IMG/VR virus record: IMGVR_UViG_3300014202_001529
Length of the DNA: 64,000 nt
Direction: 5' to 3' (one strand)
Source of the DNA: a virus
Part shown: piece after piece, positions 1-64,000 of the stretch
How the letters are laid out: the number at the start of each line of letters is the position of its first letter
Numbering within the stretch: position 1 is the stretch's first letter
Notes under the pieces: model-generated
What the model saw: the letters and a program-made list of their open reading frames with translations, nothing else
Databases searched by the model: none
What the model was told of the DNA's origin: nothing
Made by a program: the position numbers and the translations under genes

Positions 1-1225
1 AGGTGTCGCTTTTGGCGGTTCTGCCTTTTTTGCTTTTGGCGGTTCTTCCTTTTTTGCTTTAGGTGGTTGTGTGTTTTTTGCTTTAGGCGTCGTCGCTTTT
101 TTTACCTTTTTTTCAGGTGCAGGCGCAGCAGCCGTAGCGGCTGAACCGGATGGCTTTTCTTCCATTGCTGCAAGCTGAGCTTTAGCCGTGGCAATGGACT
201 TTTCCAGGCTTTCCCGTGCTGCGCCTTGAATGGCAGGATTACTCAACCCCTTTTCCATTTTGGCTATTTTGTCTTGCAATGTTTGCTTATCGTTCATCAC
301 AGATGTATTTTAAGTTTTTTAATATTTATGCAAATTCCATTGCCGTTTCCAATGCCTCAATCGCACTCGCCAAAGAAGCCTTATCGTCCCCTTCAGCAAA
401 TTCCATTGCCAGTTGCAGCGAACTGATTGCGGCCTGCAAATCGTTGTCTGCTGCTTCCTCTTCTTCCTCTTTCGCCTGTGCTTTTTTGATTTGTGAGAAC
501 GGGACTGGTTCCCAATTAAAATCCAGCTCTACACCGTTGCCCATTCGCCCGCGAGCGGCGTTTATTTCCTTCATCGAAAGATAACCCCATTCCGCGTTCT
601 GGTCGTCACCTCCCAGGATGGCAAAGCCAAACAGTTTGTCTTTTCCGTCCCATTCCGCGATGTACCAATCCGAATTGTCAATAAAAAAGTGCGCGTAGAT
701 GATTTTTTCCGCTGCCGGCACGCTTTCCGTAGCGTACAGTGCTGGAATGGATTCTACCTGCACTTTGAGTGGCGCCAGTACGTTGTCTGCATAGCCTGGT
801 TCTGCATTTTCCAGAATGATTCTGGAAACAACCCGCTGTTGTATTTTGGGCATGAACCGGGAAAGCTTTTCCCCAAAGGTGAACGGCTCCGCGATTTGCG
901 CCTGAACCTTTGTGTCTACTTCCACCACTTCGCCGGATTTGATTTCCGTCACCCGCCCGTAGATGTCGCAGGTGTGGATGCCGTCCAGACAGTCGAGCAA
1001 GTAGTTGAGTCTTGAGAACTCCGTGACGCGCTGTGAAACGTTTCGGCTGCTCGCTCTTTCTTTTTCTTTTTCAGCCTCAACAATTGCCAGGCGACGCTGA
1101 AATTCTTCGGGAGATAATAAGATAGAAACGTCATCTGACAGTTTATTTAGCCGGATTTGGTATTCTTCCTTAACATGCGTAAAATCATCAAAAACGGTGA
1201 GTTTGTGTCGAGACAGGATACGTTC
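1..1225. repeat. Copy 1 of a 1225-bp exact overlap marking circularity
   Basis: aggtgtcgcttttggc at 1 and 62776; duplicated ORFs are offset by 62775 (216 vs 62991). Confidence 0.97.
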
Positions 1226-4200
1226 CTGAACCTGTTTAAGTTTTTCACGCTGTTTTCGGAAAGTATCCAGTGTAGAGCCTTTTTCGTAACTGCCATAGGA
1301 TACGTTTGCATAAGCACGAATAAATGCCATCATGGCTTTTTCAGTATCCGGCTCTGTCTCGTATTTTGCGAGCATTTGAGCTACTTTTTCACGTCCTGAT
1401 TGTTTATCCTCTTCAGTGTACGCGTCTATTCTGGGGTTTGTCTTCGCTTCTAAAAGCCAGCCTTCCATTTTTTGAAAGGTTGCTTGGAAGTTATCGCGCT
1501 GTGAGACCACATTGTTTAATTGGTTAATAGCAGACCACGCGAGTAACGCTTCTGACTTCAAAAATTCTTCTTCCTGCTTCACTTCGTATTTTACAATCGC
1601 CTCCGGATCGTTGATCAGGCCGCGTTTCAGCTCTTCTGCATTCAGCTCCGATTCCTCAAAAGCTTTGGTCCCGTCCGTTTTGGTCCAAACTGAATTCAAT
1701 CGCGCCATCTTTTCAGACAGCTTCTGCCATGTAAAAATGTCGCTGGAGTTTTCAATGAGTGGCACTACGATTCGGACAAAACCGTATTTATTGCCAAATC
1801 GCCAGATGCGCCCCATTAATTGGTGCAGGTCTGTTGGATTCCAGTCTAAATAGCACACGTAGATCACGCTTCCGTTTTTTTGAAGATCGACGCCTTCGCG
1901 CATGGTGCTGGTACCAATGATCACCTTTATTTCGCCTTCCAAAAAGGCTTCCTTTATTTTTTCGCGGCGATCGGCACTTATGCCTGCGTGAAATTCAGCC
2001 ACTTCTTTGTCGCTAAACCCTACGTTTTTGACCAAATATTCTTTGATCGTCGGAAACCACTCCTTGCCCCGATCTGAATAAATAATCTGTCCCGAAATTG
2101 GCGTTTTGTTTTTTTCGTGGTGTGCCTTTACGCTGCGAATGCACTCGCAGGCATACAGTATTTTCGGCGAATTTTTGACAAACTCGTCGGCAGGTATTTC
2201 ACCTGGGTATCCAACTGACACGTCGCCGTACCTCACCGCATACGGAGAAAACGTAGCCATTCTGGCAGCATTCATTGCGATAAGCGTTCTACCGTCAACT
2301 ATTCCCTTTTTGTTTGGCGGATACGCCTGTGCAATTGGGTTTTCACGGTCATTTTCGGCGGCAGCAAATTGAGCCGCTGCTTTCAACCATTGCATTTGCA
2401 AAGGCGCCGGAGGAAGTACGGTATCTACAATGTACTGAAAATCTAATGGGATGCCTTTTTCATCAGTTTTCAGCGGTAGTACTACTTTTTCCGGGCGATG
2501 TATGTTTGCATCTTCACCTGTTTTGTAGTTTACCGAACGGCGAACCAAGGATTGCAAAATGGGAAGGTTATTGTAGCCACGAATGACCGCCTTAATAGCG
2601 AACTGGCCTGCTGTCGTCCAGGCATCCTCAAGCGTTTCATCAATAAAGGTGGAACAAAATTGAGCGAGGTTGTATACGTCAAAATCCTTCATGCCGTGGT
2701 AGTCAAACAAAGACAGCATGGAGTAGATTTCCGTAGCCCTGTTGGTGAATGGTGTAGCCGTCAGGCCAAAGGTATTGCGCAGGTTTTTTTGATCTTGGAC
2801 ATAAGCGTTCAACATGAATAGCTTCACGGCACGGGTGCTCGGTGAACTACTGCCCCCGGAAAAGAAATCTTTTCGTTGACGCTCACCGTCACGGCCTATA
2901 TCTCCGCGAACTTCCATGAACAGGTTCCGGAAATTGTGCCCTTCATCCACGATAATGCAATCAATCCCCATTTCATCGATGGTCACTTTGGTGTCTTTTA
3001 ACGCCGTGTCTATCCAGGTATCTGCCTGCCCTTCAATAATTGCTTTTGATCGGCCACTTTCGCCTTGTGAAAGGGCTTCGGCCAACCGCTGGCTAAGCTT
3101 ATTTTCAATTTTCTCGGTAAACCCAATCAGCTCCAGCCCTTCGTAGGTCACCATCGTAATGGAGTATTCTTCCACGGTGAGCGTGATGCTGCCTTGTGTC
3201 GCTTTACCCAGATATTTGCCGCCTAAATTGTAGTAGTCGTTCACCTTCAGTTGCGGCAGAATCCCTTCCGATATAATCTGACCGGCTTTGATGCTTTTGC
3301 CGTTAATGGTCATCGCCTTTTCAGCCTTGATGCCGGAGATTTCCGCAATCCATTTGTGGTAAACTTTTTGCGGCACTACGATCATAGGCCGTTTAAACAA
3401 GCCTTTTTCAATGCCGTCCATAATGCCCAAAATGGCCGTCAGGGTTTTGCCGACGCCCACATCAAAGGCTACAATGCCTCTGCCACGTCCACCCATAAAA
3501 GCGACGCCTTCGCGTTGTGCCGGGCGAATGGCCAGTTTGCCGCCTTTGAACGAACGGTTTACAGAAAATCCAACGGGAATTCGATGGTAGGCTATGTCCA
3601 CGTAGTTGTTGCGCAGGCTATTCCAAAGCCCTGCAATTTTGGCTTTATCCACCTCGGCTAACTGCTCAATAATGAAACGGTCAAAAAGCCTTTGCCCGAT
3701 AATGGTTGTATTTCTCTTTATGGATGCTTTTTCTGCTTCTGAGTAGAGGTTACGCGGGAAATTTATCTTCAGTATCCAACGATTATATATATCCTGTGCA
3801 TTTGTTTGTTTTCTCTCGAAAACAAAATCGCTATTAGGCAATTGGTCCATCCAATTTTTAAAAAACGACCATATAGAAAGCTGTTCACCCTCATCTGCTG
3901 CATAGCCATTTGCAATTTGCTTGATTTCTACATCGTCCCAAATTTTGTCGAAAGGCGACAAATACAATCGCTTGGTTTCGTCCAGTGTGATCAACAATTG
4001 CTTAGGCTTTGCGGCCTGCATTTTGTTGACTTGCAGGTCGTAGCCCCCTTCTCCGATCATCTCCACAATGGCAGCCTTGTTGTCTTCCAGGATGCGTAGG
4101 TTGCGGTAGATGTTGCCGGAGTAGTACAGGCTTTCAGGAACCCACTCCTGGCCGTTGTAGGCAACAAGCTCTTGCTCCCACCAGCTCAGCCACTGGTCTT

Positions 4201-5101
4201 TTGAAGGATTTTCGATGAAATAGTCTTTCCAGTCGTTGCTCTTGATGGTCGCTTTGTCGTAAACCCCTTGCTGCACTTGATAGGTGACCCACACCGTTAT
4301 TTCTTCCGGCGAGATGGTGTAGTAAGCGGTTTGCCCACCTGGTGTTTTGTATTCTACTCTTTGATTATACCGCAGGATGGTTTCCCCCAAACATTCTAAT
4401 CCCTCTTCGCAAGTGCCGCCGCGATTGCTACGTTCAGAATTCTGCTCTTTGGTCGCCTTTACAATCTGCGTAATTTTGGTGGCAAGTTGCACCTGCTTTT
4501 CAACCGGCGCTGCGGGCTGCATGGCTGCCGGCGTTTCATCCGGTTTCACATGCTCAAAGCGCATTCCGTTTCGGATGTGTGATAACCTTTTTATAGCATC
4601 TTCCAGGGACCCTTGAACTTCTGGTCGCGGTTTTCCAAATGCGTCGGTCAATTCCTTGCCGGTATTCTTGTTGTGGGTTACAATTTCGCCCAATACTTTG
4701 CCAGGGTTGTCGAGGAAGTATTGGCCGGAAAATGGGCTTGCGCTTTTTTGGGTAATAACCGTAGCAAATGTTTCTGGCACCGTTAATTTTGCGGACTCCG
4801 TGGTTGCTGTGGTGACAGGTATGATAGGTAATTTTTCAATATACCAATACTTCGTCATTAAGCTTTCTACTGCTTTGGCCAAGTTTGAGTTGCCGTCCAA
4901 TAGCTTCGTTCCAACAATATCGGTAATTTTATACTTTGATCTATTTTGGTAGATATTTGCAACTTTTTTACCGCTTCTATTGAACAGTTCTATATCGCCT
5001 TTATCGTTCAGCGCTACTGTCCATCCGTATTGAGATACAGTTTCCAGCAGTTGCGCATCAATTGTGCTGACTGGTGCAGCGGGTGTTTTTAGCTTTGCCA
5101 T
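326..5101 (-). CDS. Large SNF2/SF2 helicase (DarB / large-polyvalent-protein type) with C-terminal DUF2958-like domain
   Basis: Motif I AFDVGVGKT, motif II IIVDEGHN, motif III LTATPFTN, motif V GTSTMREGVDLQ, motif VI QLMGRIWRFGN. C-terminal HFFIDNSDWYIAEWDG...FG...AEWGYLS is typical of DUF2958. Start taken at MAKLKTP. Confidence 0.85.
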   Translation of the reverse strand: MAKLKTPAAPVSTIDAQLLETVSQYGWTVALNDKGDIELFNRSGKKVANIYQNRSKYKITDIVGTKLLDGNSNLAKAVESLMTKYWYIEKLPIIPVTTATTESAKLTVPETFATVITQKSASPFSGQYFLDNPGKVLGEIVTHNKNTGKELTDAFGKPRPEVQGSLEDAIKRLSHIRNGMRFEHVKPDETPAAMQPAAPVEKQVQLATKITQIVKATKEQNSERSNRGGTCEEGLECLGETILRYNQRVEYKTPGGQTAYYTISPEEITVWVTYQVQQGVYDKATIKSNDWKDYFIENPSKDQWLSWWEQELVAYNGQEWVPESLYYSGNIYRNLRILEDNKAAIVEMIGEGGYDLQVNKMQAAKPKQLLITLDETKRLYLSPFDKIWDDVEIKQIANGYAADEGEQLSIWSFFKNWMDQLPNSDFVFERKQTNAQDIYNRWILKINFPRNLYSEAEKASIKRNTTIIGQRLFDRFIIEQLAEVDKAKIAGLWNSLRNNYVDIAYHRIPVGFSVNRSFKGGKLAIRPAQREGVAFMGGRGRGIVAFDVGVGKTLTAILGIMDGIEKGLFKRPMIVVPQKVYHKWIAEISGIKAEKAMTINGKSIKAGQIISEGILPQLKVNDYYNLGGKYLGKATQGSITLTVEEYSITMVTYEGLELIGFTEKIENKLSQRLAEALSQGESGRSKAIIEGQADTWIDTALKDTKVTIDEMGIDCIIVDEGHNFRNLFMEVRGDIGRDGERQRKDFFSGGSSSPSTRAVKLFMLNAYVQDQKNLRNTFGLTATPFTNRATEIYSMLSLFDYHGMKDFDVYNLAQFCSTFIDETLEDAWTTAGQFAIKAVIRGYNNLPILQSLVRRSVNYKTGEDANIHRPEKVVLPLKTDEKGIPLDFQYIVDTVLPPAPLQMQWLKAAAQFAAAENDRENPIAQAYPPNKKGIVDGRTLIAMNAARMATFSPYAVRYGDVSVGYPGEIPADEFVKNSPKILYACECIRSVKAHHEKNKTPISGQIIYSDRGKEWFPTIKEYLVKNVGFSDKEVAEFHAGISADRREKIKEAFLEGEIKVIIGTSTMREGVDLQKNGSVIYVCYLDWNPTDLHQLMGRIWRFGNKYGFVRIVVPLIENSSDIFTWQKLSEKMARLNSVWTKTDGTKAFEESELNAEELKRGLINDPEAIVKYEVKQEEEFLKSEALLAWSAINQLNNVVSQRDNFQATFQKMEGWLLEAKTNPRIDAYTEEDKQSGREKVAQMLAKYETEPDTEKAMMAFIRAYANVSYGSYEKGSTLDTFRKQREKLKQVQERILSRHKLTVFDDFTHVKEEYQIRLNKLSDDVSILLSPEEFQRRLAIVEAEKEKERASSRNVSQRVTEFSRLNYLLDCLDGIHTCDIYGRVTEIKSGEVVEVDTKVQAQIAEPFTFGEKLSRFMPKIQQRVVSRIILENAEPGYADNVLAPLKVQVESIPALYATESVPAAEKIIYAHFFIDNSDWYIAEWDGKDKLFGFAILGGDDQNAEWGYLSMKEINAARGRMGNGVELDFNWEPVPFSQIKKAQAKEEEEEAADNDLQAAISSLQLAMEFAEGDDKASLASAIEALETAMEFA

Positions 5102-5108
5102 AAGTCGT

Positions 5109-5333
5109 TTAGTCGAGGTGAGACAATTCCATTTCCACTTCGGCAATAGCCGTTTGGATGCTTACCGGCTCTTCCCGGGTCATTAGGTTGTTGGTGAGCA
5201 TGCGCTCCAGCTCTGCATAATTGCCAGTACGCAGCGCACACACTTCCGGATGGGTTTCACAATGCAGCTTTTCTACTTCCTGCTTAATTTCATCCTGGAG
5301 CACCTTCAGCACTCCGTTGATCATGGCGTCCAT
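5109..5333 (-). CDS. Small helical hypothetical protein between methylase and helicase
   Basis: 74-aa ORF filling the gap; in frame with the upstream methylase, separated only by TGA-CCT. Confidence 0.6.
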   Translation of the reverse strand: MDAMINGVLKVLQDEIKQEVEKLHCETHPEVCALRTGNYAELERMLTNNLMTREEPVSIQTAIAEVEMELSHLD

Positions 5334-5336
5334 AGG

Positions 5337-6071
5337 TCATTTTTTTTTGAAGACAACAATATCCGTTTGCACGTCTGTGGCTTCAAAGACGCGCTTAGGC
5401 AGCCGGTATGCATCCAGCATTTCAGCCTTGGCTAAAATGTCGCGTTTGCAGTCGTTTTCCTTCCCGTCTATAAAGCTGGAAGGGATGATGTAAACCAGAA
5501 TCCCGCCAGGTAGCAACAGGTCCAATCCGCGTGTGATGAAATACTCCACGTAGTTGGCAGCTTTGGTGATCTGCTTTTCGGCAGCGGTGCCTTTGCCGGT
5601 GAAATCGCCATACGGCGGATTCCCGATAACAAGATTGTATTCCATTTTCCAGGTTTGTGCAACGCCGGTGCGATCGGCAAACAAAGCGTTGAATGTTCCT
5701 AAGCGAATGTCGAAGGTTGGGAAATTGGCTTTGGCTATGCGGTAGCTTACTTCGTCCAGCTCGATGCCGGTGACGGATGCTTCCGGACTGAAATAGTGCA
5801 AAATCCGGCCTATTCCGCAAGATGGCTCTAACACCTTGCCACCGGTGAACCCGTGGTGATGTGCCAGACCAACCATTTTTTCGACAATCGGGATCGGCGT
5901 GTAGTATTCATACAGGCCACGTTCTTTTTTCAGGTCGGCTTCAAAGTTCCACATGCCGCCAAATCCGATGTACTGATTAACATAAGCCAGTTCGCTGATG
6001 GTGTACGGTGGGGTTTTGCCCATCACGAACTGCGCTATTTCCTGGTTGAGTTTGTAGGCGCCCTGGTTCAT
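5337..6071 (-). CDS. N6-adenine DNA methyltransferase (DarB-like methylase domain, stand-alone)
   Basis: Motif I VLEPSCGIG, motif IV GNPPY, EYYTP near the N-terminus. Start MNQGAY overlaps the upstream stop (ATGA). Confidence 0.88.
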   Translation of the reverse strand: MNQGAYKLNQEIAQFVMGKTPPYTISELAYVNQYIGFGGMWNFEADLKKERGLYEYYTPIPIVEKMVGLAHHHGFTGGKVLEPSCGIGRILHYFSPEASVTGIELDEVSYRIAKANFPTFDIRLGTFNALFADRTGVAQTWKMEYNLVIGNPPYGDFTGKGTAAEKQITKAANYVEYFITRGLDLLLPGGILVYIIPSSFIDGKENDCKRDILAKAEMLDAYRLPKRVFEATDVQTDIVVFKKK

Positions 6072-6754
6072 GTTGTTGCCATTTTGGAGGTGAAAATGTT
6101 GATGCTGGTGCCCCCTTTCTTCTTCACCCAAAACCAAATGCCAACAATGATGAGCAGCACCAGAATGATGATGAAAATGGTAGAGCCTCCGCCGCCACTG
6201 CCTGGTTCCTTGATTTTGGAGCCAAAGAGAAAGCTCCAAATCTTTTCGAGCAGGTTGGGCTTGTCTATGAAGATTTCGTAAGACATTGGATTGAGCGCCA
6301 AAAGGCCAAACAGGCTACCCCCAGGCGCATCTTCCGTTTGTCCGTACCCTACAATGCTATCCTTGCCGATAGCAGGATTGTAAAATCCGCCGCCTTCGGG
6401 GTTGTACTCCAGCTTCAGCACATTTTCCATCATAAATTTGATGTTGCGCCGGTTGATTTGCTCTCCAACCAGTTTGGCAACGGGTTGCAGTTTTTCACCC
6501 TCTACATACTCCGTACCATTGGGTTGGATGAAGAAAATAAGCGTAGGGTCGGTTTTGACTTTTAGCTGCGGGTGCTTTTTTGCATCGGCCATCGGAAAAG
6601 ACCAGTAATCAATGCCAGAAAGCATGGCTTCGTCTTGTGGAAAACTTTCCATGCCTGCCCAAATTTCTTCTGAGAAATTGTGACCATCTGCCCAGTATTT
6701 TTCCCAGTCTTCTGTGTAGACGGCCAGAAGGTAATAGTACTTTAAATCACTCAT
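6068..6754 (-). CDS. Membrane-anchored protein with possible degenerate thioredoxin-like domain
   Basis: PTLIFF segment resembling the thioredoxin cis-Pro strand; C-terminal hydrophobic run IFIIILVLLIIVGIWFWV followed by KKK; no CxxC. Confidence 0.45.
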   Translation of the reverse strand: MSDLKYYYLLAVYTEDWEKYWADGHNFSEEIWAGMESFPQDEAMLSGIDYWSFPMADAKKHPQLKVKTDPTLIFFIQPNGTEYVEGEKLQPVAKLVGEQINRRNIKFMMENVLKLEYNPEGGGFYNPAIGKDSIVGYGQTEDAPGGSLFGLLALNPMSYEIFIDKPNLLEKIWSFLFGSKIKEPGSGGGGSTIFIIILVLLIIVGIWFWVKKKGGTSINIFTSKMATT

Positions 6755-7488
6755 ATCCGATTATACTTTTGAGTTAAAGCGACGCACGCAACGAGTGCCA
6801 CCACAATGAGTAGAAAAAGCCCCCATTCGCGCTGTGCAGCAGGCGAGTGCAGGATGTATTTTGCGCTTTGCAAAAAGTAGAATATCCGGTTGTTTCCGGA
6901 TGCCGTCACCGCGCCTTCTTCCGACTGATCGGGGAATTTTTCCAGCCGGTTCAGCCAGCCTTGCAAAAAGCCCGACTGTTGCGGCTTTGAGGTTACAATG
7001 TCCTGGTAGTATTGCGCCCGGCGATCTTTGTACAAGTTGTGGAGCACGCCAGGGTGATGCTGATCCACGGCAGACAATGTGGCTGTGCCAATGCGACCAT
7101 CCACCTTCAGCTTTTCGCCGAATTTCTGGTTCAGGGTGCTTTGCAGCATCGTGATTCCACCGGTTTTGCCGCTGCTCCCGGGACCGTGTTGGATGGTGGC
7201 ATCGAATACGATTTCAGCGAGCGCCTGGTTGGCGATTTCGCCCAACTGGTTTTTGTCCCAAAACCACTTTTTGTAAATCTCCATCGCCACGGCCTGCGAC
7301 AAGCCTTTCATATCGGCTGCACTTGGCACGCGACCAAGCCACGATTCCAGAATGGGCGCAGAAATACCGTATTTGGTGCCAACCAACTGGCCACGGCTGT
7401 TGTAGTTGCCGCTGTCCATGTCGTTGTTCTGGTAGCCGCCTTCTAATTCCAAAATTTTGGCCTGCAATGACGAGGTGAACTTTGCCAT
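6751..7488 (-). CDS. Glycoside hydrolase family 108 lysozyme with peptidoglycan-binding domain and C-terminal TM anchor
   Basis: EGGY...D.G...GTKYGIS catalytic segment; RRAQYY...FLQGWLNRL PG_binding_3-type tail; terminal hydrophobic helix. Confidence 0.88.
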   Translation of the reverse strand: MAKFTSSLQAKILELEGGYQNNDMDSGNYNSRGQLVGTKYGISAPILESWLGRVPSAADMKGLSQAVAMEIYKKWFWDKNQLGEIANQALAEIVFDATIQHGPGSSGKTGGITMLQSTLNQKFGEKLKVDGRIGTATLSAVDQHHPGVLHNLYKDRRAQYYQDIVTSKPQQSGFLQGWLNRLEKFPDQSEEGAVTASGNNRIFYFLQSAKYILHSPAAQREWGLFLLIVVALVACVALTQKYNRI

Positions 7489-7931
7489 TATTTCTTCTTT
7501 TTGCGGGTGAACCAGAACCAAGCCAGAACGGCCAGGCCAATGATGATGAGCGACGCCAACACCCAGCTAAACTCCTTCAGCCTTTTGATGACGTCCACGC
7601 CGATGCCTACTTTGCCGATCGGGTAGCCCAATTCGCTTAGCGTGTCCATTAGGGTACTTTCCGTGGCCCAATCAGCGGCGTCAATTGTTCGAAGAACGTT
7701 GCCGCTTGATGCCTCGATGAAAGCAAAAGAAGGAATGTTTGACAGGCCGTATTGGCTCATCAACAGCATGGTGTCTTCATTCTCATCATCCATCACCGGG
7801 AAAAGCACGGTGTTGCCTAACTGCTGGTAGTAGTTCTCGCTTACGCGCTCAACGATTTTAAGCAGCGGACCACACGCCGCGCAGTTGTCGGAGTGGAAGT
7901 AGAACACTGTGATCAAATTTTCGCTTTTCAT
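7488..7931 (-). CDS. Thioredoxin-fold protein (CAAC) with C-terminal TM anchor
   Basis: VFYFHSDNCAACGPL active-site context, YGLSNIPSFAF, C-terminal TM followed by RKKKK. Confidence 0.8.
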   Translation of the reverse strand: MKSENLITVFYFHSDNCAACGPLLKIVERVSENYYQQLGNTVLFPVMDDENEDTMLLMSQYGLSNIPSFAFIEASSGNVLRTIDAADWATESTLMDTLSELGYPIGKVGIGVDVIKRLKEFSWVLASLIIIGLAVLAWFWFTRKKKK

Positions 7932-8350
7932 TTTTTTCTACGTTTGCGGGTGTACCAGAAATAGCAGATGGCGATGAGGATGACGCCCAGAATGGCCAGC
8001 ATCCAGGCGTTGCGAGGATTGAGAATGAGAATGACCTGATTGAAAAGCGAAGGTGTTGTGCGCTCGTATCCCAGCTGTGCGAGCTGGTCCACAATGGTGC
8101 CTTCTGTGATGGCCGATGCCGGCGCAATGACCTGCTGAACTTTGGTGTCGAAAAAAGTGACCTGCGGGAGGTCCGTAATGGAAAGGTTCTGAACGGCATC
8201 CGGAGATGCATCCGGGTCTAAAATAGAGAAGACCACCTTGGTTTCGTCATACTGAAGCCGTAGGCGGTCGAAGATTGCAGCCAAGCGGCTGTAATCGGTT
8301 GAAGTCTTTTTTGCGACTAAAATAACGTTCATCACGAGTATTTTAGCCAT
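7928..8350 (-). CDS. Thioredoxin-like paralogue lacking CxxC, with C-terminal TM anchor
   Basis: LSITDLPQVTFFD parallels the neighbour's LSNIPSFAFIE; both share a L(A/S)(Q/E)LGY segment; TM followed by RKRRKK. Confidence 0.55.
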   Translation of the reverse strand: MAKILVMNVILVAKKTSTDYSRLAAIFDRLRLQYDETKVVFSILDPDASPDAVQNLSITDLPQVTFFDTKVQQVIAPASAITEGTIVDQLAQLGYERTTPSLFNQVILILNPRNAWMLAILGVILIAICYFWYTRKRRKK

Positions 8351-8428
8351 CCTCTTAAACAGATTGCAGCGGGAAGTTTGGCGAAGGGCGCCTTCTGTTC
8401 CCACTGTAATCGCTGCAATATTAAACTT

Positions 8429-8710
8429 TTATTGTGAAATAATCAATTTTTGTTTAAAAATTGGATTTATTTTAACGGCAACCATCTTTGCTCCGGATGA
8501 TGTGTATTTGACTCCCAGTTCGATGTCAATATTTTTTTCATCAAGCTTTTTGACTACGATCATCTGATCGAATAGTCCATATTTGTTTAAGTCGTGCAAT
8601 GTGAAATCAGGGTTATGTGCCCTGATAAATGCCCATGCAATTATGATTGCAATTGTCTTTTTATTAAGCATAACGTTTAGCGTTTTTGTGTTGTGAATTA
8701 TATTTTCCAA
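8429..8710 (-). CDS. Hypothetical protein (AT-rich insert)
   Basis: ORF only. Confidence 0.45.
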   Translation of the reverse strand: MENIIHNTKTLNVMLNKKTIAIIIAWAFIRAHNPDFTLHDLNKYGLFDQMIVVKKLDEKNIDIELGVKYTSSGAKMVAVKINPIFKQKLIISQ

Positions 8711-9099
8711 TCTTTTCTCGCCCCATAAACCGGTCGAATCTCAAACACCGCATTTGGCTCGTTCTTTTGCAGTTGCGCCTGCGCATCCTCTGCACTTTCT
8801 AAGTGTTCGTACAACCGCTTTTTGATGTATTCCAGTTGGAATCCGGTTTCTCCGATCCATTCTTTTTCATTGTGGGTAGTGGCGTATTTGGTATTCCTGT
8901 AAATGCAGTAGCCAACAATCGTGTACTCTTGAATGGTATCGGCAGAAACGGATTCTGCATCAAATAAAATTTTTATTGCTGGTTTTAACCGATTGAAGTA
9001 GTCCTTGTTTTGGCGTACAACTTCAATAATGTCATCAATAGTGATGATTTCGCCATCTATTTTTAGGTGAAAGGTTTCCATCTTTTTGACTTTTAGCAA
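8698..9099 (-). CDS. Hypothetical protein
   Basis: ORF in a co-oriented chain. Confidence 0.6.
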   Translation of the reverse strand: MLKVKKMETFHLKIDGEIITIDDIIEVVRQNKDYFNRLKPAIKILFDAESVSADTIQEYTIVGYCIYRNTKYATTHNEKEWIGETGFQLEYIKKRLYEHLESAEDAQAQLQKNEPNAVFEIRPVYGARKDWKI

Positions 9100-9314
9100 A
9101 AAAGAAATAAAAAATCATTACGCGATAGTTCTTGGTCTACATAATAAGTCTTCCAAAACGAGCATGATTTTAACCTTCGGTAGCTCCAGTGAGAATTGTT
9201 CCATTGTTGGAGTTTCATCGCTAAAATTGACTTATCGCCCGGAGTATAAGCCTTCCAAAGGACTAAAACAGTAGAGCTATGTGTACCTATTTTGGCGTTT
9301 ATAGTGTTTTTCAT
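9093..9314 (-). CDS. Hypothetical protein
   Basis: ORF in a co-oriented chain. Confidence 0.5.
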   Translation of the reverse strand: MKNTINAKIGTHSSTVLVLWKAYTPGDKSILAMKLQQWNNSHWSYRRLKSCSFWKTYYVDQELSRNDFLFLFC

Positions 9315-9323
9315 GGCTGCATT

Positions 9324-9548
9324 TTATTTATACTCAATCCAATATTTTGTGTTGTCTTGCGAACTCAACGCTTTAATCCATTCCGACAACGTACACCGGT
9401 ACCCAATTGGAACCCATCCCCAGTAGCTTACACAACCACCACTTTTTTCTGCAATCCGGCAATGGGTCATTGCGCCGGTTTGCGGGGTCAATAGGGACGA
9501 CGATTCCAGGTGGATTAAATTCGCGTATCCGAGTAGTATCTCTATCAT
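9324..9548 (-). CDS. Hypothetical protein
   Basis: ORF in a co-oriented chain. Confidence 0.4.
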   Translation of the reverse strand: MIEILLGYANLIHLESSSLLTPQTGAMTHCRIAEKSGGCVSYWGWVPIGYRCTLSEWIKALSSQDNTKYWIEYK

Positions 9549-9554
9549 CGGCCA

Positions 9555-10082
9555 CTATTTTTTTGGCCAATACCGCTGAATAACCATTAGGTATTCTTCA
9601 GTATTCCCATGATGAAGCGATCTAAGCGCTTCAAAAAAACAAACGATTTCTTCGTGTACACTAAATACTTTTTTGGGCAAATGATAGGTAAATTCTTGAT
9701 CATAGTTCCACTCAATCCGGTCTCCTTTAATAAGAAACTGCGCAAGGGCATTGATGATGGTTCGGGATTTATCTGCATGGCAGTTAAACCCTTCGTAGAC
9801 TTGTATGATTTCGTCCAACTGCGCTTCAACAAATTCAGAATTAAGAAATAACCATTTGGCTTTATCGCTTATTCCCTCAATTTTTGAACTCAAAAACCCA
9901 TTCAAAAACTTTTCATACGGGTAGATCATGGTGTAAAAAAAAGACTCAACATCTCCTATCTTTTGGAGACAGTCTTTGTTGATGTGATCGGCCTCCAAAA
10001 CGGCTTGGTAAAGTGCTATTTCTTCGGCTTTAATACCGTCAACCATTGACAGCATTATCTTTTTCAAACTAACTTCTTCCAT
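9555..10082 (-). CDS. Hypothetical protein (AT-rich)
   Basis: 175-aa ORF. Confidence 0.65.
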   Translation of the reverse strand: MEEVSLKKIMLSMVDGIKAEEIALYQAVLEADHINKDCLQKIGDVESFFYTMIYPYEKFLNGFLSSKIEGISDKAKWLFLNSEFVEAQLDEIIQVYEGFNCHADKSRTIINALAQFLIKGDRIEWNYDQEFTYHLPKKVFSVHEEIVCFFEALRSLHHGNTEEYLMVIQRYWPKK

Positions 10083-10834
10083 GTTGGTAGCTTTTTTCTA
10101 AAGTAATAAAACGCAAGTCCAAACAGCAACACCGCCACCAGCGCCCACGCCAGCGACCTGCCCTTAATATCCTCTCCCCGATCATCCGGACTGACAATTT
10201 CCCGGAACATGCCCACAATGGCCCCAAATGGCCGAAAAAGCCAGTCGAACGAGATTCCCCCCGATGATTGTTGTGTGATATTGGCCGATACGGTGTCGGT
10301 GTTGTAGCGCAGCCGCTTCTGGTTGTTCCAGTAAGCGTAGCGGGCACCCCGCCAGGTCTCCGTCCGTTTGCTGCGGAAAGATGGATACAGTTCTGATTGA
10401 ACTGTATCTATATGCAGGAAGGTATCATACACGCCAAAACCCCTTGCGCCGGCATCCCACAATGCCCGAAAAAGCGGGCCTTTGGCCTTGTAATCTTCGC
10501 GGATCGAAACGTACAGCCGATCTACCTCTGCCTGAGCGCCAATGAACTGGAAATCTATCGCACACGCAAGCATGTGCGGACTTTGAGAAACGCCCCCTGG
10601 GGGGACGTAAGTGCGGTAGGTGGACGTTATCCGGATTGGATAGTCGAAAGCGTCGCGGATGATCTGTACGCAGCGCACTGCCTGCAAGGAGATTGGATGC
10701 GAACGCCCGATTTTCGGATTATACAGTTCAGCTTCCGTGAAATTGTCCGTCACCCGAGCGGATGAACCGGCACTGACCATCACGAAATCGTTCGGGTCGT
10801 TGGCATGCAGTGGTAAAAGCGTGTCAGGCTTCAT
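10064..10834 (-). CDS. Peptidase M15-family Zn peptidase (peptidoglycan hydrolase) with C-terminal TM anchor
   Basis: ITSTYR...SPHMLACAIDF (H-x6-D) and FLHIDT zinc ligands; terminal LAWALVAVLLFGLAFYYF followed by RKK. Confidence 0.82.
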   Translation of the reverse strand: MKPDTLLPLHANDPNDFVMVSAGSSARVTDNFTEAELYNPKIGRSHPISLQAVRCVQIIRDAFDYPIRITSTYRTYVPPGGVSQSPHMLACAIDFQFIGAQAEVDRLYVSIREDYKAKGPLFRALWDAGARGFGVYDTFLHIDTVQSELYPSFRSKRTETWRGARYAYWNNQKRLRYNTDTVSANITQQSSGGISFDWLFRPFGAIVGMFREIVSPDDRGEDIKGRSLAWALVAVLLFGLAFYYFRKKLPTWKKLV

Positions 10835-11138
10835 CTTCTTGTTCTGATTTTAGCTTTAGCCAGAGGATTGCGGCCAGCACAATGACCAATATTAGCAAAA
10901 TCCCGGTTGCGAGCTTGTAATTAAATCCGGGTTTTGGTGGTGGTGCTGGTTGTGGCGTTGTTGCTGTTGTGGCTCCTTTTTCGACGAACGCGTTAATGGC
11001 GTTTTCAAATAAAGCGCCAACGAACTCCCCTTTGTAGGGCGTGCCGGTTTCACTGTCTTTTTGCTCTTCATAGAGCTTCAAGACGTTTTCGGCAATGCCT
11101 GCATCTACTTTCATTCCCAATAGGGTGACTTTGCTCAT
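10824..11138 (-). CDS. Small membrane protein with C-terminal TM
   Basis: Pro/Thr linker followed by LATGILLILVIVLAAILWL-KLK. Confidence 0.75.
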   Translation of the reverse strand: MSKVTLLGMKVDAGIAENVLKLYEEQKDSETGTPYKGEFVGALFENAINAFVEKGATTATTPQPAPPPKPGFNYKLATGILLILVIVLAAILWLKLKSEQEDEA

Positions 11139-11158
11139 ATCGCATCTTATTTAAGAAG

Positions 11159-11173
11159 TTGCAATATACGCAA
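11159..11173. promoter_or_regulatory. Operator palindrome, variant copy (TTGCAATATACGCAA)
   Basis: Matches TTGCG-N5-CGCAA with one mismatch; lies just upstream of the 11138 start. Confidence 0.6.
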
Positions 11174-11208
11174 TTTTTGTTTTATCAAACAAACCTGTAA
11201 AGGGATTT

Positions 11209-11613
11209 TTACACTGACTGGAATTGCCGCAGCTCTATCATCCCCTCTTCGACTGCCGCGTTGAAGGCATAAAGCACCAGCAGGTAGGCCGGGTCGGCGC
11301 TTTGGTGAACATCCTGCGTTTCCAAAATCGCTTCGTGCGATTCTGTGTTTTCGCGGTAGTACTTAATCAGCCGCTCTACAATTGCAGAAGCTGCGCCGCT
11401 TTTGGTTTTATAGATCCGGTCCACTTCTTTCCACCACGGAGCACCGTGGAATCTTACATTTTTGGTTTTGGCGTTGGCAAACGGGTTGTCGCCTTCGCTT
11501 TCCGCAGCAGCGGTATTGCTGTTCTTTTTCCACAAACGAAAAGCTGCATACCACGCGGCAATGGTGAGCAGAATCAATAGTACCAGGGCAATTGTAGCGG
11601 TCGTCTTTTTCAC
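11209..11613 (-). CDS. Membrane protein with N-terminal TM
   Basis: MKKTTATIALVLLILLTIAAWYAAF-RLWKK. Confidence 0.75.
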   Translation of the reverse strand: MKKTTATIALVLLILLTIAAWYAAFRLWKKNSNTAAAESEGDNPFANAKTKNVRFHGAPWWKEVDRIYKTKSGAASAIVERLIKYYRENTESHEAILETQDVHQSADPAYLLVLYAFNAAVEEGMIELRQFQSV

Positions 11614-11620
11614 GGCATTT

Positions 11621-11824
11621 CTATTTTCTTGCAGCAGCCACGCTGGCCGCTATCATCACAATGAGCAAAAACAATAAGCCCAGGATCACATACAACAGGG
11701 TATTATCCCTGCTTTTCTGGAAATCCTTGGCTGTCATCCAATCCGGTAGCCTACCCCAGCGAGCTTCTTTGTCGGCAGCAAAAAGGTTGGTGACGGATGT
11801 TAGAAACCCAAAAATTGCGTTCAT
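11621..11824 (-). CDS. Small membrane protein with C-terminal TM
   Basis: LLYVILGLLFLLIVMIAASVAAA-RK. Confidence 0.75.
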   Translation of the reverse strand: MNAIFGFLTSVTNLFAADKEARWGRLPDWMTAKDFQKSRDNTLLYVILGLLFLLIVMIAASVAAARK

Positions 11825-11828
11825 GACT

Positions 11829-12206
11829 TTATTTTTTACGACTCAACCGCCGCATAAGGAAAAAGCCGGTAATTCCAACCAAAACCAACAGGGCAATCAC
11901 AATCGGCCAGAGCATTTGTGTGCGCTCGGCCTCCTGCTGTTTTTCGCCGGTTGGGTCATAAAACTCTTCGATGGTTGCATCCTGGCCGGAGCAGGGATCG
12001 TATCCGTAGGCAGACATCACCACACGGCGGTCCACGTAGTTCCCGGTGCATAAAAACTCATCCTTGGTTGCAAGGTTGTAGTTCCCGCTGCACGCAGCGT
12101 CGCACGCACGTTCCAAATCGGGCTGCGCACCAAACCAGCTTTTGCACCGCTGCCGGCAATGCAGTTTTTTGCAGGATTTGTACCCTAAGCACGCTTCTAA
12201 GGCCAT
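11829..12206 (-). CDS. Cys-rich membrane protein with C-terminal TM
   Basis: Eight Cys in the N-terminal domain, then TM and RRLSRKK. Start MALEAC follows the stop of the 12211 ORF. Confidence 0.75.
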   Translation of the reverse strand: MALEACLGYKSCKKLHCRQRCKSWFGAQPDLERACDAACSGNYNLATKDEFLCTGNYVDRRVVMSAYGYDPCSGQDATIEEFYDPTGEKQQEAERTQMLWPIVIALLVLVGITGFFLMRRLSRKK

Positions 12207-12210
12207 AGCT

Positions 12211-12366
12211 TTATTTTTTTCGTGTGGATGCAAATACAAGCCCGGAAACGATCAGGGCAATGCCGACTACAATGCCGACAAAAATCAATATGCGCCGACG
12301 TTTCCTACCTGCGCAATTGTTGCAGCCGCAGCCGCAATCCTCTTTTTGTTCTTGTGGATGTTCCAT
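12211..12366 (-). CDS. 51-aa membrane microprotein with CGCGCNNC motif (not in ORF track)
   Basis: Hand translation: MEHPQEQKEDCGCGCNNCAGRKRRRILIFVGIVVGIALIVSGLVFASTRKK; fills the gap exactly. Confidence 0.7.
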   Translation of the reverse strand: MEHPQEQKEDCGCGCNNCAGRKRRRILIFVGIVVGIALIVSGLVFASTRKK

Positions 12367-12369
12367 GTG

Positions 12370-12702
12370 TTATTTTTTACCTCCCCTGAACAGGAAGATG
12401 ATCAATACCAGCACAACCACCACCACCAACGCCACAATGGCGTACATGAGCGTGTTGTTCTGTTGTGGTGCTGGTTGGCCGTTATAGCCTCCCGGCGTTG
12501 GATTGGAACCGCTGCCGCCCCGGTTCAGGATGGCGTCGAGCACTGCGCCCAGGCCGGTGCCCCAACCTGCGGCGTTTTCGCCGGAGTACCAGGGATCAGT
12601 TTTTGTGCCGTCGTTTCCAGCGCCCGTAGCGGATTGGCCCGTTGTTGGCGCCCGCAATCCTTTTATGTTGGAGCCGTAGCCCTGCATGCCAATGGTTTCC
12701 AT
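12370..12702 (-). CDS. Gly-rich small membrane protein with C-terminal TM
   Basis: Gly/Asn/Pro-rich N-terminus; LMYAIVALVVVVVLVLIIFLF followed by RGGKK. Confidence 0.75.
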   Translation of the reverse strand: METIGMQGYGSNIKGLRAPTTGQSATGAGNDGTKTDPWYSGENAAGWGTGLGAVLDAILNRGGSGSNPTPGGYNGQPAPQQNNTLMYAIVALVVVVVLVLIIFLFRGGKK

Positions 12703-12735
12703 AATACTGTTGCTTTTGAAAGTGAAAACATGAGC

Positions 12736-12765
12736 GCCTGCCTGCTTGAAAAGCAGCAGGCAGGC
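12736..12765. terminator. GC-rich hairpin (weak terminator or processing site)
   Basis: GCCTGCCTGCT-8 nt-AGCAGGCAGGC perfect 11-bp stem between two ORFs; poor U-tract. Confidence 0.45.
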
Positions 12766-12776
12766 ACCTGATTAAA

Positions 12777-13229
12777 TTACTGTGGCGATCCAGCCTGGAC
12801 ACGCGAATTCGTTTCTAATTGCTTCGTATTAGCGCTGCCACCCGGCGTCGGGAAAAACCATTTCAGGATGTACGTGTAAAATCCGGTCGCCGTGGCAAAG
12901 CCTGCAATCAGGTCCCAAAAACCGGCTTTCCCATTCACAAAGAAGATAACTGCTCCTACGCCCGCAATAACGATTACCCGAAGGCGGACTTCTGTGATTT
13001 TTTTCAGGAACGGAATCCAATTCGACAGGTACGTGATCAGGATAATCAGAAACCCGTACAACGCAGTGTACCAGCTCAGCCATTCCGGCAATCCCCAGCC
13101 CGGCATGGGCAGTGGAAGTGGTTCCGGTGTGACGGTTTGTGCCAGGCACCAGGCCGTCATGGTAAATGCAAACAAAACAAGCAGCCCCATGCGCAGCATG
13201 AAGCGGTTAAGGTTCAGATGAAGGTTCAT
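12777..13229 (-). CDS. Multi-TM membrane protein with signal-peptide-like N-terminus (holin-like candidate)
   Basis: MLRMGLLVLFAFTMTAWCLA-QT followed by three hydrophobic helices. Confidence 0.55.
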   Translation of the reverse strand: MNLHLNLNRFMLRMGLLVLFAFTMTAWCLAQTVTPEPLPLPMPGWGLPEWLSWYTALYGFLIILITYLSNWIPFLKKITEVRLRVIVIAGVGAVIFFVNGKAGFWDLIAGFATATGFYTYILKWFFPTPGGSANTKQLETNSRVQAGSPQ

Positions 13230-13488
13230 TCTGTTGACGTTTTTTTATATTGGTGGTGAAATAAATTATTGCGGCCATTAACAGGCAATCTCGAATTGTG
13301 TAAGCCACAACATCCGGATAGACCAAACACGCGAACGAAGCAGCAGGAATCGTCAGCAGCAGCATTCTTTTCCACACCTGCACGCAGTCCTCCAACGCCG
13401 TGACAAATAGCAGCACGCCGATGATGAATCCTGTGTTGATCAGGATGTTAAAAAAAAACCGAGCTGTTTCTAATCCTTCTTTTTCCAC
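13207..13488 (-). CDS. Small multi-TM membrane protein
   Basis: Three hydrophobic segments. Confidence 0.6.
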   Translation of the reverse strand: MEKEGLETARFFFNILINTGFIIGVLLFVTALEDCVQVWKRMLLLTIPAASFACLVYPDVVAYTIRDCLLMAAIIYFTTNIKKRQQNEPSSEP

Positions 13489-13826
13489 GGGTTTAAGTCG
13501 TTTATCACTTTTTGCGGATTTTCCAAAAACTTTTTGGAAAGCGTTAGTATTCCTCCAATCAGGTACATACCGGTTAGTCCGAAGACAAACCCAAATCCCG
13601 CTGCGGCAGAAATTTTCAGTTCAATGAAATTCTGCACCAGCAATATTCCGTAGTAAGCCGATGCCAGTCCGGAGGCTACTTGTACCAAGGCTTCAAAAAA
13701 GGTAATGCCCTTTTGATGCGCCACGGCCAGTATGCCGCCGACAAATCCGGCAATCAGCGTCGCAGCCATTTCGCTGCCTAACTTTTCCGCCAACCACAGC
13801 TTTAGTTCGTCATTGTTCATGGTCAT
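13470..13826 (-). CDS. Putative holin-like protein
   Basis: 118 aa, about three Gly/Ala-rich TMs and a charged C-tail ending KKKD, a layout common in phage holins. Confidence 0.55.
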   Translation of the reverse strand: MTMNNDELKLWLAEKLGSEMAATLIAGFVGGILAVAHQKGITFFEALVQVASGLASAYYGILLVQNFIELKISAAAGFGFVFGLTGMYLIGGILTLSKKFLENPQKVINDLNPWKKKD

Positions 13827-13877
13827 GTGTTAGCTTTCTCCACTGGGGGGGAGCTGTGGTGTTTAGAAATCAGTTCT

Positions 13878-15770
13878 CTACGGTACTTTTACCGTCGTAA
13901 TGGCTCGACCTTCTCTTACAATCAGCCAATCGTCTGGAATTGCCGTAGTGATCGTGGTATTCGGGCTTTTCTGTATCAGCCAATCCATTTTTTGTTCACC
14001 TGCGGTTATAGTCTCCATTGCTCCAGGAAGCAAATAATTCAAGGCGCTACCCGTAGCAAATCCTTCAGGCACGCAAACACCGATAAGGCCCTCCATATCG
14101 TCCGTTACCAGAAACCATTCTTTTTGCTTCTCATGCCCGAGTATGGCGCCCAAATGGTGCGACTCCAGCCCCTTGTAAGTGAAGGTGTAAGGCTTGATGG
14201 TTTGGAACCATAGCTTGATCTTAGTTCCGGTTTTCTGCATGGATGCGCGTTGCAAGGTCGTTGTTCGCACGCCGCCGTCTACGCCGGTGATGGTTTCCAC
14301 CTTCACATCCCAACCTTCGCGCTTCAGGATCATCTCAAAAAAATGGCGGCTGTAGAATGTGGCGTCCACAAAGCCGTGGTGGTCCAGCAGCACCAGGCCG
14401 CGATTGGTAAAAAATGTCTTGGTTTTGGTCAACGCATAGTCAAATGCGGCATCGTCCTGAAGGCGTGTGTTGAACACAACCGTCAGGAATATTTCCAGGT
14501 CGCGGAAAGCGGTGCCCGAGCTTGTTTTCCAGATCGTTCGCATAGCAGGTAGTACAAAGCGCACTTCGCGGTTTTCGCGCAGGGTGCTGTCCACCGGTGG
14601 ATCGGGGTCGGGATCAGGGTCGGTATAACCTGGCTTTCGTGGATCTTCGCCGTTTTTCAGCTTGGTGTTGTCGAATTCGAGCGGGCTTTTTGAGATGATT
14701 CCGGATAGCAGCGGACTGCCATAGCCAAAGAACTTATCCCAGCCCGGTGTGCCAAGGTTGTAGCTGTTTGCGGCAATGGATCGCTCGATTTGGTTGGCTG
14801 TCGCCTGTGGGTTCATGCTCGCATGAATGCCCGCAATGCCCGCCAAAATTGGAGTGGCCATGCTTGTTCCGGACATCTGCGCGTAGGCGTTCCCAAGGTG
14901 CGTACTGATGATGTTGCTCCCTGGTGCCGCTGCATATAGCTCCGGACCGTAGTTGCTGTAGGAAGCCCGGTTGCCATTGGCGTCGGCCAAAGCGCCAATG
15001 GCGTTGGCGTTTTTATCGGCCCCGGGGTGCGAAATTTTTTCCTGTCCGTTGTTCCCGGCTGCGATGATAACCAGTTGCCCGGCATCTCTGGCTTTTTGGA
15101 TGGCGGCACTGAGCGCTGCATCCGGACTGCTTCCGCCAAGCGAAAGGTTGTGGATGACGAACCAGCCTTGTTGCTGCAACACCTTTCCTTTTTCGATTCC
15201 GGAAAGCAGAGATGCAGTAATCCAGGGGTAGTTTCCCGCGCCGCTTTTGTTCAAACACTTGTGCAAGGCTGCACGCGCCTTCCCGGCCTCCACCAGCATT
15301 CGCGCTACGCCATACTCGATGTTTCCCTTCAGGGCCGCGATGCAGCCGAGCACGTGCGTGCCGTGGCCATGTTCGTCGAGCTTGACTGTTTCTCCGGTGA
15401 AGGTTTGGCACCTGCTTTTGTCCAGCACGGCCTGCAAGTCGGGGTGATTGGAATCGCCGGCAGTATCGTGAATAAACCAGAACACTGGCCGCTGCGCCGC
15501 TGACTTAATGGCCTGGTAGTAGGCCGATGTGCCAAACCACTGGTTGGCCCAGTTGCCTGCCTGCACATCGTAGTCCGATGGCCTGATGGCAATCTGTTCC
15601 ACCGGATCGAGCACCACATCGAAGTTTTCCTTCAGCAGGCGCACTTTTTCTTCTGCCGCAGACCATGTTTGATTGTCGTATGCTTCGGGCAATCCTTCGG
15701 GGACTTGCGCCGGGAGCATGTAGGCTGCAAAGAGCAACCAAGAGAGTGATAGGATGAGTTTGAGTTTCAT
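13878..15770 (-). CDS. Subtilisin-family (S8) serine protease with Sec signal peptide
   Basis: Asp in FIHDTAG, His in GHGTHVLG, oxyanion AAGNNG, Ser in MSGTSMATP. N-terminus MKLKLILSLSWLLFAAYMLPA-Q. Confidence 0.92.
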   Translation of the reverse strand: MKLKLILSLSWLLFAAYMLPAQVPEGLPEAYDNQTWSAAEEKVRLLKENFDVVLDPVEQIAIRPSDYDVQAGNWANQWFGTSAYYQAIKSAAQRPVFWFIHDTAGDSNHPDLQAVLDKSRCQTFTGETVKLDEHGHGTHVLGCIAALKGNIEYGVARMLVEAGKARAALHKCLNKSGAGNYPWITASLLSGIEKGKVLQQQGWFVIHNLSLGGSSPDAALSAAIQKARDAGQLVIIAAGNNGQEKISHPGADKNANAIGALADANGNRASYSNYGPELYAAAPGSNIISTHLGNAYAQMSGTSMATPILAGIAGIHASMNPQATANQIERSIAANSYNLGTPGWDKFFGYGSPLLSGIISKSPLEFDNTKLKNGEDPRKPGYTDPDPDPDPPVDSTLRENREVRFVLPAMRTIWKTSSGTAFRDLEIFLTVVFNTRLQDDAAFDYALTKTKTFFTNRGLVLLDHHGFVDATFYSRHFFEMILKREGWDVKVETITGVDGGVRTTTLQRASMQKTGTKIKLWFQTIKPYTFTYKGLESHHLGAILGHEKQKEWFLVTDDMEGLIGVCVPEGFATGSALNYLLPGAMETITAGEQKMDWLIQKSPNTTITTAIPDDWLIVREGRAITTVKVP

Positions 15771-15780
15771 ATTATTGATA

Positions 15781-15795
15781 TTGTGTTTTACGCAA
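15781..15795. promoter_or_regulatory. Operator palindrome, variant copy (TTGTGTTTTACGCAA)
   Basis: 10 bp upstream of the S8 start. Confidence 0.6.
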
Positions 15796-15798
15796 TTT

Positions 15799-18606
15799 TT
15801 AAACCAAAGCATAGGGCACAGTAACTCCTGAATAGTTTTCAATCCTATAAACAGTAGACCCTGAGCTTATATACATGTTAGTGCCAGTAATTGTAAGAGA
15901 TTTTGGGTTATCACTGTTAAGAGTAGCGTAGAGTTCTACTGACAAAGTTGTCAAGTCGATTCTGTAAATAGCAGGTTTGCCACTTACATTTGAGATTATC
16001 GAAGCATACAAGATATTCCCAACAGCTTGGAAACAATTAGACACTTGCCAGTTCTGACTACCCCAACTTGATCCTGATCCCCAACCATACTGTACAGCAG
16101 TGGAGTTTGTAGATATTGTTGTAGTTGACAAAACGTTCCCAATAAAACCAGCAGTAATTCCCGTAGGTATTTCTGATTTAGCTAAAGCTGTAACCCTAAC
16201 TCTTGAACTTGATTGCTCATTCCTTAACCAGAAAACATAATCATCGCTTGAACCCATAACTCCTAAGTCAGTAGGAAGGTCAGGGTCTTGTATTTCTAAA
16301 AGATGAACGTTACTATCATCTATTACAGATAGATCAAGTTCATCTATAACTGCTATATGTGGGTAAATGTCTAAGCCTGTATTCTCATCAATCCAGATTC
16401 CAGAACCAACAGTCTCTTCAAACCTAATACCTCTTAGCCCCGATCGTGACTTAGGTTGTAGTCCTATGTAAATATAAGAACCATCTGATTCTACCCCCCT
16501 TCCATTAAACCTGCAAGTATTGTAAAACTTGTTAATGGCTTCATGTCTTGCAAGGCCATAATTAGACATATAGTTTGTCAAAGCAGTTTCACATTCAGCA
16601 TCAGAATAAGTTTCTTGAGGAAGTAAAGATTGACTTCTAACACTTACGGTATTAGCTGTGCTTAAAGCAGCAGGTAAAGTTAAAGCTGTGTTTATAGTCC
16701 CAACAATATAAGACATATACAAGTAAATATTTCTGTAAGATGAAAGCCTTACACCTTCTCCTGTCAACACCCACTGACTGCCAACTCTTTTAGCATACAT
16801 GACTTCTCTCATACCCCCTTGAACGGGGATATTGGTTCTAACCACATTTGCAGGATCAGTTACATTTAATAACTCACATCCACTGATATATCCGTAAGTT
16901 AGTAATTCGTTAGTTGCCGCATTGAATATACTCCCATTAGGACTTAGTAATCTTGATGTGTAGGATATTCTATCATAAGTTTCTAAGCCTGTTAACTCTA
17001 CAATAGCAACGCCGGAATAACTTTTACCAACAACTGCAATTAAGTTTGTACCAATCTCAATTGCATTATTTAATAGACCTACAAAAGTTGGAACTTTATC
17101 AAAATTATAAGTATGGGCTGCTTCTGGTAAAGCCCAATCTGCCGTAGCCTTTACTGTAATACTTGCAAGGTCAGGTCTTTCTGGATCAATCTCTGTTATT
17201 ATCTCTCCGTAGAAAGCGGCTCTAACTTTTGTATTACTTAATGACCTAAACCAATCTTCCCCATCAGTTGCTGTGAATAAAGTTGTTCCATCTTTATAAT
17301 AAAACCCAAGCCCGTGCTCTTCCGTATGATCCCATATAGATATTTCAGCTACGATATAGCTATCAGGATCAGTAGTTGGATTATAAGCTTGAAACGTTTT
17401 GTTATCTGGCCGTATAAACCCTATTGTTCCTGCTAAATTGTACAGAAATGCAACATATTCATCACTACTTGAAAACCCAAAATCACCTCTAAAATTAGCC
17501 TTAAAATACCTTTTTGCGCTATTAGGTACAAATAACATTCCATCAGCTTTATCAAAACTATCTGTGTAGATTGCTTCTCCTGTTTCTTTATCTATTGCAT
17601 AAGACATTAACTGAGCAGCAGAACCATAGTAACTACCAAACCCGCCTTGATATACAAACCTACCAAACCCGATATAAGCGTCAAGAAACTCAGAGCTGAA
17701 GGTTCCTGTCATAAGAGCCGGGACATCTACCCTAAAGGAGTCAAGTGTTAAAACAGCAGACCATGCGGAATCGTCAACAGGAGTTGCAGTTTCATCAACC
17801 CAAGTTGCATTATTATAACCAGTAGACAAAACGGAGCCAGTAGAATACTGGCTATCAATATAAGTCGAAGGAGATTTAATATCTATAAACTTGAAAGTTC
17901 CATCTGCTTTTACAAACAACCTTCGTGTCGCAGAAGCTATTTCTCTATCGTCGGTATGCAGCCAGTAACCACTTGTTACAGTCAATCCAGAGCTTGCAAC
18001 TTCAGCAGCTATTGTAGATACTAAAGCTGTTTCATAGTCTGGTGCAAAATAATATTCACTATAAACCCCAGCAAAATCACCATCTATCTTTACAGCAGTA
18101 AGGTTAAAAGCTCCTAACCTGTGATTCATTTCGTTGTCGGTAGAAAACGAAACATTAGTTAACTCTTTTGTTACTACATCTAATTTAAAAAGCCCGGGGA
18201 TTCTACCAAAACCTCTTGTACCAAACCAAATATCACCATCTGATGAAGGTCTGGAAACATAAGTAAAGTCTCTAAAAGAGTGACTTAAAAAAGGAGAAAT
18301 ATAAGTACTCCCGTTTGTATAGTCATATCTTTTTAACTCCCCCGTCAAACAGTTTAATTCTAAAATATAGCCATAATAAGCCATAAAATATAAACAGTTT
18401 GATTTCCAAGAATAAGACATATAAGTTCTTGGAGGCTCTGTTGTAGAGTTTGATCCAGACCTAACTATAAATCCTGTTCCTGTTTCTGGGGTTAGTTGCA
18501 AAATAGCATACGAATTTAAGAAGACTATAATCTGGTCAAGACCTGTGACATCTTTCATCAGTACGACACCTGTTATACCGACGTTCTTTATTATTTCACT
18601 ATACAT
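15799..18606 (-). CDS. 935-aa beta-rich (propeller-like) putative receptor-binding or spike protein, low GC
   Basis: Short beta-strand/turn repeats rich in S, T, G, Y and D; lies in the fibre cluster; visibly AT-rich codon usage. Confidence 0.5.
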   Translation of the reverse strand: MYSEIIKNVGITGVVLMKDVTGLDQIIVFLNSYAILQLTPETGTGFIVRSGSNSTTEPPRTYMSYSWKSNCLYFMAYYGYILELNCLTGELKRYDYTNGSTYISPFLSHSFRDFTYVSRPSSDGDIWFGTRGFGRIPGLFKLDVVTKELTNVSFSTDNEMNHRLGAFNLTAVKIDGDFAGVYSEYYFAPDYETALVSTIAAEVASSGLTVTSGYWLHTDDREIASATRRLFVKADGTFKFIDIKSPSTYIDSQYSTGSVLSTGYNNATWVDETATPVDDSAWSAVLTLDSFRVDVPALMTGTFSSEFLDAYIGFGRFVYQGGFGSYYGSAAQLMSYAIDKETGEAIYTDSFDKADGMLFVPNSAKRYFKANFRGDFGFSSSDEYVAFLYNLAGTIGFIRPDNKTFQAYNPTTDPDSYIVAEISIWDHTEEHGLGFYYKDGTTLFTATDGEDWFRSLSNTKVRAAFYGEIITEIDPERPDLASITVKATADWALPEAAHTYNFDKVPTFVGLLNNAIEIGTNLIAVVGKSYSGVAIVELTGLETYDRISYTSRLLSPNGSIFNAATNELLTYGYISGCELLNVTDPANVVRTNIPVQGGMREVMYAKRVGSQWVLTGEGVRLSSYRNIYLYMSYIVGTINTALTLPAALSTANTVSVRSQSLLPQETYSDAECETALTNYMSNYGLARHEAINKFYNTCRFNGRGVESDGSYIYIGLQPKSRSGLRGIRFEETVGSGIWIDENTGLDIYPHIAVIDELDLSVIDDSNVHLLEIQDPDLPTDLGVMGSSDDYVFWLRNEQSSSRVRVTALAKSEIPTGITAGFIGNVLSTTTISTNSTAVQYGWGSGSSWGSQNWQVSNCFQAVGNILYASIISNVSGKPAIYRIDLTTLSVELYATLNSDNPKSLTITGTNMYISSGSTVYRIENYSGVTVPYALV

Positions 18607-19282
18607 TTTTCGTTACGTTTATAGTCCCTTCCACATTTTCAAACGTTAGAATGAATGAGGAGTCAAGAACTTGAGGAGATAGAAATAGCCCAGTATCGCC
18701 TTGTGTAGAAGCAGGCGGAGTTACCCAATTTACAGGATAACCATTGGGATAGATATAAATGTTATCATTACTTCCCATTGTAGGGTTTAATCTTTTTCTA
18801 ATTACTGTAACTTGGGTTGAAGAACCTTCTTCTATTTTTCCTATATAAATAGCTTTGTAGGGAAATACTAAATTAGTCAATTTATATCCATCTGCTATAA
18901 AAGGAGCATGAACCTCCATTTCATAAATGAATCCACTATTAATAAATCCATGTACAGGTAATGTTTCTATAACAGGCAAAGCTGTTAATTGTAAATATGT
19001 TCTTGGAGAGTCTTCTGTATTTACAACTCTTTGCCCTGTTTTGATTCTTACTCTATCTCCGGGAAATAAAGTTGGATTAAATAACTCTGCTTGTTCTACT
19101 GTTTCATACCACAATGTTTGTGGGCTTGTACTATTAAACAAGCTATGGCTAAAAGCTCCGGGCTTGCCAGATACTTTGGCTATTAGCGTGTACCGAACGC
19201 CCTCATATACGTACCAGTATTTTCTACCAGCAACAAGAGTAGTTGATCCGGGGATAAATCTAATAATCGGTATCCTTGCCAT
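18599..19282 (-). CDS. Hypothetical beta-rich structural protein, low GC
   Basis: Start taken at MARIP; in the fibre cluster. Confidence 0.55.
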   Translation of the reverse strand: MARIPIIRFIPGSTTLVAGRKYWYVYEGVRYTLIAKVSGKPGAFSHSLFNSTSPQTLWYETVEQAELFNPTLFPGDRVRIKTGQRVVNTEDSPRTYLQLTALPVIETLPVHGFINSGFIYEMEVHAPFIADGYKLTNLVFPYKAIYIGKIEEGSSTQVTVIRKRLNPTMGSNDNIYIYPNGYPVNWVTPPASTQGDTGLFLSPQVLDSSFILTFENVEGTINVTKNV

Positions 19283-19283
19283 A

Positions 19284-21788
19284 TTAATAGATTTTACGAC
19301 TATAAACAGAATAACGATATACCGTAATAGTGTCACTTCCGCTTACAGGCTCAATTCGTAGATCGAAAGTATCATCGGTGCTAACTGTTACGTTTACTTT
19401 AGGCAACGATACAACTCCATAAGTTCCAGTAGCTACTGTAATCCTTACTTTGGTAGAAGCAATTTCAGAACCTTCTTGGAATAAACTAACAAGATAATCT
19501 CCACCAGTTGTAGGAGTAAAACTAACGTTGCCTGTAATTTCAGTTTGACCGGAAGCTCCTATATAGGTAATAGTGCTTCCAGTTTGGGTAAACTCTGCGC
19601 TTACGTTTCCGGTAGGTGTACCGGGAGTGTCCCCATCAGGCAATTCAGGAGTTCCAGTAGTTACACTCGTAGAACCACCACTAATAGCAACTTCTCCCCA
19701 ATGTTCTACTGTTGAGATATAGGCTGTGTCTCTTGTACCTGTTACCTCTTGAATTGCAATACCAGAACCTCCTTTAAATACAACAGGAGTTCCGTTACTA
19801 TTATCTAATTGAAGAACATTCCCCGAACCAGACAAGCTAAGATTAGTAGGAACTAAATCTGCGGTATGAGCTACTGTAAATCTTGTACCAGATTGATTGG
19901 TAAATAGTAATCTTGCTCCCCCTGTTTCTGGTTCTAAGGTTAATGCTTGTGGTGTAGTTAATTGAACTCCATTGCTAAATTTGAAAGGAGCTAAAACAGA
20001 AGTACCAGCTTTTAAATGTAATCCAGCAGTAGGAGATGTAATCCCTAAGCCTACATTACCAGCAGGGTTAATAACCATATGAGCATTGTAAGAGCTGCCT
20101 CCATTTCCTACCTGAAACACGTCATTAGTGTAAGTTCTGATATGAGTTCCGCTTGTTGAAAGAGGAGCAGTGTCTACTGTGAATACAGTACCAGAAATCA
20201 CTTCTTTAACTGATCTATACGACATATTCGTACTGGTTGTTTCCAAGAGAGTAATCCCTTGTCCAACTGCTAAAGTTGCTACGGTTGAAGTAAGTGTTAT
20301 AGTATCAGATAAAGCAGTCCAATTGTTAGTTGTGGCCGTGTTATATCCCATTACTCTTATTTGTGGAATAATACCAAAACTAACTAAACCGCTACCTTGA
20401 GCAATAGTGGCTTTTTCAAAGTCACCATTTCCAACTCCAAGTAAAGCTGTACTGGCGCTTGATGAAATTAAAAGTCTTCCTATGGAGTAAGCATTGCTAT
20501 GCGCAGATGCAGCTTGATGGCCAAAAGCATAACCCCCATTACTACCGGCTGACAAATAACCAATTGCACAAGAAAAGCCTGTACCACCTAAACTGCCTCC
20601 ACCTCCAATCATTATACCATTTCCTCCTAAAGAAAAGCCGCTTCCTATGCCTATTCTTGTCTCCGCAGCAGTAGTAATCCCGGATTGGACATAAATCAAA
20701 TCTTGTTGATTAGACCCATGCCACGGAATCGGCCCTCTGACATTAAAATATGGCCTTCCTTGTAAAGCAGCAGTACTAAAGCCTATACCAAAATATCCTT
20801 TTGATGTAGTAGTTGTCGCAGGAGTAGTTGCGTAGGTTTGACCTTCAACTTCTATAAACGGAGGCCATTGTGGAGTCCCACTTGTAGCGGTTGTTGTATT
20901 TCTAAGAACAAGATTCTTTAAAGACCCATATGTTGCTCCTATTCCAGTAGCAGTCAATCTTAATCTTTGAGATTCATATTCAAAGTCAGAACTATACTTT
21001 AGCCTGCCAGTTGCTCCACTGTGAGCAACTTGATTTGGACTTCCAAGCCCGTCTGCTGTTTCAGATAAGATAACTGAATCAGGAAAACATATTGCAAGAG
21101 CAGCAATAGCTTCCGCCATGTTTGTTACAGGTACTCCGCAGATAGTATCAATTATAGCAACACTATCGGCATCCAAATCAAAACTCTCCCCACCTGTAAT
21201 ATTATTTACCCCTTCCGAAGTTGTGATGTTGAACAAAGGAACTGTCCCTACATCTTTAGAATAAGGCTTGACTGGGTTAATGATACTAATACCCCCTATT
21301 ACCTGTACAATTAAAACTTCACTTGTATCCGGACTTGGTAATAATCCGGCCCCTGTTGAATAATATTTCCCGTCAGGTAGTCCAAAGTTAGTTTCCACAA
21401 ATCCGCAGTAGACAATAATAAAGGAGTTGGCCGAAAGCGAGGATAAAACAATCCCGATTGCAAAAACCGTGTCCCCGTGAGGGATTTCAGCAAAGGCTGT
21501 TCCATTCCAGTAAACAGGATCAGAAGCGACAAAGCCATGCGAAGCCTGGGTAACCGTGTCTCTACAATATTCGTTTGCTCCCAACGCCCCTTTCAATTGT
21601 TGTAGTGTCAAATCCTGCGGAGTTGCCGATGATCCTGTCAAATTACCTTTTACGGTATTTGCAGGCATATCAGCCAGCCTGGCATTGTTGATCGTGGAGT
21701 CTTCCACGGGCACCACCACCCGTCTCCCCTGCTGCCCAAACGCCGAAAAGCCAGCCATAACAGCCAGCACAAGAATAAAAGATCGCAT
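19284..21788 (-). CDS. Fibre/spike-like protein with Sec signal peptide and YadA-head-like repeats
   Basis: MRSFILVLAVMAGFSAFG-QQ; LADMPANTVKGN fibre motif; AIGY..AG..G.YAFG..A repeats; GNVGLGITSP repeat. Confidence 0.65.
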   Translation of the reverse strand: MRSFILVLAVMAGFSAFGQQGRRVVVPVEDSTINNARLADMPANTVKGNLTGSSATPQDLTLQQLKGALGANEYCRDTVTQASHGFVASDPVYWNGTAFAEIPHGDTVFAIGIVLSSLSANSFIIVYCGFVETNFGLPDGKYYSTGAGLLPSPDTSEVLIVQVIGGISIINPVKPYSKDVGTVPLFNITTSEGVNNITGGESFDLDADSVAIIDTICGVPVTNMAEAIAALAICFPDSVILSETADGLGSPNQVAHSGATGRLKYSSDFEYESQRLRLTATGIGATYGSLKNLVLRNTTTATSGTPQWPPFIEVEGQTYATTPATTTTSKGYFGIGFSTAALQGRPYFNVRGPIPWHGSNQQDLIYVQSGITTAAETRIGIGSGFSLGGNGIMIGGGGSLGGTGFSCAIGYLSAGSNGGYAFGHQAASAHSNAYSIGRLLISSSASTALLGVGNGDFEKATIAQGSGLVSFGIIPQIRVMGYNTATTNNWTALSDTITLTSTVATLAVGQGITLLETTSTNMSYRSVKEVISGTVFTVDTAPLSTSGTHIRTYTNDVFQVGNGGSSYNAHMVINPAGNVGLGITSPTAGLHLKAGTSVLAPFKFSNGVQLTTPQALTLEPETGGARLLFTNQSGTRFTVAHTADLVPTNLSLSGSGNVLQLDNSNGTPVVFKGGSGIAIQEVTGTRDTAYISTVEHWGEVAISGGSTSVTTGTPELPDGDTPGTPTGNVSAEFTQTGSTITYIGASGQTEITGNVSFTPTTGGDYLVSLFQEGSEIASTKVRITVATGTYGVVSLPKVNVTVSTDDTFDLRIEPVSGSDTITVYRYSVYSRKIY

Positions 21789-21816
21789 ATAATTAGAGTT
21801 GATCATGTCAAGATAA

Positions 21817-23262
21817 TTAAGGTTTAATCTTTAAATTTCGATCGCCGGTGACGCGGTACACGCCGCCCGATGGAAGCCCCCCATCGGCATCTGCGGCAGC
21901 GTCGTTGGCATAGGATGGAATATCTGGGTGAATGACTAAATCGCCGCTGGCGTCCTGGTAGATGGCGTTCTTTTTCCAGAAAACAAACCCGTCTAAATCT
22001 GAACCTATTACATCAGAAACAGTCCCTTGAAGACCAAGCGAATCATAAATTTTCCCTTTAAAATAGGAGTCGCCGTTGACTGAAAAAAATACGCCAGGAC
22101 CGCGAGTAGCTGGTGTGGTTATGGGGGGCACAGTAGCGCCAATTCTGAACGTTGTAATGGAATCAAAATAAGTCACGTTAGCTTGTAGCTGGATAGCCAA
22201 ATTTCCAGATTGTGTGTAAAGCCAGAATCTCGGAGGGTTAGGCGCAGCGCTGGTAACTGTATTAAAAGTAATAGCTGGCTGCCCGCCCATCGTCCACCGA
22301 AGTACGCTGCCTCCAGGGCTTTCTATGTGCACATTAGCAGTAGGTACTTGCAGGCCAATGCCAACTTTTCCAGTGTGGTAAATGTCCTGCGTGATGTTGG
22401 ATGGGATGGTGTTTGCCGTGCCGGAAACATACCAGTCTGCATCACCGCTACCCGCGTTGATTGGGTAGTTGTCCACATCCCCATTGTAATACTCCACCCG
22501 CAGCGTCGTATCCCCTGGAGTGGTTACCGAAATGACCGGATTGTTGATGACCGGGCTCCCCCCCGGCCCAAACGAAACCACCAATTCCGGCACATCAAAA
22601 TATGCCTTATCCGTCCCGAACGTTCGGAAACCAAAAATGGCGTAGGTGCTGTCCGGAGTGGTCCCGAAGGTGCCGTTGTCCTGAAGGAAATAGTCATTGC
22701 CTTCCGGGCGCCCATGCGCCCAGGTGAGCCAGCCTTCGTTTTGGATCACAAAGGTGTTGGCATCTATGACCTGGCTGATGAACGCAACCGGGAAACTATC
22801 CGGTTCGGAAGCACTGGCCGGGAAGTAATCGCCGTTTCCGGGTTCCTGGCCGACCATCGTGCCAGCAAAAAAACCGTGCCCCGTTTGGGTGATGGTGTCT
22901 CCACCTACGAAAGCCTGTATGATCTGTTGGATATTCGAGCCAGCCGTGAAGGTGTTGCCGCCAATGGTGATGTTGGCCGTGGTGAAAATGTTGTCAGCCT
23001 GGGCATTGATGATGGTTGTGTCGCCGCTGATGGCGTAGGTATAGGTACCGTCGCCGTTGTCGGTCAGAGTGCCACCTCCACCGGTGCCCGGGGGAAGTAC
23101 GTCAATCAGCCGGCGAAACTGAAGCTCGCCAAGGCTGTCAGAGTAGAGGATGTAGGCGCTATCCGGCGCCACATAAATCTGCTTCGCCGGGTTGATGCGG
23201 CGTTGTGCGGTCAAGGCCGTCACGGTGAGCAAAAGAGCGAGTATGGTGAAAAGTTTCTTCAT
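21817..23262 (-). CDS. Fibre/spike-like protein with Sec signal peptide
   Basis: MKKLFTILALLLTVTALTA-QR; LTDNGDGTYTY and GKVGIGLQVP repeats; shares a TQxxHGF...NxFxI domain with the neighbouring fibre. Confidence 0.65.
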   Translation of the reverse strand: MKKLFTILALLLTVTALTAQRRINPAKQIYVAPDSAYILYSDSLGELQFRRLIDVLPPGTGGGGTLTDNGDGTYTYAISGDTTIINAQADNIFTTANITIGGNTFTAGSNIQQIIQAFVGGDTITQTGHGFFAGTMVGQEPGNGDYFPASASEPDSFPVAFISQVIDANTFVIQNEGWLTWAHGRPEGNDYFLQDNGTFGTTPDSTYAIFGFRTFGTDKAYFDVPELVVSFGPGGSPVINNPVISVTTPGDTTLRVEYYNGDVDNYPINAGSGDADWYVSGTANTIPSNITQDIYHTGKVGIGLQVPTANVHIESPGGSVLRWTMGGQPAITFNTVTSAAPNPPRFWLYTQSGNLAIQLQANVTYFDSITTFRIGATVPPITTPATRGPGVFFSVNGDSYFKGKIYDSLGLQGTVSDVIGSDLDGFVFWKKNAIYQDASGDLVIHPDIPSYANDAAADADGGLPSGGVYRVTGDRNLKIKP

Positions 23263-23268
23263 GGCCGT

Positions 23269-23661
23269 TTAGCTGAATATTTGATATTTGACAAAGATGT
23301 TGGCGGCAATTCGGGGTGCAGTGAAAACAATGGTATCCACCGCAGCACCAGCGCCATACGTGACCGAAAAATCCAGAATGGGATAGTCGTCTACCCCTTC
23401 TGTTTTCACCGCCATAAGCGCCAGGTTGGTTGGTAGTTTTCCGCCGTTGACGCCGATGGGCACGGGCAGGTTGGTGCCGGAAAAGTTCTCTTCGACAAAA
23501 TAGAAAGCGCCGGTAAGCACGCCGGATATGCCAACAATTTGTGATGGGTGAACCCTGACGACTTTCCCGTTGGTCAGCTCCAATACAAGCCAATCCCCAT
23601 TGCTTAGCGCAATGTCCGGATCGGTTAATGCTGAAGGCTTATTTCCCGTAATATTGCACAT
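23269..23661 (-). CDS. Small beta-rich putative structural protein
   Basis: 130 aa with alternating hydrophobic strands. Confidence 0.55.
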   Translation of the reverse strand: MCNITGNKPSALTDPDIALSNGDWLVLELTNGKVVRVHPSQIVGISGVLTGAFYFVEENFSGTNLPVPIGVNGGKLPTNLALMAVKTEGVDDYPILDFSVTYGAGAAVDTIVFTAPRIAANIFVKYQIFS

Positions 23662-23673
23662 GTGCTGAGCGTA

Positions 23674-24081
23674 TTACACAAAGGCGATATAGTTGCCTAA
23701 GTGGTCCATTAAAAAATGATTCTGGTGCGTCATGATGGCGTTGGTCAGACCGGTTGCCGGTTCTACGTTTGCGTATCCAGCACAGTCCAACACGTCCATC
23801 TCGACGTTTATGTTCTCGTAAATTTCAAATCCAGGGGGGAAGGTTTTGACCACCGCAATGGGGAATGGCGTGTTGAGCGTGAAAGCCCCCGAAACGCCGT
23901 CTACTTCCAAAAAGGCAATGTCGCTGATGCTGTTGATGGCGTTTTTTGTTCCGGCCAGGGTGACGGTGCCTTCGTTGGCGCCCGCATCCGTGAACCTGAA
24001 GGTGACCTGAATGGGGTCACTCAGGTCGCAGTTGGGTGCGACGACTTTGCATATCTGAAGGCTTATTTTGACGTTTGCCAT
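23674..24081 (-). CDS. Small beta-rich putative structural protein (vertex/penton candidate)
   Basis: 135 aa, predominantly beta pattern; position between capsid candidate and fibres. Confidence 0.5.
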   Translation of the reverse strand: MANVKISLQICKVVAPNCDLSDPIQVTFRFTDAGANEGTVTLAGTKNAINSISDIAFLEVDGVSGAFTLNTPFPIAVVKTFPPGFEIYENINVEMDVLDCAGYANVEPATGLTNAIMTHQNHFLMDHLGNYIAFV

Positions 24082-24093
24082 TGGGTGCTGGTT

Positions 24094-24417
24094 TTAGGTG
24101 ATTGGGACGAATCCAAAACCGGGTGTGGGAATGGTACGGCATTCGGTAGCGTAGGTGGCAAAGTTGTCGTAGCTCGCTTGCACGCAGATGATGTCGCCGT
24201 TTTCGAGTTCCACGGTATACTCGATCTGGTTGGTGCCGGTGTTTGGTTCGCCGGCAGTGGTTTCAATCACGATGCCGTCTCGGGTGATGACCACGCGCAC
24301 ATCGTCGCCGATGCTGCCGGTGCTGTCCACTGTCAGGCCGTCGCCGTCGTAGCCTTCGTTTTGAGCGAAAGGCAAAGGCCCAGAACTGCCAAAAACCCGA
24401 CTGCAACTAAAACTCAT
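24094..24417 (-). CDS. Small beta-rich putative structural protein
   Basis: 107 aa from MSFSC; Ig- or jelly-roll-like strand pattern. Confidence 0.5.
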   Translation of the reverse strand: MSFSCSRVFGSSGPLPFAQNEGYDGDGLTVDSTGSIGDDVRVVITRDGIVIETTAGEPNTGTNQIEYTVELENGDIICVQASYDNFATYATECRTIPTPGFGFVPIT

Positions 24418-24494
24418 ATTCGTGGAAATTAAAAATGGCCTTGCCCGAAACAAGTCAAGCAAGGCCATTTATGTGTTAGCAATTACTTGCTGTA

Positions 24495-24635
24495 TTAAGC
24501 GATTCGCTTAGAAACCACTACTGCGACCAGTGTACCGATTACGATTCCAAGGAATAAGGCCGCGCCAATCGAGATTCCGAGGTAGGTAGCGGATGTCTTG
24601 TCCAAGGAGAAATTAATGTCCATCAAGCCTCCCAT
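24495..24635 (-). CDS. 46-aa single-TM microprotein (not in ORF track)
   Basis: MGGLMDINFSLDKTSATYLGISIGAALFLGIVIGTLVAVVVSKRIA. Confidence 0.7.
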   Translation of the reverse strand: MGGLMDINFSLDKTSATYLGISIGAALFLGIVIGTLVAVVVSKRIA

Positions 24636-24638
24636 AGT

Positions 24639-24776
24639 TTATTCAGTTTTGCCAGTTGTATCGGTAAGCAATTTTTCAAGTTGCTTTTCCTGAATTTTCA
24701 TAGTGAAGTAGTCAGCCACAACACTTGCGAGTACGATGACGAGGAATAATATTCCCCATTCTTGCCAGTTTTTCAT
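24639..24776 (-). CDS. 45-aa single-TM microprotein (not in ORF track)
   Basis: MKNWQEWGILFLVIVLASVVADYFTMKIQEKQLEKLLTDTTGKTE. Confidence 0.7.
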   Translation of the reverse strand: MKNWQEWGILFLVIVLASVVADYFTMKIQEKQLEKLLTDTTGKTE

Positions 24777-24777
24777 G

Positions 24778-24903
24778 TCACTCTTTGATTTGAGCAGTTT
24801 CATCGAGCTTTTTGTTGACGTGATACGTCACATAAGCTCCAATAACTGCAAGAATTACGTTGATGGCGATGAAGCCCACAATGAATTGCCAGGTAACTTT
24901 CAT
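24778..24903 (-). CDS. 41-aa single-TM microprotein (not in ORF track)
   Basis: MKVTWQFIVGFIAINVILAVIGAYVTYHVNKKLDETAQIKE. Confidence 0.7.
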   Translation of the reverse strand: MKVTWQFIVGFIAINVILAVIGAYVTYHVNKKLDETAQIKE

Positions 24904-24905
24904 CG

Positions 24906-25082
24906 TTATGCCGGTTTACAGTTGAAGTACTCGCCTTTGAACACCAATGGGTAACCGGATTCTTCTTCCTCGTTGCCTTTGAACAGGCGCTTGATTCCGC
25001 CTACTACAAGCGACAACAGGATGATGACGCCAACAAAGGCGACCACATAAATCCCGTATTGTACCCATTTCTTGTTGTCCAT
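24906..25082 (-). CDS. 58-aa single-TM microprotein (not in ORF track)
   Basis: MDNKKWVQYGIYVVAFVGVIILLSLVVGGIKRLFKGNEEEESGYPLVFKGEYFNCKPA. Confidence 0.7.
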   Translation of the reverse strand: MDNKKWVQYGIYVVAFVGVIILLSLVVGGIKRLFKGNEEEESGYPLVFKGEYFNCKPA

Positions 25083-25088
25083 CGCTGG

Positions 25089-25304
25089 TTACTTCTTGCC
25101 GTAAGAATAGGCTTTCGCAATAGCGCCAGCCGTACTGTCGGTTTGGTTGCCGGAAGTGCCTCCTACAGGATCTCCTCCAGTTCCAGTGCCGCCACCTGCT
25201 TCATCCTTTTTCTTTTTGCGGTAGTAATAAACCGCAACGACGATACCTGCGACGAGCACAAGGACGATAATCCAAAATTTGTTCTTTGACCAGTTCATAG
25301 TCAT
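25089..25304 (-). CDS. Single-TM microprotein
   Basis: FWIIVLVLVAGIVVAVYYY followed by RKKKK and a Gly-rich tail. Confidence 0.75.
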   Translation of the reverse strand: MTMNWSKNKFWIIVLVLVAGIVVAVYYYRKKKKDEAGGGTGTGGDPVGGTSGNQTDSTAGAIAKAYSYGKK

Positions 25305-25708
25305 TTCCTTTGTTGAAGAAGTCTAAAAATCAAAGCGATCATAAGCAGACAAAAAAGCACGAAAAGTATGCTTATCCAGTTCACGTTCATCTGCGAAAAC
25401 CATTTCCCTATTTGCACCTCCGGTTTATCCGAATGCTGCTTTTCGATCAGGTTTTGCAAGGTCGTCCGGTTGGATGATGCGGTCAGAAAATCTGCATTTT
25501 CGCCGTAAAAATCAACGGGCACACTTAGTACGTCAACCAAAAAAGCCTTTGCTTCCCGGTCTCCCATGCCACTCATGGCATCAATAATCACGGTGTATAA
25601 TTCATCCGGCATTAAATACTCCTGAAGAATCCCACGCGTCTGAAGCTTTTCAGCGACGGCAGTGGGATTGTTCAAGAGGATGGCGGAAATAAAATCTTGC
25701 AGGTTCAT
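25301..25708 (-). CDS. Membrane protein with C-terminal TM
   Basis: WISILFVLFCLLMIALIF followed by RLLQQRK. Confidence 0.75.
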   Translation of the reverse strand: MNLQDFISAILLNNPTAVAEKLQTRGILQEYLMPDELYTVIIDAMSGMGDREAKAFLVDVLSVPVDFYGENADFLTASSNRTTLQNLIEKQHSDKPEVQIGKWFSQMNVNWISILFVLFCLLMIALIFRLLQQRK

Positions 25709-25761
25709 ACAATTGCTTTTTCGCCGCTATTGCCTTGCGGCATGATGCCGACGAAAAAAAG

Positions 25762-26472
25762 CTAGTCGCGAGCGTAAGCCTGTACGAAGAAAGTCATGGT
25801 GATGACCATCCCGTGGTAGGCATTGAAAACCCAGGCGCAGTTGCGATCCACACGCGACTTCTCATCCGTCAGCGGGATGATGTACGTGTTGCGGTCGTAG
25901 TTGGCCGGGTCGTTGAAGTTGCCGAGTGGCAATTCATGCGACACTTTCTTCCGTGTGGTCATGTTGTAGCAGATGATCCGCTCCTGGTACTGCATCAGTG
26001 CAGTCGCAGCGGCACCTGCCGCTGGCGCTACATCAATCTTCACGCCGCTGAACAGGTAAGTTTGTCCACACAGACCGGCAACCCAGCTGTTGTACAAGTT
26101 ACGGGCAGCAGTATTGACATACACGCTATTGGCTGGGAATGGCGTAGCCAAACCTTCATAAGCCTGGAAGTATTTGCCCTCATCGAAAAGGACGATTTGC
26201 TGCTGTGCGGAAGTGAGGCCGAGGGCAACCGTGTTTACTACAACCGTTACGCTGTCCTCAACAGCAATTCCTTCAGGGATGGACAAGTTAGCGATCGGTT
26301 GGCCAACAGGCACCTTTGCGCTTACGTTCATGCCGCGTTCGGGCAGGATGAGCTTTGTGCCTGCGCCTGGAACAAGCTTAGATGCCGTGCCGGGGAGTAG
26401 GTTAGAAGAAACCGCGTCCGAAGCCTGACGGTTCATTTTGGATCTGGTAAGCAATTGTTGGAAAGCACTCAT
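25762..26472 (-). CDS. Putative major capsid protein with jelly-roll-like fold
   Basis: 236 aa from MSAFQQ: ~70-aa low-complexity N-arm, then about eight predicted beta strands (VTVVVN, QIVLFD, YLFSGVKIDV, RIICYN, HELPL, TYIIPL, AWVFNA, VITMTFFV). First gene after the ATPase-operon terminator and ahead of the membrane-protein run. Confidence 0.5.
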   Translation of the reverse strand: MSAFQQLLTRSKMNRQASDAVSSNLLPGTASKLVPGAGTKLILPERGMNVSAKVPVGQPIANLSIPEGIAVEDSVTVVVNTVALGLTSAQQQIVLFDEGKYFQAYEGLATPFPANSVYVNTAARNLYNSWVAGLCGQTYLFSGVKIDVAPAAGAAATALMQYQERIICYNMTTRKKVSHELPLGNFNDPANYDRNTYIIPLTDEKSRVDRNCAWVFNAYHGMVITMTFFVQAYARD

Positions 26473-26622
26473 GGCAAAAATTTGTTTTGCGCGTTGTCGC
26501 GTTATAAACTTTGAATGCCCAAATTTTTGCATTCTGCCGGTTTGCGGTTTTTCAATACGCTTGAAAAAAATGCATTCCTATGGAATCTTTTCCATTTTTA
26601 TGGATAAAATACGATAAAAAAC

Positions 26623-26652
26623 AAAAAAGCCGGAACCAACAGGGTTCCGGCT
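26623..26652 (-). terminator. Intrinsic terminator after the ATPase operon
   Basis: AGCCGGAACC-5 nt-GGTTCCGGCT stem with a U-run on the minus strand. Confidence 0.8.
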
Positions 26653-26689
26653 CTAAATTCCGATTGAACGCATTACTAATGAAAAGTAA

Positions 26690-26977
26690 CTACACGTCTT
26701 CGTACCTAAATCTGATCGTAACCTCATCTCCTGACCGACGGAAAATCGTGATCAAGATGATGCGGGCTACCTCAATGGATACTTTTTTCTTCCGCTTTTG
26801 GTTCTCGTACAATTCTGAAAACCCCTCAACGGTATTTTTTAATAGCGATATTTCCTGGTTGTATAAGCCGGTATTACCTATGTTGAGCTTTTGCCTCAAC
26901 ACGGCTTTGAAAACGAAAGAACCGCAAGCGGGTACTTCGATGACTTTAGTTTCCTGTTCATTGTTTTGTTCACTCAT
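26690..26977 (-). CDS. Small basic hypothetical protein downstream of the ATPase
   Basis: 95 aa; ATGA overlap with the ATPase. Confidence 0.65.
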   Translation of the reverse strand: MSEQNNEQETKVIEVPACGSFVFKAVLRQKLNIGNTGLYNQEISLLKNTVEGFSELYENQKRKKKVSIEVARIILITIFRRSGDEVTIRFRYEDV

Positions 26978-27747
26978 ACCTCTACAATTTCATACGGCTG
27001 CACCAGGTAATTCGTTTCCTTTGCTTTTTCTACGCGCTGGTATGCCTGCCACAACCGTTCGGAGCAACTGTACCTACTTATCTGTTTGTAAGTAAGGTTA
27101 GTCTCTCCTGTCTTAAAGAGAATTATTTTCGCCAACATGTCGCTGCGTGAAAAAAACAGCGGCACCTTCATGAGCTGGTGGCACACGAAGAAAACCTCGA
27201 CGCCCCAGTTGCGGTGGTTGTTGATGATGTCAATCTGCCAATCAGGCGGATTAGCACGGACGTAGGTGGTCCACTCATCCAGAACCAACAATCCGTTTTT
27301 AAAATTTGTGGCGATGTAGGTGTACATGTGCTCAATGTTCCGGATGCCCCGGCACATGTAGCGCAATGCGCCGTTTTTCCAGAGGGGCTGGCCATTTCTG
27401 TCTTTTGCGGCCATCAGGTCAAGCGGATGCTCGAATTTTATGCCAAATTTTATGCGAAGTTGTTCGCACGCCTGCTCCACGGTAATGATGTCTGAAAATG
27501 CCCGGCTTCCGGACATATCGTGTATAAAAACTCGCGGCTGAACGTTTTCATACCGCGTGCTGAATTTGTCCAGATAGATGTCCACAGCATCGCGCAAAAA
27601 GGTAGATTTCCCTTGCCCTTTGCCGCCGATTATCAAATAAGCCTGATAATCGCGGGCGCCGGTCTGCTTTTCCTGCATAGCACGCAAAGTTCGCCCTGGC
27701 AATGGCTCCAGCCCTCTGTTCTCTCCTTCTTCTTTGCGCTTTGCCAT
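26974..27747 (-). CDS. FtsK/HerA-superfamily (A32/P9-like) packaging-type ATPase
   Basis: Walker A YLIIGGKGQGKST, Walker B LLVLDE, then NHRNWGVEVFFVCHQ (Arg finger plus Gln sensor). 257 aa, no TM, no nuclease domain. Confidence 0.8.
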   Translation of the reverse strand: MAKRKEEGENRGLEPLPGRTLRAMQEKQTGARDYQAYLIIGGKGQGKSTFLRDAVDIYLDKFSTRYENVQPRVFIHDMSGSRAFSDIITVEQACEQLRIKFGIKFEHPLDLMAAKDRNGQPLWKNGALRYMCRGIRNIEHMYTYIATNFKNGLLVLDEWTTYVRANPPDWQIDIINNHRNWGVEVFFVCHQLMKVPLFFSRSDMLAKIILFKTGETNLTYKQISRYSCSERLWQAYQRVEKAKETNYLVQPYEIVEV

Positions 27748-27752
27748 GTTGC

Positions 27753-28475
27753 CTATGATTCGCGGTATTTGAATTCAGGCATTTTTACCTGAATGGTCAT
27801 TAATGCACTCAACACGCGAACTTCCGGCAGCACAAACAAATAAACCGGCACCATCCATGTTGGAAACTTTTTGCCCTGAAGCTTCATTTTTTCAACCTTG
27901 TAGCTGATGTATTTGAGCATCAATGCCCGGTGTTTTTCGCTGTATGGCACTGCACTCAAGTACTCTCGCTTCAGTACGTCGTGCTCATCCACAAAAGCCC
28001 ATAGCGCTTTCATCAGGTTCGTTTCCTGTGTGGTTTTTGCATCCTTTACGGACAATTCGCGGATGATCCGTTTGGCTTCGGCTGTGGCAGCAGTGTAGAT
28101 TTTGTGGTCGTAGGCGTAGTTGTGGATATTGATGCGAAGATCTTCCCACACATCCAGTAACATTTCCGCATCCAGCTCTGAAAAGTCAAAACTTTCTTGG
28201 TCGTTCCCGCCTGGCGGGATGTCGCTGTCGCTATCAGAACCGGACGCGGCTTCTTCCGCCATAATTCGTTCCACTTCCTCCGTGGAGAACATTTCTTCCA
28301 GCTTTGGACCGTCCTTTGCGCTGGCATTCGGATCGGCTGGCTCGTAGGGGATGTATTCTCCTCCAGCGTCGCCGGTGGAGCCAAAATTGGGTTTGGTGCT
28401 GGCTCCGGCTTTGGTATTTACCTCGCCGGGTATGCTCCCAGCGTCGCCAAAAATATCGAATGTGTTATTGGCCAT
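27753..28475 (-). CDS. Hypothetical protein (acidic N-terminus, helical C-terminus) upstream of the ATPase
   Basis: 240-aa ORF in the operon. Confidence 0.75.
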   Translation of the reverse strand: MANNTFDIFGDAGSIPGEVNTKAGASTKPNFGSTGDAGGEYIPYEPADPNASAKDGPKLEEMFSTEEVERIMAEEAASGSDSDSDIPPGGNDQESFDFSELDAEMLLDVWEDLRINIHNYAYDHKIYTAATAEAKRIIRELSVKDAKTTQETNLMKALWAFVDEHDVLKREYLSAVPYSEKHRALMLKYISYKVEKMKLQGKKFPTWMVPVYLFVLPEVRVLSALMTIQVKMPEFKYRES

Positions 28476-29094
28476 CTTGCCCTCCTTCTATTTTTTTTGT
28501 GGTTGCATCTGGAATGAGGTTGTATTTATTCAAAATGGCGACTATTTCCGGCAACATGCTGCCCATTTGCGGAAATGAAGCTTTAATTTGTTCGAGGTTT
28601 TGCCGCATGACTGTAATGACCTCCCAAACAATTCTTGCCCCGTCAGGTGGCAGTTCAATACCAAACATGGTTTTCAGTACTTTTACAAAAACTGAGGGTA
28701 TTTTGCCTTGTGATTCTGGAATATCAATGGCTCTTTGGATCAAAAAACCAAAATTTTTATGAAACACAACCACGGCTTTGAGTAGCGTGTCGCGCTCCGC
28801 TTTCACTTCTTCCAGTGCCAATTCAAACTCCAGTTTTTCGCTTACCAGGTCTCGCGCACGTTGCCGGAAAAGATCCATCTGCTCTTTGGTGTGCAGCGTC
28901 AATTCGCCTGCTTCAACCATTTTCAAAAACTCCTCTACCCTACCCTGCTCCAGCATGGTCTTTGGGTCATCAAGCGGTTTGGGTTCATCTTCACCCTTCA
29001 CAACCTCTTCCGGCCCCTGCTCTTCGCCCCGTCCTTCTTTCACTGGTCTGTCTGGCAGTATTCTCTTCTTTTTTAAAACTTTTCCATCCTCCAT
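28465..29094 (-). CDS. Hypothetical coiled-coil protein, first gene of the morphogenesis block
   Basis: 209-aa ORF. Confidence 0.75.
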   Translation of the reverse strand: MEDGKVLKKKRILPDRPVKEGRGEEQGPEEVVKGEDEPKPLDDPKTMLEQGRVEEFLKMVEAGELTLHTKEQMDLFRQRARDLVSEKLEFELALEEVKAERDTLLKAVVVFHKNFGFLIQRAIDIPESQGKIPSVFVKVLKTMFGIELPPDGARIVWEVITVMRQNLEQIKASFPQMGSMLPEIVAILNKYNLIPDATTKKIEGGQDGQ

Positions 29095-29116
29095 GTGTCG
29101 TATTTTGATACAAAAA

Positions 29117-29204
29117 TTGACAATTTTGCAATAATTGTCAAATTTATTGACATTTATTAACTCAAAAGTTGCTTATTTTGCAATAAATGTCAATTTTCTT
29201 GACA
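29117..29204. promoter_or_regulatory. Divergent control region with five TTGACA/TGTCAA hexamers
   Basis: TTGACAATT-N7-AATTGTCAA at 29117-29141; further hexamers at 29147, 29188 and 29199. Confidence 0.65.
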
Positions 29205-29217
29205 ATTTGTAAATCAA

Positions 29218-29664
29218 ATGCCTATGAACGCGGATACTTTTTCAGGCTTGCAGCAAACACCTTTCATGCGGCTGATGAGCGAAGATGTGGAGTTTGTAAA
29301 CGTACGAACCAAAGCCGAGCCACAACGCACCCGCAGGGGATCGTACTGGTTTCGGGTGACGTTGAAGCATCTGGATGAAGATGATGAGCTGGTTGAAACG
29401 GATTACCAGCTATGCTTTCAACCCGACAATCCGGCCTATTTTCTGGATCGGCTGTGGACAGGCACCGAAGATGACCTGAATGAAGCGCTGAAAGATGGGG
29501 AAGGGATTACCTCCCCGACATTAATCGAAGCGGAAAAGCTGCGGATGATCAAGATGAAATGTGCAGAGGCTGTTCGGAAATTGCCTTATTGGCTACTTTC
29601 CGTAAGAGGTGTGCCTGGCTTTAAGGACGGGGGATTTGGCAGGTATTTTTTAAGTGTGGTTTAA
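29218..29664 (+). CDS. Hypothetical protein
   Basis: 148 aa, divergent from the virion block. Confidence 0.7.
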   Translation: MPMNADTFSGLQQTPFMRLMSEDVEFVNVRTKAEPQRTRRGSYWFRVTLKHLDEDDELVETDYQLCFQPDNPAYFLDRLWTGTEDDLNEALKDGEGITSPTLIEAEKLRMIKMKCAEAVRKLPYWLLSVRGVPGFKDGGFGRYFLSVV

Positions 29665-29690
29665 AATTTCGTCACTATAAATCAAGTCAA

Positions 29691-30170
29691 ATGGGTCTGA
29701 ATGACATCATTAAGCAACGTGCCAAAATCCAGGAGCAAATAGACCAGCACCAGGAAGAAGCACAGGTAGCTCAAAGCTCACTGGAAAAAGTAGTTGAGCT
29801 GAAATACCAGGATTACAAACTGGTACGGCAGGCGCTGGAAGAAGAGCAAACGCAACTCAACGAGTTTGAAGCGCAATTCACCAGGAATTCTTCGCAAGAA
29901 GATTGCGTGCCGATTAATTTGAAGGTTGTGATCGGCGGTTCTTTGTCCACTCACAAAATTGAGCTGGATTTGTCCTGGAAAGGCACCAAAGAATCAACCT
30001 CCCTTCGCGGCATAGCGCCGCAGATTGGCATGCTGATCATCAGCGCAAAGCGGGAATTCATCCAAAACGAATTGTCCAAACTGCAAGCCGACAATGTTTC
30101 GGCAAACAGGTACCAGGAAGAGCTTTGGGCAGCAAACCGCAAATTTGCGGCTGATCCGAACAATCAGTAA
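29691..30170 (+). CDS. Hypothetical coiled-coil protein
   Basis: 159 aa, Q/E-rich N-terminal half. Confidence 0.7.
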   Translation: MGLNDIIKQRAKIQEQIDQHQEEAQVAQSSLEKVVELKYQDYKLVRQALEEEQTQLNEFEAQFTRNSSQEDCVPINLKVVIGGSLSTHKIELDLSWKGTKESTSLRGIAPQIGMLIISAKREFIQNELSKLQADNVSANRYQEELWAANRKFAADPNNQ

Positions 30171-30190
30171 GCTGCCTTTTCACGTAAAAC

Positions 30191-30226
30191 AAAAGCGGCG
30201 CCGGAGATTACTCCTGCGCCGCTTTT
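30191..30226. terminator. Bidirectional intrinsic terminator
   Basis: AAAAGCGGCGC...GCGCCGCTTTT between convergent genes. Confidence 0.85.
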
Positions 30227-30259
30227 CTCTTTTCCTGCATGTCTTTTTCCCCTACCCTC

Positions 30260-30577
30260 TTAGAAAGAGACAATGCGGTGTTTGCATTGCTCCACTTCCA
30301 CGGTTCCGGATCGGATGTCCTGATCTATCAAAAAATTCACCTCTTTTGCCTCCCAGGCAAAGGTGCGGGCTGGCACTTTCAGCAACGTGGCCGTTTCGCC
30401 TGCTTGAATAGTTTTCTGGAATGCTCCATCCATGTAGAGGTTGTAAGCCTCTGACTTGGAATTTGTAAATTCCATACTCCCGAAATTATCCACTTCGCAG
30501 GGGAGTAACGGCGTTTCTTCTTTTTCGCATCCGGCCAAAATGATGATGGCCAGGAATGAAAATAGCATTTTTTTCAT
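30260..30577 (-). CDS. Lipoprotein (stand-alone; superinfection-exclusion candidate)
   Basis: MKKMLFSFLAIIILAG-C lipobox; own TACTTTTG box at 30607-30614 and a downstream terminator. Confidence 0.7.
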   Translation of the reverse strand: MKKMLFSFLAIIILAGCEKEETPLLPCEVDNFGSMEFTNSKSEAYNLYMDGAFQKTIQAGETATLLKVPARTFAWEAKEVNFLIDQDIRSGTVEVEQCKHRIVSF

Positions 30578-30826
30578 GCTGTTGATGTTTTGGTTAAATA
30601 TTATTGCAAAAGTAGTGAATAAAATTAGGACGGGTATTGGGTTTTCAGTCACGCGGTTGTCATACACATTTACAATCAACTGAAAAAAATATAACCTGCT
30701 TGCCTTCTTTGTAAAATATCAAGCCCATTGCATCCGAGTCTGGCAATAGATTTATGCCATAGAGGATCATTTTCCCCGAAGGAGTTATCACCTCTTTAAG
30801 GAGGTTTTCTTTTGCTTCCTGCAATG

Positions 30827-31081
30827 TCATACAGCCTTTTCAGTGTTATTGTGATTCCAATAACAAACTAAGCTTTCATAATCTTTATCTGGGAGTTGGC
30901 CTTTTAATGGCACAAAATCAATAAGGCATGAAACTTGTCGTCGTCCTGATCCCGTATCAAACAAAAAATAATGGTCATCTTCACATTCGATAACCTCCAC
31001 AAACCGGGCTATGCTAAGGAACTCAATCACCAATGTGTTTTTGAATGGCTCCATTTTCGCCTTTAGTTCTTCAATTCCCAT
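30827..31081 (-). CDS. Hypothetical protein
   Basis: 84-aa ORF. Confidence 0.6.
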   Translation of the reverse strand: MGIEELKAKMEPFKNTLVIEFLSIARFVEVIECEDDHYFLFDTGSGRRQVSCLIDFVPLKGQLPDKDYESLVCYWNHNNTEKAV

Positions 31082-31290
31082 TGTACAAGTTTTGTTTCTG
31101 ATTTACAATATAACGGGTGCTTTGGACTGCCATCCCTGTTAATGTGCAGGGCTTTTGCGTTTCGGAACATCACAGTAAGCCTAATATCCTGCCGTAATTC
31201 TTTCACTACGGAGAATGAACCCCAGGCGAATACAACGTTACTACATGATGCTCCTAAATGACGTCTTGTGGGTTGTTGTCATAGCGGATG
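31063..31290 (-). pseudogene. C-terminal remnant of a DUF1643-family gene
   Basis: Hand translation: CSNVVFAWGSF...NAKALHINRDGSPKHPLYCKSET*, with no in-frame start upstream. Confidence 0.55.
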
Positions 31291-31324
31291 CAATCAACCT
31301 CATAGGCTTTGCGAATTGCTTTCA

Positions 31325-31738
31325 TCAGCACTGTGGTGTATAGTTTACTTTCGTTTTCAAACCAATAAATTCATTGTCCCAGTTGATCAGCAAATAGCGG
31401 TCAACAATAACATCTTCATAAAATTTATCACTTCTGTCAGGAACATCAAGACAGAGTATAGACATTTTATTGTTCACTGCCGTCCAGCGGAAAATATAGT
31501 CCTGCTGTTCAATCCAATGTTTAAAATCATGGCGCATAGAAAACCACTTCTTTTGGTCAGCGACAACACCCAAGACATTCTTTGTGCTTGCTTTTTGGTT
31601 GATGATCAAATCAACTACTTCGTCCGGAGACAGCTTCACCAACTCAAATTTGTAGGCATAGTCATTGTAATAGAACAAAGCGTTTTTAGCAATGTCCGTT
31701 AGCTTTTCTATTGCAGTTTCGTAAGGTATTTTTTTCAT
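31325..31738 (-). CDS. Hypothetical protein
   Basis: 137-aa ORF. Confidence 0.65.
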   Translation of the reverse strand: MKKIPYETAIEKLTDIAKNALFYYNDYAYKFELVKLSPDEVVDLIINQKASTKNVLGVVADQKKWFSMRHDFKHWIEQQDYIFRWTAVNNKMSILCLDVPDRSDKFYEDVIVDRYLLINWDNEFIGLKTKVNYTPQC

Positions 31739-32244
31739 GACACCGATCGTTTTTTAAACCCAAATAAAATCAACACCAACGCCAGCAACAGCACCCCTAT
31801 TACCGCAAGCACCCAAATCACCGTCCGCAAGTTGCCGACCTTCTTTTCCAAGGCGACAACCTGCTTCTGGCTTTCGTTCCTTGCCTCTTCGGCAAGGTGA
31901 ATCCGGGCTTTATCTTCAAAGTAGATCAGACTATCTTGGCACTGATACTCGACCTGAATGTGCCGAACGGGCACTTTCATCTCCACCGGCACTAAGATGA
32001 CTTTTGGCGCGTTTGCCGGCGGGCAAAGCGCTTCGATAGTGTCCCTAAGAGTTTCGCCCGGGACGGTTACTTCAATTGTATCCTTACGCTCGCGCACAAC
32101 TGCGGGGAGCTGCTGGCATGGGAAAAGCTCTGCGCACTGCCGCGCTTTCTTCGACATGTCTACGCCACATGCGGCAGTACAACAGAGAAGCAGTAACCAA
32201 AAGGCTCTGCTCATACAAAAAACAGCAGGATATATGTTGTTCAT
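31735..32244 (-). CDS. Putative unimolecular spanin-like lipoprotein
   Basis: N-terminal hydrophobic stretch ending TAA-C, beta-rich middle, C-terminal TM (VIWVLAVIGVLLLALVLILFG) followed by FKKR. Confidence 0.5.
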   Translation of the reverse strand: MNNIYPAVFCMSRAFWLLLLCCTAACGVDMSKKARQCAELFPCQQLPAVVRERKDTIEVTVPGETLRDTIEALCPPANAPKVILVPVEMKVPVRHIQVEYQCQDSLIYFEDKARIHLAEEARNESQKQVVALEKKVGNLRTVIWVLAVIGVLLLALVLILFGFKKRSVS

Positions 32245-33077
32245 AGTGTTTCAGTTAATTCTGTTTCAAAAAGGCCGAATTTGGCCGGATGCACAGGTAG
32301 TTCATAATTCCAGGTCAACACTTCTGTTTTCCTGAAATTGCCACCAGTAATGCCAAGGCGCATTTCCACTTCCTTTTGCTGCCAGCCTTCTTTTCTGACC
32401 GCATCGGTCAACGCGGCGTTGTGGTAGCTGCTCATCAGGAATTTGCCCTGCATGGTGGAAGCCTTATCAATCAGGGCTTCAAACTGGTTTTGCGTGTACC
32501 CAGAGTAATGCCCTTGCCTGGCGCCCACATAAGGCGGATCGAAATAGAAGAACGTATCGGCGCAGTCCAGCTTATCCACAATCACGAGCGCGTCGCGGTC
32601 AAAAACCGTCACTTGTCGCAGCCTGGCCTGGTAGTGCCGGAAAGCGTTAATGCGGTTGCGGATGCCCACTGCTGGCGTCCAGTTGTCATGCTTGTTTTGT
32701 CCCCATCGAAACGTTGCAGCAGCTTCGCCGCCAAAACTCATATTGATGGCCACCCAGGTTGCCCAGGCACGGGTCACGTCGTCGTGCTGGTCCGGATCGT
32801 TGTAGATGTCGCATGCTCGCCCGTGTGTGTGCTCATCGTGGATGGTGCCTTCCAGCATTTCGGCCAATGCCTGGCTTTTTGTGGCGACCACCAGGTAGAA
32901 ATTGGCGATGTTTCCATTCGCGTCGTTTAGGTACTCGGCAGCGGATGGCTGCTTGGCAAAAAACAATGCAGCCCCCCCTGCAAAAGCCTCGACATAGGTT
33001 TTGTGCTCCGGGATCATCGGCAGCATGGTGGGTACCATGCGGGCTTTGCCCCCGTAATATGTGAGGAGGCTACGCAT
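32241..33077 (-). CDS. D12/Dam-class N6-adenine DNA methyltransferase
   Basis: YYGGK, YVEAFAGGAALFF, LNDANGN, FYFDPPY. Confidence 0.92.
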   Translation of the reverse strand: MRSLLTYYGGKARMVPTMLPMIPEHKTYVEAFAGGAALFFAKQPSAAEYLNDANGNIANFYLVVATKSQALAEMLEGTIHDEHTHGRACDIYNDPDQHDDVTRAWATWVAINMSFGGEAAATFRWGQNKHDNWTPAVGIRNRINAFRHYQARLRQVTVFDRDALVIVDKLDCADTFFYFDPPYVGARQGHYSGYTQNQFEALIDKASTMQGKFLMSSYHNAALTDAVRKEGWQQKEVEMRLGITGGNFRKTEVLTWNYELPVHPAKFGLFETELTETL

Positions 33078-33429
33078 TACGACGACGTGGCATTTCAATA
33101 TCTAAACGAAAATCAAAGTCTTCGGCCTCTTTCATGTGCTGGATGAATAACCCTATCAGGATGCGGAGGCAATTACCCGCCCTGCTTTCTTTCCCGCGTC
33201 GGGGAGCCAATTTCCCAACCAGATATTCAGTATTTGTGTTGGCTAAAAATTCCGGAAAGCTGTTGCCAAATGCGCGAAACGACGTTGCGTATTCGCCCCA
33301 GTCGGAAATGAGGGCTATATTGCCCTCAGTGTCGTAAAGGAAGATGCCGTAGGACGCTTCTGCATCCAAAATGCGGACGGATGCGCCCGGCGCTGTTGTG
33401 ATTTGTGATTTGCTGCTGGTCTGGCTCAT
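33070..33429 (-). CDS. Hypothetical protein
   Basis: 119-aa ORF. Confidence 0.65.
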   Translation of the reverse strand: MSQTSSKSQITTAPGASVRILDAEASYGIFLYDTEGNIALISDWGEYATSFRAFGNSFPEFLANTNTEYLVGKLAPRRGKESRAGNCLRILIGLFIQHMKEAEDFDFRLDIEMPRRRNA

Positions 33430-33435
33430 TTTTGT

Positions 33436-34005
33436 TCAATTTGATGTTCCCATCGCAGTTTCAAAATATTTCCTGTATTTCGGTTTTTCTTCCAGGTAGC
33501 GCTCCCATCCGTTGTAGTCCACTACGAACTCCCCTTCTTTTCCCAGCTCCACCAAATGCGCCCCAACCAGTGCGCCTGTGCGATCGTAGCCGTGCCGGCA
33601 GTGAATCAGCGTTTCGCCCTTCAGGAGCAGGTCATGTGCCTTCATGGCGCTGCCCTGGTAGCCTTTTCCTTTCTGGTAGCCTTCGTGCGCATTCAGGGCA
33701 ATGAAGGTTACGCCGTAGCGCTCGCAAAGCGCTTGTTCGTCTGCGTGCGACACGCCGTCGCTGTCCTTTCCGTTGCCGTTCAGGCGGATGACCTGCCGGA
33801 ACTGGCCGGATGCCAGCATGGTTTCGAGTTGTTGCAAGGTAGGCTGTCCGCTGCGGGCATTGCCCCTGGCGTCGGGTATCCAGGCGAAGCGGGTAATCTC
33901 GGCCTCGATCCAGGATGGCCAGTTGGTGTTGATTTTGTCCTGTTTTTTGCCAATAAACAGGGATGCCAGTGCGGCAAAAAAAATGATGGATAGCATTTTG
34001 GTCAT
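33436..34005 (-). CDS. Tyrosine/dual-specificity phosphatase-family protein with N-terminal hydrophobic segment
   Basis: LIHCRHGYDRTG matches the HCxxGxDRT P-loop; RSGQP motif upstream. Confidence 0.82.
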   Translation of the reverse strand: MTKMLSIIFFAALASLFIGKKQDKINTNWPSWIEAEITRFAWIPDARGNARSGQPTLQQLETMLASGQFRQVIRLNGNGKDSDGVSHADEQALCERYGVTFIALNAHEGYQKGKGYQGSAMKAHDLLLKGETLIHCRHGYDRTGALVGAHLVELGKEGEFVVDYNGWERYLEEKPKYRKYFETAMGTSN

Positions 34006-34541
34006 GATTGGTAAGGATTATTGTGCCAGGAAATCAGTTGGAGCGTTGATTTTTCTTTTGGAAACCAGTCCTGGAAATCGCCCATCTCCAGTCCGTCGTT
34101 TTTCGCTACTTCGTCCATATCCAAAAGGAACCTGTGTCCTTCCATGACAACGTAAGGGAATCCATATTTTTCAAGATTTTTATGGATTACGGTCTCTGCC
34201 AAAAACTTCACTTTTAATGCAGGTGCAAATTGTATTTGTGGGCTGTGGTAAGGACGTCCCGACCAGATTACTGGCAAAAACTCATCTCCCAATTGAAAAG
34301 GCCGGATCACCCGTTCAGGCCGCAGGGTATGCAGCTTAGGAAAGCGGGTTAATCGAACATCGCTGCGAATAATATTTTCAATATCCCAGTGAATTCCATC
34401 ATGCGGCGCCAGCCATTCCCGCATCACCTCTTCGCCAAAAACCGGAAGCAATCCCTTCCAGATTTTTTCAATAAAAAATGTTTTTTCCCTCTTACGCGGG
34501 TGATAGCTGGGGAATGTGGTAGAAAATACAATTCTTTTCAT
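34002..34541 (-). CDS. Hypothetical protein, possibly ASCH/PUA-like
   Basis: KLHTLR, WSGRPY.SPQ and A.NDGL...F..WF motifs seen in phage ASCH-like proteins. Confidence 0.5.
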   Translation of the reverse strand: MKRIVFSTTFPSYHPRKREKTFFIEKIWKGLLPVFGEEVMREWLAPHDGIHWDIENIIRSDVRLTRFPKLHTLRPERVIRPFQLGDEFLPVIWSGRPYHSPQIQFAPALKVKFLAETVIHKNLEKYGFPYVVMEGHRFLLDMDEVAKNDGLEMGDFQDWFPKEKSTLQLISWHNNPYQS

Positions 34542-34568
34542 ATCGCTGCTGTTTCTGTGCAAATATAA

Positions 34569-34931
34569 CTATAATTGCGTAATACGCAATCTTTGTATTA
34601 AAAAATCGACCGCATTTTTTACAATCGTAATGTCTCTTTTGGCTGTTGCGGCGTCAATGAGCCTTTTAAGAACCTGTTCGCCCTTCTCTTTTTTTGTTTC
34701 GCGCAGCCACAGCTCCAGTTCTGCTTTTATCTCCGGCAGGGTTTTGCCGTAGATGTCGGTTCTGCCGTCTTTCAGCACCAGCAACGCGGACTGAAGGCAG
34801 AGGTGACGGTGGTTGGCGGTGTTTCGATCCATGACGCCATCCGTCACCTGTTGCTTCCAGGAAAGCAGCCTGCGATCCAGTTCGCGCTGGATGGTTTGTT
34901 GGAAGGCGTCGGTGGTGGTGGTGGTGGTCAT
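34569..34931 (-). CDS. Hypothetical protein
   Basis: 120-aa ORF. Confidence 0.7.
   Translation of the reverse strand: MTTTTTTDAFQQTIQRELDRRLLSWKQQVTDGVMDRNTANHRHLCLQSALLVLKDGRTDIYGKTLPEIKAELELWLRETKKEKGEQVLKRLIDAATAKRDITIVKNAVDFLIQRLRITQL
34575..34589. promoter_or_regulatory. Operator palindrome TTGCGTAATACGCAA
   Basis: 7 bp from a minus-strand TATATTTG box (34560-34567). Confidence 0.8.
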
Positions 34932-36064
34932 AGTTGTTCTACTTCAAAACACGTGGATTCAAAAGGCACAGTAGGCGGAAATTGATAGATGCTGTCAACC
35001 TGCATAAAAGTGTTGACAATAGCAATTGTTATTGCACCACTTTTAAAGACATTCACGCCGCCGCGTTTTGGTGAAATTGCAACATGAATTAATTCTCCTG
35101 TAATCTTCGCAACGGTAAGCAAAAGGTGTGCATATTCCGGTCCAATCCTGGCCCCATTAATGTCTATGACGTTATTGGAAAAATCATATTCTTCGCCAAC
35201 GATCTCGGTCGTTTTTCCAGAGCCTTTACAATCGCCGCACATTGCGTTGTGTCCGCAGGCACAGCAATGTATTGTGCCTTCGCCTTTGCAAATTTCGCAT
35301 TTGGCGTATACCGGCTCTGTCGGTACCATCTCTAATACCATTTCACAAGCCCCAATATCCATTTTTATTTCCGGCACAATGCGGTTTTCGCTCATCGCCC
35401 GATCAAAACAGTCTTGGAAATTATATCCCCCTGGACTCTCGATAAAATCAGACTCATAATTCAGGCTCATTGCGTGTGCTTCATCTGCCGGAATGCAGAT
35501 CATGACGTGTCGGTCAGTCGCATAAACAAAATCTCCTTGCTTATGCGGTGACCGAAGTTCATAAGGAAGGATGTGGTCTTTGCCGACAAACCGCTTTAGT
35601 AGCTGGTCCCAAACAGTCACTTTTTTTAGAGCTGCTTCCGGAATGGGTTCATCCCAATAAGGAAATAATTTGTTTTCTGTCAATTCTACAAAGCACCTCC
35701 GATTTTCATCAATGCCAAGAATTGTAGCTTCTTTACCCTCTGGAGTCGCAACGGCCATGCCAACCCCCAAAGTGTTGGGAACCCATTCGGCCACATGATG
35801 AGCATAAAACCAGCCAACACTTACCTCAATTACCACATATTGAAGACTTGGCGCAATCACCAGTTGCATGGATGGATCAGCCATGTTTATTACTGCTACG
35901 TCCATTACTCTATAAGGGGTTTGAACTCGTGTTTTATCATTTCCAGCCCAAAACAACATGCCCTTATGAATCTCTTTTGCCGGGATGCCGGCAAACATGA
36001 CATTTAGCAGGGCTTCATTGCCTGCGTGTTCTATCATCAATTTTGTACGAATCTCGTTTTTCAT
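34928..36064 (-). CDS. Protein with DnaJ-type CxxCxGxG zinc finger and possible clamp-like segments
   Basis: CEICKGEG...CCAC...CGDCKGSG; VYATDRHV resembles the beta-clamp ATDxH motif. Confidence 0.5.
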   Translation of the reverse strand: MKNEIRTKLMIEHAGNEALLNVMFAGIPAKEIHKGMLFWAGNDKTRVQTPYRVMDVAVINMADPSMQLVIAPSLQYVVIEVSVGWFYAHHVAEWVPNTLGVGMAVATPEGKEATILGIDENRRCFVELTENKLFPYWDEPIPEAALKKVTVWDQLLKRFVGKDHILPYELRSPHKQGDFVYATDRHVMICIPADEAHAMSLNYESDFIESPGGYNFQDCFDRAMSENRIVPEIKMDIGACEMVLEMVPTEPVYAKCEICKGEGTIHCCACGHNAMCGDCKGSGKTTEIVGEEYDFSNNVIDINGARIGPEYAHLLLTVAKITGELIHVAISPKRGGVNVFKSGAITIAIVNTFMQVDSIYQFPPTVPFESTCFEVEQL

Positions 36065-36077
36065 GCTGTTTTTATTT

Positions 36078-36320
36078 TTATAAGCTGAACGTAAATCGAA
36101 CATATAATTTACTGCCAAACTCCTGTGTCTCCAAGGTTTGATCATTTAGCCTTTTGGCAATAAATAGCAATAGCTTTTCCACATGATCTTCTGCTGGAAA
36201 AGCTTCCCGCAAACGAGAAAAGGGAATCCACGATCCCGGGTTTTCGTGTTGAATATCCGCCAACGCTGAAAAAATCATTGAATCTGCTGTCATATCAATC
36301 TTGTTTTTTAGTGTCATCAT
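36078..36320 (-). CDS. Small hypothetical protein (wHTH-like)
   Basis: 80-aa ORF. Confidence 0.5.
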   Translation of the reverse strand: MMTLKNKIDMTADSMIFSALADIQHENPGSWIPFSRLREAFPAEDHVEKLLLFIAKRLNDQTLETQEFGSKLYVRFTFSL

Positions 36321-36489
36321 CGCACTCTACAACTACCCCATTTCCATATAAATCCTTTGCTACTCTACTAATCGAATCACCTCTCAACGTTAAAGAGGCT
36401 AACCCAACTTCCATCGCAGTTTGGATAATCTCGACCACTTCATTGGCCGGGTATTCGTTCGTGGTTTCAACCCAAATCGTAAAGTTCAT
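36295..36489 (-). CDS. Small hypothetical protein
   Basis: Start MNFTIW has an ATGA overlap with the upstream stop. Confidence 0.55.
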   Translation of the reverse strand: MNFTIWVETTNEYPANEVVEIIQTAMEVGLASLTLRGDSISRVAKDLYGNGVVVECDDDTKKQD

Positions 36490-37253
36490 ATCGCTAATTC
36501 TTTTGGTTTCAAAATAGGAAACTCCCGTACCCTCAAATGCTCCGGCCACTCCTCCATGTCTCCGCCTTTTTTGTCCTTCATGCCCATGCGGTTGGCTATG
36601 TCGGAACCCAGCTGCTTCACAAAGCAGGGCACGCCGTAATGGCGGCATTCTTCCACGATCATTTCAATCAATTCAATTTCACATTTCCGGTATCGAAATT
36701 TGCCGGTTTTGTTGCCGCTCTCCCCGCCAACGATCACCCAGTCTACCACATTGGCGCTGAGATCAAGTGGCACCCAGGCCAACAGCGGTTCAATGCTCAC
36801 AAATTTTACTGCGGCATTGGTTTTCGACAACTCCCCTACCCTTTTTTCGTAGAGGTCGCTTGTTTCGGCAGATACGCCAAGCCAGATATTTGCCGGCGGG
36901 ATGGCGTCCTGGTATGGCCAGGCAACCGGGTAGCGCTCCGGACGCTTGGTAAGGATGAGGTATTCGTGCTGTGGCGTGCGCTCGATGATGTCGTAGGCAG
37001 CCGGGCGCCAGGCGTCGGCCTGTGCAATGAAGAAGTCACTCCAGGAACAGGTAAAGATGCGTTTAGGGCTTTTCCAGTGCAAAGGGCTGTTGAACGTTTT
37101 GTCGCTCGTTCGCCGTGGAATCCTCGGGTTTTTGCCCCATCGCTTCATGTCGCGAAACATGTAGCAATTCATGCAACCCGAAGACACCTTCTCGCACCCT
37201 TCCCAGGGGTTCCAGGTGTTGTCGGCCCATTGTATGTTGGTGTCTTTACCCAT
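36486..37253 (-). CDS. DUF5131 / phage Gp37-Gp68 radical-SAM-like protein
   Basis: IQWADNTWNPWEGCEKVSSGCMNCY, LTKRPER, FVSIEPLL, WVIVGGESG, FVKQLG. Confidence 0.9.
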   Translation of the reverse strand: MGKDTNIQWADNTWNPWEGCEKVSSGCMNCYMFRDMKRWGKNPRIPRRTSDKTFNSPLHWKSPKRIFTCSWSDFFIAQADAWRPAAYDIIERTPQHEYLILTKRPERYPVAWPYQDAIPPANIWLGVSAETSDLYEKRVGELSKTNAAVKFVSIEPLLAWVPLDLSANVVDWVIVGGESGNKTGKFRYRKCEIELIEMIVEECRHYGVPCFVKQLGSDIANRMGMKDKKGGDMEEWPEHLRVREFPILKPKELAI

Positions 37254-37286
37254 ATCCTGTGTTTTGATTGCAAATTTAAGTAAAAG

Positions 37287-37301
37287 TTGCGAAAAACGCA
37301 A
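37287..37301. promoter_or_regulatory. Operator palindrome TTGCGAAAAACGCAA
   Basis: 8 bp from a minus-strand TAAATTTG box (37271-37278). Confidence 0.8.
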
Positions 37302-37417
37302 TTTTTAGTTTAAATAAAATCAAAAGAAATGAATTTGCTGTGTCCCAGGGACGGCTGGCTGTGTCAGCCATTCGTCGTTCATCATGCGGGCTGACTGGTG
37401 AGAACTCATGCCGGTTT

Positions 37418-37678
37418 TCATTCTTTGTTGATCCAGAAGTGGTTCCACAGGCGATCGGCCTGGTTTATTTTTGTCCCGTTCTCGAATGTCAGCTCAACGT
37501 GATGGTAAGTCACATCTTTCACCTTCAGCTTTTTGTGCCAGAATGGCTTAGATAATTCACCAAGCATAACCCTCGCCTGCCAGTTGATGTACACAATGTC
37601 GCCGGGCTTGAAGTCTTTGTGGTCCCACAAGCCGGACTTTATTTGTTGGTTGATGATGAATAGTAGGATTTTTTTCAT
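37418..37678 (-). CDS. Hypothetical protein
   Basis: 86-aa ORF. Confidence 0.6.
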   Translation of the reverse strand: MKKILLFIINQQIKSGLWDHKDFKPGDIVYINWQARVMLGELSKPFWHKKLKVKDVTYHHVELTFENGTKINQADRLWNHFWINKE

Positions 37679-38190
37679 GGTTTTTTTTGGATAAAATCTC
37701 TGTAATATTTCATGCCGTCTACAAAATGATTAGGCGCAAAACCAACTTCATTGTATAAATCAGGCATGTTATCAATTGAAGCGATGTTTTCAAGTTCCTG
37801 GTCAGATGGAAATACCTGTTTTACGCGAGAACAAGCATAGTTATCAATATTTGTCACCGTGTTTTTAATTTCAATGCACCCTGGAAAGCCATCCGGAACG
37901 CGATGGATTGGGTTTTCAAATTGGGTCATATCGTTGTTGAAAACCAACCCCATGTATATCCCTAATTGGTATGTAATTGAACTCTCGTCTTTTTCCCTGC
38001 AAAAAAAGTAAAACCTTATCCATGATCCGTGCTCAGGAACTTTTGAATAAAAAATATAATAGTCCCGAACAAGGAAATAAAGAACCTTCATTTCCATTGT
38101 TTCAACTTTGTCATTTTTCAGCAGCAGGGTTAACTGCATTTTTTTAAAGCCGTCTGGTATTTTGTTCATAAATTTTTGTTTTACTTCCAT
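37675..38190 (-). CDS. Hypothetical protein
   Basis: 171-aa ORF. Confidence 0.65.
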   Translation of the reverse strand: MEVKQKFMNKIPDGFKKMQLTLLLKNDKVETMEMKVLYFLVRDYYIFYSKVPEHGSWIRFYFFCREKDESSITYQLGIYMGLVFNNDMTQFENPIHRVPDGFPGCIEIKNTVTNIDNYACSRVKQVFPSDQELENIASIDNMPDLYNEVGFAPNHFVDGMKYYRDFIQKKP

Positions 38191-38393
38191 TTCCCCTTTG
38201 ATGGGTAATAAACTGCTTCAAATTGAGCGCCGTCACAGCAGTTGCCGTAAATTACTTTACAGCGTTGGCCGCGATATGATACCCATCCAAACGTGAGTTT
38301 GCCAAGGCTGAATGATCGCTGCACGATTTCAATTTCCGCGCCTGAATCGTCGCCGTTAACCATTCGGACGGTGAATGTTTCGTACCTGGTCAT
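38181..38393 (-). CDS. Hypothetical protein
   Basis: Start MTRYE has an ATGA overlap. Confidence 0.55.
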   Translation of the reverse strand: MTRYETFTVRMVNGDDSGAEIEIVQRSFSLGKLTFGWVSYRGQRCKVIYGNCCDGAQFEAVYYPSKGKWK

Positions 38394-38632
38394 GGTTTTC
38401 CAATATACCCAGCGCACCGTTCCAAAGCGGCGGCTCGCTGGTGAGCAGGAACATACCGCAGCCATCCTTTTGGCTCGCGGTTGCATATTTTGCCCTTGCT
38501 CATGCGCCAGAGTTGAGCACCAACTTCGTTGAACACAAAATAGTTGCCTCCATGCAAGGCATAGCCGGGCTGGTTGTGCGAAAGGCATGGGCGCATGATG
38601 CGCTTTATGGTGTTTTTAGACGGGTTTCTCAT
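38390..38632 (-). CDS. Hypothetical protein
   Basis: 80-aa ORF. Confidence 0.55.
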   Translation of the reverse strand: MRNPSKNTIKRIMRPCLSHNQPGYALHGGNYFVFNEVGAQLWRMSKGKICNREPKGWLRYVPAHQRAAALERCAGYIGKP

Positions 38633-38897
38633 CTATGCTTGGTTTCTCTGGTTCAACCATGAATGAATGCCCCTCCCCTTTTGTACCGATGGTAATCATC
38701 GTATTCATCGGTGCAACGCGCGTTTTTATTTCAGTTGCTACGATGTTACATTCCTCTGCTGTATATAATTTGCTTTCCACAATTACTTTCTCTCCAAAAA
38801 GGATTTTTATACGATCCCAAAGGCTGAACCGCGTTGTGGTTGTGTGATGGACTACATCGAGGTAGTTGATTTCAGTGTTGTTGATTGTTTTTGTCAT
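38616..38897 (-). CDS. Hypothetical protein
   Basis: Start taken at MTKTIN. Confidence 0.6.
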   Translation of the reverse strand: MTKTINNTEINYLDVVHHTTTTRFSLWDRIKILFGEKVIVESKLYTAEECNIVATEIKTRVAPMNTMITIGTKGEGHSFMVEPEKPSIDEKPV

Positions 38898-38908
38898 TGT
38901 TGATTGAT

Positions 38909-39418
38909 TTAATACATTGTCCCGGCAATAATATCCGGATTGTGGTTTTCTTTCATCCAATCCTCAAAGGTTTGCTCTGGCGTTTGATCGTCTTCCCTGA
39001 TGATGTGCTCTGTCCACTTCTCACGCGGCAGCTCTGTAATTTCTTCGTCGCCTTCAAACTCAACCAAATCCATCCCGGTCACGGAACAGTAGGTTTGGAT
39101 CGCTTCAATGATTGTTCTTGCGGCAATCCATGTTTTTTCGCCATCGAAGGCGAGTTCAAAGATTTTTAGGTCGTTTATGCCTTTTACCGTTTTACTGGTA
39201 ATAAATACAATCCTATCCGATTGTAATTCGACTTTCAATCCTTGTTCTTTTGCTCTTTTTATTATTTCATCAAAAACATTTTTGAGTGGAATAGCACTTA
39301 TGTGCGGTGTGTTGATGTTGTCCACAAAAAAGCTGTTATCCATCATATCTGATGAAAATTCTTTTTGTGGAAATTCTGATATTTTACGTCCTGGCATGAT
39401 TTTTGAATTTTTATTCAC
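38909..39418 (-). CDS. Hypothetical protein
   Basis: 169-aa ORF. Confidence 0.65.
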   Translation of the reverse strand: MNKNSKIMPGRKISEFPQKEFSSDMMDNSFFVDNINTPHISAIPLKNVFDEIIKRAKEQGLKVELQSDRIVFITSKTVKGINDLKIFELAFDGEKTWIAARTIIEAIQTYCSVTGMDLVEFEGDEEITELPREKWTEHIIREDDQTPEQTFEDWMKENHNPDIIAGTMY

Positions 39419-39455
39419 CTTTTTATAATAGAGTTAATTGACAAGGATAGATTAG

Positions 39456-39692
39456 TTAGGTGTAATGCTGACGAAGGAACTCGACAATGGTTTTGCTATC
39501 AACTTGTTTAGCACCTGCCTTTATTGCCTTATCAATCATTAGACCTTTAACATCATAATGTGGCTGATGTTTGTTTCGTTTGTTTTGAAACCAGCATTTG
39601 TTTAACCCAATACTTTGAGCGAATGAATGAAGATTTGGTATAGTATCAGCCACTAAATGACACCAACCATTTTTCGGAAAATCAATAAGCAC
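39456..39692 (-). CDS. DUF4031-family protein (cassette ORF)
   Basis: WCHLVADT...LHSFAQSIGL...WFQ...PHYDV. GTG start 10 nt inside the core site; stop lies within the inverse core. Confidence 0.8.
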   Translation of the reverse strand: MLIDFPKNGWCHLVADTIPNLHSFAQSIGLNKCWFQNKRNKHQPHYDVKGLMIDKAIKAGAKQVDSKTIVEFLRQHYT

Positions 39693-39695
39693 TAC

Positions 39696-39827
39696 ACCTA
39701 ACACTGCATACCCGACAATGGGGGTTGACGTGCTATTTTCGGCATTTGTGCTATTATCAAAGTTCAGTTCTAAATTCATCGTTTGTGCTTTTAATTCCCC
39801 CACTGCGGGTATGCTTTTACGTTGGCT
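39696..39827. repeat. attC-like hairpin site B (132 bp)
   Basis: ACCTAAC-N3-GCATACCCGACAATGGGGG ... CCCCCACTGCGGGTATGC-N6-GTTGGCT, with one unpaired base in the stem. Confidence 0.75.
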
Positions 39828-39834
39828 GCAAGTG

Positions 39835-40188
39835 CTACCAGTGTTTATAAAACAATCTGAATAAGAACTTGTAAAGCCATTGTGGTTTTCTGTAATGGAA
39901 TGGTCTTTCACCTGTTTTTCTGTAAGGATAAGTCCAATGATAGCCTACCATCCACTCAAATTTTTTTTGCCTAAATAACCAATTAACTTTTTCTTTAAAA
40001 GATAGTTTGTATATCTGACAAAAACTTTCATCCCATTCATCTTTTTCTTCATTAAAATCTCCCTCCAAAGTTTGAAAATAGCAAACTTCTTTTTCATAAA
40101 TACATAAGCCTTGTAAGTGCAAATCATAGTGGTTGCTTATAAATTTGAATTTAGTTTGACTGTATGGTATTGTGTTTATTAATTTCAT
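39835..40188 (-). CDS. Hypothetical protein (cassette ORF between two attC-like sites)
   Basis: AT-rich 117 aa; stop is 6 nt before the inverse core. Confidence 0.7.
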   Translation of the reverse strand: MKLINTIPYSQTKFKFISNHYDLHLQGLCIYEKEVCYFQTLEGDFNEEKDEWDESFCQIYKLSFKEKVNWLFRQKKFEWMVGYHWTYPYRKTGERPFHYRKPQWLYKFLFRLFYKHW

Positions 40189-40221
40189 TTTGACATTTTT
40201 TTGTTATTAACCGCCCCTGAC

Positions 40222-40352
40222 AGCCAACATTGCATTGGCAAAAGCAGGGCTGACGTACTAATTTAAAACATTTGCAATCCTATTGAGCATCGGTAAGTAA
40301 TTGAACATTAGTGCTACTATCCCCTGCCTTCGCCAATGCTTCAACGTTATGC
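40222..40352. repeat. attC-like hairpin site A (131 bp)
   Basis: AGCCAAC-N3-GCATTGGCAAAAGCAGGG ... CCCTGCCTTCGCCAATGC-N6-GTTATGC; same geometry as site B. Confidence 0.75.
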
Positions 40353-40451
40353 GGAATGCGAAAGGGCGGCAACTTCAATATCGTGGTTTGTGAGCATTCG
40401 AGTAAATTCATGTAAAATTATTTTAAAATTGTGCGAATCGGCTAACTGGTG

Positions 40452-40670
40452 CTATGCAAAAAGAATAAGTTGCTCCCCAACAGCGGGGATTACTTCTAAT
40501 ATCTCCGGCTCTGGAATACCGTATTTTTCACCCGCAATGGTAACAGATGCTTTTGGCGGGTATCGTCCAACGCGATCCTCGCAGATGTCTTCTATTTCTG
40601 CTGTCACTTGCACCGTTTCTCCAAGTGCAAAGTCCTCATACAAAAACCGAATTTTCTGCCCCTTTTTCAT
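40452..40670 (-). CDS. Small hypothetical protein
   Basis: 72-aa ORF. Confidence 0.6.
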   Translation of the reverse strand: MKKGQKIRFLYEDFALGETVQVTAEIEDICEDRVGRYPPKASVTIAGEKYGIPEPEILEVIPAVGEQLILFA

Positions 40671-40730
40671 CTTTTAGGAATTAGTTTTAAGCACCTATAA
40701 ACAAGTTAGTCGCAATCAGAAAGATAATCC

Positions 40731-40952
40731 CTATGCAGGTAAACATTGATAGTCTGCTAACGCTTTGAAAACGTCGTAAGAAGATGTATTTAGACTAAGA
40801 TTTCGGTCCTTGCTTACTCTTATGACGTCATCCGCTTTTAAACGTCTTTTCCCTTCGGCGTTTTTAACTTTTTCTGATGAATCTTCGTATCGCCAGTCTC
40901 CGTATTTCGCTACATATATGTCGCCGTTCTTTATTGTCGCTGAAAATGTCAT
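40731..40952 (-). CDS. Small hypothetical protein flanked by TAAACAAGTTA direct repeats
   Basis: Repeats at 40698-40708 and 40991-41001. Confidence 0.55.
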   Translation of the reverse strand: MTFSATIKNGDIYVAKYGDWRYEDSSEKVKNAEGKRRLKADDVIRVSKDRNLSLNTSSYDVFKALADYQCLPA

Positions 40953-41006
40953 ATTTTTTGATTTAAAGATTAAAAAATAATATGCCAGCGTAAACAAGTT
41001 ACAACG

Positions 41007-41375
41007 CTACTTTACAAACTCCGATTCAAGCATTCCTTTGTCATGTTCAAGTCGATTCTGAAACATTTTTTGAAAGGTTTCCCAAATATCATCGGTGTAC
41101 GATATTTTAATAACGTTGCGCACTTCTGCGAACGTCTCAAAATCGGTATCTTGAATAAATATGCAGTTGGTGTTGTTCACTAAAATGTGTTCACCGCTTT
41201 TTAAGTCGCAACTAAAATAGGTTTCCTTAAAATAAGGATAGCCAAAGTATTTTACAAAAAAGCCGTTTTCAACACGAGCAATTTTCCATTCAAAATTATT
41301 TTCATCCAAACAGCTTATTTCTTCAATAGTCTGTTCAGGTGTTGGATACATTTCTGGTTTTAAACAAAAAATCAT
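41007..41375 (-). CDS. Hypothetical protein (AT-rich)
   Basis: 122-aa ORF. Confidence 0.6.
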   Translation of the reverse strand: MIFCLKPEMYPTPEQTIEEISCLDENNFEWKIARVENGFFVKYFGYPYFKETYFSCDLKSGEHILVNNTNCIFIQDTDFETFAEVRNVIKISYTDDIWETFQKMFQNRLEHDKGMLESEFVK

Positions 41376-41397
41376 TTCGTTTCAATTTAAATGCCGT

Positions 41398-42072
41398 TCA
41401 AAAAATAAACACCACTTCCTTAGCTTCAATAAATTCAACAGCTCCGTTGTTTTCATAAAACCATACAGGGTACTTATCATTGCTGTGCGGTATAACAGAT
41501 GTAGTCAACCCGAATTTATCATTTACAGTTACCGCTTTCATTGTTAAATTGCTAATGCAAAGTCTTTTTGATAAATCAAGATTCGGAGCTTTATCCACGG
41601 GGTAATAGGTACTCCCAATCAGCATGTGTACCCAATATTGCCCTTCTTTATACGTAATTTTAAAAACTCTTTTACCAGATACATCGCCGTATGCAATTAT
41701 ATCTCTTGCTGAGACATCGGCAGAATAAAAATGAATAATTTCTTTTTCAGGAATCCGTTGCATCAATTTATACACCTCAAAATCTTTTGAGATGTGGCCA
41801 ACAATCCCAAAAATATTATTTGCCATCCCTTTTTCAAGATGCTCAATGCACTTGCCATAAGGTTTAGACGTCAACGGATCACCATCGTACCAAAGCCCGC
41901 CAAAAAGATAGAACCCTGTTTGGTTTTTGTTGTTTTTTCTCATTTTTTCGCGATGTTCCATATCGCAATTTGAATGATGAATACAAACCCAATCACGAGT
42001 ATTGTCATTATTCAGGCGAATAATTGTACCGTTAGTGATTTTAAAAAAATCAAAATTGATTATTGCTTCCAT
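41398..42072 (-). CDS. Hypothetical protein (AT-rich)
   Basis: Start taken at MEAIINF. Confidence 0.65.
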   Translation of the reverse strand: MEAIINFDFFKITNGTIIRLNNDNTRDWVCIHHSNCDMEHREKMRKNNKNQTGFYLFGGLWYDGDPLTSKPYGKCIEHLEKGMANNIFGIVGHISKDFEVYKLMQRIPEKEIIHFYSADVSARDIIAYGDVSGKRVFKITYKEGQYWVHMLIGSTYYPVDKAPNLDLSKRLCISNLTMKAVTVNDKFGLTTSVIPHSNDKYPVWFYENNGAVEFIEAKEVVFIF

Positions 42073-42076
42073 CGTA

Positions 42077-42349
42077 TTAATTGGTGTAGTCTCCGACGTT
42101 AGGAAATCCAAGAAAAACATTTGATTGAGGTATATCAACATCAAAATTTGCCTTTGCAGATTTAATGGCATGGTCTGAAAAAATCAAATCAGAAACCCAA
42201 ATCTTTAGATTATAGCCATCAATGATTATATGCCCTATTTCTGGGTCTCCTTTAACTTTAAAAACAGCTTCTTGAAGGGAAAAAAGTTTCCCCCAGCCGC
42301 CCCAACTTTTGCCATCAAATGTCTTTGCTGAAATTTTATAATGCTCCAT
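42077..42349 (-). CDS. Hypothetical protein
   Basis: 90-aa ORF. Confidence 0.6.
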   Translation of the reverse strand: MEHYKISAKTFDGKSWGGWGKLFSLQEAVFKVKGDPEIGHIIIDGYNLKIWVSDLIFSDHAIKSAKANFDVDIPQSNVFLGFPNVGDYTN

Positions 42350-42367
42350 TTGTATTGTAATTAATTT

Positions 42368-43909
42368 TTAAAAAGGAATATCCTCATCATCATTCATCCG
42401 GCTTGGCCGCGTAATGATGTGCATTGCTGCCGGCGGTTTTGGCATTTCATCCTGCTGCTGCGGGTTCTCAACCACTTCTGCTTCCAGCATGCCGTTATAA
42501 TCGTCGAATTCGGTATACTGGCCTTTGAAGGTCAGCTTGGTTTTGTCCAAAGCTCCATCACGGTTTTTGGCCGTGTGAATTTCCACCACTCCAACCAGGG
42601 AATTGCCTTCTTCATCCTCCAATATGTGGTAATATTCAGGCCGGTAGATGAAATCCACGCGGTTTGCGTCCTGCTCCACACTTCCGCTCTCGCGAAGATC
42701 AGAAAGCTGCGGTATTTTGGCGCCGCCTCGCGTTTCTACTGCCCTCGACAGTTGTGCCAACGCTTCCACCGGCAAATCCAGTTCTTTTGCCGTGGCTTTC
42801 AAGCACCGGCTAATTTCCCCAACCACCTGCTCTCGAATCGGAGATGGGTTGGAAACCGTCATCAATTGCAGGTAGTCTACGTAGCAATACTCTATATCGT
42901 AGAGCATTTTCATCAACCTTGCCTTAATCCGGAATTCCGATATTGGCAATGATGGCGTGTCGTCAATATAGATCGGCAGTTGAGACAGCCGATCTATAGC
43001 TGCTAAATAATCAGACAGTCGGTAGCCCGGTCCCGAATCGCCATCCAGCCGGAATGCGCCGTTTTTGATGACCGCTAAGGGAATTTGCCCTTCTATTGAC
43101 GTTGCCCGGTCTATCAATTGCGCTTCCGTCATCTCCAGGGAAAATATGCCCACTGCCATACCCATTTTTGCTTGTCGCAGCGCTTTGGACAGCATAAACC
43201 CAGTTTTGCCCATGCCGGGTCGCCCGGCTGTGATGATGAGGTCGCCTTTTGCGGCACATCCGGTTCTCATGTCCAGGTCGCGAAAACCTGACGGCACACC
43301 GGTTGTGACCGGCTCGCCGTTATGGCGTTTCTGCGCCACTTCCATCACCGCCTTTGCCCTTTCCATCACAGCGCCGGAAAAGCTGGAGACCTCTTTGCCG
43401 TACAATCCACGCTGAATCTGTGCGATGGAGGTGGCGTACTCTTCCAGCATTTGTATCGGGTCTTCCACGTCCTCAAATGCTTTCCGGATGCCCACCGTGG
43501 ATACTTCGATCATTGCCCGGTTGATCCATTTTTGCAGGACAATGCGGGCATGGTATTCGATGTTGGCGGCAGATCCTACCCGATTGGTCAGTTCTGCCAG
43601 GTAGGCCGGGCCGCCAACTGCTTCCAGTTTGTCTGCTTTCCGCAATTCTTCCATCACGGTGAGCAGGTCCACCGGCAGTGTTTTGTCAAAAAGCGCTTTG
43701 ATAGCTCCAAAAATGGCTTTGTGGGCCTCGACATAGAAGTGTTCTGGTCGTAGAAAGCCTTCTATGATGCGATATGCTCCCTTGTCGAGCATCAACGCAC
43801 CAAGCACGGCTTCTTCCAGCGGCACGGCTTGTGGCTGCACCTTGCCGAACACGTAGTTGGAAAGGTGGGCTGCCTCCTGCGGTATCGGTTTATGCCTCTG
43901 CATTGTCAT
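42368..43909 (-). CDS. dnaB: Replicative DNA helicase DnaB
   Basis: PPQA-like PQAVPLEEAVLGALM, FYVEAHKAIF, AGRPGMGKT, FSLEM, YVDYLQLM, LAQLSRAVETR, SDLRESGSVEQDA, AKNRDG; C-tail DEDIPF. Confidence 0.97.
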   Translation of the reverse strand: MTMQRHKPIPQEAAHLSNYVFGKVQPQAVPLEEAVLGALMLDKGAYRIIEGFLRPEHFYVEAHKAIFGAIKALFDKTLPVDLLTVMEELRKADKLEAVGGPAYLAELTNRVGSAANIEYHARIVLQKWINRAMIEVSTVGIRKAFEDVEDPIQMLEEYATSIAQIQRGLYGKEVSSFSGAVMERAKAVMEVAQKRHNGEPVTTGVPSGFRDLDMRTGCAAKGDLIITAGRPGMGKTGFMLSKALRQAKMGMAVGIFSLEMTEAQLIDRATSIEGQIPLAVIKNGAFRLDGDSGPGYRLSDYLAAIDRLSQLPIYIDDTPSLPISEFRIKARLMKMLYDIEYCYVDYLQLMTVSNPSPIREQVVGEISRCLKATAKELDLPVEALAQLSRAVETRGGAKIPQLSDLRESGSVEQDANRVDFIYRPEYYHILEDEEGNSLVGVVEIHTAKNRDGALDKTKLTFKGQYTEFDDYNGMLEAEVVENPQQQDEMPKPPAAMHIITRPSRMNDDEDIPF

Positions 43910-44684
43910 CCTGCGCGCTTTTCACAATCATGTGGAAGATTGTTTCTTTGGTTTTGCCTACAAGCTGAATCCGCAACTGAGCGGCGGAAGGATCGCCGCT
44001 CCAGAAAATCCGCAGCGCACGGTAGTACGTAACTGCCCTGCTGAACGACACATATTGCGCAAGCGCATCCCAGCGCTCTTCTGCGGCATGGCGAGAATTC
44101 ACCAGGTCGCGAAGTGTTGTAACAAAACGTGATCGAACCTGCCCTTCCATCAGGGTTTCGGTTTTGCCTTCCTCCCACGCTATTTTTACTTTCCTAAACA
44201 TTGCCAGGGTTTCTGCGGAAATTGTGGTGTCTGCGGTGTCTGCGCCTGTGCCAGCGTAGTTTGCACCCTGCCTTTGTACATCGCGCTTCCAGGCGGCGCG
44301 TTGCTTAATTTCAGCTTCAGACAAAGGGTTGCCGAGTGCGTTTTGGCGTTTCGCCGAAGGCATTGCCCCCCCGTTGTCCGCCGGTTTTAGTTCGCGGATG
44401 TTATCCGGCTGTGGTCGTTGTGGCTGTGGTCGTTGTGGCTGTGGTCGTTGTGGCTGTTGTGGCTGTTGTGGCTCCTGCTTGGGGGCTGGATTTCGGTTTT
44501 GCATGCTGGCTTTTTTCAGGCGGATGGCTTCGTCTATACGGGCCAAGCCATTCTTGTACCATTGCATTTCCGAAGCGTCAACGCCCTGTTTTCCCATTGC
44601 GTTTATTACCGTCTGCCTATCTGCTTCCAACTCCGTTAAACTTTTATGCGGCTGCATACTGTAAAATAGTTTGTAGCGCGGCAA
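43890..44684 (-). CDS. Hypothetical protein with PQRPQ repeats (helicase-loader position)
   Basis: 264 aa, immediately upstream of dnaB. Confidence 0.65.
   Translation of the reverse strand: MPRYKLFYSMQPHKSLTELEADRQTVINAMGKQGVDASEMQWYKNGLARIDEAIRLKKASMQNRNPAPKQEPQQPQQPQRPQPQRPQPQRPQPDNIRELKPADNGGAMPSAKRQNALGNPLSEAEIKQRAAWKRDVQRQGANYAGTGADTADTTISAETLAMFRKVKIAWEEGKTETLMEGQVRSRFVTTLRDLVNSRHAAEERWDALAQYVSFSRAVTYYRALRIFWSGDPSAAQLRIQLVGKTKETIFHMIVKSAQDDNAEA
44405..44471. repeat. In-frame tandem repeat (15-bp x3 plus 9-bp units) encoding Pro/Gln/Arg
   Basis: (tgtggtcgttgtggc)n. Confidence 0.85.
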
Positions 44685-44829
44685 GGCGCTGGTTGATAGA
44701 TTGGTACTCCTCCCCTTCTGTGTATTGCAGCAGCACCTGAAGGGCTGCTATTCTGTATCTTATTTCGGCTGCTTCTGTGGCTTCGCTTTTCGGCTGTTCT
44801 GGCTGCTGTTCTGGTTCTGGCTCTGACAT
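44644..44829 (-). CDS. Small hypothetical protein
   Basis: 61 aa; internal repeat R(I/L)AALQxxLQY, similar to the helicase C-tail style. Confidence 0.5.
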   Translation of the reverse strand: MSEPEPEQQPEQPKSEATEAAEIRYRIAALQVLLQYTEGEEYQSINQRLAALQTILQYAAA

Positions 44830-44852
44830 TTTAGCCTCTGTGTCAGAGCCGT

Positions 44853-45839
44853 CTAAAAATCCTCTTCCTCGTCATTTCCTCCTTCTCCTTTCACGTAAGC
44901 GTCCACATCTTTGCCATTAACGACGCCGTCGCCGTTGATGTCCAATTCTTTGTTTTTGTGAAGAAAACTGATTACTAAGAATAGCCTGAACAGAACGCTG
45001 AGTGCTTTCGCACCTGCGCCGCTATAAAAGTACAGCTCGCTTAGGCTTGTTCGTTGTGTGTTGTTGTTTTCTGTTATTTTTTCGTTATCCGCTGTAACTC
45101 TTTGTGTTTCGGTAGATAAGACTTTATTGCTTTCTGCAAGTGCTGTTGTGTATTGCTGCATTACACTATGCAATTCCGTTCTTAGCTTCTTAGTAGCATC
45201 AGCTTTTATTCTTGCCAATTTTTTTGTACCCCATTCGTCCTTTTGCTTTTTTTTGGCAACAAGCGTAGGGTTTCGATCTTCAATAGATTGCTCGATGTTT
45301 CGTATTTCTGTTTCAATTCGTTTCACCTGCTCTCTAATCGGATTGGTAGACGCAGCAAGCGTAGAATTAAGTGTTGTAGCAAAGCTATCCACATCCACCG
45401 TTGGTGTGGTTTTTGCGGTATTGGCAAATGGATCTCTCATTGCCTGAACGCTGAACCAATCCCCAGCAAACAGTGCCGCCACAATAGCGGTAAGAAATAA
45501 CCACTTCACTACACCAAGCACATGAAAATATAATTTCTGTTTCTTTTTTGGGCAGCCAGGGTGCAGCCAGGCAAGCATCTGGAAGGCAACCTCTTGAAGC
45601 AGGTGCCTGAATGCATAATCTGTTATCCATCCGCTCAACCCTGCTGCGACCAAGCCAATTATAAATGCCAAAAAATATGGCGCTCCCATTTTTTCAGATA
45701 CATCCACCCCCAGTTTAAAGAATCCAATGCTCGTTACCACCATCGCCAAGGTGATTGCTATCTGCTCTGCGCGAAGAGCCATTCTGTCTACCTTTCGCGA
45801 ATCCTGCGAAGGATTAATAACGTTTTCGACTTGTGCCAT
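44853..45839 (-). CDS. Multi-TM coiled-coil membrane protein with C-terminal EF-hand/dockerin-like motif
   Basis: N-terminal TMs, long coiled coil, DINGDGVVNGKDV. Confidence 0.6.
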   Translation of the reverse strand: MAQVENVINPSQDSRKVDRMALRAEQIAITLAMVVTSIGFFKLGVDVSEKMGAPYFLAFIIGLVAAGLSGWITDYAFRHLLQEVAFQMLAWLHPGCPKKKQKLYFHVLGVVKWLFLTAIVAALFAGDWFSVQAMRDPFANTAKTTPTVDVDSFATTLNSTLAASTNPIREQVKRIETEIRNIEQSIEDRNPTLVAKKKQKDEWGTKKLARIKADATKKLRTELHSVMQQYTTALAESNKVLSTETQRVTADNEKITENNNTQRTSLSELYFYSGAGAKALSVLFRLFLVISFLHKNKELDINGDGVVNGKDVDAYVKGEGGNDEEEDF

Positions 45840-45866
45840 TTTTTTCCTTTGTTTTTACTTTGAAAA

Positions 45867-45964
45867 TCCTTAGTAACTTATCAAAAAACCGCTGTTTTTT
45901 CTGCGCAATTCCTTCGCTTTTCCTTAGATTTTCCATTATGGAAAAACAGCGGAATTACTAAGGA
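45867..45964. repeat. Nested inverted repeats
   Basis: TCCTTAGTAA/TTACTAAGGA, CCGCTGTTTTT/AAAAACAGCGG, and inner TTTTCCA-TTA-TGGAAAA. Confidence 0.7.
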
Positions 45965-46086
45965 AAATAAAAGGAAACCCAAAGGTTTTTTTCGTGCCAT
46001 TCGCCGGAATCGAACCGGATTGCGTAGCCGCTTTTCCTACGCCGAAAGCAAAACAGGGGATAGGCAACAATGCCCATCCCCGTCAA

Positions 46087-46686
46087 TTATGAAGAAATTG
46101 TAATCTTCGCCAACGTGAGCTGGATTTCCTTTTCCAGCGTTTTGTCAAGCATCACTACCGTGTCATCGCGGCGAATCTCCGCGACTTTCTCCTTGCCGCG
46201 ATACACGTATGCTATTCGCATTGTCTCTGCGTATGCGCCATTCCGGATGGCTCTGTACAGTGCCAGAAAAGTAGCTGCGTCCGTGGATTGTTCGGGCACG
46301 CAGACTGTTTCCAGGGGATTAAGTCCCAAACGGGCGCGTTGTGCGGCAATCTGCGGCAAAAAAGCCACAGAAACTTTAAGCGATAGGGTAGGCGCGTAGG
46401 CCACAACGGGCTTTATGGCCTGCTCAAACTGCTCTTTCGTTACCTTTCCCTTTCCGGGAAGCCAAAAGCCCAGCACAGTGCCTGCATTGCGGTCTTCCAG
46501 CTTTGCCCAGTCGTACCTGTCTTTGCAGGTCGTTTCCAGTATTTTTTCCAGGCCTTCTACGGCTTTCAACGGCCCCAGGCCGTCGTTGCTGTTATACGTA
46601 AAGTCGTCCCGCGTAAACCGGTAGGGTTGTGCGAACTTGACGTACAAGTAGTATCTGCTGTGTTTTCCTGTCTTCGATTTTGCCAT
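46087..46686 (-). CDS. Hypothetical protein
   Basis: Start MAKSK lies downstream of the operator/promoter. Confidence 0.65.
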   Translation of the reverse strand: MAKSKTGKHSRYYLYVKFAQPYRFTRDDFTYNSNDGLGPLKAVEGLEKILETTCKDRYDWAKLEDRNAGTVLGFWLPGKGKVTKEQFEQAIKPVVAYAPTLSLKVSVAFLPQIAAQRARLGLNPLETVCVPEQSTDAATFLALYRAIRNGAYAETMRIAYVYRGKEKVAEIRRDDTVVMLDKTLEKEIQLTLAKITISS

Positions 46687-46720
46687 TGCGTTAGAAACTT
46701 GGCACAAGTATAAACATAAA

Positions 46721-46735
46721 TTGCGTAAATCGCAA
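46721..46735. promoter_or_regulatory. Operator palindrome TTGCGTAAATCGCAA
   Basis: 8 bp from a minus-strand TATACTTG box (46705-46712). Confidence 0.78.
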
Positions 46736-46829
46736 TTTTTAAATCCTTGTTTTTTCCTTAGTTTTTCCTTTTTCTTTAAAAAGCGCTGATAAATAGACAA
46801 TTAGGTGGATTTACATAAATTTACACAAG

Positions 46830-46860
46830 TTGCGTTTTTCGCAATTATCTGTTATCTTTG
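46830..46860 (+). promoter_or_regulatory. Operator TTGCGTTTTTCGCAA plus TATCTTTG promoter box
   Basis: 8-bp spacer; divergent partner of the 46721 site. Confidence 0.8.
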
Positions 46861-46884
46861 CAGAGAACCAAAACGCAAAGCATC

Positions 46885-47139
46885 ATGGCTGAAAAGCGCA
46901 ACATCTTCACCGTCTTAGAAAAGGATCAGTTCAGCCTGACCATTGTGGACCAGGCGAAATTTGACGCGGAGTTCCAGAAGTGGAAAAAGATCGCGGTCCA
47001 GAAAAACCCAACCAAGCAGCAGTTTTTGAAAATGCTTGCCCTGAAGCATCACAAAGGGGAGGGGATTGCAGAAGCGGGTGTGAGGGCTTACACGCTTGAT
47101 TTTAAGCGGACGGTGAGCTTTTCGGTAAAAGTGATGTAG
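46885..47139 (+). CDS. Small hypothetical protein
   Basis: 84 aa directly after the promoter. Confidence 0.65.
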   Translation: MAEKRNIFTVLEKDQFSLTIVDQAKFDAEFQKWKKIAVQKNPTKQQFLKMLALKHHKGEGIAEAGVRAYTLDFKRTVSFSVKVM

Positions 47140-47174
47140 GAATAGATTTGTTAAAGTTTTATTAAAATACCATG

Positions 47175-47210
47175 TTTTGTATTTACATTTTCAAAGTAAT
47201 AGTATATTTG
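47175..47210 (+). promoter_or_regulatory. Promoter with TTTTGTATTTACATTTTCAAAG upstream motif and TATATTTG
   Basis: Near-identical motif at 48612. Confidence 0.6.
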
Positions 47211-47252
47211 CAATGCCAAGGCAATGAAGCGGAGGCGAAAAAATAAAAAGTA

Positions 47253-47597
47253 ATGCCGACTATTAAAGTTATCAACTACAAAGAAAAAAACGATCAATGG
47301 TTTGCGGGTCAAGAGCTTTCAAGCTACTTAGTTAGTACCAATGGCTGCGATCCAACGCGAGGCGATATTTATCGCTTTGCAAAAATGGGAAATCAGTTAG
47401 GAATTTTGACCACCGAATACGGAGGCCAATACGCCACAAACGAAAACGACGACCAGAAGGAGTTCGGGTTCTGGCCGGCAAATGAAGTTGAGTTCACATC
47501 CGATGATAAAGATGATGAAACAGATTTTCTCATTTTGTTGGACAACGCGCTTTTAAGCGGCGAAAGCTGGCGCGTTTGGGGCAAAGTCAAAGTTTAG
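47253..47597 (+). CDS. Hypothetical protein
   Basis: 114-aa ORF. Confidence 0.65.
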   Translation: MPTIKVINYKEKNDQWFAGQELSSYLVSTNGCDPTRGDIYRFAKMGNQLGILTTEYGGQYATNENDDQKEFGFWPANEVEFTSDDKDDETDFLILLDNALLSGESWRVWGKVKV

Positions 47598-47638
47598 GCT
47601 CCACTGGAATTTTTAAACCATCCAAAAATTTCAATATC

Positions 47639-47812
47639 ATGTCAACTCAAGAAAAAATCGCACACAACATTGCAACTGCTGCTGCAAACAAAGTTTATAA
47701 TAAAGCCTACCGCGATGCTCGCAATAGCGGCGAGGAAGATTATAATGCAAATCAAATTGCGCTTAAGGAGAAAGAAGCGGAATACGATCGTGTTTATAAC
47801 GAGCAGTTTTAA
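47639..47812 (+). CDS. Small hypothetical protein
   Basis: 57 aa from MSTQEK. Confidence 0.55.
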   Translation: MSTQEKIAHNIATAAANKVYNKAYRDARNSGEEDYNANQIALKEKEAEYDRVYNEQF

Positions 47813-47840
47813 TTTTCTTTCATTCTAAAATTTCAACATC

Positions 47841-48055
47841 ATGTCAACAACACATCTCATGCAGATTGGAAAAAAGCTGTTTTCCCATCTGGCATAACTG
47901 CTGGTTAGTTCATACCAAATGCAGGCGAGCCAAAAGAAGTTTGGTTGAAAGATGGGAAATATTACCTCATGCGTTTTGACCACTTTAACGGACACCTTAG
48001 TAACTTCAAAGAAGGTGTTCACAATGTTGTGTTTACGGAACTTACAGAAGTATAG
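47841..48055 (+). pseudogene. Probable disrupted small gene (frameshift plus in-frame TAG at 47906)
   Basis: The ATG frame closes after 18 aa; another frame reads SHADWKKAVFPSGITAG*FIPNAGEPKEVWLKDGKYYLMRFDHFNGHLS. Confidence 0.35.
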
Positions 48056-48078
48056 TTGATCATTCAAATCAAAAAATA

Positions 48079-48272
48079 ATGACTATTCAAATTCAAAAAC
48101 CCGGAACGAAGCGGGGCAAGATTTTGCAATCGAAGCAGCGGGGCTTTCCCGGCAATGGGAGGCTTTTAAGAAGAAAAAGCGGCAAGGATTGTTTCGCAGC
48201 GGGGACGAAACCACGGAAAGCAACATTATCGTGAACTGCGCCACTGATTTTATTGTGGCATGGTACTCATAA
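48079..48272 (+). pseudogene. Probable frameshifted small gene
   Basis: A protein-like frame NEAGQDFAIEAAGLSRQWEAFKKKK...CATDFIVAWYS lies -1 from the ATG frame. Confidence 0.3.
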
Positions 48273-48305
48273 ATTCATTTTTTTAAAAACAAAACAGCAT
48301 CAATC

Positions 48306-48596
48306 ATGAATGTGATCCAGAAAAACGACAAGTTCTATGTCGAAACCAATTACACAACAGGCAATAAAGCACACTTTGCAAGAATTAGCGGCTTAGATCC
48401 CAAGTGGGGGCTTAAAAGAGAATTTTTGAATTCGACCCGAAAAGGACTCAAACTTGATGAAGTAAAAGAAGGGGAGTTCTTTGAGGAAAGTATTTCATCA
48501 CATTCCGGAAAAAACACAGATAGGTATTATTATGTTTTTAAGGCCGGAGCCTTTGAAAGAATAACTGAAAAAGACCTAAAGCTTTCATTTTTGTAG
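48306..48596 (+). CDS. Hypothetical protein
   Basis: 96-aa ORF. Confidence 0.65.
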   Translation: MNVIQKNDKFYVETNYTTGNKAHFARISGLDPKWGLKREFLNSTRKGLKLDEVKEGEFFEESISSHSGKNTDRYYYVFKAGAFERITEKDLKLSFL

Positions 48597-48611
48597 CTAC
48601 ACCGTAAGTAT

Positions 48612-48649
48612 TTTTGTATTTACTTTTTCAAAAGAGCAGCATATATTTG
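48612..48649 (+). promoter_or_regulatory. Promoter with TTTTGTATTTACTTTTTCAAAAG motif and TATATTTG
   Basis: Twin of the 47175 site. Confidence 0.6.
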
Positions 48650-48682
48650 TGCATGCTCTTTTGAAAAATCAAAGACACCATC

Positions 48683-48961
48683 ATGAGTACACCAAAAAAA
48701 GGCGGTAGCCGCCCAGGATCAGGCCGCAAAAAACTTTCGCCCAAAGTAGTCAGCCTCAAGCTCACGCCTGATGAAATTGCGGTGCTGCAAGCGAGCGGTA
48801 ACCAAAGCAAACTGGTCCGGTACCTGATCCGCGTATACGCTGGGCTATGCCTGCATCCAATAGGGGAGATGGATATGGGCACCGGTGCTTTGAAGTGCCG
48901 CGATTGCGGTGCTGATGTGTTTGAAAATTTTAGTGAGTTCATGATCAAAAACCCGGAGTGA
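48683..48961 (+). CDS. Small DNA-binding protein candidate (GGxRxGxGRK motif, RHH-like core, CxH..CxxC)
   Basis: KKGGSRPGSGRKK...SLKLTPDE; CLH...CRDCG. Confidence 0.55.
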   Translation: MSTPKKGGSRPGSGRKKLSPKVVSLKLTPDEIAVLQASGNQSKLVRYLIRVYAGLCLHPIGEMDMGTGALKCRDCGADVFENFSEFMIKNPE

Positions 48962-49161
48962 TGCTTGTATTTCTACAAAACATTGGTAGATACTACAAAA
49001 AGCTTTGGGTAATCAATGTTGTGCCTTTCATCATCGTTATTTTGTTCAAAATTTTCGTTGTTGAGGACTACATTCAAATAGAACTGTACCTGTATGGAAT
49101 AGCAGTGCTAAGAACCCTCATAGTTCTACACAACGGAAAGCCGGTACGAATTCATTTTTAA
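48958..49161 (+). CDS. Small membrane protein
   Basis: Two hydrophobic stretches. Confidence 0.45.
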   Translation: MMLVFLQNIGRYYKKLWVINVVPFIIVILFKIFVVEDYIQIELYLYGIAVLRTLIVLHNGKPVRIHF

Positions 49162-49180
49162 ACCTGCACAACCCAAAAAA

Positions 49181-49693
49181 ATGGCAGCATTCGACGAAGA
49201 AACAGCAAAAACGATCATCGCCAAATTCAACCTCGACAAAAAAACCCTGAAGGTTTGGAGAACGCGAAAAAAAATTCCCGACCGGTATTTTGATCCGGAA
49301 TACGACCATTCGGAAGGGCTGAAAGACCACGATACAGAATACCAGAAATTTATAGAAATTTTGGGATTCAAAGAAATCGCGTCCACTAAATTCCGCTCCC
49401 TGGGGCAAAAAGGAGCGGACATCCAGCGAAAAAAAGACCGGATGACCGAACAGGAGCGGATCGGGTTCAAAACCGAAGTTACAGAGCTACGGAATAAACT
49501 GCGGGCGTTTATGGATGCTCCAGGAGAGCGCACGATAAAGCCGATCTTGACAGAGGGTAGGTTTCATCCTACCATTCTGTTCTCAAAGCAAATACAGAAT
49601 AAGGTAAATCAGGGCAGGACTTTACTGACTACTGCCGAAAAGCAGGAGTTGAAGGTGCAGGCTATGAGTTTGTATAACAGACTGAAAATATAG
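49181..49693 (+). CDS. Basic hypothetical protein (possible HTH at N-terminus)
   Basis: AKFNLDKKTLKVWRTRKKIP. Confidence 0.6.
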   Translation: MAAFDEETAKTIIAKFNLDKKTLKVWRTRKKIPDRYFDPEYDHSEGLKDHDTEYQKFIEILGFKEIASTKFRSLGQKGADIQRKKDRMTEQERIGFKTEVTELRNKLRAFMDAPGERTIKPILTEGRFHPTILFSKQIQNKVNQGRTLLTTAEKQELKVQAMSLYNRLKI

Positions 49694-49707
49694 ACAACAC
49701 TGGCGCC

Positions 49708-49755
49708 CAAAGCAAAAAGCCCTGAAACTTGACAGTGACAGGGCTTTTTGCTTTG
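49708..49755. terminator. Bidirectional intrinsic terminator
   Basis: CAAAGCAAAAAGCCCTG...CAGGGCTTTTTGCTTTG between convergent genes. Confidence 0.88.
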
Positions 49756-49773
49756 ACAAAAGGCGGTATCGGC

Positions 49774-50169
49774 TTACGCTTCTTCTTCTTCCTCCGTAGC
49801 CAGCAATTCATCTACATAGGTGGATAAATCGTTTCCGGCATTGACGACATCCACCGTTGCATCAAACGCTTCATCCAGAGCCGCATCAACCACAGGGTCG
49901 GCATTTGTGATGACGGCTTTCATATCTTCCCGGAATTGCGCTTTGACTTCCTCGGAAAGGTTGTTGTCAACGTTCGCGTAAGTTTTGGCAACGCCCAGGA
50001 TGCCATTTACCTGGTTTTCATCGGCCAATACTTCATCAAGTTTTCTGCCAGCAGCTTCTGCGCGGGCACCTGCATCAATTGCTGCCTTGAATTTGGCTTC
50101 CAACACTGCGTTGTTGAAAACAATTGATTCGAGGCCAATGTTTCTGATTTTTTCAGCGGTAGTGCTCAT
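49774..50169 (-). CDS. Acidic helical hypothetical protein
   Basis: 131 aa, A/D/E-rich; own operator-linked promoter. Confidence 0.7.
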   Translation of the reverse strand: MSTTAEKIRNIGLESIVFNNAVLEAKFKAAIDAGARAEAAGRKLDEVLADENQVNGILGVAKTYANVDNNLSEEVKAQFREDMKAVITNADPVVDAALDEAFDATVDVVNAGNDLSTYVDELLATEEEEEA

Positions 50170-50236
50170 GAATGAGTTAAATTTTGGTTGGTAAATAAAA
50201 GTTATAAATGAACGAGATGCGAATTTAAAACAAAAG

Positions 50237-50251
50237 TTGCGTAATACACAA
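50237..50251. promoter_or_regulatory. Operator palindrome, variant copy (TTGCGTAATACACAA)
   Basis: 9 bp from a minus-strand TAAATTCG box (50220-50227). Confidence 0.7.
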
Positions 50252-50265
50252 TTTATAAATCAAAA

Positions 50266-52308
50266 TCATGCTCGTAATGCAACTTTTTCCGGTAACCGGG
50301 TCAGCTCCGCCACAAGCGCTTCCGCCCAGGCTTTCACAAAAGCCGGAACAACCGAGTTCCCAATGAATTTTTTCTGATCGGCCTGGGTGCCTTTCAGAAC
50401 GTAAGAAGCCGGGAATCCTTGGATGATCTTCATTTCTTGCACCAGCAACATCCGCATTTTGATGTCGCTGATCTGGTATGCCGCCATGAAGATTTTTATC
50501 TTCCTCATGGCCGGTGAATCCTCCGGATACACTATGATGGCGATGCCTTGCTGATCACCTTCAGCAGTGTTAATGCTAATCAGGTAGGGTGGACGTTTGT
50601 CTGTTCTCGCGATAAGCGTGAACAATGGTTCATTTATACTGCCACCGGCGCAGGTATACTGCGGGTTCAGCACGTAATGGTACTTCCTGTTGGCCGTGAT
50701 GGTTGGCAGTGGCGCTTCAATAGAAGATCCAACATTGTCGAAATTCGTGCTCAGGATAAAAGGCTTGCACGTGACCAGGTTGGTTTTTGGCACGGTGAGC
50801 AATGCGCCCATTGGTCCGTCCACATCCACCAATTGCCCGCCGCCGCTGAAATCCCGGGCGATGAACACCAGGCCAAGTTTGTTTTGGGTAGTGATTGTTG
50901 GGCAACAATCGTCTAACTCCTGCATATTCAAGCCTTTGCCGTAGTATTTCATCAAAACCACGCCGATCCTGTCCTTAGTGGTCAGGGTACTGCATGGGCC
51001 ATTGATCTCCACAAGGTTCTCGCCGGTGCCGTGATACTTCAGCATGATCACTCCAGTCCGTTGCTGCACGGTTAGGGTAGGGCAGGGTTGATTAGGGCTT
51101 GAACCAGGGCTTACCTTCCCGTTTTCATTTGTGGAATTCCATTTGGTTATAAACACAGACGCATGACTATCCGTTGTCGTGAAAGCACCAGTTGGTCCAT
51201 AAATGCTTATACACTTACTTGCAGGGGCGCCGGAGTAGTATTTCATCAGGAAGGAATCATCGCCATCTGCGACAAACTTAACCAGCCCTGCATAAATCCT
51301 TTCGAGCGTTTTTTCAACGAGCGGTTTGTCCCGGTCAAAAATGCTTTGCCCTTCGTTACTCAAGTCTAAGCATTCCTTCACCGCTTTCCATGGGTGCAGC
51401 TTTGTTCCGAATAGCATTTGCTGGCCGTTGCCCGCTGCCTTTTGTGGGTTTTTCGCGTGCGTAGCTTCCGGCCAGATCATTGGAAGCCCTGGCTTGGCAA
51501 AAATGCCAAACAGACGCCGGCGGGACGTGTATGCACCATAATTGGCGGAGTCCTGGATGGTCCAGTCATCCGTATAGCCATAACTATTTATGTGCTGCCG
51601 CCACTTTAACCAGCTCCGGCCTTTCGTCAAGCTTTCCGGAATCCAGTGTGGCTCCAACCGGTTGGTTTTCTTGTTTATTACTAAGGGGCAATAATCATTT
51701 CCGCCCTTAGTAACTACTTTCGGAATCATTGGCCCCCAGGCCATAAACTCCCGTACGTTTTCGATTTGGACATAATCCGGATCAAGTACTTCAATATAGG
51801 GGTAAAGGTGTTCTGCTAATGTACGGCTATCTGCATCCCGACTTTTTCCCCCTTTAGCCTGGGAAAAGTTGGTACACTCAAGCGAAGCCCACAGTATCAC
51901 CTTCGCTTTTGGGTGCAGGGCCCGATAAATATCTACCAACCGCTTCAACCGGACCATTTCCGGGCTAAGGAAATGGATGCCGTGATAGCGGAATCCGTAC
52001 ATCCGCGTAATGTCCTCGTTAAAGTGGACAACATCCGGATGGTTTGCCCAATGCGATGCAATTGCCTTCGCATCGTGGTTGACGCAGGCTATTATTTTGC
52101 AGACCTTTCGGCCCAGCTGGTTCATGGCTTCGGCAAAGCCTTGCGTGACTCCACCGGCACCGCAAAAGAGGTCAATTATTAACAGTTGGGTATTGTCGTC
52201 CTGAATGTAGAGCGGAGATTGCTTCGGTCTTTTAAAGACCGTATTTTCAAGCCTTTGCGCCGTTTCTAAGGATAAGTATTCCATATCTGTGCTGTTTTGT
52301 AAGCTCAA
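50266..52308 (-). CDS. C5-cytosine DNA methyltransferase with expanded repetitive target-recognition region
   Basis: IDLFCGAGG, ASLECTNFS, IENVREF, GAYTSRRRLF, IGNSVVP; repeated PxxT(L/I)TxxxR/K units. Confidence 0.92.
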   Translation of the reverse strand: MSLQNSTDMEYLSLETAQRLENTVFKRPKQSPLYIQDDNTQLLIIDLFCGAGGVTQGFAEAMNQLGRKVCKIIACVNHDAKAIASHWANHPDVVHFNEDITRMYGFRYHGIHFLSPEMVRLKRLVDIYRALHPKAKVILWASLECTNFSQAKGGKSRDADSRTLAEHLYPYIEVLDPDYVQIENVREFMAWGPMIPKVVTKGGNDYCPLVINKKTNRLEPHWIPESLTKGRSWLKWRQHINSYGYTDDWTIQDSANYGAYTSRRRLFGIFAKPGLPMIWPEATHAKNPQKAAGNGQQMLFGTKLHPWKAVKECLDLSNEGQSIFDRDKPLVEKTLERIYAGLVKFVADGDDSFLMKYYSGAPASKCISIYGPTGAFTTTDSHASVFITKWNSTNENGKVSPGSSPNQPCPTLTVQQRTGVIMLKYHGTGENLVEINGPCSTLTTKDRIGVVLMKYYGKGLNMQELDDCCPTITTQNKLGLVFIARDFSGGGQLVDVDGPMGALLTVPKTNLVTCKPFILSTNFDNVGSSIEAPLPTITANRKYHYVLNPQYTCAGGSINEPLFTLIARTDKRPPYLISINTAEGDQQGIAIIVYPEDSPAMRKIKIFMAAYQISDIKMRMLLVQEMKIIQGFPASYVLKGTQADQKKFIGNSVVPAFVKAWAEALVAELTRLPEKVALRA

Positions 52309-52321
52309 AAATAAACATTAA

Positions 52322-52336
52322 TTGCGTTTTACGCAA
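52322..52336. promoter_or_regulatory. Operator palindrome TTGCGTTTTACGCAA
   Basis: 8 bp from a minus-strand TATTTTTG box (52306-52313). Confidence 0.8.
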
Positions 52337-52344
52337 TTTTTAGT

Positions 52345-53364
52345 CTAAAAAGAACCAGAAGATTCGCCGCTGAATGCGCCCTGGGGCCGTTCCCAGCTGT
52401 CCACAAAGATGGGGGAGGAGAAGTCCGACATGGCTTCGTGCTGCCAGCGTTTCAGGTTTGCATCGGTGAGAAAGGATGTGCCGCGTTGCGCCCGCGAAAA
52501 AATATCTTCTTTGGCATACAGTGTGTGCTGCAACTGCACCTCCATGCGGCCAATTTCCAGCAACTTTGTGGGCGCCAGTTCGGCAATGGCTGCCCAGTTG
52601 TTGGGGCTGGAGAAGATGCACAGTTGGCAGGAGCATCGAGACCAGCCTAATTCGTAGCAGGGATGGGGTTGGATTCTGTTTTTGGCGATAATGTCCCACA
52701 CCTGCCGCTCCGACCAGTTAATGATCGGACGCCATTGCAGCACCTGGCGGGATTGGCTCGTTGCTCGGTATGGCTCCAGCTCTTCGTATTTGGAGCGGGC
52801 TGCACTTTCTTCCCGGCGCTCGCCGGTGCAAACCACGAAGCGGCCAGTCTTATAATCCGGGTGATTAGTGATCACTCTACTAAGCACATCAATTTTTACC
52901 ACGGCGCTGCACCAGCGCGTGCGCAGGTCCGCAGTCACAGCTGGGAACTTCATGCGCGTGCTGTTTCCGGCACGACTTTCTAAGCGGGTGTGCTTTTTGC
53001 CTGCGGTTTCCTGGTACAGGACATCCTGCAAGCCCTCGTTTTTCCGGAACATTTCCCTCCGGATGCCACCATCGCGGTAAGAAAACAGGATCGGTATGTC
53101 GAGCGCATCCGCAAAAGCCTGGCAATAGGAGGGTGTGCATGGCCAGTCGAACAGGTTTTGCCCATCACCATCCACATCGTGGTGATGCAGGGTGATTCTT
53201 TCCTTAGTAACTCCCAGGGAAAGCAGGTGCAAAACCATTGCAACGCTGTCTTTTCCCCCGGAAAAAGCGACCAAAAACCGCGTTTCAGTGTTGTCAATCT
53301 CCTTAGTAATCCCTGCAGGGATTGCGGATGTTGTCCACGGAGCAACCACAGGTAGGTGCAGCAT
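52345..53364 (-). CDS. PAPS-reductase-family (PP-loop) protein
   Basis: VAFSGGKDS, RWCSAVVK, GERREES.AR, GWSRCSCQLC. Confidence 0.85.
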   Translation of the reverse strand: MLHLPVVAPWTTSAIPAGITKEIDNTETRFLVAFSGGKDSVAMVLHLLSLGVTKERITLHHHDVDGDGQNLFDWPCTPSYCQAFADALDIPILFSYRDGGIRREMFRKNEGLQDVLYQETAGKKHTRLESRAGNSTRMKFPAVTADLRTRWCSAVVKIDVLSRVITNHPDYKTGRFVVCTGERREESAARSKYEELEPYRATSQSRQVLQWRPIINWSERQVWDIIAKNRIQPHPCYELGWSRCSCQLCIFSSPNNWAAIAELAPTKLLEIGRMEVQLQHTLYAKEDIFSRAQRGTSFLTDANLKRWQHEAMSDFSSPIFVDSWERPQGAFSGESSGSF

Positions 53365-53366
53365 GG

Positions 53367-55007
53367 CTATAGGCTTTTACGATACCGAAGAAAATCGTTC
53401 CAGGTCGTGTCTTCTTCCTCAAAAGTTGCCTTTTGGATGGCATGGAAGATGCCGGTGCATTTGTCGGCGAAGTCTTTCCTGACCTTAGTTGTGGTTGCAT
53501 CCGAAACGCCAATTTTCTGGAGTTTTCGGTTCAGTTTGCCCAAGGCTTCCTGGAAGATGGCCGTGGCCTGGAAGTAGCCCGATTTTTTCAGCGTGAACAT
53601 CACGTCGCGAAAAAGATCCTCCGCGTATGCTTCCGATTGCTGCCAGCGGAAAAGATGGGTATTCTTGTCGGCGCGTAGTTTTCTCCGTTTGTCTTCTGCC
53701 GGCAGCCACTTATCCACCACATCGCGCAGGCCGTTTTTCATACCGTCATCCAGCCGCAGGTAGGTGAGTGGCTCATAGATGTTAAATTGTTTCTTCGCCA
53801 TCCAAAGATGCGCGATATAGATAGCCCGGCTGACCCTGATGGCCGCTTGCTGGATGTGCTCATCGTTGGTTTTTGCGCCAACGACCTCAATGCGGCGCAG
53901 GTGCAGCTCCAGCATCCCGCGCACTTGCCCGGCAATGCTGTCAAGGTAGTCCGCAGGCAGGTGGCCATACAGCATTTCGACCAGTTGGTGGTACAAAATA
54001 AGCGTCCAGTAGCCCATCGTGGTCCCGTCCGCAGTCAGGTGCGCGGAGATGCGCTCGCTGCGCCGCATTTCCTGCTGGTAGCGCTGCAAACTAAAGGTTT
54101 GGCGGTCTTTCACTGGCACAACTACGCCGGATTTCGGCGATTTTTTCGCGATTCCGGCGATTTTTTCGCCCGCTGCCGGCGCGCCGCCGCCAAAATCGTT
54201 CTTGGTTGCGTCGTTTCGGTTTTTTTCATCGGAGGCGATAGCCTCCGTTAATCTTTCATGTGGCGAAGCCACTCGTTCTTCACCCTGTTTTTCAGGGTTA
54301 TTCTTTTCTATTTTTTTAGTTTCTTTTTTCTCTGTACATACTTGCTGTAATTTTGAAATTTGGAGGGTTTGTAACCGCGATTTTCCGTTCTGCTCCAGCA
54401 CTCCGGCCAGGAGCAGTTTTTGCTTGAAAACCTTGCGGCTAATCCACAGGGTGAAGTCGCCTCTTCCGTTGTCTGCCATCTCCACAATGATGGTTCTGTG
54501 CCCATCTTCCTCGATGACTTCCCGGCGCTGGCGTGAGGTGTTCGCCTTAGAGATGATAATGTCGGCTTCTTGCAGCTGGTTTAGGTGCCGCCAAAGGGTT
54601 GCCAGTCCGTTTTTCTTGCCCAAGAGCCTCCTTAGTTCGCCGCGATTAGTAGTGACTGGTATTGAGTCTGCATCGCCGTAGTACATCAGGTACTTTTGTC
54701 GAGCTGCCAGGTCGCCGCCAACGGCTGCCCGGCGTGTCTCCTCTGCCTGCGTCATGGCCAACCAGATGAGTTTTTGCCCCAGGGCTGTTTGTGGCGCCCT
54801 TAGTTTTCCGGCAACGTATTCGCGAGTGCGACCCAAGCTGTCTGTTATGGTTGTGGATGCAGGTAGGCTTTCGTTGTATCGCTGGATCAATTCTTCCAGC
54901 AAAACGTGCTGTGAGTGGCCTATATCTATGGTCTCCCAGCATGAAAGATTCAAAAAATCTTGTGAATTATCTTGCTTAGTAGCAAGAGATTGGTTAAATT
55001 TGCCCAT
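53367..55007 (-). CDS. Putative replication initiator (wHTH) protein
   Basis: TNRGELRRLLG...LATLWRHLNQLQEADII wHTH-like segment and low-complexity linker; follows the excisionase. Family assignment uncertain. Confidence 0.45.
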   Translation of the reverse strand: MGKFNQSLATKQDNSQDFLNLSCWETIDIGHSQHVLLEELIQRYNESLPASTTITDSLGRTREYVAGKLRAPQTALGQKLIWLAMTQAEETRRAAVGGDLAARQKYLMYYGDADSIPVTTNRGELRRLLGKKNGLATLWRHLNQLQEADIIISKANTSRQRREVIEEDGHRTIIVEMADNGRGDFTLWISRKVFKQKLLLAGVLEQNGKSRLQTLQISKLQQVCTEKKETKKIEKNNPEKQGEERVASPHERLTEAIASDEKNRNDATKNDFGGGAPAAGEKIAGIAKKSPKSGVVVPVKDRQTFSLQRYQQEMRRSERISAHLTADGTTMGYWTLILYHQLVEMLYGHLPADYLDSIAGQVRGMLELHLRRIEVVGAKTNDEHIQQAAIRVSRAIYIAHLWMAKKQFNIYEPLTYLRLDDGMKNGLRDVVDKWLPAEDKRRKLRADKNTHLFRWQQSEAYAEDLFRDVMFTLKKSGYFQATAIFQEALGKLNRKLQKIGVSDATTTKVRKDFADKCTGIFHAIQKATFEEEDTTWNDFLRYRKSL

Positions 55008-55072
55008 TCTTAGTAGCGTTAAAGTCAAGAATCAGAATAGAGCATTCCGGCCAGGGTGCTCTGTTTTTTTTT
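54971..55072 (+). ncRNA. Candidate ~60-nt antisense RNA to the replication-gene translation start
   Basis: Plus-strand TTG-N20-TAAATTTG promoter (54972-55002); AGAGCA/TGCTCT hairpin with a T9 run (55039-55072). Confidence 0.45.
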
Positions 55073-55231
55073 GACACCATCGGGAGGGGAATCCTTCTTA
55101 GTAAGAATTCATCCCCAGCCCGGTTCTTGGTGTGCGTCGAAACATCCAGGGGTTTCGCTCCCCACACCGGAAGGAAATCCGGTGGCATTCTGTTATGTGG
55201 ATGCCTATAACTCATGCAAATATACTTTAAA

Positions 55232-55246
55232 TTGCGTTAATCGCAA
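55232..55246. promoter_or_regulatory. Operator palindrome TTGCGTTAATCGCAA
   Basis: 7 bp from a minus-strand TATATTTG box (55217-55224). Confidence 0.8.
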
Positions 55247-55263
55247 TTTTTGTTTAAAAAAAA

Positions 55264-55605
55264 TTATTTCCCTCCGTAGTACTTGCCTACGAAACGTTTG
55301 ATTTCCTTGCCGGAGATTCGGTAGTGTGTTCCTGGAATGGGAACGATAAGCCCTTGTTTGATCCACCTTAACACCGTGGTGTCAGACACGGGCTTCCCTT
55401 TTTTGGTAGAAGGCGCAATTAATTGCGCAACCTGATCTGTAGTATAAAGCATATTGTCTTGCGTAGTAAGCATTTCCCGTTGTATCGCAGCGAGGGCTTC
55501 AACGTTTTCTCTTACTAACCGCATTTCTTTGATTAGAGCCTCAAATAGAGCATCTTGGTTAGTCGGTGTTGTTTGTCTGTCTGGTAAATTTGTCAATTTG
55601 CTCAT
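55264..55605 (-). CDS. Excisionase-like HTH_17/MerR-type protein
   Basis: LYTTDQVAQLI...SDTTVLRWIKQGLI...YRISGKEIKRF. Confidence 0.8.
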   Translation of the reverse strand: MSKLTNLPDRQTTPTNQDALFEALIKEMRLVRENVEALAAIQREMLTTQDNMLYTTDQVAQLIAPSTKKGKPVSDTTVLRWIKQGLIVPIPGTHYRISGKEIKRFVGKYYGGK

Positions 55606-55619
55606 TGTGTGTGTAGTTT

Positions 55620-55964
55620 TTATAGAGTGATTAGCGTGATGAATTTTTCCAATTGCTGGATGGCTGTGCTTACAGCCATATCAATTGTTTCGTAGCTCTT
55701 TCCTAAATCACTTGGCTGAAATACCAATGGTGCCATCCCGACTTCAGGGATGATGTACCATTCTTCCACTTTAGTGGAATCAACTTCTTCTTCTTCTGGA
55801 TCGTACTTGGCAATTAAAAACAGTAGAACACCATTGGTGCTTTCAATCAACTTGTCTTGTTGTCCTGTTTTGTCGTTTTTTTTGCTACGAATTACTACAT
55901 TTGCCGTTGTTGCCATCATAGCCCATATAGGTTTTGTACACGCGAAGCAGGAATGCTCGCGCAC
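55620..55964 (-). CDS. Hypothetical protein
   Basis: 114-aa ORF. Confidence 0.55.
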   Translation of the reverse strand: MREHSCFACTKPIWAMMATTANVVIRSKKNDKTGQQDKLIESTNGVLLFLIAKYDPEEEEVDSTKVEEWYIIPEVGMAPLVFQPSDLGKSYETIDMAVSTAIQQLEKFITLITL

Positions 55965-56033
55965 TGTTCAATTAATCTTTTTGTGGAGGGGGTGGTGCGA
56001 ATTTATACAATTCCAACTTCTAAATCCATAAAA

Positions 56034-56429
56034 ATGGACGAGAATCAACAAAACTATGGAAAAGAATTTGAGACTTGGCATATCCGGCTCAAAAAAATCA
56101 TGGATACCCTGGAATTAAACCAAACGTCGTTTGCCGCGAAAATCGGCGTAGGAGCTACAACCGTTAACAACCTGCTAAGCCGCCCAGTTAAAGCCCAGAT
56201 GGGCTTTTTTATCAGTTTGAAGCAAGCCTATCCTTATATCAATCTTAATTATCTGTTTGTAAACCAAGGCGATATGTTTGTGGGTGGAATTACAGAAGAA
56301 AACGTGAAGGTCTACCTTGCAAAGGAACCTTCTGTGGAGTACAATAATGCCTTAGTTGCGATGCATGAAGAGCTAACAGCGCTGAAAACGATCACAAGCG
56401 AATTGTTAGAAGAGTATCGAAAAAAATAA
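56034..56429 (+). CDS. CI-like XRE repressor without S24 peptidase domain
   Basis: LELNQTSFAAKIGVGATTVNNLL HTH; YPYINLNYLF..QGDMF typical of Bacteroidota phage repressors. Confidence 0.8.
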   Translation: MDENQQNYGKEFETWHIRLKKIMDTLELNQTSFAAKIGVGATTVNNLLSRPVKAQMGFFISLKQAYPYINLNYLFVNQGDMFVGGITEENVKVYLAKEPSVEYNNALVAMHEELTALKTITSELLEEYRKK

Positions 56430-56506
56430 TGCACGTTGATTGCTTACGGTTAAACAAATCCAAATGTTTTATTTATTCATAAACAACAAGTTGCTTACGT
56501 GGGTCG

Positions 56507-56524
56507 GATTCCTGGCGGGGCTAC
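56507..56524 (+). other. Putative attP core resembling a tRNA 3' end
   Basis: GATTCCTGGCGGGGCTAC reads as T-loop end, T-stem and acceptor strand; ~120 bp upstream of int; flanking TTGCTTACG repeats. Confidence 0.55.
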
Positions 56525-56642
56525 TTTTTAAACCTTTTCTCGTTTTTATTTCTATTCAATTCGTACATTTACAGTGCTTTGTACTACTTTGTAGTTTTTC
56601 TAAGCTTGATTTCTATCGAGAACAGACAAAAATGCACACGGA

Positions 56643-57818
56643 ATGTTTACGTATCCAAGCATAAAAATCGTTTTGTTAAAAAACGACGTAAACAAAAAAA
56701 ATGAATGCCCGATCTACCTTCAGTTTATTCACCAGCGCAGGACGTTCCGGCTTTCGCTTAGAAAATTTGTTCCTCTTGCATCCTGGAATGGAGTGCATCC
56801 AAAATATTTGAAAGACAAGGGACCCGATAAGCACCCAAATGCCCGGCAACTAAACATCTTGCTGGCCGGGATGCAGAACAAAGCCCAGGAGATCATCCTG
56901 GCATACGAAATTGAAAATAAGGCCATTACCTGGGAGCTTTTCCAACAAGAAATGAACCCGGGCGCAGCGAAGCCGCAAACGTTCTACGACTTTCACATGT
57001 TATATGTGGAAGAGCAGCGGAAAGAGGGCACCAAGGTATCAACGCTGGAAACCTATAGTTCCAAGCTAAAAAAGCTCCGAGAGTTTGCTCCGGAGCTGAA
57101 CATCGAGGATGTGACGGCAGAATTTGCCAGAGAGTATATTTACTGGATGAAGACGGTAAAGGGAAATGTCCCAAACACCATCTACAAATCCTTCCAATAC
57201 CTTACTGCTGTTTGCAGGCTTGCGGTCCGGATGAAAGCATTGAAGGAGTATCCACTCGAAGGAGTGGCTGTCCGTAAGGAAGTTAGAGATCCAAGCAGGT
57301 TGAATCAGGCAGAAGTGGATAAGTTGATGGCGTTATACCGGTCGGGAGTGTTGCCGGATAGCCGGCAGAACGTTCTGGGGCAATTCCTGTTTGCCTGTCA
57401 CACTGGTCTGGCATTTGGAGACATCCAGGTATTGGATTATGCAGACATTCAGGTTCATACCGATGGAACGTTGTACGTTGAAAAAGACCGCAACAAAACG
57501 GACATTCGGTTTATCTGTCCGCTTTTACCTGAAGCTTTGGAATTGATTGACTATCCTAACGAAGGGAAAGTTTTCCGTGGAATATCGAATAAAAACACGA
57601 ATGACTACATACAGGATACCTGTAAATTCGTTGGCATTCAAAGGCATGTCCGGTTTCATACGGCACGGCATACTTTCGGAACGATTGCCATCAACAAAGG
57701 CATACGACTGGAGGTTGTGCAGAAAATGATGGGGCACGCTAAAGCTTCCATGACTTCGCACTATGCGAAGTTAAATACTTCCACAATAATTGAAGAAGGT
57801 CTAAAACCGTCAAAATGA
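56643..57818 (+). CDS. int: Tyrosine recombinase / integrase (Bacteroidota IntDOT-like)
   Basis: N-terminal arm-binding CPIYLQF...R; SAM-like middle; TGLAFGD (Arg-I replaced), RNKT, FHTARHTF, MMGH, HYA. Confidence 0.95.
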   Translation: MFTYPSIKIVLLKNDVNKKNECPIYLQFIHQRRTFRLSLRKFVPLASWNGVHPKYLKDKGPDKHPNARQLNILLAGMQNKAQEIILAYEIENKAITWELFQQEMNPGAAKPQTFYDFHMLYVEEQRKEGTKVSTLETYSSKLKKLREFAPELNIEDVTAEFAREYIYWMKTVKGNVPNTIYKSFQYLTAVCRLAVRMKALKEYPLEGVAVRKEVRDPSRLNQAEVDKLMALYRSGVLPDSRQNVLGQFLFACHTGLAFGDIQVLDYADIQVHTDGTLYVEKDRNKTDIRFICPLLPEALELIDYPNEGKVFRGISNKNTNDYIQDTCKFVGIQRHVRFHTARHTFGTIAINKGIRLEVVQKMMGHAKASMTSHYAKLNTSTIIEEGLKPSK

Positions 57819-58105
57819 ACGCTCCCATAAAAAAACATGCTGCTGCTTTTTTAGAGGCGGTGCTCAGGGAATTGATCCTTGAGCGACGGTCTAAATACCC
57901 GAAAGTTACGAGAAGGGATTTGGCCGCATTTCTGGAAATTGATCCAGCATCGGCAATGAGGCTGGAGAATGGAGAAACAGACCTTTCTGTTGAAAGATTT
58001 GCGCAGATTTGTTTTTTTTTGAAACAGGACCCTGTCCAAATCCTGCACAAAGCATCCGTTCGTGTACAAAAAATAAAGGCTAAGACGCCACCGGAACCGG
58101 AATAA
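57815..58105 (+). CDS. XRE-family HTH regulator
   Basis: TRRDLAAFLEIDPASAMRLENGETDLSVERFAQIC. Confidence 0.85.
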   Translation: MNAPIKKHAAAFLEAVLRELILERRSKYPKVTRRDLAAFLEIDPASAMRLENGETDLSVERFAQICFFLKQDPVQILHKASVRVQKIKAKTPPEPE

Positions 58106-58331
58106 GCTCGTCCAAACTGATATTGAATATCGTCCTGGCCGCCAGTATCATCCGCTGTGTGGCCTTTTGGTTCTCACTCATGAATCGGCTCAAGCTTGTC
58201 TCAGAAACGCGCATCATTTTTGCCGCTTCCTTCTGTGTAATACCCAATTGCTCAAAAGTGAGTTTTAGCGCTTCACGCAACCGTGCCTCAAATCCATTTA
58301 CCTCTTGCGTCGGAGCTTGTGTGTTGTTCAT
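58080..58331 (-). CDS. XRE/Cro-like HTH regulator
   Basis: GITQKEAAKMMRVSETSLSRFMS...FNISLDEL. Confidence 0.85.
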   Translation of the reverse strand: MNNTQAPTQEVNGFEARLREALKLTFEQLGITQKEAAKMMRVSETSLSRFMSENQKATQRMILAARTIFNISLDELIPVPVAS

Positions 58332-58561
58332 AAATTTCTTTTTTTATGTTTTCGAGTGCAATTTATTGCAAAATAAGCAACTTTTGGCCGCTTTTTTTGC
58401 AGATTTTTTATTTTCGGCATTATGCAAAGCCAGTCCGAAAGCAAAAAAGGCAGAACCGCCAAAATGGTGTCCCCGTTCATAAGTCGCATAGTTTAGCAAA
58501 AAAAAATGCATCTTTGTCCCAAGCCGACTTGGTATAGCAAATCCTGGCCGTATCGAGCCGC

Positions 58562-58599
58562 AAAAAAGCCTTGGCTATTTAGCCAAGGTGTTTTTTTTT
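58562..58599. terminator. Bidirectional terminator
   Basis: A6-CCTTGGCT-ATTT-AGCCAAGG-T9. Confidence 0.75.
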
Positions 58600-58692
58600 A
58601 AAGATGTAATATTCCGGCTTCCCTGTGCCCGAGCACTCCACCGGCGTTCACGGTGCTGCAACCGCAGTAACTTATTAGCAACACACCCCAGT

Positions 58693-58827
58693 CTAATTTG
58701 AGCTGGGTGCTACAAATGGCGCTTCAAGCGCTGCCTTCATTTCTGTCTCCATAAATTCCTTCACAAATGCGGCTAACCTATTGACATAAACCGGCTGCAA
58801 ACCTATCCATATACCAATCTGTCTCAT
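58693..58827 (-). CDS. 44-aa microprotein (not in ORF track)
   Basis: MRQIGIWIGLQPVYVNRLAAFVKEFMETEMKAALEAPFVAPSSN. Confidence 0.4.
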   Translation of the reverse strand: MRQIGIWIGLQPVYVNRLAAFVKEFMETEMKAALEAPFVAPSSN

Positions 58828-58832
58828 GCTTT

Positions 58833-58940
58833 TTAGACGACACGCTCGGGTTGTTTGAACGTGATTGTCTCTTTTAGCGAGAATTCCTGCTCACGTTCGC
58901 GCTTGTAAACTTCGTTTTCTTTGACCAGATGCATAGTCAT
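58833..58940 (-). CDS. 35-aa microprotein (not in ORF track)
   Basis: MTMHLVKENEVYKREREQEFSLKETITFKQPERVV, abutting the upstream stop. Confidence 0.4.
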   Translation of the reverse strand: MTMHLVKENEVYKREREQEFSLKETITFKQPERVV

Positions 58941-59363
58941 TTATTTAATTTGATTAAGTAGTTCCCATGTCTTTAATCCCTCTATCGGTGTGTAAAAGCC
59001 ATTCAAAAATGCCTGGAACTCCATATGCAGTAGATCCCATTGTTGTTTTGTCGCAGGCTTATTGTAACAATCTTCTCCAATCAGATAATACTCGGCATTG
59101 TCGGGTTTATCTTTTCTAACCACGAAATTCATTTCAAAGCATACATTACATGTTCCATCACCCATGCTTTGGGTAACTTTTTGTAGTCGAAAGCTTTCAT
59201 ACGGAGAGATGATTTTCGTCATTTCGTAGTGCGTTTCCGTTTCAACTTCATCCTCGAAATCAGTTGTTTTCCTGTGATTATATCCAGACAGAACATAAAG
59301 CGGAAATTCCACTTCCACTTCTTTGAAAGTGATTTGTTTATCTTTTACAGTTACTGTTGCCAT
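58941..59363 (-). CDS. Hypothetical protein
   Basis: 140-aa ORF. Confidence 0.7.
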   Translation of the reverse strand: MATVTVKDKQITFKEVEVEFPLYVLSGYNHRKTTDFEDEVETETHYEMTKIISPYESFRLQKVTQSMGDGTCNVCFEMNFVVRKDKPDNAEYYLIGEDCYNKPATKQQWDLLHMEFQAFLNGFYTPIEGLKTWELLNQIK

Positions 59364-59388
59364 TGAATTCTATTTTATGGATGATAAA

Positions 59389-59586
59389 TCATTTCCCACG
59401 TCGGATGAAACTTCGCAGGATGTGTTTTTGCCTCGCCATCAAACCGAATCCGGATGTGGGCGCCATCGCAACTCGTAATGACGCCGTTCTGTGGTATCTT
59501 GCCTGCAGGTCGTTACGATCATCCGCAAGATGATTCTTTACGGCCTCTGCGTAGGTAAGTAGATCGTATAGGGTTTCTTTTTTCAT
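59389..59586 (-). CDS. Small hypothetical protein
   Basis: Start MKKETL has an ATGA overlap. Confidence 0.5.
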   Translation of the reverse strand: MKKETLYDLLTYAEAVKNHLADDRNDLQARYHRTASLRVAMAPTSGFGLMARQKHILRSFIRRGK

Positions 59587-59762
59587 TGTACGTTTTTTTG
59601 TATTTCCATCGCCAGGCAAAACGCCGCCATTCCTGCTACCACATACCATTTCCCCGCCTCCGAATCTTCCGGACTATGCCAGGCAGCATACCAGATCGAG
59701 CCGCCATACAAGATCATAGCGCTGCCGAAAATCCAGAGAAGCGTTATAACTGTCTGTATCAT
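59583..59762 (-). CDS. Small two-TM membrane protein
   Basis: Two hydrophobic helices. Confidence 0.55.
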
Positions 59763-60310
59763 TGTATTTTGCCGCAGCACATTTTATACTTCTTGCCGGA
59801 GCCACAAGAGCACGGCTCATTTCTGCCAACTTTAGGGGTTGTGCGGACCTCTACTGCCCGTTCGCAATGCCGGGGTTTTCGGGGTGTGCCAAAATCGAAA
59901 AGTCGAGGAGGCAGCATTCCATAGTCCAGAAGCGTTGGTGGAAGCGTTATTGGCATTACTGAAGCTGGCATTCTTCCTCCAATAAAGCCAGTTCCCTCTA
60001 TTCCAATTTCTGAACAATAGTCTTTTACGACAACAAATGGATCTTCATCAGACCAAACATCCGGCTCCTCCAAAATACTTTTTATGCACTTCCCTTCTGC
60101 GCTCACCGTAATGCCGTTGCTGTCGCTGCCGATAAGCACATAATGATAGTAGTCTTCATCTTCTTCGTACACGAGGTGCGGTTTCCTGTCATCATTGCAA
60201 GTTCCCGATCCCTCCAGGAAGCGAAAACAGAACTTTGTGCGTTCGCACAATTCCAGAAAGGTCAGGGTATGATCCCAGTCTTTTGAGATGATGATGTCTG
60301 GTTGTCTCAT
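59759..60310 (-). CDS. SEC-C motif protein
   Basis: C-terminal [21 protein letters not shown]. Confidence 0.85.
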
Positions 60311-61170
60311 TCGTTGCAATGGCATTTACTTTCCCTGTCCATATCCCCGTTGAATCCTTCCAGCGCGCACGCGGTCTCAATCTCCGGGAAGAGTGACAAA
60401 ATATTTTGTGATTGTCTGTACTTATCCTGTGCTCGCCGAAATGGCTTTTTCGTGGCCGCTGCTATTTTCGCGATGGTATATCCATCCCGGTCAAAAACAT
60501 AGCCGCCTTCTTGCTCCAGTTCCCATTGCTGCCATTGGTCCGCAACTTGTGGGTTTTCGGCAATAATGGTCATGCGCTTCCGGAGCGACTTTTTCCAACA
60601 CAGGTCGCAATTGCCTTCATAATCCTTTAGCTGAAGGTCGTAGTCCTGGCCTGCCCAAAAATTCCGCACTTGCATTTCCCAGGTCGGAAACCAGTCAATG
60701 AGCGGATAGACCTTTGTGCTATCCTTTCTGTTTGCCCGGCCAGCTTCATCAATCCGAATGCCGATAGCCGTATTATATTTGCCCCCCCCCATCAATTCCT
60801 TACAATATTTTCCAATGGGTCGGGTTTTTAATTCCCGGTTGCAGTGTGGGAATTCTTTGTTCGGAATTCCAAATTTTCTGATCATCGCCTCAAACGGCTC
60901 GCCTTTCCTGGAAGCCGTTTCAAAATCAACAATGCGATACGATACGCCAATACCTCTTTCCTGATTGATCACGGCTTCTATCCATACTAAATTCAGCCCC
61001 ATCCGTTTGTCGCACTCATCAACGAATTCCAGGGTTTCTTCCCGCTCTTTGCCGGTGTTGGCAAAAACAAACGCCTTTGGCATCTCCGGATAGTGCTTCT
61101 GGAGCATGTGGCACATGTATGCACTGGAGCGGCCACCGGAAAAGCTTATGATGAGTGGAGTTGCTTGCAT
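60307..61170 (-). CDS. Second PAPS-reductase-family (PP-loop) protein
   Basis: [45 protein letters not shown]. Confidence 0.85.
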
Positions 61171-61191
61171 GGGCACAAATATAAACATAAA

Positions 61192-61206
61192 TTGCGTTTT
61201 ACGCAA
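61192..61206. promoter_or_regulatory. Operator palindrome TTGCGTTTTACGCAA
   Basis: 8 bp from a minus-strand TATATTTG box (61176-61183). Confidence 0.8.
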
Positions 61207-61215
61207 TTTTAGACA

Positions 61216-61246
61216 AAAAAAATAGGCAACCTTGTGAGTCGCCTAT
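61216..61246 (-). terminator. Intrinsic terminator ending the virion/DarB-like block
   Basis: TAGGC-AAC...GTC-GCCTA stem with a U-run on the minus strand. Confidence 0.65.
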
Positions 61247-61281
61247 CTAAAAACACCTAAAACCCCATTTAAATTGAATCT

Positions 61282-63075
61282 CTACGCCGCCTGGGCTTTG
61301 ATCTCATCCGCTACACGGCTGACGGCTGCCGCGTAGCTTTCGCCCGCCCTCCTTTTGGACTTTACTTCTTCGTGGAACTTCCGGATTGCCTTCGGATTCT
61401 GTTCCAATTTTTTGATGAGGTCGCCGCATTCGTGGTATGAGGTTTTCCATTTTTCCTTCTGCGTTTGGGAGCAACTACCTTCCAGGGAGCAGTGCAGCAG
61501 TTCTTTGTACGTTTTCAGGCAGGCCATGTACATTTCATCCCCTTTCGTGGTGTAGATCCTTTTCATTTCAGGCTCTTTGATCAGGATTTGGTAGCTGCCC
61601 GTTTTGGGCCTGTCTACTTTATCCAGGCTGAATGAATCTACGCAAAGCCGGTAGTATTTGCGACCGCCCATCCATGCTTTAATCCCAGCCATGCCTGCAT
61701 AGTCCGCTACCTCTACAATAACGTCGTGCTGGCCTTCCTTGCCCTTCACGCGCATAATTTTCGTGATCTGGCGGCTGCTTTTGCTTTCGCGCCAGTCGGT
61801 CGCTTCTTTAAGGAACCAGGTTACTACCTTGTTCACTCGGCGACCTGTTTCTGCATCATCCAGCGTGCAGACCGAGCGCTTTTGGGCATTTTCTTCGGGT
61901 GCTTTGGCTGCGGGTTCCTTTTCTGATGCTTTTTTGAATCTATTTTTCAAGGACTGCAAAACGTCAGGCCCCCTGACGCCTTTAGGCATCATTCCCATCA
62001 GTGTTTCTTCTAAAACTGAAATCCCCCGCGAAGTCCTGTCCGAACTTTCGTATTCCTCAAATTGCTTAGCAACCGCAAATGCAATTTCTTCTGCATCTTT
62101 GTATTTGAGTTCGGCCATTTTAGCCTCAATTTCTTGAAGCAGAAATTCAGCGTAATCATCTTTTAAACGCTTTCGTTTTTGGATTTCTGGACCACTTTTC
62201 GCTGGATCGGGTTTGTGCTCGTCTGCAATGTGCTGCTTCCATGTAGTTCCTAAAATGCACTTTTTATTGAAGCTGGCCGGGATCATGATGAACACCAGGT
62301 AGCCGCCATCGTCGAAGATCAGGTGCTCGCCTTTTTTGGCAGTCACGGTGATGCTGCCATCGCCGGTGCCTTTCAGGCGCACCAGGGTGTCTTCTTTCAC
62401 CTCCAGCGAATAGTGCTGGCAGTGGAGCACGATGGGCTTCAATGTGCCCGTGTCCGTTTTCTTTTTCCAGCTATATGCCGGTTTTTCAGCAGCGGGAGCG
62501 GTTTTCGGCTCTGGTTTCGGCTCTGGTTTGGGTTCTGGTTTTGCTGCTTTCGGTTTTTCTGCTCCGGCAGGGATGTGCTTCATAATGTAGGCCGCTACCC
62601 AATCGGATACAAAGGATCTATGCAAAATATCCTTATCCCTTACCGTTTCCCGCATTTTGGCGATCAACTCATCGTAGTCTTTTTGTGGAAGACCCAGGAT
62701 TTTATCCCGGGTTTGACCCGGGAAAGCTGCATCGAGCAGCGCATACACTTCTGCTTTTGTTGTGCCTGGTTCCGGAGGTGTCGCTTTTGGCGGTTCTGCC
62801 TTTTTTGCTTTTGGCGGTTCTTCCTTTTTTGCTTTAGGTGGTTGTGTGTTTTTTGCTTTAGGCGTCGTCGCTTTTTTTACCTTTTTTTCAGGTGCAGGCG
62901 CAGCAGCCGTAGCGGCTGAACCGGATGGCTTTTCTTCCATTGCTGCAAGCTGAGCTTTAGCCGTGGCAATGGACTTTTCCAGGCTTTCCCGTGCTGCGCC
63001 TTGAATGGCAGGATTACTCAACCCCTTTTCCATTTTGGCTATTTTGTCTTGCAATGTTTGCTTATCGTTCATCAC
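61282..63075 (-). CDS. 597-aa Lys/Pro/Ala-rich protein following the helicase across the circle junction
   Basis: PPKAKKxE and KPEP repeats, Cys-containing C-terminus; starts just after the helicase stop (63101 = 326). Confidence 0.75.
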   Translation of the reverse strand: MMNDKQTLQDKIAKMEKGLSNPAIQGAARESLEKSIATAKAQLAAMEEKPSGSAATAAAPAPEKKVKKATTPKAKNTQPPKAKKEEPPKAKKAEPPKATPPEPGTTKAEVYALLDAAFPGQTRDKILGLPQKDYDELIAKMRETVRDKDILHRSFVSDWVAAYIMKHIPAGAEKPKAAKPEPKPEPKPEPKTAPAAEKPAYSWKKKTDTGTLKPIVLHCQHYSLEVKEDTLVRLKGTGDGSITVTAKKGEHLIFDDGGYLVFIMIPASFNKKCILGTTWKQHIADEHKPDPAKSGPEIQKRKRLKDDYAEFLLQEIEAKMAELKYKDAEEIAFAVAKQFEEYESSDRTSRGISVLEETLMGMMPKGVRGPDVLQSLKNRFKKASEKEPAAKAPEENAQKRSVCTLDDAETGRRVNKVVTWFLKEATDWRESKSSRQITKIMRVKGKEGQHDVIVEVADYAGMAGIKAWMGGRKYYRLCVDSFSLDKVDRPKTGSYQILIKEPEMKRIYTTKGDEMYMACLKTYKELLHCSLEGSCSQTQKEKWKTSYHECGDLIKKLEQNPKAIRKFHEEVKSKRRAGESYAAAVSRVADEIKAQAA

Positions 63076-64000
63076 AGATGTATTTTAAGTTTTTTAATAT
63101 TTATGCAAATTCCATTGCCGTTTCCAATGCCTCAATCGCACTCGCCAAAGAAGCCTTATCGTCCCCTTCAGCAAATTCCATTGCCAGTTGCAGCGAACTG
63201 ATTGCGGCCTGCAAATCGTTGTCTGCTGCTTCCTCTTCTTCCTCTTTCGCCTGTGCTTTTTTGATTTGTGAGAACGGGACTGGTTCCCAATTAAAATCCA
63301 GCTCTACACCGTTGCCCATTCGCCCGCGAGCGGCGTTTATTTCCTTCATCGAAAGATAACCCCATTCCGCGTTCTGGTCGTCACCTCCCAGGATGGCAAA
63401 GCCAAACAGTTTGTCTTTTCCGTCCCATTCCGCGATGTACCAATCCGAATTGTCAATAAAAAAGTGCGCGTAGATGATTTTTTCCGCTGCCGGCACGCTT
63501 TCCGTAGCGTACAGTGCTGGAATGGATTCTACCTGCACTTTGAGTGGCGCCAGTACGTTGTCTGCATAGCCTGGTTCTGCATTTTCCAGAATGATTCTGG
63601 AAACAACCCGCTGTTGTATTTTGGGCATGAACCGGGAAAGCTTTTCCCCAAAGGTGAACGGCTCCGCGATTTGCGCCTGAACCTTTGTGTCTACTTCCAC
63701 CACTTCGCCGGATTTGATTTCCGTCACCCGCCCGTAGATGTCGCAGGTGTGGATGCCGTCCAGACAGTCGAGCAAGTAGTTGAGTCTTGAGAACTCCGTG
63801 ACGCGCTGTGAAACGTTTCGGCTGCTCGCTCTTTCTTTTTCTTTTTCAGCCTCAACAATTGCCAGGCGACGCTGAAATTCTTCGGGAGATAATAAGATAG
63901 AAACGTCATCTGACAGTTTATTTAGCCGGATTTGGTATTCTTCCTTAACATGCGTAAAATCATCAAAAACGGTGAGTTTGTGTCGAGACAGGATACGTTC
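62776..64000. repeat. Copy 2 of the 1225-bp overlap (window wraps the circle)
   Basis: Matches 1-1225 and ends at ...ggatacgttc as base 1225 does. Confidence 0.97.

Follow-up and report, generated by a model that had tools for sequence, protein, structure and literature searches.

The window analysed here, a 64,000-nt stretch of viral DNA, contains at 13878..15770 on the minus strand a gene (630 aa plus stop) that, judged from its sequence, is an intact, secreted subtilisin-type serine protease, hereafter S8. The open frame covers 13878-15842 on the minus strand, since a longer TTG-initiated ORF reaches 15842. The ATG at 15770, which yields the 630-aa product, is favoured by the N-termini of homologues; the database caller chose a start giving 644 aa. 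The Pfam model PF00082 matched residues 101-351 with 113.1 bits (cut-off, 21.8) and an E-value of 2e-32, and a profile constructed from 33 family members matched residues 22-258 of subtilisin BPN′ with an E-value of 4e-61. The Peptidase_S8 catalytic domain delimited in this way (residues 101-351; 14718..15470, minus strand) was modelled by AF2 with pLDDT above 90. It carries the Asp-His-Ser triad in subtilisin order and within canonical motifs, namely D102 in HDTAG (codon at 15465-15467), H136 in HGTHV (15363-15365) and S303 in GTSMATP (14862-14864), together with the oxyanion Asn, N240, in AAGNNG (15051-15053), all read from the minus strand. These residues align to those of BPN′. Across the 33 family sequences, H136, N240 and S303 are invariant and D102 is retained in at least 90%, confirming the complete D/H/N/S set that a preliminary description of this DNA had reported.

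Residues 1-21 (15708..15770, minus strand) form a predicted Sec signal peptide, composed of MKLK, a hydrophobic core and PA/Q, with predicted cleavage before the glutamine as in the Bacteroidota Q-rule type. Q22 is retained in at least 90% of 33 homologues and the A/Q junction is conserved family-wide, so that the earlier recognition of a signal peptide also holds. By sequence, the signal is of the SPase I type and lacks a lipobox. Approximately 45 residues, a short and conserved segment, separate the signal peptide from the mature-like domain, and the Inhibitor_I9 propeptide model (PF05922) gave no match to the S8 protein at E ≤ 0.01 in the Pfam search.

A T-fold-like domain and a lineage-specific tail follow the catalytic domain

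The ~270 residues C-terminal to the catalytic domain had no Pfam, NCBIfam or PDB match by sequence. They begin with a Pro/Asp-rich linker of low pLDDT (residues ~375-396; 14583..14648, minus strand), which leads into a family-specific alpha/beta domain (residues ~397-515; 14226..14582, minus strand), hereafter the C-domain. The C-domain was modelled confidently with a T-fold-like order of elements, β-β-β-α-β-α-β-β, and its conserved residues are R401, W414, R457, D469 and F477. The protein ends in a lineage-specific tail (residues 516-630; 13881..14225, minus strand) with pLDDT mostly below 50, which is common to the sibling P0003 only. An ESM Atlas search with the C-terminal part of S8 returned no usable match, and the T9SS sorting domain (TIGR04183/PF18962) was not found by Pfam or NCBIfam in the C-terminal 238 residues, the last 115 of which are unmodelled.

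The C-domain model superposes on PTPS (2dj6_A) with a Z-score of 9.4 and an rmsd of 3.6 Å over 99 residues, and the top 16 rows of a structure search with this domain were all T-fold proteins, at 3-14% identity. The best Foldseek E-value was just 0.011 and SPFH/FliL domains matched too (Z 6-6.7); the likeness to the T-fold may reflect merely a common alpha/beta arrangement. The C-terminal extension had earlier been described as of unknown fold. Its existence stands, and its fold is now partly resolved into a T-fold-like domain and a tail that resists prediction. Among 1.84 billion representatives, the C-domain was found fused to this S8 family only (38 clusters), and no GenBank phage record contains one. 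Every located member of the family combining S8 with the C-domain is on an IMG/VR viral contig, and a pattern scan of the GTDB species genomes found no member.

Gene neighbourhood and upstream palindrome

Directly upstream of the S8 gene lies a 935-aa fibre-like ORF (15799..18606, minus strand), the last gene of a low-GC block (34-43%) that spans 15.8-21.6 kb; signal-peptide proteins are encoded further upstream on the same strand (19284-21806 and 21817-23262). Searches of the four fibre-like ORFs against Pfam, NCBIfam and PHROGs gave no match. Directly downstream of S8, after 51 nt, is a 3-TM holin-like gene (13470..13826, minus strand; phrog_2359, E 4.6e-10). Two endolysin-type enzymes, each with a C-terminal TM helix, are encoded on the minus strand at 10064..10834 (Peptidase_M15_3/phrog_894) and 6751..7521 (phrog_315), and no spanin-like lipoprotein was seen in the lysis region of the window. 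The position between fibre genes and holin-like genes given in the preliminary description is thus correct. The gaps of 28 nt upstream and 51 nt downstream of S8 suggest co-transcription with the late genes, and the GC content of S8 is in line with that of the backbone.

The sequence TTGCGTAAAACACAA at 15781-15795, 10 nt upstream of the S8 ATG, was identified by a motif scan as a half-degenerate copy of the palindrome TTGCG-N5-CGCAA (minus strand). This motif has 17 strand matches (about 9-10 sites), compared with 0.5 expected. Accessory or early genes share the motif. An operator had been proposed directly upstream of S8; the sequence is indeed there, as one of the 17 strand matches, but its function as a working promoter-operator is doubtful because its right arm is degenerate and the TAnnTTTG (−7) box that follows the other copies is absent.

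S8 is recurrently linked to lysis genes

S8 adjoins, or is one or two small genes away from, a holin or endolysin in about 7 of 9 gene contexts, the label "holin" being based on PHROG matches only. In L001, S8 comes after a holin (phrog_2359, E 1e-16) and an intervening 60-aa ORF, and an Amidase_3 gene is nearby; in L005 the S8 gene precedes a holin of phrog_199. L006 and L007 share the order TM protein, S8, endolysin (phrog_894). In L100, an endolysin gene (phrog_894, E 7e-39) precedes two small genes, a 3-TM protein and then S8, while in L097 this 3-TM, holin-like module is fused to S8 itself. The TM proteins that precede S8 in L006 and L007 are homologues of the 3-TM module of L097 and L100 (E ~1e-20), and the homologue of this module in G002 adjoins an endolysin-like gene. 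A phrog_199 holin ORF also lies upstream of S8 in L008, with an opposite-strand ORF in between. The exception is G002/L003, where S8 is away from the recognised holin-like/endolysin pair.

Comparison with viral S8s lacking the C-domain (n = 64) indicated an enrichment: a small ORF with two or more TM helices occurs within 1.5 kb at 8 of the 12 C-domain S8 loci but at only 10 of the 64 others (p 6.5e-4), and a signal-like N-terminus is present in 10 of the 12 as against 15 of the 64 (Fisher p 1.4e-4), where the 12 loci represent about 7 lineages and are not all independent. No homology among the three S8-adjacent TM families was detected by hhalign. As these families are unrelated, the link of S8 is to a function and not to one partner. 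Across phages, S8 recurs in lysis cassettes, next to a holin and/or endolysin and in the same orientation; this linkage is an association, not a mechanism. Nothing relevant was found in the literature on phage subtilisins in lysis cassettes. L100 also encodes a possible i-spanin-like protein of 86 aa, with a TM helix at its N-terminus plus a coiled coil, and the S8-bearing phages may therefore not all be spanin-free.

A proposed accessory role in lysis and its alternatives

Because S8 copies stand next to genes for bursting the host in several Bacteroidota phages that are not related to one another, the protein probably helps to break the envelope at release. Specifically, S8 may be exported to attack envelope proteins as an accessory to the lysis module, with no part in particle assembly, a reading to which we give an even chance. 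The subtilisin-type protease would be produced late, together with the holin, and be exported to the periplasm by the Sec system, where it would cut host envelope proteins, such as outer membrane-to-wall ties or outer-layer proteins. The envelope would then fail completely and virions escape, so that S8 would supply an extra enzymatic lysis step, and the T-fold-like C-domain would probably serve oligomerisation or targeting at the membrane or envelope. In this scheme we infer what S8 cuts, when it acts and how it affects lysis. Such a role would be independent of particle type. One consideration runs against it: a Sec-exported protease of broad specificity, for which no I9 propeptide was detected, would reach the periplasm ahead of holin firing. 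Three roles had been offered previously, namely processing of exported fibres, release of anchored enzymes and degradation of host surface layers; of these, the last best fits the lysis-cassette linkage. As a wider and distinctly more tentative proposal, the S8 plus T-fold-like family might supply the outer-envelope lysis function that is missing in many phages of Bacteroidota without spanins, as a proteolytic third step that severs protein tethers or outer layers, within a holin-linked module that moves across particle architectures.

Under the first of the previously offered roles, the periplasmic substrates of S8 would be fibre-like proteins that the phage itself encodes and exports through Sec, from which the protease might trim, say, anchors or chaperone-like parts. 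Large Bacteroidota-type signal-peptide proteins are indeed encoded upstream of S8 in the window and in L001, L005, L006, L007, L008 and L097, and in the window S8 comes straight after the fibre block. We nevertheless consider this role unlikely, since S8 is conserved whereas the fibre-like genes diverge strongly and, in the window, make up a low-GC block that was swapped in. Furthermore, ~19 kb separate S8 from the fibre genes in G002, holins and endolysins are the nearest and most regular neighbours of S8, and Pfam and NCBIfam searches of the fibres revealed neither a cleavage motif nor a chaperone domain.

We regard as equally improbable that S8 is a moron-type or receptor-destroying enzyme, whether secreted to clear receptors or surface proteins off the lysogen or off cell debris, with superinfection exclusion or blocked re-adsorption as the outcome, or as a nutritional protease for the host. 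Steady embedding in lysis cassettes across lineages would be unexpected for a moron, and the C-domain was found solely in fusion with this S8, in members that all lie on viral contigs where located and that a pattern scan of GTDB species genomes did not find. S8 does lie at a module boundary of the kind typical for morons, and, as an exported subtilisin of a broad, generic kind, it would suit the role, but its GC content matches that of the backbone. The operator-like palindrome upstream, which accessory or early genes share, is without the −7 promoter box, and the short intergenic gaps suggest late co-transcription.

Slightly less probable again is an action of S8 on the phage's lysis proteins, either freeing membrane-tethered wall-cutting enzymes or cleaving a holin or antiholin to time lysis. 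The C-terminal TM helices of the M15 and phrog_315 enzymes in the window are consistent with this idea, as is the holin-like TM module fused to, or just before, S8 in several phages. The endolysins of L006 and L100, however, are small and have no predicted TM helix, and release of anchored enzymes therefore cannot be the general role. In addition, an enzyme that is anchored by its C-terminus and lacks a signal peptide may be oriented towards the cytoplasm, beyond the reach of a periplasmic protease.

The S8 family spans unrelated head genes

The putative capsid and ATPase genes of the window lie ~10 kb from S8. PDB sequence searches with the capsid protein and ATPase were empty, no relatives of either gene were found in five S8-bearing viral records or in IMG/VR, and the capsid profile had no match in metagenome contigs or GTDB genomes. 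The preliminary description held that absence of S8 from most relatives would weigh against its reading; the sole relative on a long contig, the sibling, carries S8, and there S8 is 82% identical to that of the window versus 66% for the capsid protein. P0126 is represented by a 4.6-kb contig only. Among the S8-bearing records, terminase genes, tape-measure genes or both are present in G001, G002 and G004, and the terminase or tape-measure genes of G001-G005 had no BLAST match in the window. No head or tail PHROG family was detected in 40 window ORFs, save for a weak match to the "virion structural protein" phrog_19418 (E 9.8e-4) on part of a 1606-aa helicase ORF.

Since the S8 family occurs in phages that have terminase or tape-measure genes and no detectable relatives of the window's capsid or ATPase genes, S8 is not a maturation enzyme of the capsid lineage. 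Although S8 is the sole protease seen in the late region, that it matures the capsid or virion of a jelly-roll virus is extremely improbable given this spread across unrelated head genes, the distance from the putative capsid genes and the conserved Sec signal peptide, which places S8 outside the cytoplasm. An enzyme of the adenain/Ulp1 or prohead type was rejected because S8 has a signal peptide and occurs in several lineages, in agreement with the earlier distinction of S8 from classical capsid maturation proteases. The accompanying framing as part of virion morphogenesis was not upheld, as the family combining S8 with the C-domain is found in terminase/tape-measure phages with no detectable capsid or ATPase gene in common with the window, beside holins and endolysins rather than head or fibre genes as such.

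Comparison with known systems

In its catalytic domain and D-H-(N)-S motifs, S8 resembles the BPN′/Carlsberg-type subtilases (MEROPS S8A). It differs from them in being phage-borne, in having no detected I9 propeptide and in its extra T-fold-like C-domain; by sequence, the C-domain and tail occur in none of the subtilases of solved structure. The S8 proteins of cultured phages (phrog_3677; for example gp011 of vB_BsuM-Goe3 and gp123 of vB_BanS_Skywalker, both Bacillus phages) are 30-38% identical over ~230-290 residues. These proteins have 286-326 aa, lack the C-domain, and are encoded among early or nucleotide-metabolism genes and not in lysis cassettes. S8 with the T-fold-like domain is thus a protein family absent from cultured-phage records. 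Among the T-fold (tunnelling-fold) proteins, a class that includes PTPS/QueD, dihydroneopterin aldolase and FolX, PTPS matched the C-domain model with Z 9.4, but the strand order of the model includes an additional N-terminal hairpin and identity is below 15%.

If the putative jelly-roll capsid gene, small ATPase and run of single-pass membrane proteins hold, the window would be similar to the membrane-containing, tailless phages of the PRD1/PM2 type, whose lysis and entry enzymes include P15 and P7; C-terminal TM helices were seen in the window. To our knowledge, no exported serine protease has been described in PRD1/PM2-type phages. The S8 family shows that tailed phages and an apparently tailless element can have a lysis module in common.

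No spanin was found in 91 of 677 Gram-negative phages (~13%), and phages that lack spanins, some Bacteroidota phages among them, are an acknowledged puzzle (PMC6139136). For passage of Bacteroidota phages through the outer membrane, S8 provides a concrete, testable candidate for an enzymatic route, and on the practical side S8-type enzymes could be of interest to research on phage proteins that act on the envelope. The closest parallels to the proposed role are the extra lysis components, namely the spanins (lambda Rz/Rz1, T1 gp11), the phiKT gp28 "disruptin" and LysB, the mycobacteriophage enzyme that cuts the link between outer layer and wall. S8 itself was rejected as a spanin because it is globular and has an SPase I-type signal with no lipobox, the likeness being in the proposed role only. 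It has no sequence or structural relation to any of these components. It is a protease that is Sec-exported ahead of holin action, and is neither a membrane-fusion protein nor a cationic peptide. What S8 has in common with all of them is its position in the lysis cassette and, as we propose, the removal of the outermost barrier after or alongside degradation of the wall.

An intact subtilisin with a Sec signal and a family-specific C-terminal domain

The open reading frame of the S8 gene spans 15842-13878 on the minus strand, and the ATG at 15770, which aligns with the N-termini of homologues, yields a 630-aa protein; the entry in the public protein collection starts earlier and has 644 aa. 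Residues 101-351 match Pfam Peptidase_S8 (E 2e-32), the protein matches the PHROG family phrog_3677 'protease' (E 8e-36), and a profile built from 33 sequences of the family aligns with residues 22-258 of subtilisin BPN' (E 4e-61). H136 (HGTHV), N240 (AAGNNG) and S303 (GTSMATP) are invariant in the 33 sequences, and D102 (HDTAG) is conserved in at least 90% of them. The N-terminus has the predicted features of an ordinary Sec signal peptide, with MKLK, then a hydrophobic core and PA↓Q, and 90% or more of the family conserve the Gln after the cut. PA↓Q is the Bacteroidota 'Q-rule' pattern, which has been recorded for Porphyromonas phages as well (PMC10367356). No I9 propeptide was detected in the protein; about 45 residues, including a conserved D-x-V-L-D-P-I-E segment, separate the signal peptide from the mature-like domain. 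The Pfam match, the conserved residues and the Sec signal bear out the preliminary description of an exported S8 with a complete D/H/N/S set.

The full-length AlphaFold2 model (33 sequences, mean pLDDT 78.8) comprised the catalytic domain (pLDDT >90), a disordered Pro/Asp-rich linker (residues about 375-396), a compact C-terminal domain (C-domain; residues about 397-515, block means about 79-92 across 401-510) and a region of pLDDT <50 (residues 532-611). Modelled alone with 47 sequences, the C-domain reached pLDDT 95-98, with the order b-b-b-a-b-a-b-b. In an all-against-representatives structural search with this model, the top 16 rows were T-fold proteins, the best being the PTPS 2dj6_A (Z 9.4, rmsd 3.6 A, 99 residues), and SPFH/FliL-type domains followed at Z 6-6.7. 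Foldseek matches were weak against PDB (best E 0.011) and, against viral models, comprised QueD-like proteins (E 5e-4) with poor rmsd. The modelled C-domain is thus described as T-fold-like, and membership of the T-fold is not claimed.

A search of 1.84 billion representative proteins with just the C-terminal 238 residues gave 38 matches, nearly all of 476-689 aa with the domain behind S8 and a few being short pieces; none of the 38 had a fusion partner other than S8. The C-domain was absent from 50,697 GenBank phage genomes, and the last 115 residues were shared only with P0003, a protein of the public collection.

Relatives and distribution

P0003 is the one close full-length sibling in the collection (82% identity); about 25 more relatives of 490-530 aa (27-46% identity) span S8 and the C-domain. 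The putative capsid protein (25762-26472) has three relatives only, the closest being P0124 (66%). P0124 and P0003 share their source and its number of contigs, with a longest contig of 69,876 nt for both, and very probably come from one element. Between the window and this only sibling, the excess of S8 over capsid identity points either to unusually strong selection on the protease or to recent exchange of the lysis module. The preliminary description counted absence of the S8 from most related genomes against its reading; the sole relative known from a long contig retains the S8, which is better conserved than the capsid protein.

Twelve IMG/VR loci carry S8 with the C-domain, as confirmed by an HMM of the domain, and whole records were taken for five of them (G001-G005). 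Genes for the terminase large subunit and for a tape-measure protein are present in both G001 and G004, and G002 has a terminase large subunit gene; G005 has structural genes in common with G004, as G003 has with G002. No relatives of the window's capsid or ATPase genes were detectable in these five records, and PDB sequence searches with the two genes were empty. For the window's element, no head or tail family was found among 40 scanned ORFs apart from one weak match ('virion structural protein' phrog_19418, E 9.8e-4), which covers part of the 1606-aa helicase ORF. Because S8-bearing records have unrelated structural modules, the family crosses phage lineages and a role tied to one capsid type is ruled out; capsid maturation by the S8 is effectively excluded.

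Genes surrounding the S8 in the window

Four ORFs, of 935, 245, 840 and 481 aa, lie upstream of the S8 on its strand; the 840-aa and 481-aa proteins have clear signal peptides, and none of the four had a family match. GC content is 34-43% across 15.8-21.6 kb, compared with 52-58% in the S8 gene and about 50% beyond, so that in composition the S8 goes with the backbone, while the block of fibre-like genes has the look of an exchanged segment. This low-GC block (15800-21650) covers the 935-aa, the 245-aa and most of the 840-aa ORF and ends exactly at the intergenic palindrome 5' of the S8, which fits the exchange of a host-range cassette. In several Bacteroidota phages with terminase and tape-measure genes, the large fibre-like proteins encoded downstream of the tail genes also begin with clear signal peptides of Sec type that end in A/S-Q (L001:1202-7430, L005:6059-9533, L006:2922-8657, L007:1514-7950, L097:2176-7304 and L008:4377-8806); the window has proteins with such signal peptides at 19284-23262.

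On the 3' side, a 51-nt gap separates the S8 from a 118-aa protein with three transmembrane (TM) helices that matches the PHROG holin phrog_2359 (E 4.6e-10), followed by small single-pass membrane proteins in series, among them an M15 enzyme (phrog_894; 10064-10834) and a phrog_315 endolysin-type enzyme (6751-7521), each with a C-terminal TM helix. The dense series at 10824-13488 consists of small proteins with one TM helix each, in most cases C-terminal and followed by a basic tail, an anchor like that of the two enzymes; one of them is Cys-rich and has 136 aa, and another, of 51 aa, has CGCGCNNC. No lipobox-bearing spanin candidate was seen in the window region downstream of the S8.

With both strands counted, the palindrome TTGCG-N5-CRCAA has 17 occurrences, corresponding to about 9-10 sites, where 0.5 would be expected. 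Eight copies of TTGCG-N5-CGCAA lie at 34-61 kb (34575-34589, 37287-37301, 46721-46735, 46830-46844, 50237-50251, 52322-52336, 55232-55246 and 61192-61206). All eight are preceded by an A-tract, and seven are followed after 7-9 nt by a TAnnTTTG box, in place of which site 50237 has the looser TAAATTCG. Since TAnnTTTG is the Bacteroidota -7 promoter element, these sites resemble promoter-operator units of Bacteroidota type in which a common operator covers the -33 position. The genes behind them are early or accessory ones, including methyltransferase, PAPS-reductase-like and DUF5131 genes. In two similar gene pairs (52345-55028 and 60307-63075), an unassigned ORF of 553 or 597 aa precedes a PAPS-reductase-like gene (phrog_424); the shared promoter-operator stands before the large ORF in one pair and before the PAPS-reductase-like gene in the other, and the pairs possibly arose by duplication of a module for DNA modification or anti-defence.

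The operator that the preliminary description placed directly upstream of the S8 does exist as a palindrome (15781-15795, 10 nt before the ATG), but one arm is degenerate (CACAA) and the -7 box is missing, which makes it a relic or a roadblock-type site; a promoter is not evident there. The S8 is separated from the adjoining genes by 28 and 51 nt, and co-transcription with the late genes is the simplest reading.

Holin and endolysin genes accompany the S8 across phages

As in the window, the S8 lies next to, or a small gene or two away from, TM-protein, holin or endolysin genes at most of the loci compared. The order is holin phrog_2359 (E 1e-16), a 60-aa ORF and S8 in L001 (G001), with an Amidase_3 endolysin close by; a 2-TM protein, S8 and holin phrog_199 (E 2e-9) in L005 (G003); a TM protein, S8 and endolysin phrog_894 in L006 and L007 (G004 and G005); and an unassigned 2-TM protein and S8 in L004. 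In L008, a holin phrog_199 ORF lies 5' of the S8 with an opposite-strand ORF in between. L100 has endolysin phrog_894 (E 7e-39), two small genes, a 151-aa 3-TM protein and S8, and in L097 (the P0028 group) a 3-TM module of this type and the S8 form one 679-aa ORF. In G002/L003, the S8 is apart from the holin-like/endolysin pair, and an ORF of G002 adjoining its endolysin-like gene is a homologue of the fused 3-TM module. In L006 and L007, the separate TM proteins encoded 5' of the S8 are homologous to this module as well (E about 1e-20). Profile comparison found no homology among the phrog_2359-type, phrog_199-type and fused-type TM families, so the association of the S8 is with a function rather than with one partner protein.

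The fused ORF (L097:10001-12040) and the two ORFs of L100 (10001-10456 and 10534-11988) represent the same gene pair in closely related viral contigs, with 55% identity between the TM parts. A hydrophobic segment ending in A/G-Q is conserved at the junction, and the fusion, judged from this segment, may therefore still be cut by signal peptidase. Between the endolysin and this pair, L100:9736-9996 encodes a protein of 86 aa in which a TM helix at the N-terminus is followed by a coiled-coil-like part; the gene is possibly i-spanin-like or a lysis regulator.

As a control, the 12 C-domain loci were compared with 64 IMG/VR loci with S8 lacking the domain. A small ORF with at least 2 TM helices on the same strand within 1.5 kb was present in 8 of the 12 loci versus 10 of the 64 (Fisher p 6.5e-4), and a signal-like N-terminus in 10 versus 15 (p 1.4e-4), p-values that overstate independence because the 12 loci represent about seven lineages.

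A proposed lysis-module subtilisin

The S8 is thus a subtilisin that is intact and exported, has a C-terminal domain private to its family, is under constraint and is linked, sometimes by gene fusion, to holin and endolysin genes in unrelated Bacteroidota phages. We infer that it is an accessory lysis enzyme active in the periplasm or on outer layers. The lack of an evident spanin in the window's lysis region fits this reading, as does the known class of spanin-less phages (PMC6139136), some members of which infect Bacteroides and Croceibacter. Its weak points are that Sec export would come before holin action, that G002 and L003 break the linkage, and that the 86-aa protein of L100 is possibly i-spanin-like. 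Three alternatives are live: the S8 may process the fibre-like proteins that are exported, may destroy receptors or be a moron, or may act on lysis proteins that the phage itself encodes. The preliminary description's observation of the exported S8 stands, and its interpretation finds support in part: an exported subtilisin of the lysis module describes the finding better than a morphogenesis protease does, and the whole would be a phage lysis cassette to which an envelope-targeting enzyme has been added.

The S8s of cultured Bacillus phages are different, being short, without the C-domain and located among early or metabolic genes. The proposed role would be comparable to that of spanins, the phiKT disruptin and mycobacteriophage LysB, from which the S8 would differ in acting by proteolysis.

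Follow-up and report, generated by a model that had tools for sequence, protein, structure and literature searches.

How do two small genes, each preceded by a long hairpin, come to lie side by side in viral DNA, and what moves them? The question is raised by positions 39455-40348 of the window, by which we mean the whole 64,000-nucleotide stretch of DNA analyzed in this study. Integrons are the standard example of how bacteria gather and reshuffle genes, and an initial annotation had read the region as integron-like gene cassettes with attC-like sites, captured by a virus with the help of a host-encoded recombinase. We find that the region is very probably an array of two cassettes and belongs to an integron-like system that Bacteroidota phages and prophages carry. 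The genes around the array are all on the minus strand. Its parts and the associated features are given below in the order of gene sense, with both shared triplets counted in cassette 1.

39455-40348, minus strand: proposed two-cassette array with all its parts (hairpins, boxes and genes)
40346-40362, minus strand: box in front of hairpin H2, which marks the far end of the array (gene sense ...CATTCCGCATAAC), with the putative crossover triplet AAC at 40346-40348
40226-40348, minus strand: core of hairpin H2, 123 bp, from folding and the covariance model
39821-40348, minus strand: cassette 1, made up of the H2 core, the GTT box, ORF A and the ...CAGCCAAC box
39835-40188, minus strand: ORF A, 117 aa, a conserved family with no assigned function
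39700-39823, minus strand: core of hairpin H1, 124 bp, from folding and the covariance model
39455-39823, minus strand: cassette 2, made up of the H1 core, the GTTAGGTGTAGTGCT box, the DUF4031 gene and the AGCATTACACCTAAC box
39456-39704, minus strand: DUF4031 gene, 80-82 aa, with an uncertain start (GTG at 39704 or 39692)
39398-39457, minus strand: array end, the terminal AAC and an attI-like leader (TAATCTATCC...), 57 nt to the ATG of the next gene
38909-39418, minus strand: ORF169, at the place held by a Xer-like integrase in related arrays; not a recombinase
56643-57818, plus strand: the sole tyrosine recombinase of the 64-kb window, a classic phage integrase of 391 aa (phrog_1 integrase, 1.1e-43)

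The identity of the DUF4031 gene was confirmed (Pfam PF13223, 3.9e-19; phrog_4887), and the array is AT-rich as described, with a GC content of 0.37 versus about 0.46 for the whole window. The two ORFs had also been called promoterless, and neither a sigma-70-like promoter nor the Bacteroidota TAnnTTTG motif was found on the minus strand between 39455 and 40450. ORF A has no Pfam or PHROG match and is a member of a family with 26 protein clusters at E <= 2.6e-25. Its nearest homologues are cassettes in other arrays, while remoter ones are located in tight phage operons without hairpins. Both the ORF A and the DUF4031 families exist as cassettes and as ordinary operon genes. Public calls of DUF4031 genes, with sizes of 103-117 aa, reach up into the hairpin loop, and the annotation of such regions is often wrong in this way.

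The window appears phage-like, judging from its replication, anti-restriction and integrase genes and from its synteny with a relative, L216; PHROG and Pfam scans of 20 of its larger ORFs revealed no capsid, portal or terminase. As the source contig measures at least 230 kb, the setting of the array is probably a prophage or an island in a Bacteroidota genome. No match to positions 39300-40800 was found by blastn among 50,697 phage records, and no close relatives of the flanking proteins ORF169 and ORF72 were found in viral contigs. An Rfam scan of the window returned no family and a tRNA search no gene. The search of sequencing runs returned no RNA run and none that spans the whole stretch.

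The two imperfect hairpins of the initial annotation were recovered with the geometry it described. On the plus strand they share one plan, AAC, 3 nt, GCAT..., about 100 nt, ...ATGC, 6 nt and GTT. H1 reads AAC (39700-39702), ACT, a 19-nt arm, and after the loop an 18-nt arm, TTTTAC and GTT (39821-39823); H2 reads AAC (40226-40228), ATT, an 18-nt arm, and after the loop an 18-nt arm, TTCAAC and GTT (40346-40348). The stem of H1 consists of 9 + 2 + 6 pairs with one mismatch and a one-base bulge at A39715, the unpaired stem base noticed before. H2 has an 18-bp stem and a 72-nt loop, and the two A.C mismatches of this stem on the plus strand are G.U/G.T pairs on the minus, gene-sense strand. By eye, the extra bases of the sites form a 3-nt bulge beside AAC, on the 5' side of the better-folding strand. 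Such hairpins were unconvincing by themselves until a family was found, since 18-nt arms with three mismatches occur by chance in an ungapped inverted-repeat scan (3-9 matches in shuffled sequence).

A search of Bacteroidota genomes had been proposed as a check. Using a pattern that contained the shared hairpin ends only, we found these ends and the hairpin length conserved in viral contigs (at least 120) and in bacterial genomes (68 stretches), with nearly all of the matches listed measuring 122-126 bp. The genomes are nearly all from Bacteroidota, including Chitinophagaceae, Flavobacterium, Pedobacter, Runella, Niabella, Algoriphagus and Hymenobacter. When 42 diverse copies were aligned, 12 of 17 stem pairs showed compensatory changes, and two stem positions were G.U on the gene-sense strand in at least half of the copies; the loops carry three to four repeats of an AGYACAAAAG-like motif. 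The covariance model built from these relatives scores H2 at 116.6 bits (E 4.5e-22) and H1 at 116.1 bits, and the next-best match in the 64 kb reaches 20 bits. It detected 293 sites in 100 viral loci among the matches listed, and 142 in the genomic loci. Run on this alignment, nhmmer gave 267 matches in 121 sources, was judged less sensitive and was dropped. AAC and GTT are set by the search pattern in the alignment set, and the independent check is their retention in 264 of 286 lower-scoring and independent model matches. The sites are mostly grouped on one strand, in arrays with as many as 14 members or more. Neighboring sites are separated by spacers with a median of 595 bp (191 spacers), and in 154 of these the longest ORF is on the gene-sense strand. 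Among the listed matches in the 120 viral loci, the cargo consists chiefly of N6/N4 DNA methyltransferases (58 loci), C5 methyltransferases (19) and Mom-like proteins (13).

The strand on which the sites fold was also examined, as the initial annotation had suggested folding the bottom strands. The better-folding strand is the gene-sense strand, which was more stable in 218 of 260 distinct elements with DNA parameters and in 177 with RNA parameters. The count of mismatch types in the stems is a clearer measure of this bias than stability under RNA parameters: 431 G.T pairs were found on the gene-sense strand versus 185 A.C, which are G.T on the other strand. A bias towards G.U pairs in gene sense is also compatible with a role in mRNA. 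If the sites are written as is customary for integrons, with G|TT as the crossover of the top strand, the plus strand of the window is the top strand and the better-folding strand is the bottom one, as in integrons. The genes are nonetheless inverted with respect to the integron layout when the sites are written in this convention.

The initial annotation also described complementary sequences at the two ends of each cassette, and these were confirmed exactly. For the ORF A cassette, GTTGGCTG (39821-39828) pairs with CAGCCAAC (40221-40228) over 8 nt. For the DUF4031 cassette, GTTAGGTGTA (39455-39464), which contains the TAA stop codon, pairs with TACACCTAAC (39693-39702) over 10 nt, and the pairing continues to 15 nt (39455-39469 with 39688-39702). 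For the family as a whole, the first 14 nt past the GTT of an element were set against the 14 nt that precede the AAC of the next element, read as reverse complement. In 108 viral and 63 genomic pairs of neighbors, a stretch of about 12 nt behind one hairpin is inverted and complementary to a stretch of about 12 nt ahead of the next. The viral neighbors match at 70-94% of positions across these 12 nt, with a mean of 5.73 of the first seven positions versus 3.24 for each of the controls in the viral loci (own flanks, reversed pairing and random pairs); the independent genomic set gave 6.03 of seven for neighbors and 3.17 for controls. At position 8, the box that follows a hairpin nearly always has G and the box that precedes the next hairpin has T, which makes another gene-sense G.T pair. 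As the flanks of neighbors are complementary, each gene is bracketed by its own inverted boxes (GTTRnnnGCAGTnn ... nnATTGCnnnYAAC). By analogy, such inverted boxes are what site-specific excision and insertion within GTT/AAC yield in integrons, so that reading the complementarity as a cassette hallmark is justified throughout the family. In the DUF4031 gene the boxes overlap the first and last codons. Comparison of cassette and non-cassette versions of a gene shows that the ends of the coding sequence were themselves turned complementary, which bears on the origin of cassettes.

The extent of the mobile unit is delimited by the occurrence of the same genes in other surroundings. A metagenome contig (L209) encodes a DUF4031 protein 99% identical to that of the window. 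The DNA of the two is near-identical throughout the cassette, starting at the AAC in front of the H1-type core and stopping at the AAC behind the stop codon, with unrelated sequence on both outsides; past the second AAC the contig has another hairpin where the window has the leader. Three other loci (L213, L214 and L215) share the DUF4031 cassette together with its upstream neighbor and part into three different continuations right after AAC. A DUF4031 gene 85% identical to that of the window has neither hairpin nor boxes (L212). The H1 core was also found as a 94% identical copy in L015 and as a near-identical one in L209. With regard to cassette 1, L205 shares the H2-type core, both boxes and ORF A and diverges past AAC, and L204 shares only the ORF A unit from the GTT box to AAC, after a different upstream core. 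Contigs from sludge, wastewater and lake water, from three studies, align over 39455-39823, over 39455-39811, where the alignment stops at the contig's own end, and over 39454-39728; non-matching sequence sets in at 39455, or 39454 for the lake run, and at 39823. Further metagenome contigs cover the H2 core alone. The comparison of relatives for precise junctions, called for by the initial annotation, thus places the breaks of identity within the AAC/GTT triplets 39455-39457 and 39821-39823.

The breaks in L205, L209 and the metagenome contigs show that the mobile unit is a hairpin with its downstream gene and that the point of exchange can be placed within 3 nt. The initial annotation had assigned each hairpin to the gene before it, and this has to be reversed. 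The DUF4031 cassette (39455-39823) is therefore complete and no third hairpin is missing. A screen of the stored arrays for one gene in different contexts returned one informative pair, in which the upstream hairpin is the same and the downstream one different. The syntenic relative L216 is without both cassettes; the whole of 39169-42367 is non-homologous there, hence it provides no exact junction. An H2-type core 91-95% identical to that of the window was found in ten other loci examined and in L205, in eleven different combinations of box and gene. A single crossover at AAC does not account for these contexts of the H2 core or for the core swap in L204. Such swaps would presumably need exchange at the GTT end (for example, if the other strand were used occasionally), recurrent assembly of cassettes around a shared core, or conversion between cores.

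The arrays have a polarity, which is recognized from their end elements. The last element possesses an orphan partner box downstream, without a following hairpin, in 12 of 15 viral and 14 of 29 genomic arrays, and no such box was found in the control region. An upstream orphan box accompanies the first element in just 2 of 14 viral and 7 of 33 genomic arrays, and these few cases look like hairpins missed by the model. The window obeys the same polarity: the DUF4031 gene ends in AGCATTACACCTAAC, an orphan box at 39455-39469 with no hairpin afterwards, and the box before H2 matches the 5' flank consensus of the family, nATTGCnnnTAAC, and has no complementary partner further upstream in gene sense, like the first elements of other arrays.

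A gene for a Xer-like tyrosine recombinase of 267-297 aa was found by ORF clustering in 10 of the 120 viral loci, among the matches listed, always directly after the last cassette and on the same strand. In eight of these ten loci the last cassette ends in ...YAAC and is followed by an AT-rich leader of about 40-60 nt before the integrase ATG; the leader reads TAnTATATGTA or a close variant in six of the eight. A related gene is present in about 3 of the 68 genomic loci, on the opposite strand. The integrase is linked to the arrays only by co-occurrence, in fetched stretches of up to about 15 kb, a minority of which contain the integrase. The enzyme is nearest to XerA and XerD (NCBIfam XerA_Arch, 199 bits; PDB 4a8e and 5hxy).

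The window itself contains no array-type recombinase, and no recombinase of any kind within 17 kb of the array. The initial annotation was right that no integron integrase is present, as the sole tyrosine recombinase is the 391-aa phage integrase, which reaches only 31.8 bits against the array-integrase profile and is not of the array-associated type. The 57-nt leader before ORF169 partially resembles the attI-like motif TAnTATATGT. ORF169 itself has no match to the array-integrase profile, Pfam or PHROG, and its C-terminal half alone is conserved in L216. Since the dedicated recombinase is absent from the window, the array would be either a relic or serviced in trans. Nothing supports the host-encoded recombinase that had been proposed, and in related arrays the candidate at the array end is phage-borne.

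Gain or loss of cassettes is seen in cultured phages. Relatives of the array integrase, 32-35% identical, are encoded by the Polaribacter phages Freya and Leef and the Cellulophaga phage Ingeline, and in Freya_10 and Leef_1 the integrase gene is preceded by divergent sites that the covariance model picks up. Freya_1 and Freya_10 are 99.8-100% identical nearby save for 4.9 kb, which begin exactly after ...TTTACAAC, beside the integrase leader. Freya_9 and Freya_10 are one 304-bp cassette apart, located between ...TACCAAC and the integrase leader. Other isolates carry nested subsets, and parts recur at 97% identity in Danklef phages. In the last cassette of Freya_10 the box rule is unclear. The paper describing phages of the Freya and Leef type makes no mention of the cassette differences.

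These data bear on three other explanations of the locus. According to the first, which we regard as very improbable, the cassettes are of the canonical integron kind: they came out of a host integron, their hairpins are ordinary attC sites, and a bacterial IntI moves them. The AAC...GTT cores, the imperfect hairpins and the cassette hallmark are all in its favor, and recombination by IntI1 has been demonstrated for five out of six phage attC sites (Qi et al. 2023, PMC9892861). However, none of the recombinases found beside the arrays is an IntI: they match TIGR02249 in two stretches with 145-167 bits, below the cut-off of 265, and lack the IntI-specific insertion, since IntI4 (2a3v) aligns to them in two pieces around it. 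Moreover, the hairpin lies upstream of its gene and the genes point at the attI side, which is the reverse of integrons, and the hairpin family is nearly confined to Bacteroidota and their phages. What stands of the initial annotation is thus the integron-like, excisable cassette with attC-like folded sites, while the sites are at most putative attC sites in the canonical sense: the better-folding strand is the gene-sense one, and the bulge is beside AAC and not in the 3' arm.

The second explanation takes the hairpins to be mRNA structures that act between early genes in processing, insulation, termination or the like, and ascribes the shuffling to homologous recombination between similar hairpins, as has reportedly been proposed for the PeSL modules of T4-type phages. 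The location between co-oriented genes, the conserved G.U pairs on the transcribed strand and the repeats of the loops would all suit such structures. Against this, the breakpoints fall within a 3-nt triplet even where the neighboring hairpin cores are unrelated in sequence; in addition, pairing between boxes that have an entire gene between them would serve no obvious purpose in RNA, and the arrays have polarity, an attI-like end and a recombinase gene. We hold this explanation to be very improbable, though the hairpins may have a second, RNA-level role alongside recombination. That the hairpins are MITEs or other selfish palindromes landed between genes, as terminal inverted repeats with conserved ends and an H2-type core in a dozen contexts might suggest, is exceedingly improbable, because the stems co-vary rather than copy one master sequence, no target-site duplication is found at 39455, 39823 or 40348, the flanks pair with those of the neighboring element and not with their own, and the unit common to different genomes includes the gene.

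Under the preferred reading, a cassette array of an integron-like phage system, each cassette in gene sense consists of a hairpin of about 123 bp (AAC-G...T-GTT), a box of about 12-15 nt, one gene, and the reverse complement of the box ending in AAC. We infer that a tyrosine recombinase acts on the folded, single gene-sense strand, with strand exchange within the AAC triplet, and that a cassette is excised as a circle. In this circle the box at the cassette end would meet the box after the hairpin and lengthen the stem, and this would require the two boxes to pair, hence their covariation. New cassettes would enter at the attI-like site beside the recombinase gene. On balance, we favor the view that Bacteroidota phages own an analogue of the integron, with a Xer-like recombinase, an attI-like site and long hairpins that recombine as folded single strands, and that it stores and exchanges single-gene cassettes, many of them for anti-restriction methyltransferases.

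Cassette arrays without an integrase are already known from phages. A screen with IntegronFinder and HattCI identified CALINs in 17-21 phages, among them Polaribacter phage P12002L, whose cassettes carry methyltransferase genes, and the phage sites were treated as stray integron components (Qi et al. 2023, PMC9892861). By the operational definition of a CALIN (at least two attC sites and no integrase nearby), the window, with two attC-like sites 403 bp apart and no integrase nearby, is similar. The P12002L CALIN resembles the arrays described here in having attC-like sites between co-oriented methyltransferase genes of a flavobacterial phage, and the P12002L_attC1 primer (TGCTAACG...TGTTAGGCG), located between the methyltransferase genes gp36 and gp35, bears the signature of the window family; a TAACG...TGTTAG signature is present in at least three of the four phage attC primer sequences of that paper that were compared. 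Our covariance model gave weak matches only on P12002L. Neither in PMC9892861 nor elsewhere in the literature did we find an account of the dedicated Xer-like enzyme, of the attI-like end, of the 123-bp hairpin family with its long loops, or of isolates that differ by cassettes. Phage CALINs are published, while a dedicated phage hairpin-cassette system with its own Xer-like integrase is apparently undescribed.

If this reading is true, phages possess a device parallel to the integron with a different recombinase and a different site design, which would explain the fast exchange of small accessory and anti-defence genes. Recombination on folded single-stranded sites would then be known from a second, independent case. 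The long-standing question of how genes become cassettes could become directly testable, as the same families occur as cassettes and as operon genes.

Several known systems resemble this one in part. The PeSL modules of T4-type phages, reportedly described by Arbiol, Comeau and Krisch in 2010, are said to be small accessory genes bracketed by a repeated stem-loop, for which a shuffling of modules was proposed. PeSLs are said to be short promoter-plus-terminator motifs thought to act via homologous recombination, whereas the elements found here have no promoter motif, form 123-bp hairpins, display site-specific breakpoints and are associated with a recombinase. Xer/dif, the elements that exploit Xer and archaeal XerA are related through the enzyme, which is nearest to XerA and XerD. 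Xer sites, however, are short double-stranded inverted repeats with a 6-8 bp spacer, in place of the long hairpins and cassette-specific boxes of these arrays.

The closest resemblance is to integrons and CALINs. As in those systems, the cassettes hold a single gene each, apparently lack promoters and stand in arrays; the sites are folded, imperfect hairpins with AAC/GTT cores, the crossover apparently falls within the GTT/AAC triplet, and the first bases of a cassette are complementary to its own inverse core. Integrons are further matched by the probable insertion at an attI-like site beside a tyrosine recombinase gene and by the preferential folding of one strand. There are also differences. 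The recombinase here is Xer-like and without the IntI insertion, and in viral loci its gene is co-oriented with the cassette genes. In integrons attC is 3' of the gene and the genes read away from attI and its promoter, whereas here the hairpin precedes the gene and the genes read towards the attI-like, integrase end. Extrahelical bases in the 3' arm of attC are replaced by a 3-nt bulge beside AAC, and the complementarity of the boxes extends over 12-15 nt with a fixed G.T position. Finally, the carriers are Bacteroidota phages, and their cargo consists mostly of DNA methyltransferases.

The loops of the two hairpins (cores 39700-39823 and 40226-40348, H1 and H2 respectively) and of their relatives carry three to four copies each of an AGYACAAAAG-like motif, recurring every 19-20 nt or so along the gene-sense strand (alignment A2, columns 40-115). 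These repeats are candidate sites that might be bound by an accessory protein. Cores of the H2 type, 91-95% identical to H2 itself, adjoin a wide variety of cassettes and flanking sequences in related loci (L117, L026, L032, L103, L102, L051, L063, L141, L018, L151 and L205). Among these loci, a downstream gene is common only to L063 and L151, and ORF A, the 117-aa gene of cassette 1, is common to L205 and the window. Exchange or reuse of the hairpin cores seems to take place without regard to the genes beside them.

The DUF4031 protein of cassette 2 is 103-117 aa long in public gene calls (P0027-P0031), because the start was placed at an in-frame ATG within the hairpin loop (window 39705-39800). 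A length of about 78-82 aa is indicated by the Pfam domain and by a 79-aa homologue outside any cassette (L212). The gene begins and ends with codons that are overlapped by the two complementary boxes of the cassette (window 39692-39704 and 39455-39469), and the corresponding codon positions in L212 (2990-3240) are without complementarity. The recombination boxes of this cassette appear to have been shaped out of the coding ends themselves.

Both cassettes are absent from the syntenic relative L216. Between the DnaB gene and the ORF169 homologue, L216 possesses a single short element of the AAC-hairpin-GTT form, whose 14-bp stem is perfect (5763-5840). It is followed by GTTGGCTAT, which is similar to the box that comes after the window's H2. 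The gene beside the array end is located as follows.

38909-39418, (-), ORF169 in the window; counterpart in L216 at 6001-6270

ORF169 starts 57 nt past the terminal AAC of the array, a position occupied by the integrase start in related arrays. Its conservation in L216 is limited to the C-terminal ~89 aa, with 79% nucleotide identity between the two from window 39168 downwards, and its N-terminal half is unique. By this comparison, ORF169 looks chimeric.

Homologues of the array-associated recombinase were found in three bacterial-genome loci; in each, the homologue and the cassette genes lie on opposite strands.

L168 5363-6535, opposite strand, recombinase homologue
L191 18-704, opposite strand, recombinase homologue
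L184 3341-4628, opposite strand, recombinase homologue broken into two ORFs

Being split in this way, the L184 homologue may be decaying.

The window is also rich in DNA-modification and anti-restriction genes, which encode a 1606-aa DarB-like methyltransferase-helicase, a D12-class Dam methylase, a 680-aa DNA methyltransferase and two PAPS-reductase-domain proteins.

326-5146, 32241-33098, 50266-52308, 52345-53364 and 60307-61206, DNA-modification and anti-restriction genes

The attC primers listed for Pseudoalteromonas phage PH101 in a supplementary table (TATAACG...CTTGTTAT; Qi et al. 2023, PMC9892861) have the TAACG...TGTTR signature in common with the hairpin family of the window. Judging from the signature in these primers, the site type may extend past phages of Bacteroidota.

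Follow-up and report, generated by a model that had tools for sequence, protein, structure and literature searches.

A conserved tRNA-like leader RNA and a predicted antisense RNA at the start of an early gene in a tailless Saprospiraceae virus

Countertranscript control is a textbook subject for the plasmids of Proteobacteria and Firmicutes, and few cases are known to us from Bacteroidota, where promoters differ from those of the other two phyla, as does translation, which does without Shine-Dalgarno sites. Temperate phages also use short antisense RNAs at the starts of early genes (P22 sar, lambda OOP and P1/P7 C4); RNAs of this kind occur in temperate phages in the absence of a plasmid state. 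C4 of P1/P7 is excised from its leader by RNase P via a tRNA-like fold. Among the plasmid systems, RNAII of pMV158 is a 48-nt countertranscript with its promoter at the 5′ end of repB, and it is composed of a 5′ tail and a terminator hairpin (PMC5703833). C4 is an RNase P substrate (PMC4919922). The t-elements of plant mitochondria and mascRNA of MALAT1 are tRNA-like processing signals in messages, for which cleavage by RNase P and/or RNase Z has been proposed (PMC1920247, PMC4919922).

The locus studied here belongs to a temperate, tailless, membrane-containing virus of Saprospiraceae, recovered as a circular assembly of 62,775 bp; the window is the whole stretch of 64,000 nt that was analysed. 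A gap of 256 bp separates an excisionase-like gene from an early gene that encodes a protein of 546 aa:

53367..55007, minus strand: target gene, 546 aa; winged-helix N-domain, Lys/Glu-rich linker and helical C-domain; possible replication initiator
55264..55605, minus strand: upstream gene, 113 aa; HTH_17 / excisionase-family DNA-binding protein

On balance we think it probable that this gap encodes two RNAs, a structured sense leader and an antisense RNA to the start region, which would place the early gene under negative dosage control. An HTH_17-like gene is also found 5′ of the leader in the related loci L002, L008 and L023. An antisense open reading frame of 106 aa (54754-55074) was dropped as a gene because its length and end point vary among relatives.

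The promoter, terminator and stem features listed in the original prediction were all recovered where it had placed them. On the plus strand, and in the sense region that they face, these are:

54972..54974, plus strand: possible -33 TTG of the antisense promoter, with a 20-nt spacer to the -7 box; weak evidence
54995..55002, plus strand: antisense promoter -7 box TAAATTTG; predicted start at ~55007; position kept in 3/3 close loci
55007..55072, plus strand: predicted antisense RNA of ~65-66 nt, from box, hairpin and T-run
55008..55038, minus strand: translation start region of the sense mRNA; unstructured (31 nt), complement of the antisense 5′ tail
55039..55062, both strands: hairpin P8, AGAGCA / 12-nt loop / TGCTCT; antisense terminator stem and strong sense-leader stem 31 nt 5′ of the ATG
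55064..55072, plus strand: T9 run, end of the antisense RNA; A9 spacer on the sense RNA

At the sequence level, TAAATTTG (54995-55002) fits the -7 box of Bacteroidota sigma-A promoters, and the box-to-start distance was taken from Flavobacterium, where the sigma-A box spans -12 to -5 (PMC9723704). The 3′ end at 55072 that had been proposed for the RNA stands, and its 5′ end is predicted at ~55007 instead of 55009. A terminator scan likewise recovers the hairpin at 55039-55062 together with T9. Comparison with the two close loci, L001 (75% protein identity) and L002 (59%), supports the predicted plus-strand promoter, TTG-N20-TAAATTTG, and its hairpin-T9 terminator, in that box and hairpin/T-run are conserved in all three. 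The TAnnTTTG box ends 2-3 nt before CAT, the complement of the start codon, in each locus (2 nt in the window), so that its position is kept within 1 nt although the N-terminal peptides differ and L002 has the box in a codon phase unlike that of the others. The T-run occupies the same place throughout (T9 in the window, T7 in L001, T11 in L002), and P8 has a wholly different sequence in L002 with the hairpin retained. In all three loci the predicted antisense RNA folds into a single-stranded 5′ tail, put at 20-30 nt with 20-25 nt unpaired in the folds, followed by the terminator hairpin; the tail overlaps the bases where translation of the 546-aa gene begins and is thus their complement. The window and L001 both have the -33 TTG, which falls there on conserved Lys-Gln codons, and it is missing in L002.

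These signals could also be explained without a functional antisense RNA. P8 with its A/U tracts would then either terminate transcription, in both directions or as an insulator, or attenuate or stabilise the sense leader, and the box would be a by-product of A-rich codons that follow the start codon. The frequencies of the motifs are those of chance (51 TAnnTTTG observed in the window vs 55.6 expected, and 6 T9 runs vs 9.1), the box, read on the sense strand as CAAAnnTA, shares bases with the AAA codons for Lys residues 3-4, and Lys codons are favoured after start codons. The L002 hairpin is moreover a perfect bidirectional terminator (A11, stem, U5). The box is absent from L005, L007 and the distant loci; a strong hairpin is nevertheless found 10-35 nt 5′ of the ATG in most leaders of the family, including distant members that have no antisense box, and the primary role of the hairpin may for this reason lie in the sense RNA. 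Against such a reading stand the placement of the box to within 1 nt in 3/3 loci despite the phase shift and the different peptides, and the T-run, which is strong on the antisense side in all three loci whereas the sense-side U-tract is strong in L002 only and weak in the window and L001. Also in favour of an antisense RNA, box and A-run are missing in relatives without the leader of the close subgroup. We regard an absence of antisense function as rather unlikely. The conserved promoter box and terminator are best read as signals for a short cis-antisense RNA across the start of translation; the single motifs are not above chance, and the evidence as read from these sequences is their conjunction and conservation. 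The comparison of the antisense module covered the three loci, with the close homologs P0004-P0006, P0008 and P0009 left aside. Since the only three carriers are all related, its conservation could partly reflect shared descent. The module is seen in the closest subgroup only, the sense leader throughout the family.

The sense RNA would start from a second promoter at the far end of the gap:

55217..55224, minus strand: sense promoter -7 box TATATTTG; predicted sense transcript start at ~55212
55231..55247, palindromic: ATTGCG-ATTAA-CGCAAT, covering the sense promoter's -33 region; operator-like or promoter-family element

On the minus strand TATATTTG (55224-55217) lies directly 3′ of the palindrome, whose core TTGCG-N5-CGCAA occurs in seven exact copies in the window, five of them 7-8 nt 5′ of a minus-strand TAnnTTTG. 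The sense promoter of L001 is TAAATTTG, at an equal distance from P1; L002 has no box there. From the predicted start at ~55212 to the ATG at 55007 the leader measures ~205 nt and comprises two domains:

55140..55206, minus strand: leader domain 1, a diverged tRNA-like minihelix, from independent folds, a 16-leader alignment and P3 covariation
55206-55199 with 55147-55140, minus strand: P1 (8 bp, acceptor-like), from folds, with a closing helix in 16/16 leaders
55184-55165, minus strand: P2, CACCGG/CCGGTG, from folds
55163-55149, minus strand: P3, T-arm-like hairpin GGGG-AGCGAAA-CCCC, stacked directly on the P1 3′ strand
55134..55139, minus strand: linker CGACGC, the window's version of the N-CGA-R motif after the acceptor-like stem
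55074..55133, minus strand: leader domain 2, long hairpin P4-P7; ACACC/GGTGT, AAGAA internal loop, CGGG/CCCG, GGGGA/TCCCC and apical TTCTTA-C-TAAGAA
55116-55085, minus strand: GGGGA..TTCTTA-C-TAAGAA..TCCCC stem, part of domain 2

The leaders of the window, L001 and L002 fold independently into the same architecture with the same helices. Compensatory double changes occur in P1, P2, P4, P6 and P8 among these close loci, those of P4 and P6 being seen when the window is compared with L002, and the junction bases CACAnAAnnGAAU, CGA and CAAGAA are invariant; the linker motif CGA(G/C/A) is present in 12 of 15 leaders. The sense strand folds more stably than the antisense strand in L001 (-46.1 vs -34.5 kcal/mol) and in L002 (-54.4 vs -46.0 kcal/mol), and many G-U pairs are possible on the sense strand only. 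This comparison of sequences shows that the leader is a genuine RNA with a conserved structure. The structured minus-strand leader of ~200 nt in the original prediction is thus confirmed by the agreement of the folds, by the compensatory changes in the close loci and by P3 covariation in 16 leaders; its main feature, the tRNA-like minihelix, had been missed, and the TTCTTA/TAAGAA stem is present with C as loop base on the RNA strand, the G given earlier being that of the plus strand. A cmscan of positions 54000-57000 against Rfam 15 gave no match at E values up to 1, and a scan of twelve related loci gave a single sub-threshold chance match.

Such a fold might act on its own as a ligand- or protein-sensing cis-regulator, either riboswitch-like or autoregulated by the 546-aa protein, with P8 deciding between termination and read-through and the antisense RNA secondary. 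A conserved multi-helix RNA with invariant junction bases, strictly linked to one protein family in at least 16 loci and with P8 placed between the fold and the ATG, would suit this role. However, no conserved antiterminator or pre-emptor pairing was found in the leader, a candidate in the window (GGUGU with GCACC) being rejected as it is not kept in L001, and the U-tract that follows P8 on the sense RNA is weak in two of the three loci; furthermore, we know of no tRNA-like minihelix that serves as a ligand pocket. We therefore hold this kind of sensing to be unlikely.

The minihelix itself is found in sixteen Saprospiraceae leaders of the 546-aa protein family, hence the leader is regarded as family-wide; the leader comparisons drew on a minority of the 43 family representatives. 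Its T-arm helix is 90% paired across the 16 leaders with changes on both sides in 4/5 pairs, three of five measures place it beyond every one of 500 shuffles, while for the remaining two no more than 6 shuffles equal it, and it scores above all slid controls. The closing helix is 6-8 bp long in 16/16 leaders and occurs in 11 distinct sequences, whereas 8% of cross-locus controls reach 7 bp. The T-arm agrees with the form expected of tRNA-like processing elements, a stem of 4-6 bp and a 7-nt loop, with 0-2 nt between T-stem and P1 3′ strand. The T-loops of the close loci depart from the UUCRA consensus (AGCGAAA in the window, AGCGAUU in L001, AUCGUUA in L002), and all that they keep of it is C-G and, in two of the three, A58; those of distant leaders read UUCGAUU, UUCAAUU or UUCGACU. 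The minihelix of the window is therefore a diverged form, and the case for its recognition by tRNA enzymes is weaker than for the distant leaders.

ARAGORN predicted no tRNA, be it in the window or at the leader copies, and a true tRNA or tmRNA gene was rejected in the absence of an ARAGORN cloverleaf and of a match to RF00005. One genome holds at least six copies of the tRNA-like leader module. The protein family was found in 20 of 401 Saprospiraceae genomes vs none of 400 other Bacteroidota, both sampled. A scan with a pattern of the RNA core returned two chance matches in GC-rich coding DNA from metagenomes and none from viral contigs, a protein-alignment scan of viral and metagenome contigs returned nothing, and the covariance model R1, built from 3 sequences, recovered only its own three members among 31 loci and ~160 Saprospiraceae genomes, its weak matches being terminator hairpins or coding sequence.

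The same structures could conceivably work in DNA, as an origin, a single-strand initiation site or a recombination site, and a possible initiator gene adjoins the region. T-arm sequences like those of tRNAs are typical of integrase att sites. Yet the G-U pairs and the asymmetry in fold energy favour one transcribed strand, the full acceptor-like stem covaries instead of matching a host tRNA, and the lack of any ARAGORN tRNA at the copies speaks in the same direction. T-arms as att copies of host tRNAs were rejected, the four extra matches in genome G303 being the module itself in further copies and not tRNA genes. A function in DNA seems to us very improbable, and the leader is discussed below as an RNA.

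What the target gene encodes bears on whether this is copy-number control. The 546-aa protein has no match in Pfam, PHROG or NCBIfam, and the antisense control of a replication gene that had been proposed is supported as regards the conserved antisense signals over the start and lacks support from these databases for a replication gene. None of 32 family members passes the Pfam thresholds for RepA_N, HTH_36 or RP-C (single members reach E 0.005-0.01 to RP-C and HTH_36, below threshold), and a profile search of the PDB found no match with an E value under 0.06. The N-domain is well modelled (pLDDT 87) and matches generic winged helices at Z 5.5-7.1; the full-length model is poor (pLDDT 64) and matches helical bundles only.

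A CopA/RNA I-style sensor of plasmid copy number in an episomal prophage, with the 546-aa protein as Rep initiator, would agree with the circular assembly, in which the attP region is unsplit, and with the layout of a small DNA-binding gene, countertranscript leader and gene as in pMV158. The winged-helix N-domain counts in its favour too, a RepA_N initiator (4pta, Z 6.8), DnaD, primosome DnaB and ORC winged helices being among its tied top matches, as do the protein atlas leads (RepA_N and HTH_36 at 0.92) and a DnaB helicase gene that follows the 546-aa gene on its own strand, as seen both in the window and in L001. However, no Rep family is matched by sequence, the structural Z scores are at background level with CRP and Fur tied, and tblastn searches of 72,556 plasmids and of 50,697 phage records came back without a homolog. 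Iterons are not conserved either, the one 2 x 20-nt repeat lying inside the gene and being absent in relatives. L002 is probably integrated because a tRNA-Lys gene and an integrase adjoin it, L001 lies in a 93-kb contig of chromosomal type, and the circle fits virion or replicative DNA equally well. A plasmid-style sensor therefore appears doubtful; the 546-aa gene may nevertheless encode a replication initiator, for which the synteny with the DnaB helicase is the main support.

For the two RNAs that we favour, the following sequence of events may be envisaged. The sigma-A promoter TATATTTG would start the sense leader near 55212, which would run up to the ATG at 55007 in the order minihelix, CGA linker, hairpin with the AAGAA loop, A-run, P8 and 31-nt open start region. 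The minihelix, made of the acceptor-like stem, a variable arm and, stacked against the 3′ strand of that stem, the T-arm-like hairpin, could be a handle for the tRNA-processing enzymes of the host (RNase P or RNase Z), and a cut there would detach the message from transcription that comes from upstream and give it a defined 5′ end, after which P8 might protect or attenuate the message. The antisense sigma-A promoter would fire on the plus strand at ~55007, and P8 with T9 would end the RNA. Bacteroidota messages have been described as free of Shine-Dalgarno sites, with initiation tuned by mRNA structure (PMC6847099); as such starts need an open A-rich region, an antisense duplex formed there by the 5′ tail should block initiation. 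The duplex may in addition make the message a target for RNases specific for double strands, and transcriptional interference could arise as well if the two convergent promoters, ~205 bp from each other, both fire. The outcome would be a negative control of the dosage of an early gene, maybe the replication initiator of the virus.

By its predicted layout, pMV158 RNAII is the closest known design and a better match than the CopA or RNA I named in the original prediction. As in the pMV158/pLS1 pair of RNAII and CopG, the predicted countertranscript is short (48 nt there, ~66 nt here) and would start from a promoter located where the target gene begins; its complement is the stretch immediately 5′ of an atypical, non-Shine-Dalgarno start, it would consist of a single-stranded 5′ tail and one terminator hairpin, and the gene of a small DNA-binding protein lies upstream. 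Unlike in pMV158, the target matches no recognised Rep protein, its leader is ~205 nt long with a tRNA-like domain, the upstream protein is of the HTH_17 and not of the ribbon-helix-helix type, and the setting is a temperate tailless virus of a Bacteroidota host. Cis-antisense action on a leader with negative dosage control would be common to R1 CopA/CopT, ColE1 RNA I, pT181 RNAI and pSK41 RNAI, where the target is a replication gene and not, as here, a candidate. CopA and RNA I fail as models: R1 has tap coupled to rep, whereas no conserved leader peptide was found in the leaders of the window, L001 and L002 (the only leader ORF, 55215-54994, 73 aa, begins 5′ of the predicted transcript start and is not kept in L001 or L002), and in contrast to ColE1 no sign of a primer RNA was found at the leader. 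The pre-emptor/terminator alternative of pT181 or pIP501 has no conserved counterpart here, and the antisense RNA would overlap the start region, unlike in pSK41, where the site is ~100 nt upstream.

The phage RNAs P22 sar, lambda OOP and C4 show no sequence or Rfam similarity to this locus, and C4 targets downstream sites of its own transcript whereas the antisense RNA here would be separately promoted. With t-elements and mascRNA the leader shares an acceptor/T-arm minihelix inside a longer transcript beside an mRNA end; it differs in belonging to a bacterial virus, in the degenerate T-loop of the window, in a processing that is predicted, and in the conserved CGA that follows the stem in place of CCA.

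It is tempting to go further, although we consider the whole of the following scenario speculative and not likely as it stands. The leader might represent an undescribed RNA family common to Saprospiraceae mobile elements and this virus, in which a cut by RNase P or RNase Z frees a small tRNA-like RNA and gives the message of a new type of winged-helix replication initiator its 5′ end, the antisense RNA having been added in the virus lineage, so that two layers of dosage control would allow the virus to be maintained as a low-copy episome. At the level of the single locus, a conserved countertranscript in a tailless Saprospiraceae virus would give a testable model. The tRNA-like leader is absent from Rfam and tied to an uncharacterised protein family and, if the 546-aa protein is an initiator, the leader RNA marks a new replication module.

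The proposed antisense and leader region occupies a 256-bp gap between a 113-aa HTH_17/excisionase-family gene and the gene of a 546-aa protein. Bases 62776-64000 of the window repeat bases 1-1225 exactly (a 1,225-nt wrap-around), which makes the source sequence, of 62,775 bp, circular or terminally redundant. All features listed in the original prediction, which read the gap as plasmid-style antisense control of a replication gene together with a structured leader of ~200 nt, are present, including the named minus-strand stems:

53367-55007, minus strand: 546-aa gene
54972-54974, plus strand: TTG, followed by a 20-nt spacer and the box
54995-55002, plus strand: putative antisense promoter box TAAATTTG
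55005-55007, plus strand: CAT, the complement of the start codon
55039-55062, plus strand: hairpin
55064-55072, plus strand: T9
55224-55217, minus strand: putative sense promoter box TATATTTG, behind the palindrome ATTGCG-ATTAA-CGCAAT
55264-55605, minus strand: HTH_17/excisionase-family gene, 113 aa
56643-57818, plus strand: integrase gene
34575, 37287, 46721, 46830, 52322, 55232, 61192: copies of the palindrome TTGCG-N5-CGCAA

Taken alone, TAnnTTTG motifs (51 observed vs 55.6 expected) and T9 runs (6 vs 9.1) occur in the window at chance frequency, and the case therefore rests on conservation. The palindrome TTGCG-N5-CGCAA is found in seven exact copies, where base counting predicts about 0.06. 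Five of the seven precede a minus-strand TAnnTTTG box by 7-8 nt, and the set resembles a promoter or operator family specific to the virus and heading successive leftward operons.

The 546-aa protein is rare: a collection of 5.8 billion clusters contained 8 close homologs of it, and an exhaustive profile search gave 43 representatives of its family. We compared the DNA of two close relatives, L001 (75% identity) and L002 (59% identity), both Saprospiraceae MAGs, and took more distant members from a genome search, in which the family occurred in 20 of 401 Saprospiraceae genomes vs none of 400 other Bacteroidota. The TAnnTTTG box ends 2 nt before the CAT in L001 (TAGCTTTG) and 3 nt before it in L002 (TATTTTTG). 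This position is kept despite differing N-terminal peptides (MGKFNQ, MYKANA and MSQKYE) and another codon phase of the motif in L002, which points to selection on DNA rather than on protein. Likewise, the antisense strand of all three loci carries a hairpin followed by T9, T7 or T11, so that the putative promoter box and terminator are both conserved; a good sense-side U-tract is found in L002 only. A 106-aa antisense ORF was discarded, as it is not conserved.

Given the Flavobacterium sigma-A box at -12 to -5 (PMC9723704), the antisense RNA would start at about 55007 and measure about 66 nt. The predicted RNAs of the three loci each fold into a free 5' tail of 20-25 nt and a terminator hairpin. 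Since Bacteroidota messages are described as lacking Shine-Dalgarno sites and being tuned by mRNA structure (PMC6847099), a duplex of this RNA over the start region could plausibly block translation. Among described systems, RNAII of pMV158 comes closest in design; it is complementary to a region before an atypical start site, makes first contact through its 5' tail and has a small repressor gene upstream (PMC5703833). Judged from sequence, an antisense RNA appears to be the best explanation of the locus. The plasmid copy-control framing holds as an analogy only.

The 546-aa protein of the window matched nothing in Pfam, PHROG or NCBIfam, none of 32 family members reached the Pfam threshold, and no homologs were found in plasmid and phage collections. 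In a structure model with pLDDT 87, residues 1-205 (the N-domain) fold as a winged helix, and among its best structural matches (Z 5.5-7.1) CRP and Fur regulators tie with the initiator-type domains RepA_N (4pta), DnaD, primosome DnaB and ORC. The evidence for replication comes from position: the gene is the first after the excisionase-like gene, and a DnaB-type replicative helicase lies downstream on the same strand in the window (42368-43909, minus, same leftward early region) and in L001 (7021-8568, plus). We give a replication initiator roughly an even chance. In the linker-coding part of the gene, two 20-nt units stand in tandem in perfect register (GATTYCGGCGATTTTTTCGC, 54130-54169); the length of the unit is not divisible by three. 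L001 and L002 lack this repeat, which probably reflects a recent duplication and not iterons. Directly behind the gene, on the minus strand, follow a PAPS-reductase-like protein (PHROG 424, 52345-53364) and a 680-aa C5 cytosine methylase (50266-52308).

The sense leaders of the window, L001 and L002, folded independently, gave the same helices: P1 closes a junction holding P2 and P3, and a linker leads to the long P4-P7 hairpin, whose internal loop is AAGAA, and then to an A-run, hairpin P8 and about 30 open nucleotides up to the ATG. Compensatory double changes in P1, P2, P4, P6 and the whole of P8 bear out the predicted structured leader and its covariation in relatives, and folding of the sense strand is at least as good as that of the antisense strand. 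In L005, L007 and the distant loci, relatives that fall outside the close subgroup, the antisense box and the A-run are both absent. The RNA strand of the window contains the 9-mer TACTAAGAA at two places: one copy forms the 3' side of apical stem P7 (55103-55095), and the other ends on the A of the start codon (55015-55007), so that the 5' side of P7 could alternatively pair with the start region. Neither L001 nor L002 shows this duplication. The L002 leader lacks its own promoter box and is thus probably co-transcribed with the HTH_17 gene; next to the L002 element (3129-4661) lie a gene for tRNA-Lys(UUU) and a tyrosine integrase of Bacteroidota type.

Distant homologs have upstream regions that open like the window leader, with an acceptor-like stem, a middle part that varies between 9 and 52 nt, and a T-arm (e.g. 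GGAG-UUCGAUU-CUCC) stacked directly on the 3' strand of the stem and followed by an N-CGA-R motif. Across 16 aligned leaders the T-arm is 90% paired, with both-side changes in four of five pairs. Of 500 shuffles, none equalled it on three of the five measures used and no more than 6 did so on the other two; every slid control scored lower. The closing stem has 6-8 bp in all 16 leaders, in 11 distinct sequences, while only 8% of cross-locus controls reach 7 bp. In most leaders of the family a strong hairpin also stands 10-35 nt ahead of the ATG. The first domain of the window leader (P1-P3) aligns with this element, with a diverged T-loop (AGCGAAA). The module of tRNA-like leader and family gene is present at least six times in one Saprospiraceae genome, G303 (L008, L023, L030, L042, L043 and L044); an HTH_17-like gene lies immediately upstream in L008 and L023, and the T-arm of L023 has decayed to a plain hairpin. 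None of the family's tRNA-like elements is a tRNA gene or matches an Rfam family, and an Rfam search of the window leader gave no match. By analogy with t-elements and mascRNA (PMC1920247; PMC4919922), the element would probably signal cleavage by RNase P or RNase Z. The tRNA-like leader family is the more unusual feature of the locus.
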